Source: Ancylonema sp.
Lineage: Eukaryota
DNA: 64,000 nucleotides
Assembly (NCBI GenBank): GCA_050230475.1
Contig: JBFLGF010000028.1
Location: forward strand, 1-64,000
Direction of reading: 5' to 3'
The position numbers were made by a program, and so were the translations under genes. The notes under the pieces were generated by a model. That model did not search any database. It had not been told where the DNA came from and saw only the letters and a list, made by a program, of their open reading frames with translations. Below, piece after piece: positions 1-64,000 of the stretch (its first letter is position 1; every line of letters begins with the position of its first letter).

Positions 1-2420
1 GGGGGCATCTCGGTTGGTGGCGTTGGATAAGGGTGGCGGGGCGGTACGTCCCCTTGGTGTGGGGGGGGGGGTAATCTGGGGGGTGCGACTTCTTTTGGAA
101 GCGCGTCCATCTTGGGGTGTCATACAGGTGGACGTGAAGAACGCATTCAACACCATCCACCGCCAGGCGGTCTTTGAGGAGCTTCGTGATTCGGGGGGGG
201 GGTTGAGTAGTTTGTTCCCGTTTGTGCGAGCTTTTTATGGGGGGTCTTCCCCCCAATTCTTCCGTGCTACTAGTGATCTGGCGGGGGAGGAGGTAGTGGA
301 GTGGGGGAGGGGTTTTATCGTTTGATCAGTCGTGCGATATGCCTTCAGATCCGGGAGGCGCTTCACGACCATTTCGAATGGCAGTACGGCTTTGCTATTA
401 AAGGGGGGTGTGAGATGGTAATCTAGGGGGTGCGACTTCTTTTGGAAGCGCGTCCATCTTGGGGTGTCATCCAGGTGGCCGTGAAGAACGCATTCAACAC
501 CATCAACCGCCAAGGAGCTTCGTGATTCGGGGGGGGGGTTGAGTAGTTTGTTCCCGTTTGTGCGAGCTTTTTATGGGGGGTCTTCCCCCCTATTCTTCCG
601 TGCTAGTGATCTGGCGGGGGGGGAGGAAGGTAGTGGAGTTGGCGTCTTCGACCGGGACTCGTCAGGGGGATCCCCTTGGAGGAGTATTGTTCGCCCTCGG
701 ACACCAGCAGGCTCTTCGATCCACCGCAGCGGCGTTTCCGGACTGCGCCTTCCCTTCAATTGCAGATGACACCCATATCGTGGGGTCCCCTCCCCATGTG
801 GTGGAGGCTTTTAAGTTTTTTGTGGAGAGAAGCTCGCAAAACTCGGCCTTTCCGTGCAACCGTCCAAGTGTGTGGCATGGTCACCATCTGGTCGGGAGGT
901 GTTTCCGATTCTTCCGGAGGGGTGCTCTTGCTACAGATGGCTTTCGTGTGTTGGGGGCGCCTTTTGGGACGAACGAGTTTGTGCGAGGCTTCCTGGCAGC
1001 TGCGTTGGAGGAAGATACGCGGGGTCTTCAACAATTATGCCTCCTTGAGGAGCCCTCCGCCTACTTACGCACGTGTTTGCTGCTCGACCATGCTCAACCA
1101 TCGTATCTGCTGCGTACTTGCCACCCTACCTCTTCCTTCCTCGACTAGCTCGGGGAGTACGATGCGACGCTGCTGTGGAGGGTTGTAGAAGAGGCAGATC
1201 TATTGGGCGGGGTGGTTGGTTGCACTTCGGACCACCATATTGGTTTGTCGCATGTGGCGTGACCAAGCTTGTTTGCCGATCGCCCGGGCGGGTGTGGGTT
1301 TGGTTCGTACTCGGGTTCTTGCCCCAGTTGCTTTTATTGGCTCTTATGCTCTCGCCGCACCTGCACTCGCATCAGCTTTACAGCAGCACGGTTTATCATT
1401 CGGCCCGTTTTTCAGCACGGTGGACGAGGGAGGTCTACGAACGCAGGTCGTGCTTCGAGAAGCGCGAGAGCTTCTTCACCCAACAGCTCGCGCGGCACTG
1501 CCTCCATATGCCACCTTGGCCGTGGCTTCTGTTCCTCACTTGCAACCGACACTTCTTGATGCTACCTACGCTGCTCCGTTTGAGGTGCTTGTGGCGAGCA
1601 CCGATCTCGCGACATCGAGGGCGAGGCTTCGGTCCGCCAGTGGACCCGGTGCGGGTCATTGGACAGGCGTCCCCCATCATTCCCTCCCTTCGTATCCCCC
1701 CTCCCCTATTCCTTACTGCCGTGCGCTTGCGCCTCGGGTTTCCCCACCCTTGTCTTGCTACCTATGATACGTGCGCGTGCGGCAACTCTATGGACGCCCT
1801 GGGTACGCATCTTATGCGCTGCAGTCGAGGGGGGGAGCGCACTTCATCTCATGACTCGGTGCGAGATTCCGTATATCACATCCTCCGCGAGTCGGGTCCG
1901 CATGTTCAACGAGAACGTACGGGGTTTCTTCCGTCTTCCGCTCCGGGCGGTCGTGGGGGGCGAGTGGATATTGTTATTTCGGATGTGGTGGAGGGGCATA
2001 TTTTGGTGGATGTGGTCATTGCTCACCCCACGCGGCGTGACTTGGTGGATCTCGCGGCTTGTCGAGGGTTGGTGGCCGCATAAGATGCAGAACGGCGCAA
2101 AGAAACTCATTATCGTGATCGCGCGGCAGGGACCAAGTTTATCCCGTTTGCGTTAGAGGCGTACGGTGCGCTTTCCGATGCAAGCAATCGGTTATTGGTG
2201 GATTGTGCTCACCGTGCGGCGCAACTGAATGGGCCGATCGGGGCAAAATGTTAGTTTGTTGTTACTTGGTTTCGGCAGAGAGTTTCCGTTCCTTTACAAC
2301 GTTCTCTAGCACATGCAATTCATGCTAGGACGTTGCGATTGGAAGAGGGTATGACTCTGTTACCCCCCCCCCCCCGCGGGTGTTATTGTCGTCAGCAGAG
2401 TTAAGGATTGTTGCTCGGTT
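1..2420 (+). mobile_element. Degenerate non-LTR retrotransposon, CRE-like (RT + CCHC finger + restriction-like endonuclease); 5' part lies outside the window
   Basis: RT motifs across frames: VRPLGVG, QVDVKNAFNTI, GTRQGDPLG, SIADD, RVLGAPFG. C-terminal CACGNSMDALGTHLMRC..HDSVRD zinc finger, RVDIVI..VDVVIAHP and K(E)THY..FIPFALEAYG endonuclease motifs. Multiple frameshifts and stops. Confidence 0.9.
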
Positions 2421-4603
2421 GTTTTAGGGTTGGGGTTGTTTTCCTTCTTCTGTTCCGTTGTTGGTGTTGTACTCAGATGGGGTTCCCATCGTGCTTTAAT
2501 AAAATGCGTCTCTTTTTTTTTTCTAATAATATGCGTCTATTGAAGAGTTGCCAAATATTCCGGAGGCGACGTAAACTTACGCATGGGTTTGCTTTGCTAG
2601 GCCCTGTAGCGTGCATTGTCCAAGGCCTACCTCAAACATAAATTAGTTTGATACACAAGCATAGTTGGCCATCAACCGTGCGCGTACCACGCGAGCCGCA
2701 CGCGTGCGCAAATGTCGCGCACGGTGCGCGGCAAACAATGTGTATAATTGTGTTGGTAAGGGGAGAGGGGGGTATGTCTGATGGAGTAAGTTGTTTAGGA
2801 TTAAGGCCCTTAGTTTCAAACGCGGAACCAATGAATGGCGATTCTTAACCGTTCGAAGCCGTTTAGTGATGTCGACACAAATAGTTGCAACAAATAGGAT
2901 GCCGGTACCACTTGTGCTACGCGCGTTAAAGATGCGCGATTGGCCACCACGCGGTTAGCGCGGAGGTATTACCCTTAAGCCCCATGGTTGTGGCGGTGCG
3001 CAATCCATACACACGTAGTTCGAATTTTGAAAGGGTAGGGGAGGATGTTGGGGGAAAGGTGGGTGGCTGACCGTTATCACATGAATGGGTATGTCCATAT
3101 CTAGTTCTACCTTCACGTTTGTAACATTGGGGAATGAGGGCCCACATGAGGTTGTCGTTATGTTCGGAACGAGCATATAGGCGTACTCAAATATGTAGTC
3201 AACAATTCTTATCACAGTATGACATGTCTAAAGGACCACTTCCGGGGAGGAGAGAAAACATTCATTTAGACACGTTATTCACTTAGACAGTTTTGGTTAT
3301 AGTTGACGTAAAACCAGTCCCCATGTGCCTACGACGGGAAACAAACCAATATCCAGCTCACAATCCGTGCAAACGCGTTCTCCAAATTCACATGGTTGTT
3401 ATTTTGTTGCGTAACAAGTTGTAGTAACTTCTCACAAATTAGGAGATGCTAGGGGCCCAATAACGTAATACCAATGTTACATGCGCACATGGAAGGCAGT
3501 AGTACCACCGGCCTGATTCTGTCCAGTGCCTATTTTGTCATGTTGCATGTTTCATTTAATCTTCCCACAACCCGGGAGGTACGTAAACTTGTACGCATTA
3601 GTTTCCGTCTGTACAGAAACATACGGATATTGTATTTTATTCCTTTAGACGTATCACGGGGGGGTTCCAAAGTATTCTTGTAGACAGTTATGCGGGTTTT
3701 GATATATTTACACTCCCCCGATGTCGGGGTGGATATTTTCATTTCTTATAGTCAAAGTACATCTAGCCAAAAAATATATCGAACGTATCCTTACGAGATC
3801 AAGACAATTTAAACATGAAAATATCCTATATTCCTCACACCAATGCAAAATTGTGAACCTTGGCCATCCTAGTTCAGAAGCAATAACCGGTCTGAAGCCG
3901 GAGTTCTAGGTTATTAGAGTTCCTTGCTTCAACCTCACTACATAGCGTACATATGGTTGCTCCGCTCCACAACTTCTATACGACACCTATGGCTTGTTGA
4001 GGCTGAAAAGCCAAACAAGTAAAACGCAGTTGCATCCAGAAGCTTCGAGGTCCTCCACACAACTCTGAGTTGAGGGTCGAAGACTTTTAAGATTTCCGAT
4101 ATCAACATGTCGCAACGTGAAGTGTTCATTTCGTCAACAACGATTGCTGATGTATTCCACAAACGGCTCAAAGAACAACATTCCAACAATTGCGAAACAG
4201 TTGGAAGACTTGAAGGAAAGGACTGGAGGTATACGAACCTGCGCATAAGAAGGAAAACATGAATATCACAGAATACCACGGAATACCACAGAATACCACA
4301 GAACGTAGTCACCATATATGTATCCCCGCTTAGCTACACTACGACCTGCACTCTTGACAACGAGATCTTTCTTGAGCATGCATTACTTGCTATACTTATG
4401 ACTGGTGATTATCTAGAGATATTTCCAAGCCTTTAGGTTATTTCTGACCGTTTTGAGGACTGGTAAGACGGCTTCCGGTCTTCCGACACAATACCTGAGA
4501 GTGACCTACTAGTAGCACCAGGGTCATGAGGCAAATCCTTACTGCGCATTCAGACGACTTCTGCGTCTCCCTCGAAAGACACCGGGTTTCTTTCCACACC
4601 CAT

Positions 4604-6149
4604 CTATGCCATCTCGTCCCTCCTTCCGTTTGGCATGATGGTGACATAACCACCGTCTTCTGCGCGTACAGGGTAGACACAGAGGGGCATTCGGTTAGAA
4701 TGGACCAGAAACTGGTAAATTACTAACCACTAAGCAGACTTGCCGAGTGCAGATGGCAGCTGTTAGTGGGACAGTGACGTCAGCAAACCTTTGGACACAA
4801 TAAAAAGGGAGGTCTATGCAGGAGATGCACCCGCAGGGCAGAAACGGATCAGAGTTTTAGGTGGCAAATATGTTTGAGCACTTCGCAATTTGCCTCTTTC
4901 ACAAGAGCACAAGCGTACACGACACTCCCTTCACTTCGACTGGCAGCCAGGTTGTTAATTGCGAGCAGACTTCGGAACTGTATAACATGGATGGACCTAC
5001 AAGTGGTGTGTCTTAACAGGCAAAGTTCACGTATTTTTTTCATTTCTCGGAAGTCTCCATCAGAGCTGCCCCAGCTGCAGTGTCTAGTTCTGAATCAATG
5101 ACCAATCTGGCAATTTTATTTTGGTGGATTGCGGTAACCCAAAGATGTCTCAAGAAGTTTGCTGAACTTTGCTGAACTAGTTTTTGACAAAAGGAAAAGA
5201 AATGAAAGTGCTGCTGACTTCTAGGACTAGACAGTATCGGCCCAGAAATGAGAAAGCCTTGAAAGATACATATAGCTTTATGAGTATCCATGAGACTACA
5301 AATTCAAGTTGTTTCTAGTCTGCTCAAATATATTTTCAAAAGTAGTCCTTTTTTCATCGCACTCACAATCCTTTCGCATTTAAGTTGGAATTTCACAGAG
5401 GTAAAAGGCTGTACAGTTTGAAACACTTCTTCATCATAAGTATTCTATTCCACAACTTTCAAATATTCATGCAAGTGGGTCGAAACTGTTGGCGGGAATC
5501 AGCATCTATACTTGAAACGATGACCTTAGTAGGCTACTTATTAGGTGCATAGGGCAAGTAGTTTGCCCACTCCTCCCTTTTGTTCCCAACTGCGAATATA
5601 CACTGTGAGTTACTATTCTTCAAGATAATCCTGTTTAATCGACCAAGAGGCCTACTTCCGTAACGTACGGCGCCTCTAGGGCAGGTTGCTACTCCTTTTT
5701 CTTCCCAAGCTGTGCCATCAATATCAAGATGGCTAACCTGGACTTTACTTTATCAGGATGACATCAGAGTGTCTCCTAATTCCACTCAATGTCTGCAACG
5801 GATCAGCTGTGTGCATCTAGTCCCAGCTGTCCGCTCCTGAATAAGCTCCAGAACACAAGTCTGGTGTAATACGTTGACACAATGCACTTCAAATTCCTGG
5901 GGTGCATCCCCATCCCCATCGAGCAACCTGGTGAACTTGCCTGTGTCTGTAATTTCAGACCGAAGCTGGTTCTTGTTAGCTTAGCTTAGCTGCAAACAGC
6001 AAATTCACCAAATGCTAGGTCTCCCCGTCGGTTAGCTCACCTGAAATCTTCTCCCGGATCCACCGTTCTACCACCACTCCTGCGACTAGACCAACGGCAA
6101 TGACAGCAATCGTCCGGCCGAAGACAACCGCTGCAGAGTTGCGGGGCAT
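4604..6149 (-). CDS. Putative two-exon 54-aa single-TM microprotein MPRNSAAVVFGRTIAVIAVGLVAGVVVERWIREKIS|EDGGYVTIMPNGRRDEMA
   Basis: Exon 6149-6041 ends at a G|GTGAG donor. Exon 4659-4604 follows a CGCGCAG acceptor, is phase-compatible and ends in TAG. One hydrophobic helix. Confidence 0.6.
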
Positions 6150-6561
6150 GAAATACTGTGGAGGAGCTTCCCGCAACCTCCGCCTTCGAGCTACTATCGG
6201 CTCATTATTTATCGCATCTCCAGACTTCGACTTCGACCATTCAAGGTCATCCATAGATCGTACAACTCTCACAGGTTAGGCGCTTCTAATTGTAAACCAA
6301 CTGCAGGGGCCACGATAATTATCCCGGCATTCCTAATCAAGCCTCGCCAGGGGTCCTCCCGCTCAAGCCGACTTGAGTGGCAGGTACTGTTCGCCAAAGT
6401 CTGAGGGAGCACGGGACATATGAAGGTCGAGGAACCCAGCGGGTTAGGTGTAGGGGCTCCATCGTAGCTTTCTGAACCACCACCAGCCCCGCCCCGCCCC
6501 GCTCCGGATGATCTTTCTATCCGGGGAGGATGTGGGCGGGGTCCCGTTGGGTTCGCATTTT

Positions 6562-7132
6562 GATCGGCGAGCGCAGAGCGCAGCGAGCGTATGAGCGCAG
6601 GATCATGCGCTCATGAGCGCACGAGCGCAGGCATCCCCAAAATTGGCCATGAGCGTGAGCGTATTAGAGCGCACAATGAGCGCAGATCATTTCAGCGGAG
6701 CTGCGCTCATGCGCTCATTTAGCGCTCATGCGCTCGTTTTGCGCTCATTGCGCTCGGTGCTCAACCCGAAATCGGACTCGGAAAGCCGCAAGAATGTTCG
6801 GCTGGCCGACGAAGTGATATATTACTGGGGATCGGCGAGCGCATGAGCGCAGGATCATGCGCTGATGAGCGCAGGATCGCATGATGCCCCTGAATTATGC
6901 AGCGAGTATTCACCAAAATGAACGGATATTCTGCCCGATTACCTTACTTTATGCGCTCATATTGCACTCATGCGCTCAAGCGCTCATCAGGCGCTCTAAT
7001 CCGCTCATGCGCTCATGCGCTCATTTTGCGCATGAGCGTGATATTATTAGAATACGCTCATGAGCGTGATCTTGCGCTCATTAAGCTCGGAGCGCTGAGC
7101 GCAATGGCATTCACTGCGCTCGCCGATCCCTA
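6562..7132. mobile_element. hAT-like non-autonomous element/MITE rich in ATGAGCGC/GCGCTCAT subterminal repeats
   Basis: Inverted ends GATCGGCGAGCGCAG / CTGCGCTCGCCGATC(CCTA). ATTTTGA occurs at both boundaries (the left end appears to have lost ~7 bp). Numerous internal ATGAGCGC copies in both orientations. Confidence 0.75.
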
Positions 7133-7167
7133 ATTTTGAGGCTCTGAATTAACCGGCAGTTCTTAAA

Positions 7168-7276
7168 CATAGTTGGCCCCGCCCCGCAAATCCCGCCCCG
7201 ATTTTCGCCCCGGGCGGGCGTGCCCTGGGCGGCGCTACGGGTGGAAAATATTCCGCCCGGGGCGGGGCCAACTAAG
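7168..7276. mobile_element. ~110-bp mini-MITE of the CATAGTTG family
   Basis: TIR CATAGTTGGCCCCGCCCC / GGGGCGGGGCCAACTAAG. Flanks GTTCTTAA(A) / GTTCTTTA resemble a TSD. Confidence 0.7.
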
Positions 7277-7377
7277 GTTCTTTATGAGGTTGAGAACGTC
7301 ATAAAGGGAAACCCCTAACATTCGTTATGATTATTGAATTCAGGTTAAACGCTGATGACATCATGACAACAGTCACC

Positions 7378-8472
7378 CATAGTTGCACGGACCATCGACA
7401 TTGGATTTTCGGACCGCGGTCGGACCAGGGAACTTCTAAGGTTTTTTTGCCAGGCAATTTTTCCGCGCGGAAAAAGGACGTGCGGCATTTCATTTTTTTG
7501 TGTCCCTTACACGATTGATATACATGTGTCATTTGTGGCTTGCGAAGTTTTAACGAAATGAAAATAAATAAATGGTATAAAATAGCATGTTCATATCCAA
7601 CCGTCCATTGATTGAGATGGTAAAATTCAAAATTAACAGAATGGCTGAAATTTCGGTGTAAGTTGGTACTTGGAAGTGTGTTATTCGGAGTGAGAAAAAA
7701 ATATCTGGGGAGTGACAAGTGAGGAGTGGAAAGTGGGGAGAGGGGGGTTATTTAAGGTGATGTAGACAGTGAAGAGTGTTATAGATGTAAAAAAAAAAAA
7801 AAAAAAAAATGTAACTGTAGAAGTCGTGACGTTTTTCTTTCCGTTTTATATAGATATGGAGTTTTAGGCAAGGATAGGTTTTGATACGTTAAGTAAAGTT
7901 TACATAGGGAAGTTACCCATTTATTTATATAGAATAGGAAATTGAGAAGTGAGGAATGTATTTGAAAGTTGGAGAGAGGTTTGAATATAAGGTTGGGAGC
8001 GTGGGAAAAAAAAAACAGGATAATGTTTGATATATGTGTTTAATTTTAATTTATTTCATTCCATGATACGGTGACCCTTCATCACATTTTTTTGAGCCTC
8101 ACATGAGCATCATTTCAGAATTATATTGTAACCTATGGTGGATGGAAAAAAATATGGAGTACTTGTAACCAATCCAAATGTCTTAGAGTTTTTTCCCAAG
8201 TGATATATCTCGAAAGTAGGGGAAAATGCTATCTACAATGATGTATTGCAGGTTTTAATTGGTTATTCGATAGATCCATTTTTCCATTTTTGGACATTTT
8301 TATAAAATATGAAACATAATTTTGTACGCGAAAATAACACTTCCGGAGTTTTTTCACCACGGAAAACACCTTAAAACCCCCAAAAACCGATATAACCCTA
8401 ACCAGCCGGTCCGCATTTTTGACCCAAAAGGACGGACCTCGGGACCCCGGTCCGCCGGTCCGTGCAACTATG
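7378..8472. mobile_element. Non-autonomous hAT-type DNA transposon (~1.1 kb), copy 1
   Basis: TIR CATAGTTGCACGGACC / GGTCCGTGCAACTATG. 8-bp TSD CAGTCACC/TAGTCACC. Homologous along its length to the inverted copy at 46770-47891. Confidence 0.92.
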
Positions 8473-8640
8473 TAGTCACCTCTTCTTTTTAAAAGAAAAA
8501 ATAACCAATGTTGTCGATGATGAAAAAATCACCAAATGCGAATTAGGTGTATTTGGAAACCAGTTCCGAGATTGAAACTTGTGCGGGGCCGGGCGAACCA
8601 GATGATATTATGATTTAAAGTGGAAAATTAAAATAAAAAA

Positions 8641-9023
<383 letters not shown>

Positions 9024-11243
9024 CTTCCACAAAGTTTAAGAGGGGAAAAATAATGATAGTAAGGATTTAGAATTGCGGCTGCCCGTCACTAATGGTCTTA
9101 ACCACGCCATTCTAAGACGTCGTGCATTTCTACTAGGTGAATAATCAATTTGAAATTTACGAGTATTAAATTTATGAGGAACATTGAAGGACAAGCATGT
9201 GTATTAAAGCGTTTGAAAAATGGAAACGAAGGGACGGAAGAGCATAAATGGTATGCCAGTATTGCAAGTGCCATACCAAGATTGAAGATCGTGATTCTTC
9301 GCACCCAATATGAGCATTGCCATATGTAATGAGTAACAAGATGGAATTCATGGTGTTGTAAGGATATTTGATTTCAAAAAATATTGAATGGACACGTTTA
9401 TGTGGTTGGAACAAAGGAGTAGGAGCTTTCAATCTCAATTTTATATATAAAATAAACGTGGCAGTACAAGAAAGTTAGCAAAATACATAAAATCATCACC
9501 ATACAAAAAAGTTGTCGTCCTTCAAGCATGTAACCCCTTCTCATTTTTGTGTGGGTTCCTTTAATGATTCGGTTCGGAAACGGTTCTGAGCCCGTGCACC
9601 TATGGACCATACACCTAATCCTTGACGAAACACCGAAGTTTTTATTGCGTAGCTTGACATGAAAAATCTAACAAGAGTATCATTTTGAGAGATTATTCGA
9701 AAACAACCATGTAACCACGTACACGGATAAACTTGTGTGATGGTAGGATTTTGTATATTGCCAAAAAAAAAAGTGTGCAATTCCTTATTTCAAATAAATT
9801 AGTAGACGAAAGAGTTTATACTTCTTGTTTCGGTCTTGACCAAGTGTTCAAATCAAGGGAGCTCAAATCCTTAGATCATCATCTATATTTCAACTGTTTA
9901 CAGAAGGTAATGCGCACAATTTAGTGGAGTGATACATTCCAATTTTTCAAACTTGTCATGCCAATGCAATTATAATATTTCATTTATGCTCCTTCATCCC
10001 TTCATTTTCATTACCCATACACTTGGATCTAAGCGTTTCTACTTCTATGCTCCTAGTGCTTGTACTTCTATGCTCCCACAGAGCCTTCGGCAAATAAAAG
10101 CTCACCACGTTTAGAATATTATCGCGATCAAGGAAATTTAGACATTAAATTATGCGCCATATTTTTACGATATCGATATGTGACAATTACCTGACGGAAG
10201 CCGCAATTTTCTATCGGTATTATCATGTACATACCCGGTAAGTTTGTGGAAATAAAGAATTGTTTTCCTTGGAAACGAAGAAAATTATAAAAAACCACCT
10301 AGTTCGCCTGCTTTCGAACCGGTGTAAGAGATTCGACCGGATACATAAAACTTTACTATATGGTGTACAAAGTTAAACTTTACTATGTGGTGTACTATAA
10401 ACCTATTAGAATGTAATACCTTTGTGTGATACCGTGTCATTTCATTATTCAACTAGGGTCCCAACTCGGACAAGACATTGTTTTTGTTCCTTTTGAATTG
10501 ATTGCGAAACCTACTGCTTACTTTCATTACCAAGGAGGAGAAACGTGTAGACCGCTTAACCTTGCCTGCTTTTGTTGACAAAACAACACAAGCGATGTCA
10601 AATATTCTATAGGATGTTCTGAAATTGTGAAAGTCATGCATCAAGAGACCTTGTCACCCAATACTACAAACATCTACAACAACGTTACCAAAACGTGCCC
10701 ACGACACTTGTAGAATTCACATTACAGGGAGTGCTAAGCTGGAGTACTCCAATGCTTGTTCTTGGAATCCAATGATAAAAGTACTATTATTCCAACTCGC
10801 TTGCTACCGTCCACAGTTCATGCAATAAAGAATAGGGCCAAAATTTTGAAAACTTTTCAGCGTCACCACAAACTCATAGCCTCAACGAGGCTACTCCCTC
10901 TGCGCTTTGTCTCACAACGGGCCTGTGCACACACAACGAGCATTTCACTTTTTTAGTCCAATTTCTTGATCAGAGTTACTTCTCAAGTCTCTCCCCGGTT
11001 TTCTCTTTCAAGAAGTTTCAACAACCTCTCGGCGGGAATATCCAATCCCCTCTTTTCTCTCCTAAATCAACTCCAACCACATTGCAGGGTTTAAACAAAT
11101 AAGTCTGTATAAGTACATTGTCACAACGCACTTCAGATCCACATGCGATTCCATCTCCAATATCATCCATCGTCAGAGTGGATTCACATTCCTTCTCCCT
11201 CATTGCTTCCCCAAAGAGAGGTGCGCAAACGAAACATATGCTT

Positions 11244-13940
11244 TCATCCGAAGAGTTTGTTGGATGACGGCAGGGGCGTTCTCATCTCAAAATACCTTTC
11301 CGGAAACTGCAGCAGCATGGCGTCCTTCATTCGAATGGGGATGTGAGTGGCCACCACCGCCATGCCACCCAAAGCACGGTGCTCCCTCACCAAACTCTCC
11401 AATAGCTCCACCCCCTGACGACAATTACACTTCTCGTCACATGAGCACCAGTTACATACGGGGTAACATACACATCAGTCCCGGAAACGAAGCATCATCC
11501 CGTCCTTGCTCGGCCAAGTTTCTTCGTTCCTTTAAGCATCCTTTGCTTTACTTTACTGCAGCCCAGCCACAGTGTGACTGAGGAAAGGACAAGGCATGCG
11601 GGTTATATCAAAGATTTCCTGTCATCACATCTCCAACACCTTCATCCATGTTCCTACTCACAGTATTCCTCTTTAAATCTCATCGATGCCTCCCCCCCCA
11701 TGATCATCCCTAAAGTCTGCAGATGAGCACTAGCTCCAGATGGAACAATCTGGAGCAAAAGCGGATCTGAAATTCCAGTCTGGCAGGTGGCTGAATCGCG
11801 TCAACTCCCCCTCGCACAGGTTCAGCCTGCCGAGCCGATGCCTACCTGGAGATCGAGTCCCACCGACGGCTCATCTAGGAGCCACAAGGGGCGGGGAATT
11901 GCCAGTAAACGCGCCAGCTGGATTCTGCGACGCTGTGGGGGGGGGAAGGCGGGGGAAGGGGGGGGGACCGTGGGGTTGGGAGAAGAAGAAATGGGCAGAA
12001 CAGCATGGGTCGCTAATAAGGAGTTGGACAACGCAGTAGGTCAACACAGTAGGTCAACGCAATTGGTCTACGCACTCGATCAATGCAGTAGTTGAGGTTT
12101 ACAGGAGGACATCTGCTGCTTCTAGGGGAGAGTGAAGATCGATCAATTCACCCTGCTTCTCCCCACCTTCCTCCTCTCAATGACATCAGCATGACGTCAG
12201 CATGACATCAGCATGACGTCAGCATGACATCAGCATGACATCAGCATGACACGCCAGGGATTTTCCTACTGGCTCTGGAAGGCTAGCTGTGATCCTACAT
12301 ACCTGCCCCAGGGAGCATATGGAAGCAGAATCTCCAGCCATGTGCATCAGGCCCACTCTCTCCAGTGCCTCGTCTACCCGTTCGTCTGTGCCCTCCATGC
12401 GAGCCCATTGCCTCTGAAGGAGGAGAAGATAGGAAGTGGAATCGTAGGTGAGATGAAGATAGGGATTTATTCACATTCACTCCTCAGCATGCTTGTCTAC
12501 TGCCTGCTTATGCAGCATTGATATTGCATCATTTGACTTGTTGGTACCGGACAGAATTGTGGGATGCGTATATGCGGGTAAGTGCAACATACCTCTTTGT
12601 ACCTCTTGGTTAATAACGGTGGACCTGCCAATACAAAATGATGATGTATGCAGACATTCTTTTGTCTGCCGCGGGTGATTTCTTTCAGAGAGAACCACCC
12701 ACCGTTTTGGTAGTAAGGGAGTCATGTGATTTAACCATCAATCATATTCAATCACTTTCTGGCTCCTTACCACATTCTCACTGACAGTCAGCAGGTCCTT
12801 GATCGCATCTCGTGGTTGCAAGAAATGAACTCCCGTTCGATATTCTGCGACAAGTCAACGAAAGCACTTGCCACGTGTCAGCACTCCAGTGGCCCGCTCC
12901 ATCTACTCACACGTACAGGGGTCATGTCCGACGGGTGTGAGAAATATTGAATGTATTCCATAAAAAATCTTGCCCCTACCAGAGTTCTATAATCTCAGAA
13001 CACATTCAGGAATAATGCCGAAAAGTAACCGTGGCACATCAACTCTTCGTCATGTGTGTTTTCGAAAAATGATGTCGTGTGCCAGGAGTACAAAAGAGTC
13101 AAAATTCCTAACATTCTTGTGCCGAGTGTCCTAGCAGTGTCAAAACAAAGACTTCAGTTCAGGACACAGGACACGGGACACTTCAGTCAAAAGGCCCTTC
13201 GCCCCAAGACTTACGGTTCCAGATTTCACGGTCTGCTAAATTGTGGCCTTCCCACATCAGCCACCCTGCTGACGGCCGGATGAAACCTGCCAGCTGGCAC
13301 ACCATTATGACTCAGGTCTACCAAATGATGCCAGACCGAACTGTACCATCCCTTCTGCTGTACCATGCACATGCCCTTATGCTTTCACAGGAGTGTAGTG
13401 GTGCAGGATTGTTTGTACAAGACAGTGTTAGACGGTGAGGAATGAGAACGGTGGGGGTGGATTGCGCTGCGGCTTAGGTGATGTGGTGCTAGATGCACTG
13501 GAGTCACATGGGGATGCCTACATTGCCCTCTCTAACGAGTGTGTGAGTGGAAATCATGAGCTGGACAGTCCCTGGAGCTGACCAATTTAGTGAAAATATT
13601 AGTAAATGGAGTCGAGACTGCACTCGAGTGAGTGGATTGGAGACCCGCATGATACTAGTGATGACTTCGTGTTACAAAACTTCAAGCCGAGTTTCAGTCA
13701 CTTGATGAATGCTTATCATACTCTCCAACAGAGGATGCCATACCAGTCTCAACATTGTGCTCTTGCCACTGCCGTTCGGCCCCATGAGTAGCACAGCTCC
13801 TCCCTCGTGGACACTCAAATTAATGTCCCTGATGATCACTTCCCCACCCCTCATACAAGCCACTTGGCAGGCAAGCAACCGCGGGGGTGGAGGAGGCCCC
13901 ACTAGTCCTGGCTTAACCTTTGCGCCGGATAGCCAATAGC
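11244..13940 (-). CDS. ccmA: Mitochondrial heme-exporter ABC ATPase CcmA / ABCI1 (cytochrome c maturation), at least 6 exons; start codon uncertain
   Basis: Spliced on GT-AG introns: [46 protein letters not shown] (Walker A) | [16 protein letters not shown].. | [25 protein letters not shown] | [15 protein letters not shown] | [27 protein letters not shown] (Walker B) | [30 protein letters not shown] stop at 11244. Confidence 0.9.
12179..12251. repeat. 11-bp tandem repeat (ATGACRTCAGC)n in a ccmA intron
   Basis: About 6.5 consecutive units seen directly. Confidence 0.9.
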
Positions 13941-14800
13941 AAGGGTCTGGAAGAGTGGATAGAGAGTGGGATGCTAGAGAAAATATTCTGTGAGCGGCTG
14001 AGTCAATCTTTCTACGTATGATCGGCAGTGTACCTACGCATATGTACGCAGATGTTACGAAATTACTGCCTCTGCACGAGAATAAGGGTGAGAGACACTT
14101 TTTACGTCGCGAGCTGTGGTATTGGGTGACCACAGAGGAGTTGGTGTGCCAGTTTGGAAGGACTTTTGGCCAGCTGCCCACAATGCTGTGCGCCCACTCA
14201 ACGCGTGAGTCACATTTCTGCGCTACAGTCCGACGCGACTATGTATACTTTGTTTTACTGTTTCGAGAAAAATAGAAAATATGTACTCCGGTTACAACTT
14301 TGATTCTGGTGAATTCAGTGTGCAGTAGCACATGTAGCAAGCTACCTGCGAGCTCTTCTGGCGTCTGGTAGTAGCACCCGAGTCGGGTGACCCGACAACC
14401 AGGTGCACATAACTTGAAGAAGTCTGCCATGAAAAGTAGCGTTCGGAGTTTTGCTAACGGGAGTCCCGTCAGATTAAGATTAAGATTAAGATTTCTAACA
14501 TACTTTTGGAGTTGCCCATTTTATTGGGCAGCGTAATGCAATTCGGAGGTGCGAATTCGGCGGAAACAGGTCGTTTCATCGAATCGTTTTTGAGTCACGA
14601 ATTTAGTTTCCATACCGAAAATGTTATCTGTGCCCAGAAATAAACTACTAAACCCCGTGAACCCCGTGAAGAAGTTCGCTGGTCAACGCCCGCGAAATCG
14701 TGACTGGAGCCGGTCAGCACATGCAGCGCGGTAATCAACCTTTTTTTTTGTTCTGGGAAGTAGACACGCAATGATACAGGCTCTGTCCATTTAAATGTGA

Positions 14801-20402
<5,602 letters not shown>

Positions 20403-20857
20403 CATAAATCAAGATAATAAGTATATGACATGAAACCCGATCAACCCGTTCCTTAACTTTGTGCATGACGACGGGAATGTTGGAGGCACTATCACGACTT
20501 GGTGCCAGAATATCAAAGAGGTGCTTTTCTTAGTAACATATGTAGCTCGAGTGTGTGCGGTTGTGGGGTGTGGTTAATTATTTAAATCATTTGGCTTGGG
20601 TAGTTGGGTTATCCTTCCCTGATAGAAAGGTTTCTTGCGGGTCCAAAGGCACATAAGAACAATTGTTTGTTGTACTATGAACAACAGATGCGGGTATGAG
20701 TGGGAACCGTGGTTTTTTTGACACATGTGATTTGACAACAGTGTGTCACTGTTTCTTTTCTTCATAGCTGCATGTTCCATTCTGAATTCTGAAGCATCTC
20801 CCGTATTGATTTCTGAACTGGAGAGGTTCAGAACGGTTATTTTTCTAGCATTTTATG

Positions 20858-20947
20858 CATAGCTGGGTTCGATCCAACCGCGGAAATTTGGATACCGACT
20901 TGATCCGCACCGGGTCCGATCCGGACCACGGATCTGGGCCAACTATG
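20858..20947. mobile_element. 90-bp mini hAT-type element
   Basis: Ends CATAGCTGG / CCAACTATG. 8-bp TSD ATTTTATG/ATTCTATG. Internal GATCC-rich motifs shared with 19953-20025. Confidence 0.75.
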
Positions 20948-22992
20948 ATTCTATGGTTACTCTGTTTGGATAATGTCCAGGTGCAATTGGATATGGTCCG
21001 ACTATGCAAATATTTTGACCAATTGCTAGATGAATTGAAACTGTATTCTGATGAGGACAAACCAATGTACACACTACCAACCATGCTTCTTTTGTCAATA
21101 AATATGGTTAACGCACGACTAGGGTTTTGAAAGTCCGAATTCAAAAGGCGAATCACACTTGCCTAAGATTTTTCATAACCTTTATTGCCATATCCATGGT
21201 AGCCCATGAAGTACCATGACAGCATACTACAATTGGTTTAGCGTCTTTTGTTAAAGGAAAGGAAGTCATCGAGGACAAGTATTATGACTGGAAAAAGTAG
21301 ATATCACAATTTTGGCTAGCCGCATGAGCTAGTACGACACATGACTAGGGGTCTATGACACTGGAGTGTAACACTTTACAACTATCTACATCGCATTTTA
21401 ACATAAACGTGTGTCTAAAGAGTGAATAATTCACTTATAAAACACCAATTCACAAGCCTTTCATGACTCTCTAATATTGCGGATGTCGCACAATCGGTCA
21501 ATCGTGTTCACATAGCTTACATACAACTTCGACGTGTAGACAACTTGAGAGGCCTTGGACCATGTAACACTCAAGCAAAGGAGATAAACATGTAGGACTC
21601 GACCTTATGCAATGCCAACTACTTAGACTTGACCAGATTTCCCGAATATTGACTCAAAGATAGGCTACTTGTCATTGCAACTTCCCCACACACTAGGCCA
21701 TTCGAGCCCGTCCCTTTCTTTAGGCGGTCCTCTTTGTCGGACATTGAGGTACTTGTCACAAACATTGAATGCTGACAAGTCGCGACAAATGTCTGTGAGT
21801 GACGCTTCTCGACCTACGGGCCATCATTCTCCCAACGACACGGACAAGGCATTGAGGTAGTGCAGAGCTCCCCTTGTCGGCTTGTGGCTCTCAAAGCCTC
21901 ACGCATAAAACTCGGCCCATCGACATCCATTGCGGGAATCAATAACGATTCTAGTTCACGGATCAAGATGCCCGAGAGCTTCTTGACGAGCCCACGTCCC
22001 GACACGATTGTGGAGGAGGTACCCGAGGTGGAATCAAGACGAAGCAAATACACGTCATGTGTGTACACTTGGCTGTAGCCCTTCGGATTCCATCTCCAGC
22101 ATCGCTTCATCCTCCTCCTCGTGCCACTTCATGGCGACTGCTTCCTTCTCCGTGTGAAGCTTCCACAGGCTGTAGCCGTGGAGGAGGGAGAGGAGGGGGA
22201 GAGTATATCGAGGGAGTAGATGAACCGAGTACCAAAGAAACCTGCGGGAACGGAGAAATGACAATGCCGTCCGATGAGGCGGTGGATGAAGGAAGAGTTA
22301 AAATCGACAATAAGTTCAATGTCATCGGTATGGGGGATTATTATTGATCATATGCAAGAAACTCGTACCGAGAAACGTTCCCATTGGTCGTCGTAGCTTT
22401 CATTGATTCCAGTAAATCTAGGTCAGGCTGGGTGGTTCTATGCTCCAGTTGACATGTACTATTTATCAAGCGTTCTTATATGTAGTTTGAGGTTGTAGGT
22501 TGGAAGTAAAAAAAAAAAAATGCACTTTGTGGTCGGAAAGCCAATCCGCATGCCGGAATCTGAGAATTTCAGCTCCAGAGCAATCAGATTCCTGCCCTAA
22601 AGTTGTACCTCACCGGTTGAACATGAATCCAAATGGTTCAGAGTTAGGGAGGGCCTACAGGAAAAATATTCTACAAGCCGTCAGACGGCTTACTTGTAGA
22701 CATTCAGAATGACTGGACACTGACAATATGTATGCCCTGAACATATACGTTCATGTACAGGTGGGTGTTTTTTCCAACTTCTCTTCATGAAGAAAGACTT
22801 AGCTATCTGATCATAAATACCACTGCTACTGCTCATTTTCAAACGTCCGTCTGTATCATATATTAGCTACCAAAACCTTCGACTCATATGCCTGCAACAT
22901 CAATCTCTTTAAAACGAACTCAGAGGGAAAGTTGTATTCCCACTGACTTTCCGCACCAGGTCGGTCATATACAATCTCTCTCAGGTTGAGGT

Positions 22993-23952
22993 TTACAACA
23001 GTTGGCGAATGAATGCTGGATACCGGTAAAACACAATATACGGTAACACAATATGAAGGTGGGGCTCAGGTTGGGGGAGGGGGACCACAGGGACAAAAGA
23101 TGTGTACCTGGTGGGACATCCTTGCGCCACTTGTCTCTCTGTGAAGCCATCCAGCAGCATGACGTCACAGAGTAGCTGCATAGCCGTCTCGAGCAGGCAG
23201 ACCACATTCCAAATCACACCCACATGGCGCGCGTGTCTTGCTGACGTCGCAAACGCATGAGCCACTAAGGGTGCTGATAGTCCTGTCAGTGTCGAGCCCC
23301 ACCCGACGGGAATCGCGTAATTTCGGGGTAGGAGTTGTTGATCCATTAGAGGGAGGCACAGATATCCCGTCAAACGAAAAGTTTGGATCCCGACTAGCCA
23401 TGATTGAGGAGTCTCGTGTACGATTTCGCGATACATGGAAAATACTGGCAAGGGGGCGGTCCCGCATACTAGGACAATAATCCAAGAGACCAGAATGCCA
23501 ATTAAACCCGGCAGTAGTCCCAGTGGAACAAATAAGTGGATAAAACAATATACTCCCACAAGCAATCCGATTAGTAGGACAGTTATTTGCCGCATCGTAG
23601 GGGGGTACATGTTTGGTAATGCATCTACGCCGTGCATTAATGCGCCAAACGCCATTAGTGTGACAATAAAATTAGAGATAAACACTGCCATGATAATATG
23701 GTAAGGAAAAGGGGGGGGGTCCGATTGTCCAGTCGATGTTTCAAACATTTTGGTTACTACGAGGATGATAGGCACGCCTACAGAAACTGCTGAGCGCAGG
23801 AGGGGTTTGTAAGAGAGGAAGTATGGCGGGAGGTGTAAGAAGCCTCGCAGTAAGGATTGCACGTGTGGGAACAATGCAGTGCTTTGAGGGTCCTTCCTGC
23901 GCCTTGATTGCTGCGGGTGGGAGGACCAGAATCGCGACATCGGTGGTTGCAT
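22993..23952 (-). CDS. Intronless polytopic membrane protein resembling uncharacterised bacterial membrane proteins; true start possibly 23748 or further downstream
   Basis: 319-aa uninterrupted ORF with several hydrophobic helices. Segment PQSWLVGIQTFRLTGYLCL..LLPRNYAIPVGWGSTLTGLSAPLVA..ARHVGVIWNVVCLLE recalls a bacterial hypothetical-protein family (from memory, not searched). Confidence 0.6.
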   Translation of the reverse strand: MQPPMSRFWSSHPQQSRRRKDPQSTALFPHVQSLLRGFLHLPPYFLSYKPLLRSAVSVGVPIILVVTKMFETSTGQSDPPPFPYHIIMAVFISNFIVTLMAFGALMHGVDALPNMYPPTMRQITVLLIGLLVGVYCFIHLFVPLGLLPGLIGILVSWIIVLVCGTAPLPVFSMYREIVHETPQSWLVGIQTFRLTGYLCLPLMDQQLLPRNYAIPVGWGSTLTGLSAPLVAHAFATSARHARHVGVIWNVVCLLETAMQLLCDVMLLDGFTERQVAQGCPTRYTSFVPVVPLPQPEPHLHIVLPYIVFYRYPAFIRQLL

Positions 23953-24655
23953 CCGCGCATCTGCGCAGTGCCCACTCCGCCCATCCGCGCGGTGCGTTGG
24001 ATTTTTAGGCCCTTAGAATACCTTAAAAAAGGCTGAACGTTTAATAAGGGGTAGGCGGTCAATAATCAGTTATCGATTCCCCCTTTTTTTGGGGTGAATT
24101 ATGAGCGATTCTTAGGGCCTCATAACATATAAAGTAGGGCCTAACAATCAATGTGCTGCTTCTGTGCTACTCAATCTGTGGCACTATTTTCAACGGTGTA
24201 ATTTCAAGGCTTACTTTGAAATTTTAATAATCGATAGTTAGGGGCTAAATTATTAATCCTCCGCATCCCTAACCGTTTGCGCATCCGGCTAGCCGCCCCC
24301 CCATCTGGTCAAGTAGGCGGTAGGGTGCGTCAGGGAGTTGAGGGGTGGGAGGGGGGGTAGGGCATAGGGGATGGGGGGTGTGGGGGGGAGAGTGTGTGGG
24401 GGGGGGTTTAAACACATCAAAGGCTCGTCAAACATAAACAATTTGGTACCCGTGCAACCACCATCAACCACGTCATGATGTTACCTAGACATGTGTTATC
24501 TTTGTAGCAGTCGAAGAGACGAGATTTCACACATATCAAGAAAAGAGCAAGACACGGGTCGAAGACCTTCGTGCATGGAAGCACATTTGTAAGAGTTTCG
24601 CATAGATCCGATTCCCTCAAATATTGTATGGATTTGAACAAAAATTGTATCCATT

Positions 24656-25900
24656 TGTCATGCCGCTAGAGATCGTTAGAAAATAAAGTCTTTTTAATTG
24701 TCGATCCGCTTGAAAAATAGCAATTTTGGTAATTGTCGATTTTTAGTCGTTATATTGAACCCTGTCGTTATATGAGTTTCAATCAGTCAGACGTTTGATT
24801 TGATAATTTTTTTATACTCAGTCAATCTAGAAAAGTCAGTGCACCACTTTTTAGATTTTAAGTCAGAGTCTTTTGTCGTATCGACGAGTTAGTAGATTCC
24901 CAGTGCGCGCCGAGTTTTATCTCAGTCAGCCAGCCTGGCGTTTAATCCGCCGCACGTGTTAAATCTAGAACTCTAGAATAGACAGTCACGATTAGGTGTC
25001 TAGTCGATATTCCGTTTTCTACCTTAGATCAAGATAAGATCTAGATTACCGCGCGTGTGAAACGGCGCGTCGATTGTACTAAAGCCTAAGTCGCTTTCTG
25101 AATACGCTGTCTGAATTCAACAAACTCCTTTTGTGAATTTCAACAACTCTTTGCAATCGCCATCTTTGCAATCTCTGTGAAATCGTGTATTCTGCAATCG
25201 TCAACAATCGTTATCAACTGTGCCGTTTCGTCTTTGATATTCTCTGTGAATTTTTGCAAACTTCGCGTCGCGCCATTCTGCCGTAAGTTCTGCGAAATCG
25301 CTTGTTTGCTTGTGCGTGCTGTCGCATCTCAAGTAGTACAAAAAGTCGTGTGCCGTTTTTCATACGCATCGTGTGAAATTCTGCCGTAGTCAGAATTACG
25401 TTACCCTTGCAAAATCGTGACCCTTGCAAGTCATTGATTGTCAGCCGTTTTTGTAGACGTGAGAAATCGTTACATTTAGCTGCACCGTTTCGTGCGAGCT
25501 GAGCCAGACAATTCACCCTTTGAATTGCTTGCACCCGTTCCAGCTTTTCAGTGAATCGTTTTATTCACGACAACGTTTGATTCCTGAAACCAATAGTGAA
25601 TGCGCACCCCGTCGCAACCAACTATTATTCATTCTGCACCCTTGTATAAATTCTATAGCTATGTGCCTTGCGTTCTCTTTACTCGTAGTTGTCACCTGTC
25701 GTAAGGTACGATAACCTGCAACGCCTGATTAACCTTAGTGTTGTTTCTAGACCTCCCACCACTAAGCGTTGAGTGCATCTCAGCTTTCGGCGAGTAGCTA
25801 CGGCAAACTTCGTTGATAAGTCACATACCGTGCTTGAATTACATTCTTGTGTGGTTAGTAGGGATTCAACCTACACAATCTACGTGAGATCCAGATGATG
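24656..25900 (+). mobile_element. Probable solo or truncated LTR related to the gypsy-like element at 54617
   Basis: Starts TGTCATGCCGCTAGAGATCGTTA, versus TGTCATGACGCTAGAGATCGTTA at 54617. Similar composition and shared short internal motifs. 3' end and TSD not clearly defined. Confidence 0.55.
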
Positions 25901-27984
25901 ACCAAAGGCCCAATCCTAATGCTGCTCACCCAAACAAGCAGCCAAGACATCAACCGACATCCGTCATTTTCATCGATGCAGAAAATTATAAAAAGTCAAG
26001 TTTTGCAGATTTTTCCAAAATCTGCCGATTTCTTTGTTTTTGAGAGATTTCGCTGACAGGCTGTCTGCCGACTCCATCTGGCACATCACATTTGATGTGG
26101 TGTTAAATCACACGCTTGCGCGATGATGTACATTGGTGAATCAATGATGTCCTGGTCGTTGGGATGTTAAATGCTTCCTTCATTTAGACACGATAACAAT
26201 TTCCGAAAATACATAAAGCCACTATTTTTTATACAACCCTCGAGATTGAGGCTTTCATACTGCCACCCCTCCCTACAAAGAGACATGCGGAGTATCACAT
26301 TTCTAGAATGCGACATTCCGTGCCATTATTGACATGCTCAATGGGAGAATAATTCTACAATAATTTTAATAATTTTACATTCATAGAATCTTTGGGAGCA
26401 TAATTGGGGGAAGAAAAATGACAATAGAAACCCAATAAATCTTAAGTTTAAGCGTGTTGGATTATGAACGAAAGTTCGTGTCCATACAACATGGTCAAGG
26501 ACTTCAATCGACGTACGGTAGGGCAGTTGCATATTGTGCCCTTCCATTGATGTCGCATGACAAAAAACTATATTGTATACACAAACATTTCTTGCGAAGG
26601 TACGTATATATATACGGTACATATATATGCCATGCACATTGAAAATTCTACGTTTTGCACTCTAAGGAATTTGTCTCCACTCTATCTTATTTCACGAGTA
26701 ATTGTTTGTGAGAATGAATAGCTTAGCGCACATATTGCGAGTGATGTTGGATAGAGATGTTGTGTATGATGTTAGTGATGTTGGTTCCATACCCGTCAAT
26801 ATCCAACTTTAAAGGGAATATACGAACATGTCTCCGTGAACTTGTGTTAGCAATGTCGCAGTTAGTGTTGTGTATCAAGTCAAAATCATTTGATGACGGT
26901 GTCGGTGCTTAACGATTACTACTGTGCGCATCGGTGAGAGATGGGAATGAGCGTGTACTTTTTATTTAGCCATCCAGACATGTAGTTTTTTGGTGTGTGA
27001 TGTACCGCGATTGTACCGACACGTGTGAAAATCTAAAACAATTGGGTAAGACAAATTTGTTTACCTTCCGGGCATTTAAGGTTGTTTCCTCCGCAACAAC
27101 TGCGTGGTGGCCAGCCGCACACATGGAGGATGCCACCCCTCAACCGCCCTTGGCATAACAACTCCAATGTAAAAAAATACCTGACCATGCGGTGGCCAGC
27201 CACACAAACGGCGGGTGGCAATCCTCCAATCGCACATAAATATGTGGTGGGCACCACCCTACGGACATGGCGGAAGTTAATGTTGCGAAGTCTTGTACTT
27301 GAAGGTACAAGGCTGATTTTGTGGGGAGGGCTCATCTTATGGGCACTTGCCACGTCCCGCAAGATTGTTATATTTTCAGAATATGTAGTTGCCAAATGCA
27401 CATATAGAAAAGCTTGCGTTGTTGAGAAGACATACAAAGAACTTACTTAGAGTACACCAAATCCATGACGCAACCACATCGTCTCAAACATTTCCGGCGA
27501 AGTAAGACACGTCCCGCTGTAACCCGTTGCAGAGAGGTGGAATGAATTCTTTGTAGTATGAGTTACTTCGCGATAAAATGTCAAACCCATGGCTCACTAT
27601 ATCATTTACAAGCACACTAGTTTAAGCATCACTCTAGCTAAGAAAGCATGCCCTTCTTGCTTTTTGCGGCTCATGTCCGGTATTAAAACAATCCAGCTTG
27701 TGCACGAGGTGGTGTAAATATGACTTTTGGTTGTGATTGCATCTATAGCGCACATAAATTGATTACACGTACCTAATGGTTAAGAGGGGGGGGTCCAAAT
27801 CGCCTATCTTGCGCTATCTTATAATTATGCAACCAAAGCGACAACGTAGATCACATGAAGAATACAAATTATGCGCCTCGAGTGAATTTGGAAAGCAGGG
27901 CCTAACAAAATTATTAAACTCAAATCTTTGCAAGTTAGAGTGCGAACACGTTTACAAAACAAAGGAGGTGCTACACAGATGATG

Positions 27985-30900
27985 CTAAAGAGATTTCTTC
28001 AACTCTTTTTGGTGTTGCCCTTTTTCTCTTGGGCAGGGCAATACGCTCAACAACAAAGGAATAATTATTGATGGAATTGTGCCAATGAAGTACACCGAAG
28101 TCCACACTCGAATCGTGCTACTGCCTCGCAATAACTGCAAACCATGCAAAACATTCAAAACATAATTCAGGCATCATGCCCAAAAAATGGTGGGTGCTCT
28201 CGTCAAGGTTAGTTCTAGTGAGTCTCACAATGAATCCGAGTTCCGAGTAGTCCAACATCGTATGCGCGTACACAAATTGCGCCGTCCAACTCAAGCTCCA
28301 CGTGACACGGTCTTTGGGGGAGATGCTAATGTGGCGCTTGTACAAAGCTGCAATTCATGAATGTTCAAAACAAAAAGAGTAGAAAAATCCGTGCGAGCTC
28401 TTCTTAAGCAATCCAAGGAAAGACAAATACCAACCATGTAGAGTCGAGAATGCGAGGAATGCAACCGACTCACACGCCCATCACGTTTCCGCCCATTCTA
28501 CTTCGTAACATGTTTCGGCAATGAGTTAAATGAAGATATAGAGCGACTCTAAAAACTGCGTCAAGTTTGTTCCAAGTCCTTGGCTCCAAAGCCGAGTTTG
28601 ATGGCGCCAATGGCGTCCGCCGTGACTCAACTAAAAAGAAGATACGCATCGGTGTAGTAGAATGCACGCCGTCACTCTTTACATAAATGCACGGGCTGCA
28701 AAGCATTTCCTTCAGTAAGGAAGATTCTAAACCCTCCTGCACTGTATGGGTCCACACCTTTGGAAGCGTGTTGGGCGAGGGCACAGTTGACAAAGAAGAG
28801 GAAGTAGCCGGGGTGCAACCCCTACAAGAAACGAGTGCCAAAGAAACGAAAGTGAATATGAGTACGGGTCATTGATTGTGAGTGTGTGCCACACTCTCTT
28901 CACCGACTCGTTTCGCACCACTGTTGAAATTGCTCTTTGGGACGACGTCACCGTCTACAACCAACTCTCGACTCCAATCAACAACTGACAACCACTTGTG
29001 CCAATCCAAAGAGGTCGCAGAAAGACAAGCCACATGATCTATTCTATTGGAGAGAAGTGAGGCAGGGGGTATGTGCCTCACATGCCACAGCGCGCTCACT
29101 CCTTGTGTGAACACAAGAGTGGAGAGCCCCCGCTTGCCCGTCGCAGGAGCCAACCTCTCATACACATCTGCTCGAGGGAGACAATGGAATAAGTTGTAAT
29201 ACTCTTGGGGATCGACACCTCATCATATGGTAAGTTGAAGTATGAAAGGTGAATATTGGTATCTTGAAGTATGCGTGTGGCATATTGCCCAACTAACGTC
29301 AATTTAGATAGGGGAGATAATACATTACGTGAATATTCACACTTCTGACTACCCATGCAAGCTGCATGGCCATGGTCAAAAATTCTACTACCTCCACTCT
29401 ACTTGATGGAGTCCATGCACTGGATTCAGAGGAAAGCGTACACATACGCATACGCATACGTATACGCATGCATGGCGATTCCGCAGTTTGCTTTCCACCA
29501 CTCGTGGTATGGTACCAAATTATGAGTGAGACCGAGGGGGTGCAACCCTTGCGAAGAGGGTGGGGAGATTTGGGGAAGTGGTGGTTACATGTTCGTAGCC
29601 ACCTTGCCACCGACATGTTCCATGAAGCGGGCAGCTGCGCAGCGCTCTCCCCCAACTCCACTCCAAGGATGTGGACATTCACCGCGTCGTGCCTGGGAGC
29701 CAATGGGAAGAGAGGAATGAAGGAAGAGGTGGGGATCTAGGGGCAAAGAGTATGCGGGAGACGACACATTTGCACATTCTGGAGATCGGAGGTCCGTCAC
29801 GGGTTCGTTCTTGATTCTTGACAACAATGCATCAAGGTGGATGGCACATGGATATGAAGAAAACAAGAAGGAAAACGTGAAGAAAAGAGTCATACAGATG
29901 CAACGCACCAAAAAAAAATAAAAAAAAATGAAAAGCAAGAAAAACGAATCAAGATTATAATGTCCAAAAAGAGCCACAATATTGTCATCTCTGATACTAC
30001 GAGCACCTATAACGAGGCATTTAGTTGGGCCAAAAAGAATTTACCAAGACGGCACCTCCCCTGCCCACCCACTGAACCCCAACCCAGACAGCACCATAGC
30101 CGTCTCCGCCACCTTCCAGATAAAATAATACATCCATCGGTAGGAGAAGCAGGCCAGCACAATGTAGCCCCAACGTCTCCAGAGGGGGAGGTGGAAGAAG
30201 GTGGGGGTAGCCATGAAGGCCCCTGGGATGAGAGAGTTGAGGGTGGTGTACACTGCTGCACACCCGGATGCGACCAGTAGGGACTGGACAGCTGGCAAGA
30301 GGGGACTTGGGGGAGGCTTCCTGGGGTTTACTTCCCAAACCTGTGGGACAGAATTTGAAAGATGATATTATGATATGGTTATCGGAATGATAATGATATT
30401 GATAATGATGATAAAAATACTAATATCAATAATAATAGTAATAATAGTTACAATGATAATGATAATAATAATGAAGATACTACTGATAACAACAATTATA
30501 ATCATCATAATAATAATAACAACATTAATCAATAAAATAAAAACACCAATAATAACATAAAAAATAACACTGATATTAATAATGGTACTCATAATGATAA
30601 TTATCAAAATGATAATGAGAATAACGTTGTGGACACGTTCAGTGCTTATCAATGACTTTGTTGTTGTCCTCATTCCTAATTTACGTTCCGTAAAATTGGT
30701 ATCGTGACAGGCAGATGACCGCTCACCCCCTGCTTCTCTGAGAAGGCCTTGTAGGTCTTGAACTCAAACACGGGCCCCACTAGTATTGTGCCGCAGCAGA
30801 ATAAGTACCCCACAAACTCCAACAGGGAGGGGCACTCCTGAAGACGGTTCTTAAACGTCGCGTTGGAAGCCTGGGATGGGAAGAGGGGGAGGGGGGCGTC

Positions 30901-32657
30901 TGGGGCAGATGTTTTATAATCTTGGGACGTATCAGCAATTAGATATCTGTATGTAGGTAGATGTATGTAGATGTATGTACACGTACTTGCGCAGGTGTTT
31001 GTCGACGTAGTTACGTGGCTGTAAACAACTAGCATATCTGCGTGGTTATACATTCTTGATACACTGAAATAGGTGTGCTTGTATGAGTATGTCCTCAGCA
31101 ACGCTGTACAACAGTGTGGTCTGCAAGAGCCCTGTGAGCCTGATATGAGCCCAAAGAACAGAAGTAGAACCTCACTCAACACACATCTGACCCCCACCCC
31201 TACCAAAGAATGGATGTCGAGAAACAAATGGCAAACTGCATGTGCTGTTCTGCCACCTCCCTGTGGGTTGTTTTTATGTGTGAAGTCAAGATGGGGAAGA
31301 GACTCAAAAGGGCGCAGGTGTGCCAACGACAATGTCAAAGCCATGAAGGCATTCGCCCCCCCGCAAGTGCCAGTCTGCAGTTTATTCTGTAGTTTTGCGT
31401 GTGTGAGCTCCAACTTTTTGTTTAGACACGTTTGTTTGTTTATTTGTTTGTTTGTTACTTCTTTTTGTTTATTTGTTTGTTTGCTACTTCTGTTTGTTTG
31501 TTTGTTTGTTTGTTTGTTTGTTTGTTTCACCTTCTCGGGTGGTAGTAGCCCATCCTGATAGTCTATGGCCACTGAGGTGACTTTGAGAGTGATGACCATC
31601 AGAGTGCCCGTGTAATCCATGCCACCGCCCCGCCAGGTGTCGCCACTCAGATTCGCCACATGGCTGCAGAACAGAAGCAAATCAGAAGAAAAATAATTGG
31701 AGTCCTTGAAGAGGGATGACTACCGTTGGTATATAATTTTGAAGTCTGGCAAGCCTCTCGAGTACAATGAAACCTGTCAAATTAATTATGTGCAAATTAA
31801 TAACCTGTCTAATGCAATAGGAAATCTCTGCCCGATTTCCGGTTTGCACCCAAAATCTGATGTGTCAATTGATTATCTGTCTATACTACTATTTTCCCCC
31901 ATCCCGACATCATAACATCAGACAGTTTTTTACTGTACAAAAGTATGCGGAGAGAGGCAGAATATGGAGCTGGAACCGCTCTCTGCAGTCAGTAAAGCTT
32001 GTTATTTGTTTTGGGAATTTGAACTTCAGAGTGGTCAAAAGTAGGCATCCAGAATAGGCTTGTAAACAAGACCAAGTTTCGGTCCAGAAATGGTACAGCA
32101 GCTCAGCATCTCACCAGAAGACAAGAAAGGCAAATGACATCACAAATGTGATGTATCCACAATACTTCCGTGTCAGCTGCATGGCCACATACGCCACGAT
32201 GATGGGAATGTACAACTGGCGATTGGCTGCGTGCTCAAAACAATGAGAAAATGAAGATTGGTCACACTTACCATGTATCCCGATATAATTTTTTGGTGGT
32301 CATGGTGCTCTCGGATATCGCATTCGTCATGTCACAAGGACAATATGAATAGAAACATCTCCACACAACGACTTCATTGTATTGTCAGTCTTACAAACTT
32401 TTGCCTTTTGCATCTTCATGCAGGCGGTCGGAATGTGAGCAGGAAATCTTCTAGGCACCTTCATAACCTCCATAAGCGATCCAACACAGCACCCCTCCTG
32501 AGACAAACGCGTATAGATGTCTTCTGGTAGTCCCATAAACCCAGCGATGAATGTAATTGACGGGCAACGAGGCCAGGAAACACAGCAGAAACTGAATCAC
32601 AGAAGTCGAGAGCCCCAGGGACAATGCGATAGTGTCCAGCGCCGGGGTTTGAGCCAT
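27985..32657 (-). CDS. MBOAT-family lysophospholipid acyltransferase (LPLAT/LPCAT-like), multi-exon
   Basis: Exons: MAQTPALD..QFLLCFLASLP; GGMDYTGTLMVITLKVTS..YQDG; PSLLEFVGYLFCCGTILVGP; RWMYYFIW; WNMSVARWLR; YERL..TQGVSALWH|GLHPGYFLFF (catalytic His); last exon ..VYFIGTIP..ELKKSL* with a KKxx ER-retrieval end. Confidence 0.92.
30362..30625. repeat. Degenerate (ATA/ATG)n low-complexity tract in an LPLAT intron
   Basis: Trinucleotide-rich run that produces spurious poly-Ile ORFs. Confidence 0.9.
31428..31527. repeat. (GTTT)n microsatellite in an LPLAT intron
   Basis: Seen directly. Confidence 0.95.
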
Positions 32658-33479
32658 CTGATCTTAGACTATCCTTGGAGAGATTGCACAAACAATATTT
32701 GGCGAAGTGAGGTAGATAGGCTGCAGTTGAAAACGTGATCAAATGGAGAATAACCTCCGGGCATACGACTCTACACGTTATAAATATTCACTTAACTGCT
32801 GGGTATATTCTAAGACCAGGCTACTGCGGTGCGAAGATATTCGTAGCAACACACACTGCCCACTTCGTACCACACAGGTAGCGCTCACATCAGTGCATAC
32901 GAAGACAAAAACTACACCGTGATAGGACAAAACAGACCGGGATCAGACTCATCACCGACACAGCCGCGTCGTATACAATTCCTTTATTTTCGATTGACGG
33001 TAAGAGGTCGTGAATGGGCATACAGCGCAGGGAGTGTCGTCTGCTCCGAGGGTGTTTCTCATAGCACTATGGCCTTTCCCCACCTGAGGGGTGACGAAAC
33101 TCTGGTCCACGGTAATTTTGGGACAGGTGGCAAGCGCTAGCTTCTTTGGCGTCATACAGTAAACTGTCGTTATAACAAAAACAAAAACCAGGAAATTGTC
33201 GTTGTATGAGATATTAGACTGTGAAAAACGAACAACAACCAATGAAATGACGTTATAGGTATAGAGGGATCGATATAACGAGAGATTAGTGTTCGGCTTT
33301 GTGCTGCGCCTTGTTGACCTGATCATGTCAAACCCCAGCTCTGAGAAACTCTGGAATTGGCTCTCTTGAATTTCACGATAGGTCTGTAACCAAGGCTCTG
33401 TCACCTAGCTTTCAAGATCTTGAGGCCTTGAACTGAAGGGGAAATATATTGCACATCAAGTGACAATTCCTTCGTCACG

Positions 33480-36400
33480 ATGCTCATCTCGGAGATTCAG
33501 AGTGAGACTATGGCAGTCGATGAAGCCGTAGGTATGATTGACAATCTTATTACCGCAGTGGCAGATGTTGAAGTGAGCATACCTGCAGGGAGAGTCACTA
33601 AGGAGACCGTGGATGAGATTCGTCGTGTTGTTGGTACGCTGCCACCTCACATTACGTCCGAGCAACGGCTCCAGCTTTGGAGACTAAGTTTTCAGATAGG
33701 GAATGCTTGTGTTGAACATACGAATGGTCTTGAAGCAGGGACGTCTCCAACTACAGTCGATGCTCTCTTGCGGCATGTTGCCGCTGACATGCTTCTTGCT
33801 GCCGGGGAGAATCCAAGTGTCAGGTGCAGTCTGATGAAAATGGCGGCGTTTTTCTCAAGGACTGGTACTATGTGGCACGATCTGAAGGAACTGGACAATG
33901 CTGAAGTCTGCTTTTCGAAGGCAATGGAGTTATGTTCACACATGCGTGAAGACTTTGAGCAAGTGGGAGAGTCAAGCTGCAGCTCTCCAGCTGAAAAGAA
34001 GGACTTTGACCAGCTGAACTTTGAAATTTTCACCAATCGTGCAAAGAACGCCTGGCAACAAAGTCAACGAGCGCTAACAACCAGCCTGCTGAACAGGGCG
34101 ACCGCCATGCTTGCCAATCTTCCAGAGAAGTCCACAGACCTAGCAGAACTCTACCTGCATATTGGCAGGGCTCTACTCAGCAAAACTGGAGATCAAACTG
34201 AGGAAAAGGAATCTGGAGTTTGTGAATCGGTGACGTACCTTGAAAAAGCATTTGAACTTTGCACAGCAGCTCTTTCGTATCCTGGTCGCCACTTGTCTGG
34301 CAACGAACTTTCTCAAGCAAGTAGACTGAAGAGCAGAGTTTTAAGATATCTTGGAGGGGCTCACGTACAGAACGAGAACTGGCAGGCAGCTTTGAAGTGC
34401 ACTGCAGCTTTGAAAGCGTCTAGTGATCATCCGAGCATCCTATTCCTTGAAATTAGGGCTGAAGTTGGACTAGGACGATATAGTGATGCAGCACGAGAAC
34501 TGGAAGCTCTTGTGTCGCACAAAGGATGCTCACTAGAGCTTGGAGTTGCAGGTGTTGACGCTCTTTTGTCATCCAAAAATGTAGACAGCATCTTGCCAGT
34601 CTGCAAGAAATGTGTTTTTGATCTCCACGCCAGATTCCCTGATGACCCTAAACTTCTGGTTCTTGCACTGGAAAAACTTCTGAGAGGGAATGTTGGTGTA
34701 TCGAACACAAGCAAGGCTGCAATGGAGATTGCGCTTGAGATTGCCAACGCACAGAGTGTCAACAAGCTGATTGCCTATTCATCAAACATTCATGGGGATG
34801 CTACTGACGACCGTTCCTATTCGTCCTGCGTTTTCGTCCTTCTTTGGAACAGGTACGGTCAAATCGCTGCTCAAAAAACAGATACAAGCGAAAAACACTG
34901 TAAGAAGCAAAAAACTTCGATAAATATTTGTTTATTTCCGTTTTCCTAAAATTTCCTTATTTCTGTTTTAACTATAAGTTTTGTGTCGTCTCATACGTAG
35001 TTTTATAGTGTGATGCATGTTGACCCCAAGCATCCTTCAGTGTCTGCATCAATGACGCACACCTGTGTGAGGCTCGAAGGGTGTTTGCAACTTCTGTTAA
35101 AGTCACTTTGGTCTATGCAACCTCAACACAGGTGTGTGTGCGACCTCACCTCTCCTTACGTGCTTTGTTTCACTGATTGCAGCGGAGCAGAAAAGTTTCA
35201 TTTGAAGGACTGGTTCACAAGTCAGGCCCTGTTTGAGGCTTCATTATTGTACATTCCAGCCAAAGCCACACATCAAAGGGCAAAGACTTTGAGAATCATT
35301 TGTTTATGCCACCTTGGGGCTGGGAAGCACCAGGAAGCAAAGTGGTTTGTTGATGAGGCAGAGAAGGTAAGACCCTGCTTGGAAACTGCTGGTGTTAGTT
35401 ATTCATCATGTATCTCTGACCTCAGCTATCCTATGAAATCAACTTATTTGTTGATCATGCATTCCTTGGTCCTTCAGGTTTTTACATCTCAGGCTGAGGG
35501 TGACATGGTGTTCATGAGCGAACAAGCATCAGCGACAATGTATATATAGTTAGGGGCGGTTCTGATTTGGTTAGAGATGATCATGGGCGGTTATGGTTGT
35601 GTTAAATCTTATTGCAGTCAAGTGTCTACAATCACCCCTTGTGATACTCATTCAAGTCGTGGTTGATGCTCATATTTTATTGCAGCTGGATTCGAACATC
35701 GCGAGCACTTTCCTGAAGGTGCTGTATATATTATGATCCTTCTAATCAAACTTGTCCATCACATGGTGATTTACTTTTGCATCAATCGTCATTATTGCTT
35801 GAGGGGCAGATGATGAGTGCAGCCCTCATGGACCCGGTACAATATTACAACCGAGAGGTTTGGAAGGGCATTCTGTAATCAGTGTTGGACACATTATCTT
35901 TACCCTACTATTTCCTGTGTATCAAGTTTTCTTGCATACCAATTTTATAGCCTCAACAGGGCAACAGGGCAACAGGGCAACAGGGCAACAGGGCAACAGG
36001 CCACCGGGGTATTGAGTCATTCACAGAAGTAAAATGTCCCGAAAGGTGCTGCATTTGGATACATTTTTATTTTCCTGATCTATTTCCTTCCTGATGTTAC
36101 AGATTCATGCATCCTTGTTCAGGTGTGAAGGCAGTACTGATTGTGATTGGCAGGGACAGTGAACTGACAATGAAGGATTGTGTAAATGCTGTCAAAAAGG
36201 TTTGATGCAGCTTCTCAGTCAACTCGTCAACTTCTGTGTGCCACTGCAGTACAAGATCGCGCTTCAAAGCGATTCTCCAGACGAGGCGTCTGCGGAGGTG
36301 AAGAAAATGTCTCTGTGCCGCGATTTCGAGCCAGACTTCTTGACCCTTGCGTCCCATGAAGCTGTTGCCAGCAATCAAGTGTCCGTTGCTGTGGCAGCCC

Positions 36401-38431
36401 TCACCAGCCTGCTCAGTCTCAAGTGCACTGACCAAGCCCCAAAGATTAAGGAAGCCATCATCCTCAGGTACATGTCAGTCATCCACTGACGTGCTGAATG
36501 ATTGACATGCTGAATTACTGGAGGCTGTTGAGTCCGTAGCTGACACTGTTGTCTGCACACCTGCGCTTCCTCAGGAACATCATAACCCTCCTGTCAGAGA
36601 AACTGAGAAAGGGAGCAGAGGAGGTTCTCTCTTTTTTCCGGGACGCTCGAGAGCGTCTCGTCTCTAGCACTTTTACTGGTTTCTGTGGCGATGGCATTCC
36701 TGGAGAACAGGAAGGAATGTGGTTTGCGTCTTCGGCTTGGAACCATGGGATGCGACTGGGGAAGGAGGGAAGTTGGCGGCTTTCCTCAGAATTTCTTCTG
36801 GTCGCGGCTGACTTTTACCAGGTAAAACTACTTGAAGTACTCAAACTACGTTTACCAGGTCCTTCGAATATCCCATACATCAGTTCTCGTTACTTTTTTG
36901 GTTTCCGAACTAATGTCTGTATTGCATGGTCCTCCTTCTGCTCCAAATATGTATGTATGTGAATGCTGTATGCTTGAGACCCCTGCTTGCTGGAACTGCG
37001 CTGTGAGTGACCTGGAGTTATGCTGGAGGCCTTTTTCCAGGCTCTTCCGATCAGCATTGACAATCTGCGAGCAGAGAAACTTGCCCATATCCTGGCGTCG
37101 TCTGTTTTGTTGGAAAATGGAGAAGTCGACAGCGATAACTTGATACTTGTGAATAAGAGTCTGGAGAGGTGCAAGAAAGTGAGTGACAATTCGTCCCTCG
37201 TTTCCCGTATATCTGCACTCAGTGATTTGCAGCATATAATGCACCGTTCTCAATTTATTGAAACATCTTTCGTTCCATTCAGTGATCCAAATGATTGTAC
37301 ATGTGCTTTCAGTGTGATCCAGGCACCAAATACTTGCTGACTGGTGTCGACCTGACTTTAGGAGAACCGGAACATTCCCTTCAGTCTGTTATGGTGTGGA
37401 AAAGCAGAAGGCAGGGTGGCAGTTGTGCTCCAACCACAGAATCTCTTACCATGTTATTGTGTGCAGATTTACGAGCAGCTGTCTAGTAAACCTGGAGCAT
37501 CTGCTGATGAAGATGATACAGAGGTTTCTTTCAACTTGCTGCTCTTCAATGTCAAGCGGCGCCTGGGAGATTTTCAAGCACAGGAGAATATCCTCAATCA
37601 CTGCAGGTCATTGAGTGGCTGCACCTATGAACACTTTCTGATCATGGCGCAGGAAGCAAGTGAAGGAGAGGGCAACAATGTGTCGGTAGCCAGGGCAGCG
37701 TATGTAGCAGCAATGACACGCATGACTGATTCGCCGACGCCAGATTATAAAGCACTTGCTCAGATTGTCCGTAAGATTATTCGTCTAACGGATGCCGTGG
37801 ACAAGTCTGGAAAAGAAGTACTTGATTTGTACATGCAAGCAGAACAGATCTTGAGAGGGCTACCGTCAGGTGCGTACCCGAAAGAGGACGCGCAATGGCT
37901 TGTGTCCACTGCTTGGAACAGGGGCGCAATGCACTCGAAATTCGATGAGTTTGACCAAGCTGAGAGCTGGATGGGAGTTGCCATCAACATTCGGCAATAT
38001 GCTCTAGGTATGGAGTCGTCACTGCAATATGGGTGGCCAAACAGGGCTGGCTGGCTGGGTGACACATTTTTTTCATCCGTTGACTTTCTACTACATATAT
38101 TTTCGGCTCATTAAGGTTATCTGTGATTTGGTCATCATGTGTAAGTACGTTGAAACTGAATTTGTACACATAGTGGGCATGCACATCATGAGCTCGAACC
38201 TGTACAGACGTGTATCCCTAATTTTCTGTAGTGTACCGCCACAATTTCTGACACTCAATGTAAGGTAGACTAGACCGTTCTCCCTTATTGCGGTCACCTC
38301 CGCCTTCATTGCCTTCATCACCGCGTCCCGTATCTCCTCTTCCAGGTATGGAGTCCAGCGAGGCCTCAATGACAAATGCGCTGAAGCAAGTCCGGCTGGA
38401 CAAAGAGAAAGAGAGTTCACGCACAGACTGA
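33480..38431 (+). CDS. ZIP4: Meiosis-specific TPR protein ZIP4/SPO22/TEX11, multi-exon
   Basis: MLISEI start, long TPR-like exon 1 (LWRLSFQIGNACV..LRHVAADML..FFSRTGTMWHDL), LLWN, AKTLRIICLCHL, WFASSAWNHG, YPKEDAQWLVSTAWNRG. These match the layout of plant ZIP4. Last exon ends in TGA at 38431. Confidence 0.85.
35955..36001. repeat. (AACAGGGC)n 8-bp tandem repeat in a ZIP4 intron
   Basis: About 6 units seen directly. Confidence 0.9.
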
Positions 38432-40378
38432 ACACTCAGCTTGGCTGCGCATCAGGAAGTCTACCAGCACGTGGTGCAGGAGTGGCCTTTTTGTAGTTGA
38501 AGTCCTCCAAGGACAGTGGAGAAGGGCGGGGGTGGAGAAATTAGGGTGTAGTGGGCTGTAGTGTGTACCGTCTAGTATAACATTTTCCCAATTTCCAGTT
38601 TGGGCAAAATAATATTGTTCATTTGTCAATCAGCAACTGTGTGTATGGTCAGCTTTTCTCATACTAGAACACTAAGAGTGTTACTTCCAATGTCATGGGG
38701 AAGGAGCATAAGATAATGATAACTTTGTTTTAATTTCCTTCTTGTTTTCCCAATCATGTTCCCACGTGTTCAACCTGGAGTGTATGGAGTCTTGCGTACC
38801 CTTGGCTAGAACTGTGATAAGATTTACTTTCATGTTTCTAGTGTTTGACGGTTGTTTGGTAGGGTGGACATTACTTACAACTTACAAGTGCTTTGATATC
38901 TTGAGTTGAATCAGAGTTGTAGTGAAATGGAGGTCGATTTGCACCTTAGCCAAAACAATACATCACTGCGAGCACATGGACTCATATACCATTGTCATAA
39001 TTGCGAGGGGAGAATTTGAAATCCAAAACAACAAACCCCGGAAATGTCTTCTCCTCCTAGCTGTCTCTCTCCTCCCCTCCTCCAGATTCTACTCCTCTTC
39101 TATCCAACCATTTCTGAGCCAGAATGTTTTTTGCATACTGTGCTGTGATGTGACGACCCTCAAATGTAACGACCCTCAAATAAGTATGGAAACGGTGGGT
39201 CGGGTCAAATTGTTATTATTGTTTTTTGTGAAAAGTGGGTCACTAGATAATAAACGTTTATATTAAACATAAGTCAGGAGCTTGGGGGGTTTTTTATTGG
39301 GTGCGCAGGGGGGACAATTGGTGGTTCACTAGAATTCATTATTCAAATCCCGGGTCATTATGAGTGGCCAATACGTTATCACAAAACTTTGCATCAACAA
39401 ACTACTCTCTACTTATTACCATGGCGAGTCGGTTGCATATCCTACAATCAAACTTCCTCAACCCCATTCTCTTGCTCACACTATATGTACATAGGGTGCG
39501 GTGAATGGTTCTCCGGGGCGTCGAGCCATAGATAAAACTCATTAGCTTGTAAATATCGGATGGTGAGGGGGCGGTGTACCGTATTTTGGTACCGCGTCCA
39601 AGGCGTCAACATGAAGTTGCATAGACATTTCAAGGTTCTGTAACCATTACAAGATTATAACCGTGTCATTTTGGTCGCAGGAGCTACTATTACATATTAA
39701 AATGTAAACTTGGACATACGGACGGCGTCATATTCGAACGGTCAACTATGTTGTCGACTCTGTTGTTGAAACTCTTAGAGTGGATTCGCGATTAATCAAG
39801 CCCCAAATCCTCATGAAGATCACTTTGACGACTTACTTTGACGGTTCATATTACTTTGGTTTCCCTAAGCAACGATTCAACAAAAAAAATAAATGTTGGG
39901 AAGTCGGTTAAACTAGGGGGTCTCAAGGACCAAGGTCGACAAATCCTCGATCCATTAAGCTATGCCCTAAGGGGATCTTCCTTGATGGGAAGGAGAATGA
40001 CGGCCAAAAATGGTGGAGGTGCGTGTCGCACACCCTCGATGAACTGAGAACCGCGCCTTTAGGTGTGATGATTTTTCATCACACAAAAAGGGAAGTCAAA
40101 CGTAAGTAGGGCAAACGAAGAAGTTCAAACATCAAACTTTAACGAAACTTGCACTTTGCCGAATGCAAACTTTTATAGGGCATTCGCTTGAGGGTGAGCA
40201 AGAGGGGCATCAAGAGGAAGGAGGAGGGGGGGGGGGGGGGTGGAAGAGGGGGAGCGGTGGGAGGGGAAGGTCGTTGAAGACGATGCCACACACCCTCGAT
40301 ACACCGGGGGATTCGCCTTATGGTGTGTTGGAAACGGGCTTCATCAAGCAATGCGTCGAGGGTGGAAAAAAAAGTGAC

Positions 40379-40412
<34 letters not shown>

Positions 40413-42215
40413 AGGGATAGGGGGGGCGGATGAGGGGAAGGGGACGGAGGTTGAAGAAGTCAATACCCCGCACCCTAGAAAAAACCGAGTTCCTCGTTTT
40501 ACAGTGTACTGAATACGGGTTTTGAGTACTAACCTACATTTAATAATCGGTCTATTTGGTGGTCACGACAAGTCGAGGCCTCAAAATTCAAGGAGAGGGG
40601 GGAGGGGGGAGGGGAGGGGGATGGAGGTTGGCAGAGACGATGCCTCACAGCCTTGGTGGACCGTGGACAACTCCCGATGGAGTGATGGAAACGGATTTCA
40701 AGTGCGAAATTCCATCCGGCAATCGGTCGAGGGTGTGCATAGGTCGTAACGAATTCTCAACAGGGAAGAGAGGTTTGAGGGGAGTGGTGTTTGCCGGGGG
40801 GGGGGGCGATGTGACAGGGGGCTTGGCCTAGCCCCCGTCACATCTGTCGCAAACAAATTTGAGCCGAGAACTGAAACTTCGCCAAGATTTCGTAGCGCCA
40901 CCGAATTGTCTATGTACCGTGAGGAAGCGTGACACACCTCGATCTAAAGTTGGCATCGAGATCTTTCCACTATACTTTGCGAACTACGACACACAAAAAA
41001 TGTTCGGAACCCTGTAGAGCAATAGGGTGGTGAAAAATGTAGAATGAGTCAGGTAGTTGTAGTTTTTTTTTTTTTTGTTGTTGTCGTTGTGATCACCGTA
41101 TCGGCGACTGATGATAATTGACTGGAGTAAAAAGAAAGTGAACTACTTATGAGTGACCAATTTGAATGACCCACGAATTTCGAATATAACATTCGAAGAC
41201 CCACCAAGTACACTGAGCCACCAAAAAACTAGCACATCGTAAAGAGGCACCCCAAGTCTACAAACACCCTCGCCCAAAAGACATGGACGGGGTACATGGC
41301 CCTTGCATAGGCTTGGCATAGCTAGGGATAGTATTTGACGATTTCTGATTCAAAGATGTGCAATCGCATTAGACAGTGGTCGATCTGGGTATAAGATCAC
41401 CATGTCCGAAAGCCTAAGTCTTACAAATGCACACAATTGCCCACCGATAGGCATGTAAGTAAACATCCGCGTAAACCACACTACTCCTCACCAACATTCC
41501 CGTCCACATTCCTTCTCCTAGATAATAAACTGCTGCCCGTCGCCTTCTCTACACTTGTGGGCAAAACCTCCTCCTTCGCATCCTGCGAACAACATCACAA
41601 CATCGAATATGTGTCTATGGAAGTAATGATCCATTACACAAAACGACGAAGCCACGCCACACACATTCCTTTCTAACCCTTGCCATTTAAAAGTTGTTGC
41701 GTAGCAATCTGAGTGTTCTTTTTATTCATCTCTTTTATATCACCACCTCCACATCATCAGCAGTTGGAATCACGTGATCACATTATCAGCGTTGTGAATT
41801 CTATATACAACCGTCGAGTCAATTGTTTCTGGAAACAAAGGAAAATATTAATGCTTCAGCTAAAGGACCTCTTGCCCTTCAGCAAGACTCGGATATTCAC
41901 CAAGTGGTTGAATTAAGTCCATTAGTTCATTAACCAAAAAAAAAAATCATTTGTCTGCTGCCCAACTTTCAGATGCATGCATCCAATCAGCCATTTAAAG
42001 GTACCCCCTTTTGTCACCCGTCTGTTAGCTCATTGATTCTACCCAGCCTTAATTCCCAAACAACACTTGGTGCTGGCGTGCAGCCTTCAGAGGGTAATGC
42101 TTATGAGATTATTTTTATGAATCGATGGCCACGGAGCCCACTTTAAATCAAAGTGCAGCATGCTAGATTGACTACTGGTACAGCGATCCTGGCAATGATT
42201 CACACATTACGCAAA

Positions 42216-42924
42216 TCATGGTGACAGCCTCCCGCTCTGCAGATCATTAGCAATCATTCAAGCCGCACAGTCCTGAATGTATTCTCGTCAATGGAAGCTG
42301 CTCGCAAACCTTTCTCAAACTCAAATAGCAGCACCGAACTGACCTCTTTCACTATGATGTAGACTGGTGTTCCTGATGACTCTGTGTATTTCACCGCTAG
42401 ACGCCAGAAGGTGTAGAATATCAAGACTGCACAACAAATATGCCGGGGGATAGCTTAGCAGAGGTAAATGTTGTTGCGCATCTGTAAGCGAGCAGTGGTG
42501 GTTCTTACGATGTGACATGCCGAATGTTAACATGATCAGTGTCCTGTCCAGTGATACACACCACCACGGACAAGTTCTAGTTCTTTCACTCTACAACCCC
42601 TAAGAGTATTCAGAGTGACCCGCACAATCGCCAGACATGCATGCGGACAGAAACTTCGTCCACTCCACATGCAGGTTTTGGCAGAGGTCGTCGGCCCTTA
42701 GCAGAGCCACGTAATCATTTGTGGCCACTTTGCGGACAAAACACCGACATGCTGCCGTTGATGAGACGCTTATTTCAAATTTGTGAGGCGCTTGTAGAGT
42801 GTTCACCGAGATGGCCGACAATGACCAGAAACCAGAAGAGAAGCTCATAGCTCGAAGCGCCCTCCCAAGGTTCGTCTTCCACTGGGGGAGCGGGTGGAGC
42901 TGCTGTGTCAAAAACAATGTCCAT
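42216..42924 (-). CDS. Putative three-exon 73-aa single-TM microprotein MDIVFDTAAPPAPPVEDEPWEGASSYELLFWFLVIVGHL|VLIFYTFWRLAVKYTESSGTPVYIIVKE|SGRLSP
   Basis: Exons 42924-42807, 42426-42344 and 42236-42216 joined by phase-compatible GT-AG introns. The TM helix is continuous across the first junction. The third exon is the least certain. Confidence 0.55.
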
Positions 42925-43936
42925 ACTGCCTGATAGACACCTTCAGAACACAAATCGCTGGGCAACAACGCGGACCGCAATAGCGGGTCTCTTTTCAACC
43001 AGGAGAGCCCACTGCAAAATTGGCGATATTCGAAGTATGCTATGCTAACACCTTGAAGGAAAATATGATGAGAGATCCTTGGGCCTGCTGTCCACTCTGC
43101 GAATAGTTGGAAGTATAATCCCCAGACGGATTCTCGACTGACATATACAGTGGAAAGAAGTGATCGGCCGACTAGTTACATTCAGCTAAGCACACTTAGC
43201 GGCCCGAATCGACCGAAATAGGTTACTCCGTTTCTTGATGACAGATGAAGCTGCGTGCGAAAGAGAAAGAGGCGCGGAATGTCAGTAGGCGGCAATAGAA
43301 AATTGTATACGCACGTGTGACCGGGTGGACGCCTTACGCCTGAATGACACGTGTACACAAGAAGTCAGTGGACGCGAACGGGGCGGAGGAGAGAGATCGT
43401 TTGAAGATCATTCATGATATCGTTTTTAATGCGCGATTCTAGGCGACGTGCAAGACTGACGGCCGGTTGTTTTCTCTGGACAACTCTCACCGTGAGCCCA
43501 GGCGCGTGAGTTGCACGCCTGAGCTCCTTGAGCTCCCACTCAAAAGTCCTTGGTCGCCAAAAGCCCTCGAAGATCTGTATGCGGGAAGTACGGCGTTATC
43601 TATCTGGCGCTAAGGAGGCTAAGGAAGTAGGGCGATGCAGACTCCCACGCCGCGGGAGCCTTTGCAGGATTCTTGGCGCAGACCTCAGCCCCCCCCTCTG
43701 GCGTTCAAATTTACGACCTCTCGCATCGACGCATGGAGGGGGCGGAAGTGCAGAGTAGCCGTCCTCCGTTGTCTTGGAGATGGTGTTGGGTCTCATGGGG
43801 GCAGTACATGGAAAGTTGCTGATTGGGGTTCTGGAAGGTGTGGCGTCAAGTACCTTAATGTCACCAAGATGTCGCCCTTTATGTTTGGAACATACCAGTC
43901 GTCATACTTAGGGCCAACTGGCCAGGTTCAAAGAGT

Positions 43937-45595
43937 ATGAAGACAAAGGAACGGGTGTCATACTTTTATGACGGTAAGCGAGGACGGCGGGGGAAGGGGT
44001 TGGGGGGGAAGGGGGGGTGGGGGCGGGATGAAAATAAAGACTAAAACGTATGATCGGCAAAGACCAGTACCACTTATCGTTGAATCTTCAGACCGTGTGT
44101 GCTAAAAGGGGTGAGACCATTCTGGGTGCAGCCGAGGTTGGCACCGTGCACTATGGCCCCAACCACCCGATGAAACCCCACCGCCTGTGCATGACGCACA
44201 GCTTGGTGTTGGCCTACGAGCTGCACCACAAGATGGAAGTGTATGTAAGTGGAGGAGACTGGGACTCGGGGGTCAGCTGGTCAGCTGTCGTACTGACACG
44301 TGGCAGCTTCTTATCGCGACACGTGTCCAGCGCCCCCACAAGGCGTACCCTCAGGAGCTGGCCCAGTTCCACAGCGAGGATTACGTCGACTTCCTCCACC
44401 GCATCACCCCCGACTCGGAGCAGCAGTGCCAGAAGGAGATGATCCGATACAACATGGGGGAGGACTGCCCCGTGTTCGACGGCCTCTTCGATTTCTGCCG
44501 CGTCTACACGGGCGGCACAATCGACGCCGCCCGTCGCCTCAACCACGGCCTGTCCGACATCGCCATCAACTGGTCCGGGGGTCTCCACCACGCCAAGCGC
44601 TGCTGCGCCTCCGGGTTCTGCTACATCAACGACCTCGTCCTAGGCATCCTGGAACTCCTCAAGTACTTCCCCCGCGTCCTGTACATCGACATCGACATCC
44701 ACCACGGCGACGGGGTGGAAGAGGCGTTCTACCTCACGGACCGCGTCATGACCGCCAGTTTCCACAAATTCGGGGACGGGTTTCCCAGGGTCCGGCGACC
44801 TCAAAGACATCGGCGAGAAGGGCGGGAAGTACTACTCCCTCAACGTTCCGCTCAAGGAGGGCGTGGACGACGGCGGGTTCGTGCGCGTCTTCAAAGCGGT
44901 TATCGGGGCGGTTATGGCGCAGTACCAGCCGGCGGCGGTGGTCCTTCAGTGCGGGGCGGATTCGTTGGCGGGAGACAGGCTGGGGAGATTCAACCTGTCC
45001 CTGGACGGCCACGCAGACTGCGTGAAATTCGTGAAGACCTTCAACCTGCCCCTGTTGGTGACGGGGGGGGGGGGGTATACGAAGCAGAACGTGGCCCGGT
45101 GCTGGACGTATGAAACGGGGGCGCTGGTGGACACCCACGTGGGGAATGAGATCCCGGTGAACGATTATTACGACTACTTCCGGCCGGACTACTTGCTCAA
45201 AATCCCCAACCTCAACCCACATGTGAGCCTCCTGCTGCACCTTCACCTGCTCATGCTGCTGTAGGGGTCGCCGAGTAACCGCCTTGTTTCCTCTTCCGCC
45301 CTTTTTCCGCCCCTCTGTGCTGTGCAGGACAATTTGAACACGAGGAACTATTTGACCAACGTCAGGAATTCTGTTTTGGAGAATCTGAGGCACCTGGACT
45401 GTGCGCCCAGCGTGCAAATGCATGAGGTGGGGGAATGGGCTCAACAAAGGGAAAGACAGGAAGAAAGAAGGAATGCAGGTTTTAAAGTTCTTCCATGATG
45501 AAAAACCCTTCCTTCCTTCCTAGCACACCTTCCCCCCCCCCCCCCCCCCCATTCTTGAATAACAATCGTAATCATGATAATGATGATGATGAAAG

Positions 45596-45631
<36 letters not shown>

Positions 45632-46036
45632 CGATGACGATGATGATGATGTTGATGGTCATCACTCGTATGTAATGCATACACGGCCATCCATGCATGA
45701 CATGTCTATATTCTTGTCTCAGGTGCCCCCCGACTTGTACATACCCGACTACGATGAAGATGAATCCAACCCAGAGGTTCGCATAGATAGTGAGTACCAC
45801 CCCTGCCCCTCGCTTTCCGCCTTCATTCATTCTGTCATTCATTGGACTCTCATTGGTTGTTTCTTTTTCTCTCTCACAATGTGGCCAAAAATATATCTTT
45901 TGCCCCAAGGGTGCCAATGTGTGATTTTCTAATCTGGTGGGCTAAATTTTCGGGTTTTGCAGGGAATTTAGCGGACCGATTGATTCGCCACGATGGCGAG
46001 TATTTCAAGGACGACGGAGACCACGACAGGGATTAG
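43937..46036 (+). CDS. HDA9: Class I (RPD3/HDAC3-like) histone deacetylase, HDA9-type; apparent frameshift near 44780
   Basis: [140 protein letters not shown]. Confidence 0.93.
45572..45657. repeat. (GAT)n microsatellite in an HDA9 intron
   Basis: Seen directly. Gives spurious poly-Asp and poly-Ile ORFs. Confidence 0.95.
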
Positions 46037-46769
46037 CGGGAGGCGAGGGGGGAAAGGGGCGGGGGAAGGGTAGGCGCAATCAATATGCTATAGAAAAGCT
46101 CGTTTCTCTAGATCACATGCGCATCATGTGAGTATCTTGTTGACTTCATGAAACTTTCCGTCGTCGCTTCGGTACTTTCGTTTCATGGGTAGATTATATG
46201 CTTACGTTTCATTCAAGCACGAGTACATCCTGCATATTCCCCCTTTTTTGTATGGATCACCATTCGCATACATTTCTATCTGTATCCGATCTCTGCAGAG
46301 TTGCTTACGTGTTTAGGCACGAATGCGCTCATTTTCTATTATTTCCTGTTGTCCGGATGAATTTAGTTCCATATGACGGAACACTTTGGGGCTAATCCCC
46401 TCGCCGGGCCAACTATGCTTTGGTCCACATGATATTTGGCTTGAACAGTATGGGGTTTTCCAAAACTCGTTCCGAACACATTTTTCTGTGATTGCTTTCG
46501 GAACATGTTAGAAACGAGGTGGGGGTGGGGAAGAAATGAAAAATAAAATACTTCTAAATTTGAGCTCTCTGGACAGAGTATTTACTCCATCATAGTTAGT
46601 CCACTCCATCCATTTTATTTCTAGTACTAACCTCAGTCCACTTAGGGGGAGTCCGGTTCCCTCTAAGATCCGTAAAAAGCGGTTCACGCTTTGTGGGTTG
46701 TAACACTAGAATAATACAATACATTAGAATGCTATCAACTGACTTTAAACTTTCTTGATCATGGTGATT

Positions 46770-47891
46770 CATAGTTGCACGGACCGGCGGACGGGGGTCC
46801 CGAGGTCCCGACTCCGGACCGAGGTCCGTCCTTTAGGGTCAAAAATCCGGACCGGCTGTTCAGGGTAATATCGGTATTTGGGGGTTTTAAGGTGTTTTCC
46901 GTGGAAAAAAAACTCCGGAAGTATTTTTTTCGCGAATAACATTACATTTGACATCTTATGAAAATGTAAAAAAAATGTTAGACCTATCAAATAAGTAATT
47001 AAAACCTTTAATGCATCATTGTAGATAGCGTTTTTCACCACTTTCGAAATACATCACTTGGGAAAATGCAAGAGTCAATTTGGAATGGTTATAAGTACTC
47101 CATATTCTTTCATTTTCCATACGTTACAATGTAACTCTGAAATGATGCTCATGTGAGGCTCACAAAAATGTGATGAAGGGTCACCGTCTCATGAAATAAA
47201 GTAAAATTAGAAACACCTTATCAAACATTATCCTGATTTTGTTTTCCACGCTCAAAACCTTGTACTCAAACTTCTCTCCACCTTAAAAACAAATTTCTAA
47301 CTTCTCACTTTCCTATTCTACATAAATGAATGGGTAACTTCCCTATTTGTAATTTACTGACCTTCTCAAAATCTATCCTTCCCTATAACTCCATATTTAT
47401 ATGAAACGGGAAAAAAAAACATTTCAACTTCTACACCCGCAATGTTTGTTCTATTTTCACACCCATAACACTCTTCACTGTCTACAACAACTGAAACACT
47501 AAAATAACCCCCCTCTCCCCACTTCCCACTCCTCACTTGTCACTCCCCAAAAATCTTTCCTCACTCCACCAAGTACCAACTTACACCAAAATTTCAGCCG
47601 TTTTGTCAATTTTGAATTGCACCATCTCAATCAATGGACGGTTGAATATTAACATGCTATTTTATTTTATTTATTATTCTAATTTTGCTACAACTTTGCA
47701 AGCCACAAATGACAGAGTTATATCACACGTGTGAGGTACAGGAAAAAAAATGAAGCCCCAAGTCCTTTTTCCCCGCGGAAAAGTTGCCTGGCAAAAAAAC
47801 CCTAAAAGTTCCCCGGTCCGACAGGGTCCCGACTCGGGACCCGGTCCGACCGCGGTCCGAAAATCCGATGTTGCCGGTCCGTGCAACTATG
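46770..47891. mobile_element. Non-autonomous hAT-type DNA transposon (~1.1 kb), copy 2, inverted relative to 7378-8472
   Basis: TIR CATAGTTGCACGGACCGGC / GCCGGTCCGTGCAACTATG. Perfect 8-bp TSD TGGTGATT. Confidence 0.95.
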
Positions 47892-49044
47892 TGGTGATTC
47901 ATAAGTCAATGCATATGCCCTTTCATGTACATTCAAAACGAAGTTTGAAGCCCCCTTACCCCCCCCCCTCCCCTTCAAAATCAATGAATCAAACTCCTTA
48001 GTTACCCACAAAATATTGGATGGTTTTCAAACAACGTTCCAATTACGTTCTTTTGGGAACTTCCTGACTATTTTCGGATGTGTTTCCATTTAGAACATGT
48101 TGTGTACGACCCAACTATGGTCGAAATGGACCCCTTTCGAAGGATCCAACTCCCGGCCGAAAATCCGATCGCGTTCAAAACAAGATTGGAGTTCACATCA
48201 ATCGCATCAATGGCGTGAGCAAGCATGAACCAAACGTGACCAGATCCGGTCATGATCCGGTCAAAAGAAGGGCGACTGAGACTCACTGATACCCCACATG
48301 ATGTGTCCTTTTCTCACAGAATCACATAACAAATCGAGGCTACCATTTCCACACAATATCAATTGCCGAGGTCACCTTTCCAAAGGGCGGTGAGAGTGGC
48401 CCTCGCGAAGCCAACAACTTTGAAATTCCAGCCCCAAATCAGCGATAGACCATAGTCTCACGTGATACCACCTCTTGTTCATTCAATCTGTATCCGTATC
48501 CTCAAGATCATGTGGCTCTTCGCACATGAGCTCTACAATCTCATGCCTCTGCTCCCTAGAGATATGATCACATTTTAGTGGCGAAGTCGCTCCACAAATA
48601 GTACATAATTACAAAGTCTACTTAGGCAAATTTAGGCCCCACAAGTCACTCACCACAACAACACAACCACCAAGTCCCACCAAGCCTATGATTGCAACGC
48701 AATCTCTCTTTTGGCCCAAACCACTCCAAGTGGAGGCAACCCCAAAACCCTCGCGATCACACCATGTACTTGACAAACAATATCTTTGAGCTACGAGAAC
48801 AATTTACGGAGTTTGGATATATACCATTCAACGGAAATCTGGTACACCTAACACGTCTTCACAGAGTTGTACATCATCGGAATTTCGTTTCAGACTGCTG
48901 CAGCATCCTGACCCTCTCCTCCTGCGCCCGATCAGATCCCACACACAATATATAAAAAATAACATAATAAAACAAATGGTATGAGGATATTTTCAAAGCG
49001 GTTCAGCAGTCATTAAAACAACACTCTTCTCCGTTTTCACAAGC

Positions 49045-51010
49045 CTACACAAACGAAGGTTCCGTTTCACTTTCATTGTGAATCTCACCAGCCTTGCTTG
49101 CGTCGGTCTCGATTTCGCTCTTGCATAGAGGACAGTTGGCGTTGATTTTCAGCCACGTGTCCACACAGGATACATGAAAGTGGTGTGTGCACGGCAACTC
49201 CCTCAGCTCCTCTCCTTCACTATACGTCCCCAGGCAGATGCAGCACAGCTGGAGCCCACAGTAGAAAAACACACAAATATAAATAACATGAAACCAATAC
49301 CTTCCACGGCGACGGCATACTTTCTAACATTCAAAATGATACCACTCCTTCATTCAGGCCCCATGTTATAACTTCCTGTTCTACTATTGCCTAAGGCATT
49401 TGTGCCCTAATTGCATGAGAAATTCCCAGGCAGCGTGCATGTGATGATCCAGGCAGCTTCCCCTCACCGCATCCTCCCCCGCCACACTTCTCTCCTTCTC
49501 AGTGCCCGCCCACAACAGCCCTGTTCTGCCTGCTTCTGACGCAGACTCCGATACCCCCCTCTGACCCTCCTCTCCGACTTTGAGCTTGTACTTGTATGTC
49601 GGCAAGGCGGAAATCACGGCAGCGGGCGCACCCTTCCCCAACATGGGCTCATCCACCAGGGAAAAGAGGGCGAGGATGCACGGGAGGCAGAGGCAGATGG
49701 TGGCGCAGAGAAGGAAGGGGACCGCGTAACCGATGCAGCTCAGCGTGAGGAAGACGAGGCACAAGCTGACAGACAGAGGAGACCAATGGCGCTTTTGTCG
49801 TACACCAACACGACTGCTGATGGTGGTTTTGATTGATGAAGGACGGGCAAGGCATGATCCTAAACCTTGCGGCGGACCCGGCCAAGGCAATGCATGAGGG
49901 GACAAGAAGGTTTAGCAGCTTCTAAAAAAAAAAGTTTGACTGTTGAAAAGAACATGCATTAGTAAGTCGACTGGCAGCAGGTCGAACCCCCGACCCTACC
50001 TGTACAGATTAGGGGCATCAGAGGGCGCCACGTGTCCTCCAAAAACCCAAACATATCCAAGCACAAACCAAACAGCGAAGTAGATATCCAGAGTGCATTT
50101 GAAGCGATCCATGGCTACCACAACTCTGCAGCACACCAGAATCGCGAAAACAACAGTCAGGTCATTGGTGACGAGCACAACGCCGCTTCTGTCAAATCTC
50201 AGGCGACCAGGTACGGTACGCCCAAGGTTGCCACAGAGCTCACCTGTTTTCGTCCACCAGATTCAGGAGCCAACTTCCTCTCGGCCGGTCCCCTGACCTT
50301 GAGGATTGAGGCCTAACTGGCGGTCGGACCGCAGGAGGTTCCAACGGATTGTGTGGCTCAATCCCATCTGTTGAAGCAGGATCACCCCTCCTGCTACGTG
50401 ACCTTCGTGCACTCCTCCCAGAAGCCGCTCCTCTAGTGTCCCTGACCCGAGCACAACGCTGCAGGTATCTCCAGTACAGGAGGGGCAAAGTAGCCGTGCA
50501 GCCAATGGCATAGCCTACGACCCACACACCTACAGGGGCTTTCGGCTTCTCATTGGAAGAGAGGAGAAGAACAAAAAATGCAGCTACGACCTGACTGAGA
50601 GTCAATAGTAACTCAATAACGATCCATAAACCCGAATTCAGTATGCTGCTCCTGCGTCGCACTCCTGCGTCTTCATGAGCGACTGTATCTGCGGTCTCAG
50701 TCCTTCGAGACACCTCTTGGTCGCCAGAAGACCCTGTGGCCACATGTTCAGGCTGTGCAGTCTGACTTGAAGCGCTTGCACTAGGGGGCAGAGTGGCAGC
50801 ATCTGCTCCCTGCGTACAGCTCGCGGAGTCGTTGGTGGCGCCCGCGATGTTTCCTGGGCCATTTGAAAAAGTAAACGTGGACAAATTGGACGCAGCATCG
50901 TCGCTCGTCGCTAAATTTGAAATGACCTCCACCATGGGAGCCAGAAGAGGTATTGCTGCTTCAGCGGCGGCAGAGATACTAGAGTGAACAGTCGTCGAGT
51001 CGACTGCCAT
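49045..51010 (-). CDS. Transmembrane RING-H2 E3 ubiquitin ligase, 4 exons
   Basis: [52 protein letters not shown]-like [91 protein letters not shown] (C3H2C3 RING-H2). Confidence 0.93.
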
Positions 51011-51690
51011 TTGCCGCTACGCAATGTAAGGTTGTGACAATCGTACTCCAGTTATTTGAAGCTCATTGAACGTATTAAACTAGACAGACCTTCGTGAAAG
51101 TGCGTCCAAAAATATTGAATAACCCGAGGCCCGATGCAGGGCGCACTAACACCTACACGATCTCGTAAATACACGGCTAGTTATGACAGCGTACGTAATA
51201 TTGCTGTAGTTCAACCCTTTCCGCTGCTTGAAGCGGAGCCTGTTGAGATGCAAGCAGCCTCGGGAATAAGCACAGGAACAACCTCAGGAAACGGTTCTGA
51301 TGGGGAAAGCGTAATCTATCAGAATCATACCCTAATCTAAATTTCATAACCTGTCCTCGCTCAGAATGCGTACGTATGCTGACGTAAGGCTGAATCTGTT
51401 TTCACTAATTTTTGTTTAAATAAATACTCAGACGCAGACGTCAAATCAGGTACCGGCTGGCGGTCTGGCCGTCAAATTACCCGGAGGGAAACCTTCACAG
51501 CATGCATGGGGAGTTCGTATTTCGACGCCCTAATAAGTATTTTGACGCCCCTTTCCACTGACGGGGACCGTCCATACGGTTCGAACAGACTTGGTGACCT
51601 GTGAGCCGTCGGTGTGTCGTATTTTTCTTTAGATTCGACCGATTCTCGCTGGGCAACGTGGCTGTCGCTGACGCCAGTACTGGTGTCGGA

Positions 51691-52737
51691 GATTTGCGCA
51701 CCGTCCGTAAGTGCGACGTGGCCTATTCTGACGCCAGAACTGGTGTTCGAAATCCCGGCCCATGTCCTGTAGATCGCGGCACGTCGTCCGCTAGGTTACG
51801 GACTGGTTATGAGTGACGGGGCTATGACTAGCGTCGTGAAATTACGGTATTTTTGGGTTGGACTGTACTAATTACCGTTTTTTACGCGTAACGTATGAAT
51901 GACGTCTTTTTTTGGGGTAAATTACGGACAGGCGAAACGTGAAGTGTAAGACATGTGTAAATTACACTTACCGGTAATGTCGTTACTTTCCTTGGTAAAT
52001 GGTAATTACGGGTCCGATATTTTAGCACGTATTGACATTTAATGACGATTGTGAGGATAAAATCGACATTAAATTGACAAATGACGTTTCGCCAGCCGTC
52101 ACATTCTATGAGGTTCGAGTCCATCGAAGCCATTCACTGTACATTAGTATTCATGGTAACTGATAATAAACAAAAAAAAATAGAAAACCCAAGTTTTTTT
52201 TTTTTTCGTTTTTTTTTTTTTCTCTCCCACCCAAATAAACATATATTTATATCTACATTTTTATTATTTATTGTATAAATTAATATTAATTAATTCATAT
52301 GACTGAAATTTACCGGATATTACGTTTACCGGGAATTTCGGATCTGTAAGGTGTATTTTACCAATTATGCGTAAATCGTAAAAATTACATGTATTTTTAC
52401 GTTTAACGTTACGTTACACTTTACGTACGAGTGTAAGTGTAAGGTGTAATCGGTAATTTCACAACGCTAGTTATGACGCCGACGTCAGCTGCACTCAAGC
52501 AGGCAGGTTACCAACAGGCTGGCCGGCTGCAGGTTCGCTACTGGCTTTCTCGTTGGTCTACAGATAGGATACTAGTTATCGCTTGCGACTGACATCTGCG
52601 TCATAGCCGCGTCGCTCGTAACCAGTTCCTACCCTAGCGGACAACGTGCCGCGATCTTCAGGACATGGGCCGGGATTTCGAACACCAGTTCTGGCGTCAG
52701 GAGAGGCCACGTCGCACTTACGGACGGTGCGCAAATC
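51691..52737. mobile_element. GC-rich foldback/long inverted-repeat element interrupted by a nested MITE
   Basis: 51691-51828 is the reverse complement of ~52600-52737 (GATTTGCGCACCGTCCGTAAGTGCGACGTGGCC... / ...GGCCACGTCGCACTTACGGACGGTGCGCAAATC). Confidence 0.8.
51829..52469. mobile_element. hAT-type MITE (641 bp) nested in the foldback arm
   Basis: TIR TAGCGTCGTGAAATTAC / GTAATTTCACAACGCTA. 8-bp TSD GCTATGAC/GTTATGAC. ATTAC-rich subterminal motifs. Confidence 0.85.
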
Positions 52738-54137
52738 GAATTTATATTATTTATTACGTGTAGGTTAGGTTTGTTTGAAATTTAAGCATATACATTTATT
52801 ATGTATATTTTTTGTTTTTTTTTTTAATATTCTATTTTTGGAAGGAGGCAACATCTTTTTTTATGCAAAAAGTAATGTTATGTCGATTATCCACTTGTAC
52901 AATTCTTGCATACCGTACTGGGCACCCTGAATGATTTATGCTTTTCCAAAATTAATTATTTTCGTAATGATTTTTCAAAATGATCCCGGGATTCCGTTAG
53001 TTATTATCGATGATTTCTGGTAATGATTCCATGAATCCGTTAGTTATTATCAATGACTTTTGGGTATGATTCCAGATTGTAGGAATAAAAAGCGTAAAAG
53101 ATTTCCTTGTTTAGGAATAAAAAATCGAATGATTTGTCTTTATCTGGGCCATTCTTGCATATTTACCGTACATTTGACGTCACAAGTACACGTGGTAAGC
53201 ACTCGTACCAGTCGAGATATCTTGACCGGCCACAATTGCGTCGTTATGGATGGTCTTAATTTGTCGTGTAGCGCATCTAATCGGTAATATTTCCCATATC
53301 GTCGTAGTGTAGGGCCCGGTACGTAGTTTCTGACGTCGTAAATGTCGCTCGTCCAAAATTTTGTCATTTTGCACGTGCCTACTTTGTCGTGTACCCCGTT
53401 TCATCACATCTAGAGTCACATCCAGGAGCCCCCGAATTTCCCGAAAATTTTCCTAAAACGGGTTTTATTAATGATTTTGAGTGTCCTTTTTCTATCATGT
53501 GGTAATTAATTTAAATTATTACTTTCGGGTTTCAATAATTAATTGAAAATCATTTATGGTGCCCCGTACGGTATGTTCAAACATGTTAATGAAATACTGG
53601 ATGGCGCAGATTGTGGGATATCATGGAGCCGCTCTGCCATTGGGTACTCTTGTTAATGCAACTAGGGATGTCAATCCTAACGGACATTGTGGATTTCGGG
53701 CACTTTCGCTAGCAGCGACGGGTAGTGAAGACAACTGGAAGGTTGTTCGCGAGAGCATGACGCTACACCTTAGGGACAACGAGTCCCTATTTCGGGACTT
53801 CTTCGAAACGGACTTCGAGTCTGTATGTAAGGGGGTGAATTTCTATGAAGAACTTGCCCTCCAATTCGCATGGTTCCAAGTCCCGAACATGGCTATATTA
53901 GCCGCAAACTTATATCATAGACCAATCGTCGTTATTGGACGTATAACTGCTTGAACATATGGAAGATTTGTACAAGGGGATAATCGACATCACATTACTT
54001 TTTGCATACAAAAATATCTTGCCTCCTTCCAAAAATAGAAAAAAAAAAAAAAAAAAAAAAAACATTATAAACGTATTTGCTTAAATTTCCCCTCACCTAC
54101 AAACAAATCCTAAACACGTAAGAAATAAGATAAATTT
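52738..54137. mobile_element. Mutator-like non-autonomous element with ~180-bp inverted repeats enclosing an OTU-domain fragment
   Basis: 52738-52915 is the reverse complement of ~53955-54137 (e.g. CTATTTTTGGAAGGAGGCAA..ATGCAAAAAGTAATG..TGTCGATTATCC). Confidence 0.7.
53556..53954 (+). pseudogene. OTU-like cysteine protease domain fragment, transposon-borne
   Basis: DVNPNGHCGFRALS..GSEDNWKVVRESM..W..VPNMAILAANLYHRPIVVI matches the OTU Cys-box layout. The ORF ends at the right inverted repeat before any His box. Confidence 0.65.
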
Positions 54138-54616
54138 GCCGTCGTGTTTACTTATGTGTGTATGCCAGTAATAGTAGCGAAAGTAATGTGAAAAAAATGA
54201 TGTGAAAATATGATTGGACATGTTCCGCGAGAGCACAGAAATAATATAAAAATTAAATTATAAAATAGAAAACATCATCAACACCATAGGATGGTAGACC
54301 ATACCATGAACCCGATGTATGTGGGGGGGGGGGGAAATGAAACCGATGAAGTGAGTTGATGAATGATGAAAAACATGAGATTGAAAGGCATTCATGAATA
54401 AAGAAGATAAGATATTGCTTTCGAATGTTTTGGACTGCCATTTTTGCATTCATCATAGTGTTCAATACAGGAAACAAAAAAGAAGGGAGACAAGGGGAGA
54501 ATCATGATAACAAGTTTTCCTCGCGGTGAGGCACTCCGTATGGCACGACCCAGAATCACCACGCGATCAGTTCGCAATTGCGCGAAGATACTGCCTACAT
54601 TGGTACCAAGCATTGT

Positions 54617-57600
54617 TGTCATGACGCTAGAGATCGTTAAGGGTAAAACCCCTTTGTAACAATATCCAGACCTCTCTAGTAAAATACCTTGTTAGCAACA
54701 ATCAGATTCGATATAAAGATTTCATGATTTTGTGTGAAGTTAGAATCAGTACTCTGCAAAATCCAACAACTTTTTGTAAACTCGAAAATAACGCGTGGCG
54801 TATTTTCCGAGTATAATATCCAGCAGTCGTACAACTTAGACTGCCTTAGCGCAATTTTCGATTTTTCAGCGCTTAGCGCAACTTTGTTAATCGACGATGA
54901 TATTTCTGACTTGTCGATATTATCTCGGCGATAAAATCCAGCCGTAGAATTGAATTTTTAGCGCCAAGATTAAATATAAATTTCTAGAGTACAGCCTGTC
55001 GATTAACCATGTCGATTAACTCTAGTTAGTTTTTACGATTAGACGATCGTAGCATAAATACATTTTCATCGTACTGATCTGTTACTGCTTCCGCTGTCAG
55101 ATTGCGCCGTCAAGAAAATTTCAAAATATCTTCTCTTCAAATCCTGTCAATTGTATTCTCTGAATTCTGCAACTCCTGGCTGATGCCAGTTCTTGCCCTC
55201 ATATCTGTGTCTTGTCTACGATTACTCGTGCGACTACCGTCGACGAATTCTGTAAGTTGACCGAAGTGACCTTCGTAACTTCGTGTCATTACTTGTTATT
55301 CAGCTGACGCTCTTACTGAGCCAGCCTGTAAACTTGATTGTTTACCATCACATCTTAGTACTGACGCTCTTACTGAGCCAGTCCTAACCGACTACCCCGT
55401 TGTTGACGCTCTTACTGAGCCAGAACTATTTTGTCGATTTACATCGATCTGTTACCGCTCGTACCGAGCCAATACGGTAACGACGCGCAACCACTTGACG
55501 TTCTAACTGAACCAACAAACCACATCCATCAATCAACATCTGTCAACGCTCCGTTTGACAACCGAACTTTCTACTCGAAAGTTTACCTTTCGGTTGTCGA
55601 CCTCAATATTCTGCACGAGAGTATTCTGTTTACCATCAACAATCATTTCCATACTTTCTATTGTTGATAGTAATTGTCGACTCGCCCTCGGCGTCAAGCA
55701 GTGTTCCACACATTCACGCACGAGAAAGTGTGATAGAATTAGCGTAAAACCTAGTTCTCAGCAGAGACTCAATCTGCAACCCAACTTCAATCAGACCAAC
55801 GGAAGTCTTATCACCGCAGAAAGTCAATTTAGTACCAGAATTTGACCATTATTTTTTTTCACCTGTTTCAATGATCAGTGCTGTCAACCAAGCAACGAGT
55901 CATACACTTCTCCAGCAACAAGCTTCGGTAGCAGAATCCAAATTCAATGATTTATATTACTAGAAAGACATGATTCAGAAAGCAACCAACATCAGTTCTG
56001 GCTTCCGATACTTCAAACTTGGACAGATAGCGGAACAGATTGAGACCCCGGAACAGATTGAAACCCACACGACGGTCATCCAGGCCTTTGAACCAAAGGT
56101 ACATGTTCAAATTCTACGCAAGTATCGACTACAGGAGTGGGAGCAGGTGTTACCAAATCATCTTCGCAGCACATCTACACACAACTGAGCAACAATGGAA
56201 AGACAACATGGTTAAACGGAACATCAACGACATCATAAACACCGCTACTGCTGAAATCAACGCACTCTCCTACTCAGCAATGCCGATGGACGAAACTACA
56301 CCAGATCTCGCCATCGCCATCCACATTTCTCAGATGGAACGAGTGGTGCAATCAATCATCGAACGAATGAGCACATCGACATCAATCCACTGGACTGCTA
56401 CACCTACCAACAACAACGAGGTCAGCAGAACTTCAGACCACGAGACAGACTGCGAACTTCTCCCAACCAGAAGTACGACACTACCAGAATACGACTATCG
56501 GGACCAGGACCACGACCACCATTACAAGACTACCATGAGAGAGATGCAATGCTTCTTTTGTGGACAAAAAGGACACACTATGTCAAATTGTCCTCATCGC
56601 AGAAATTTACTACTGGATTCACCACAGGGAGATGTACCACCACATACATATCCTTACCACCACAGGCTACCATGCCAAAACCAACACCTGCACTATCTGT
56701 TGCAGGACCACAAACAAACAAACCACCAGTAATACCATGTGACGCACGATTGACAACCAACTGGCATATACCAATAAGTGACAATTCCAAAGGAATCATT
56801 ACCATTGGAGGGGAACCACCAACAGTTCTCATCTATGATTCAGGAGCAGAAAATGTCATGATTGGGTCAAGATTTACCAAACAATTGGGCCTCACATCAA
56901 CCGACTTGGATCAGGGAATTGAATATATTACTTATGAAGGAAAAAGTCAACAATCTTTGGGCACAACCAAAAAGAAATTTACCATCACAATCGGAGAAGG
57001 AAATAACCAAACTTCTGTATAGACCAAACTTCATCTCTCACCATCTCACAAATTCGACGTACTACTTGGCAGCACATTCCTCGCACCCATCGGAGGAATC
57101 ACTGATCTTTGGAGTCAAGAATTTCACTATCGGGTGGACTCGGACCTCGGAGGATACAAGAAGGCATCGATACCAGTTCGCTACAGTATACCACATACTG
57201 CGAGTATTCAATGTCAATACATGTCGACAGGAGAAACATATACTTCAGTAGATACTTTCATGCAGGAACCGCATCTTGCGTTATTAAATTCTTCTGAGGA
57301 CGATGATGTACTCTCTGTATTTGAATTCAATATTGCCAAACATGGTTTGTACTCAGAACCAGAATACTCATCTGATGCATCGCAAGAAAAACCATACGAA
57401 CAAAACTTGCAAGAATGGGAAACCATTACCATGGTCTATTTCGCCACTACCAAACACACAGATATTCGTCAAGCCAGTCGACCACAATTGAACATGGCAG
57501 CGAAATGTCTGAACCAAGTTAACGAACACCATGCAACCAACCGCCTCAATACTTTGCGCATTCACAGTGCTTCCTATCTGCGCAATGCTATCGACAAAGC

Positions 57601-57751
57601 CAAAACATCACCATTACCACCATGGACTGAGTGGAAGGGTATACCAATTCGTGACGCGGTTCCTATCACACCAGACTACACCGCACGTTTTGACCCCGCA
57701 CTGCATAATGGACTACATGTTTGGGAACCATTTGGGGGCATGAGTTGCAGT
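54617..57751 (+). mobile_element. 5' part of a Ty3/gypsy-like LTR retrotransposon: LTR, gag with CCHC knuckle, retropepsin, start of a putative C5-DNA methyltransferase; interrupted at 57751
   Basis: TGTCA start. CFFCGQKGHTMSNC knuckle. LIYDSGAENVMIG..FDVLLG aspartic protease with one in-frame TAG at 57020. The same frame continues to GLHVWEPFGGMSCS, then the copia LTR begins. Confidence 0.75.
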
Positions 57752-58206
57752 TGTAGGAATTATATCGGATAGCGATGTTTGCTAGTGTGCTAGTCCGGAC
57801 TACCGGTTAGTGTAACCGGTAGGATTCCTAGGGTGTGCTTATATTGAGGGACCGGACTTCTGTCCGGGCACCCGAATACGACGTTTCGATTGTGCCGTTT
57901 GTAGCACGTGCGGTCTAGATGGTTCCGAATCTAGACGTTATGTCTTGTCAGACTGTCCGGCATATGCCGTTGTCAAGATCTGACTGTTGTTGTGTTTTGA
58001 TAGGCTGACGGTCCGTCGATACGACCGTCGGCACGCTTTTGTAGATTCTGTTTTGGACGAGGCATCGTGGTATACCTACACGATGCCGACCATTCAATAT
58101 TATTCTTCCAACACAATACTTGTCATTGATCATTCTTGAGAGACGTAGTTCCTTGTACGGAAAGATTCACTCGATCTCACACACGTATCACGTAACATTG
58201 CTAAAA
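57752..58206 (+). repeat. Copia 5' LTR (~455 bp; right boundary inferred from the PBS)
   Basis: Direct repeat of 63752-64000. Ends just before the primer-binding site. Confidence 0.85.
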
Positions 58207-58220
58207 GGTCATGGGCCCAC
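58207..58220 (+). promoter_or_regulatory. Primer-binding site complementary to the anticodon arm of initiator tRNA-Met (half-tRNA priming)
   Basis: GGTCATGGGCCCAC is a 13/14 match to GGTTATGGGCCCAC, the reverse complement of GTGGGCCCATAACC in plant tRNA-iMet. Confidence 0.75.
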
Positions 58221-61200
58221 AGGCGGTCTAGTTAAAGACGCTCTGTCAATAACTACAGGCATTCCACGCGATTCGCTGCTAAGAGACTCGGGTTGAGGTT
58301 ATTAAGTACTGCACGTAATCCTTCGAATTGCGCTGCCAGTGACTGAGGTGTGAGCTGCGCTGCGAAACACGCTCAAGAAAGCAGCTGAGAGCTGATCATC
58401 AGAAGAATTTAGCTGCTGCCTAACATGACGGAGAAGTCTCGTACACTTCACAGGAGCAGACTATAAAGGATGGGCTTTTAAAATTAAGTTCGGTCTGGCA
58501 GACAAGGAGCTGCATGACATTGTCATGGATTGGGGCAAATCCGAGGCAAGCGGAACCTGTCGTGTCTCCACCAGTCACGTAGGATGAGCTCGATACGCTG
58601 GATGCCGCGGACGTCGCTAGAACGGTCACGGCACGCACCCAGCTCATCGGTCGACAGACTCTCCTCGAGAGGTCTGGTCGAAGAAGAATATCGTTGCGAT
58701 GGCATACATCGTCAAACACCTCCAGACGGGGGAGCTGACGCATGTGAGAAACTGCACGACTGCTGCAGAGATGTGGGAGGCCCTGAAGTCTTTCTACGAC
58801 ATTTCAGGGAGCCATCGAAAATTGCCAACGCTGGAAGCAGAGCTCACGGCGATTATCATGGGAGAAGCGGAGGACCTGAGCGACTTATATTAAGCGACTT
58901 CAGGAGCTGCACGATCGTCTTGGGCACCTGGGAGAGCCAGTAAAGCCTGCGAAGCATTTTTGAACTCCCTTAACACTCGCTACAGCTCGCGCGTGGAGAG
59001 CGTGATGTCTTGGGCAGTTTCTGCGCTAGCACTCTTCAGCACTCTTCACCATCCCTCAGGTTGTCAGCACTTTGTCAGCTAGGGCGACCGACGGGAGGTT
59101 TGCAACGACCGAAAGAGAGGGGCGCTGCCAGGAGGGCAGCAGGCCAATTTCGTGGGAAAGGGGGGTTACTCGGGCAGCTCTGGAGCTGGCCCAAGTCGAC
59201 CAAGTGGGAGTGGCGGTCCCGGAAGTCGCGACATGTCGAGAATTCAGTGCTACAGCTGCAACCAGCACGGTCACCTGAAATCGGACTGCCCTTCACGCGC
59301 AAATGAGGTGCCATGGCTGCAACCAGATCGGCCACAAACTGTCGCAATGCGAACAAGCAATAACAGGGGGGAGGTGGAAGATCGGCTGGACAAGGAAATG
59401 GCAGTCCGAAACTCAAATGCAGATACTGTGATAAGCTCGGACACACATTGGTAGAATGCATGAGGCGTAAATCTGACCTGGCATTGGCTGCACCTGTTCT
59501 AATCTTCGTGATCAAGCGCAGGCTAGACTTGCTGCACGTCTAGACACACCCTTCGATGCATCCAAATCCCTTGCCTATGCAACATTCTCATCTGACGCAC
59601 GGATTTCCATGGCAGCTGGAACTGATTGCTCGCATATGTGGCTTGATTCAGGCTCGACCGGTCACGTCTTCATAAACAGAGACCACTTCGTCGGTACGAC
59701 ACCAACGTCCCGATGCAGCACTCATTCATCCACACGGCTGATGGCACGCCTCACAAGGTCGAGGGGACAGGCACGTTCGAGTGAAGAACGACGACTCCTT
59801 CTTCGTCGTCCCTCTCACTGCTCTGCACGTCCCTACATTCGCTGCGACCCTGGTGTCCACCGACTGCCGACTGCCTCGTCCAGAGAGGTGGGCTGAGCTT
59901 TGCCCAGACCCCACATGGTCCTAAACTCACTAAGAATGGACAGAAATGGGCTGATGTCAGCAGGCAGAGGAATGGTCTGTCATTGCTGCATGCATCTATC
60001 ATCTCATTGCTGCATGCATCCATCATCATGCCTGGGTCCATAGGCATGCTCTGGCATGGCCATGGCAAGCTGGGTCCCTGGTATACCAGCCATGTCATAC
60101 ATGGCCAGACGTGGGGACATACCAAGACTTAGTCAGGAAGAGTTGACTGAGGTCAGGGATTGTGAGATCTGCTGTCTGGGGAAAATGGGACAGAGGGGTC
60201 ATGCTATGGCTAGCGATGATGTGGCCACTATGCCAAAAATGGGGAGGTTGCATCTAGATCTGATAGGTCCTTTTGGTGTTAGATCAATGCACTTTGATTA
60301 TGCACAGACAGGGATAGAGGTCAATTCTAGACTGTCAACAGTATCTCTTCTCAAGCACAAGAGCGATGCTCTCAGTCAAACGCGCATCACTGTACAGAAA
60401 CTGAGGTTGAGAGGACTGCCGTTAAAGTCGATCAGGACAGATAGAGGAGGGGAATATACCAGCAAGGAGTGGAAAGGCTATTGTGAGGATAAAGGAATCA
60501 AACATGAACTGACTGCCCCCTATAGTCCTCAGCAGAATGGAATGTGTGAAAGGTTAAACCGAACATTGATGGAGAAGATGAGATGTTTGCTGATGTGGTC
60601 TAAACTGCCTAAATCGTATTGGGATGTGGCACTGATGCATGCAAACTGGCTAAGGAACAGGAACCCCACTAGTTCATTGACAGGGGGGATACCTATTGAA
60701 GAGTGGACGGGACGTCAGAATCAAACTGGACAGAAGTCACACATTTGGCTGTCTAGTGCAATATTGCTAGCTGGGCATGATAAAAATAAACAAGGGGACA
60801 AGATGCTGCCAGGACTGCCTTTGGGGTATTCATTGGGCTGGCAGCAGATCAAGCTGGCTACAACATCTTCGACCCGCTTAGAGCAGGTGTGATGGTGCGG
60901 ACAGACGTCCGTTTCTTCGAGGAAGTGCCGGGGTACCCGAGACTCATGGGGGGGAGAGCTCCCCAGGTCGAGGCCAAAGCAGATGAACATTTTCTTCAGC
61001 TGTTCCCCGGACACGGATGAGAGCCCAAGGCTGGAGGGGTGACAGGGCAAGCAGCAGTGACAGCTGCAACGCCAGCAGCAGTACCAGCAGCAGTACCAGC
61101 GGCAGTCCCAGCAGCACTCCCAGCAGCAGCTCCAGCAGCAGTGCCAGCAGCAGCAGCCCACAACGACCCAGGAGCCCAGATCCCACCACTACAATTTCCG

Positions 61201-63751
61201 CCACCACCAGTTGCTGAGGTCCATCGCTGTGATTGAGCTGTCTGACAGCCAATCTGGGATCAACAACGGGATCAACAACGCACGTGTGGCAGGCGAGGAG
61301 GAAGAAGTCTAGGGAGGGGGTGAAGAGGGGGGGCAAGGGGTGAATGCTGGGCGCATAGCTGAGAGAGTAATGGGAAGGAGGAGGGCAAACTTTGCCCACT
61401 TTGGGGATGTGCTCTGATACGATGGGGAGGAGTTCGACGACAAGCAGCCATGCAGGACGAGGAGTGGGAGGAGGCTACATGCTTCCTCACAGGCTTCAAC
61501 GGCCCCTCTGCTGGATTCTGCATGGTGGCCATGTCTGCTGACTCCTCCGACCCTCTGACGCTGAACCAGGCCATGACGAGGCCAGACTGGGATCAGTGGT
61601 TAGTTGCTATCTAGGAGGAGCTGAAAAGCTTGGGGGAATTCAACACCTTCGAGGTGTGTGAACTTCCACCAGGTAAAAAGGCTGTGGGGTGCAAATATGT
61701 ATTCAAAACAAAATACACACCCACGGGAACCCTTGAAAGATATAAAGTCAGACTGGTCGCTCAGGGTTTCCTACAACAAGAAGGAGTTGATTATAATGAA
61801 ATATTCGCACCTGTAGTAGATAGTACCTCTATATCTCTTCTACTAGCTATTGCGAATCAAGAGGGTTGGATTGAACAGATAGACGTGGTGACTGCTTTCT
61901 TGCACGGACTGACCGAAGAAGTATATATGAAAATTCCACCATTTATGGAGATTGAGGGAGGGGCTGAGGGAAAAGTTTTGAGAATGAGGGTGTACGGATT
62001 GAAACAAAGTAGCAAGGTCTGGGGTGAGATGTTCACAGCCTTCATGCTCACTATAGGGTTCAAACAATGCATTATGGACACATGCATATACAGGGGCACA
62101 GGACAGTCACGGATCATAGTGGGGATACAGTAGATGATCAGGTGATAGTTGGTCCTAACACCATGGTCATTAAAGCATTCAAACAAGAACTATCTGGGAA
62201 ATTCAAAATGAAGGATCTTGGGGCCCTAACCCATATCCTGGGGGTGGAAGTGAAAAGGGACAGACAACAGGGGGTGCTCACGTTGCATCAGAGAGGGTTC
62301 ATAAGACAAGTTCTGGAACGTTTTGGCATGGCAGACTCTAACCCTACAAAACTACCCTTACCACCTGGACTGACATTTTACCAAGAAGATGAACCTCTAA
62401 CTCCCCCTACACCTGAACAGATAACTGAATTCCGGGAAAAAATTGGGTCACTCATTTATGCAATGAAACACACCAGACCGGATATTGCGCATGCACTGGG
62501 AGTACTGGCAAAACACATGGGGAATCCTGGGACTGCTCACATCAAATCCTTACACCAACTGTTCAGATATCTAAAGGGAATAGTGGATCACGGAATGTGC
62601 TACGTGAGGCGAAAGAGGCTAGAGATCAAGGGGTACTGTGATGCTAGTTGGAATAACTGCAGTATGACTGGGAAGTCGGTCACAGGGTGGGTCACTACCG
62701 TTGGGGGAGCTGCATTGAGCTGGAAGTCACAAAAACAGTCTACACTCGCACAGAGTACAGCAGAGGCTGAATATATTGTTGCCTGTAGTGTGTCTAAGGA
62801 ATGCTGTTACCTGAAGTCGCTCCTGCATGAGCTCAAACTCCCTAATGAAATCACAGTTTACAGTGACTCAACAGCCGCACTCTCAATGATCCAGAACCCA
62901 GTCTTGCGCCAGAAGGCCAAGCATTTCAATGTGGTGTACCACTGGGTGAGGGAGTGTCACAGAACTGGAAGGCTGAAGTATGTGTATCTGGCAGGGGCCA
63001 ATCAACCAGCCGATATGTTCACTAAGGCTCTTCCACAGGTCTTGCTTGACAGACACGGAAAGTCTATAGGTTTTGGGAGGGTTCACTGAAATGGGGGTGC
63101 ATATAAGATTCTGGGGATTTCCGGCTGCCATGCCATGCTATGTTTGGCAGGGGGGGTTCCGTTTCTTCTTGCAGAATGCACCTGTGGAGGGCTCTCAACG
63201 CTTGTCTATCCAGCTAAGTCACCCCACTCTTTTTCTGCCCTGAAAACACTAAAGGACACCTGAAAAGTTGCAGATCTGCTTGCATCTAGAGTTGTCAGTT
63301 GCTCATGAATTCTGACACATGTATTGCTATTCATATTATGGATGTTGTGTGAAAATTTCTTGTTTTGGTGAAGTTTTGAGAAAGTTATGAAGTTTTGAGA
63401 AAGTTATGAAGTTCTGAAAGTTGTCAATTTATGAGAAAGTTGTTATGTTTTGAGTATTTCAAGTTATTCGGAGAAAACTGCAGAAGGTTGACTTGTTGGT
63501 CATTTTTTGTATTGCACTAACTTGTGGTATTTGTTTGTATGTTCAGGGCTCCGGCCCGAAAAACGACTAAGGATCTGGAGCGATCGATTTCTGGAGTTCC
63601 GACGGCTTCCGATCGGCTGTTATTCGGCTGTTATTTTAGATATAGCACTATCCCATGGGCTATGAAATGGTTTCGCCATGACTTAGCTGTAGATAGGGTA
63701 GTCCCTTGGTTCTGACTCAATGCCAAACTTGGCATGGCATCCGAGGGGGTG

Positions 63752-64000
63752 TGTAGGAATTATGTCGGATAGCCATGTTTACTAGTGTGCTAGTCCGGAC
63801 TACCGGTTCGTGTAACCGGTAGGATTCCTAGGGTGTGCTTATATTGAGGGGCCGGACTTATGTCCGGGCACCCGAATATGTCACCCGAATATTGTTAGGT
63901 TATGTCCGGGCACCCGAATATGACGTTTCGATTGTGCCGTTTGTAGCACGTGCGGTCTAGATGGTTCCGCATCTAGACGTTATGTCTTGTCAGACTGTTC
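63752..64000 (+). repeat. Copia 3' LTR (partial)
   Basis: Matches the 5' LTR with ~8 substitutions over ~205 aligned bp plus a ~40-bp local duplication. Confidence 0.95.

Follow-up and report, generated by a model that had tools for sequence, protein, structure and literature searches.

A decayed, copia-interrupted gypsy-like retroelement with a probable C5 cytosine methyltransferase domain downstream of its protease

Introduction

Cytosine methyltransferases borne by retrotransposons have been published for few lineages. In Klebsormidium nitens, according to the available part of the report (PMC5890265), the element KnitGypsy-Dnmt3, of the Gypsy type and with DIRS-like repeats, encodes a Dnmt3 within its Pol; its expression in yeast gave no methylation, a result that the authors considered inconclusive. 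The same part of that report describes de novo CG methylation in yeast by SymbioDIRS-Dnmt3 of Symbiodinium. The accessible text of a 2019 opinion article (PMC6338049) restates the charophyte case and gives such elements as absent from tracheophytes, and a 2026 preprint, in the sections available, names “streptophytes (Gypsy-DNMT3)” as a known capture (bioRxiv 10.64898/2026.05.21.726589). The portion of PMC10952607 at hand contains nothing on retrotransposon-borne methyltransferases of this kind, and our literature search, which covered few subscription papers, found no further streptophyte or zygnematophyte cases among the papers listed.

Here we describe a locus within a 64-kb window (the whole stretch of DNA analysed) where the original prediction had placed a gypsy-like element carrying a cytosine methyltransferase between its protease and its reverse transcriptase (RT).

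Results

Structure of the gypsy element and of the copia inserted in it

The features identified at the locus, all of them on the forward strand, were the following:

54617–55870, + strand: 5′ repeat, LTR-like, and leader of the gypsy element; starts with TG, right border approximate
55871–56700, + strand: gag, decayed; stop codon at 55961–55963 and frameshifts; CCHC knuckle at 56547–56597
56798–57079, + strand: Ty3/gypsy-type retropepsin (YDSGA ... DVLLG); in-frame TAG at 57020–57022
57110–57709, + strand: linker of about 200 aa, common to the sister copies, without Pfam match
57710–57751, + strand: beginning (first strand and SAM-binding motif I) of a very probable C5 cytosine methyltransferase, truncated; assigned from sister continuations
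57747–57751, + strand: GCAGT, proposed from the sequence as a possible target-site duplication on the left of the copia, its right counterpart falling beyond 64000
57752–64000, + strand: decayed copia splitting the methyltransferase gene, with a 5′ LTR (57752 to about 58200), a gag knuckle, an integrase core (60299–60529), an RT (about 61640–62360) and a 3′ LTR that starts at 63752 and runs past the window end

The order of a gag knuckle followed by a retropepsin, as predicted, was recovered by Pfam searches, with PF00098 at 56547–56597 (E 2e-4, over the cutoff) and the aspartyl protease PF13650 (E 8e-5) in the frame as it stands. When the TAG codon was read as X, the protease matched PF13650 with E 8.7e-6 (over the cutoff) and PF13975 with E 1.4e-5, and PF08284 was also matched besides these two, in keeping with a gypsy-type protease. 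This TAG corresponds to Q in the sister protein P0003, and at the gag stop at 55961 most of the depth of other copies in the DNA runs shows C. The pol frame is not open, since the TAG lies inside the protease. As anticipated, the approximately 210 aa that follow the protease showed no match to RT, nor to any other Pfam family. The linker was 51–95% identical in eight comparisons among sisters, and the window copy lacks one codon at 57697, where other copies carry a 3-nt insertion.

The 14 residues encoded at 57710–57751 (GLHVWEPFGGMSCS) are the C-terminal ones before the copia border; these coordinates had been assigned to a quoted 20-mer, which actually begins at 57692. They include the motif I sequence WEPFGG, so that the window reads ExFGG and not the (E/D)xFxGxG form initially proposed.

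The Gypsy assignment is likely, based on the type of protease and on a 32% match (pairwise E 3e-23) between the protease region and P0020, a retroelement protein with gag, knuckle, protease and PHD finger. In P0020 (ENA, 15-kb contig), these parts are found in a single 1028-aa frame with the PHD finger at the C-terminus; no RT or methyltransferase match was detected in it, and it is perhaps a non-autonomous form. A primer-binding site could not be assigned to the gypsy element, as the PBS-like 12-mer at 55830 (8/12 match) is at chance level (2.4 per kb), and no second copy of the gypsy 5′ repeat was detected in the 64-kb window. Within this repeat, positions 55305–55428 hold three copies of a 25-base unit with the core TGACGCTCTTACTGAGCCAG.

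The copia LTR begins at 57752, which accounts for motif I being the only methyltransferase motif visible, as had been proposed. The inserted element matched PF00098, PF00665 (E 1.8e-10) and PF07727 (E 4e-39 and 8e-15), and its order, with the integrase before the RT (RVT_2) and LTRs flanking gag, is that of Ty1/copia elements. The LTR pair showed 198 identical bases out of 207 aligned, and the 3′ LTR (63752–64000) presents a 42-base insert, absent from the 5′ LTR, that is a partial duplication of the GTCCGGGCACCCGAATA unit. In the DNA runs, this copia family far exceeds the gypsy family in abundance, with an LTR depth of more than 1,000,000 in run X1. CG is strongly depleted in the integrase-RT region of the copia (o/e 0.36), and the terminal repeats of both elements are CG-rich (1.37–1.38).

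A multi-copy repeat family

Contigs of four DNA runs were compared with positions 54000–58300 of the window; X1 and X2 come from one sample, which may be the source of the window, and X3 and X5 from two other studies, the latter being a glacier metagenome. In 66 X1 contigs and 45 X2 contigs, the match to the window starts sharply at 54617, preceded by many differing flanks (agreement 0.34–0.36). The summed depth in X1 reached 310,000–680,000 in the 1.2-kb 5′ repeat versus 23,000–39,000 inside the element, and the repeat was 10–20 times deeper than the coding part in the DNA runs. This deep 1.2-kb stretch resembles an LTR that also exists as solo copies or in non-autonomous derivatives. The depth of the coding part is in turn far over the 109–167 of single listed X1 contigs, which suggests a family of roughly a hundred copies or more, bearing in mind that summed depth is not copy number. 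None of the RNA runs was listed as containing the window sequence.

Sister copies continue beyond position 57751

In each of the four DNA runs, some contigs part from the window sequence precisely at the end of 57751 (8 in X1, 4 in X2, 2 in X3 and 2 in X5, over positions 57560–57790), and in all four runs their loose ends open with codons for G-A-I. Translated by eye, they read G-A-I-M-N-L-E-A-G-N in X1 and G-A-I-M-T-V-E-Q-G in X3, with close variants in X2 and in X5, where the contig has 405 bases and a depth of 2.5.

Protein searches returned 16, 1 and 10 matches, in addition to cluster members, and the relatives looked up were ENA fragments. Two of the 16, the unrelated repeat proteins P0011 and P0016, were left out of the sister set. 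The sister P0021 shares 160 of 178 residues (90%) with the window peptide and extends 98 residues further, through TNTDID (motif II), NHDIS (motif III) and GPIDFIFAGWEC (motif IV), ending shortly past the latter. Motif I was found in nine of the 12 sisters examined, the remaining three beginning downstream of it; eight of these nine show WEPFGG and one FGD, with FGGxSCSG as a variant spacing. Motifs II and III were also seen, the latter as HDIS or NDIS, with D39-I40 invariant in alignment A4. Thus, the frame goes on from 57751 through motifs II–V in the sisters, which bears out the in-frame continuation into a C5-methyltransferase domain that had been foreseen.

Motif IV takes the form GWEC..S..(G/A) in P0021, P0023 and P0027. 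Of the G.PC motif expected there, the cysteine at the catalytic position is found but the proline is not, as it is replaced by E in the three sisters that reach this motif, versus P in HhaI, HaeIII and the phage enzyme described below. P0027 further shows a motif V-like D-E-R-F-P-Y-F-F-D-L in the same register as in HhaI. The peptides of three other sisters (P0010, P0019, P0022) finish with DGNV or DGDV; codon arithmetic suggests that this is G-W-E/G-C read in a shifted frame.

No motif VI, VIII, IX or X, RT, RNase H, integrase or 3′ repeat was detected in the sisters, because all of them are short fragments, mostly on contigs of about 0.5–2.6 kb. Longer relatives were scarce: none of 594 candidate proteins of 427–2000 aa was a homologue of the window peptide, and a profile search among proteins of 218–2000 aa gave one out of 2,817, with no full-length Pol. 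This negative result is weak evidence, since the searches need shared exact words. Scans for relatives at the locus level were negative in metagenomes (0/18 and 0/599 stretches) and genomes (0/599). Among viruses they gave 1/9, followed by 0/5, 0/18, 0/3 and 0/15; the single hit covered 25 residues on a tailed-phage contig that is otherwise unrelated, and was attributed to chance.

Nature of the domain downstream of the linker

The domain that follows the linker is, with high confidence, a C5 cytosine methyltransferase. Motif I of the window would be weak evidence by itself, at chance level, because the pattern [ED]xFxG turns up 14 times when all six frames of the window (127,996 residues) are scanned. 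PF00145 did not match the window peptide, P0021 had no methyltransferase match in Pfam or NCBIfam, and P0027 stayed far below the cutoffs of both TIGR00675 dcm (E 0.0023, 17.6 of 100.65 bits) and PF00145 (best E 0.16, 11.8 of 22 bits); the sisters scored with these models are fragments of the N-terminal third of the domain.

Searches in the Atlas gave a clearer signal. For residues 158–276 of P0021, the first feature match scored 0.95, with 185/256 in common, and PF00145 appeared on all four feature rows shown (30 matches), which belonged to viral and bacterial clusters. The structure neighbours of P0021 included a DNMT3A-like cluster (TM 0.67) and Streptophyta DRM-type ones (0.73 and 0.72), rows that lie below the bar for naming a family and derive from a model with pLDDT 0.54. 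Sequence searches against the PDB found no methyltransferase, and the AlphaFold models (pLDDT 32.9 and 39.7, with an empty fold search for the second) were too poor to provide evidence on the fold.

Among 50,697 phage records, the best tblastn match (E 2) was the start of a gene annotated with PF00145, whose product is itself near DNMT3A/B (E 4e-17). A profile of 10 sister fragments aligned to this phage protein along motifs I–IV (probability 92.8, 84 columns), and in a rerun the profile scored 51, versus a maximum of 21 in 92 shuffles and 10 for a neighbouring pfam01555 methylase. The pairwise E-value is flattered, because the phage protein was the best of all those records, at E 2, and the match backs the fold class and not the origin of the domain, as the target had been chosen for its resemblance.

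Identity among seven sisters was about equal in the domain (59–87%) and in the linker (51–88%). Conservation of the domain, judged here by comparing identities and not by dN/dS, is compatible with selection. The CpG o/e of gag-pol was 0.73 versus 0.78 for GpC, and thus there is no CG-specific depletion in this region.

Neighbouring features of the window

The host genome is that of a eukaryote, intron-rich and repeat-rich, and exons of MetRS, MBOAT, HDAC and ZIP4 genes were found in the window, as well as an exon of a CcmA-like ABC ATPase (TIGR01189, E 5.8e-9, below cutoff) and a transmembrane RING-ligase-like gene (49384–51016). A nuclear CcmA and this RING-ligase-like gene would be signs of a streptophyte and, together with the related contig of the glacier metagenome, make a streptophyte alga the probable host. 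Just upstream of the gypsy element, a 135-aa frame (53547–53954, + strand) has a weak resemblance to OTU-like cysteine proteases (PF02338, E 0.005), and is possibly a remnant of a Mutator-like transposon. At 44115–45264 (+ strand), two long frames that overlap encode a class I histone deacetylase (PF00850, E 2e-44 and 1e-31). Its GC content is 0.62 and it has almost no introns in a genome otherwise rich in them; this gene is possibly a retrocopy or frameshifted. The meiotic gene ZIP4/SPO22 lies at 33432–38114 (+ strand; Atlas 0.96, PF08631; the exon 33480–34898 was placed there, with no indication of lineage), which suggests that the host keeps meiosis. Decayed frames like those of non-LTR retrotransposons, with QGDPLG and ADD recognized by eye and no Pfam match at E 0.01, occupy 543–2156 (+ strand), and a direct repeat of 340 bases is present where the window begins. 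Finally, an intronless 339-aa frame at 22993–24012 (− strand) encodes several hydrophobic segments and has no Pfam match.

Discussion

The element belongs to a multi-copy family in which gag, protease, linker and methyltransferase motifs I–V follow in this order; the window copy is interrupted at 57752, after motif I, and cannot itself make the methyltransferase. The reading that we favour, with a probability of about 0.6, is that of a decayed, copia-interrupted copy of a gag-protease family with a C5 methyltransferase after the protease, likely of the Gypsy-DNMT3 kind, with an RT predicted downstream.

In intact copies, the domain would be made within the Pol polyprotein, from which the protease of the element itself would release it, and it would be packaged with the RT. 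SAM bound through motifs I–III, together with the cysteine of motif IV, would then allow methylation of cytosines, most plausibly at CG. The target would be the new cDNA before its integration, so that new copies would arrive with a host-like mark. This mechanism, including the methylation of the cDNA of the element by its own enzyme, is proposed by analogy and follows the model put forward in the available part of PMC5890265, with SymbioDIRS-Dnmt3 as the model case. The main doubts about it are the replacement of PC by EC and the lack of CG-specific depletion.

The chief rival, which we consider unlikely, accepts the same element but takes its enzyme for a weak or dead one, retained because it binds SAM or DNA and could thus hold or shield the cDNA or guide integration. 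The change to E of the near-invariant proline before the catalytic cysteine, in all three sisters where it can be read, points in this direction, as do the inactivity of KnitGypsy-Dnmt3 in yeast, from the available part of the same report (PMC5890265), and the absence of CG-specific depletion in gag-pol. However, the cysteine, the F-G of motif I, the aspartate of motif II and the D-I of motif III are kept across sisters that are just 55–60% identical, and the register between motifs IV and V is close to that of HhaI, all of which speak against this rival.

That the methyltransferase descends from an FDGMSCG-type enzyme of bacteria or phages, separately from the Dnmt3 capture of Klebsormidium, appears improbable to us. 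The FGGxSCSG motif I of sisters is like the phage FDGMSCG, and the Atlas feature matches were viral and bacterial; however, the phage protein was picked for its resemblance, at E 2, and is near DNMT3A/B (E 4e-17), the best Atlas structure rows correspond to eukaryotic DNMT3 and DRM clusters, and the taxa of Atlas matches are no sign of transfer, according to the warning given by the Atlas itself. We regard with the same scepticism the fuller scenario in which a Ty3/gypsy element independently captured a prokaryote- or phage-type methyltransferase that is active with its EC loop, multiplied to hundreds of copies in a streptophyte alga of cold habitats and pre-methylates its own cDNA.

A further possibility, to which we give very little weight, is that of a non-autonomous element or captured gene fragment, made of gag-protease and half a methyltransferase and devoid of RT. 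No RT was found in any sister, P0021 ends soon past motif IV, and in the distant relative P0020 the protease is followed by a PHD region at the C-terminus, with no RT. However, the sisters are short fragments whose truncation is to be expected from contigs of about 0.5–2.6 kb, and the in-frame fusion is kept across subfamilies that are 55–90% identical, making passive cargo unlikely. Lastly, a chance match to the motif, with no methyltransferase downstream, is hardly credible: the pattern does occur 14 times in the six frames of the window and no HMM match exceeded a curated cutoff, but the sisters carry five motifs, correctly ordered and spaced, the Atlas score was 0.95, and the profile score was well over those of the shuffles.

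Returning to the favoured reading, a Gypsy-type element with a C5 methyltransferase after its protease, the observation is real and largely known already, as the concept itself is not new. The Gypsy case of streptophytes is so far limited to one species, with an enzyme that showed no activity in yeast, and a second abundant family with several subfamilies would make selection tests and a fresh assay possible. The conserved EC in place of PC raises the question of whether this form of the catalytic loop is active or the enzyme is dead and repurposed. In addition, retroelement methyltransferases may be under-counted, because standard HMMs miss the N-terminal part of the domain.

Regarding the systems already described, the predicted kinship with published charophyte Gypsy-DNMT3 elements fits the account given in the part of PMC5890265 available. 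As in that account of KnitGypsy-Dnmt3, the methyltransferase is intronless, lies in a Gypsy Pol frame and is multi-copy and conserved between copies, and the present host is probably a streptophyte too. The key residues are described there as conserved, and the present element shows GWEC at motif IV; DIRS-like repeats are described for KnitGypsy-Dnmt3, whereas a 5′ repeat is all that is visible here, the comparison being made with a description (PMC5890265, same part). SymbioDIRS-Dnmt3 and SymbioLINE-Dnmt likewise represent C5 methyltransferases encoded by retrotransposons, in these cases of the DIRS (tyrosine recombinase) or LINE types according to the sections of PMC5890265 at hand, unlike the retropepsin and gag knuckle found here. 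The EpiLTRs of Euglena gracilis and Cymbomonas tetramitiformis are also LTR retrotransposons with a DNMT but, in the accessible part of the preprint, they carry DAM and a chromodomain too and their DNMT is sister to DNMT4; moreover, in the Cymbomonas EpiLTR the DNMT is located at the 3′ end of pol, whereas in the element described here it follows the protease (bioRxiv 10.64898/2026.05.21.726589).
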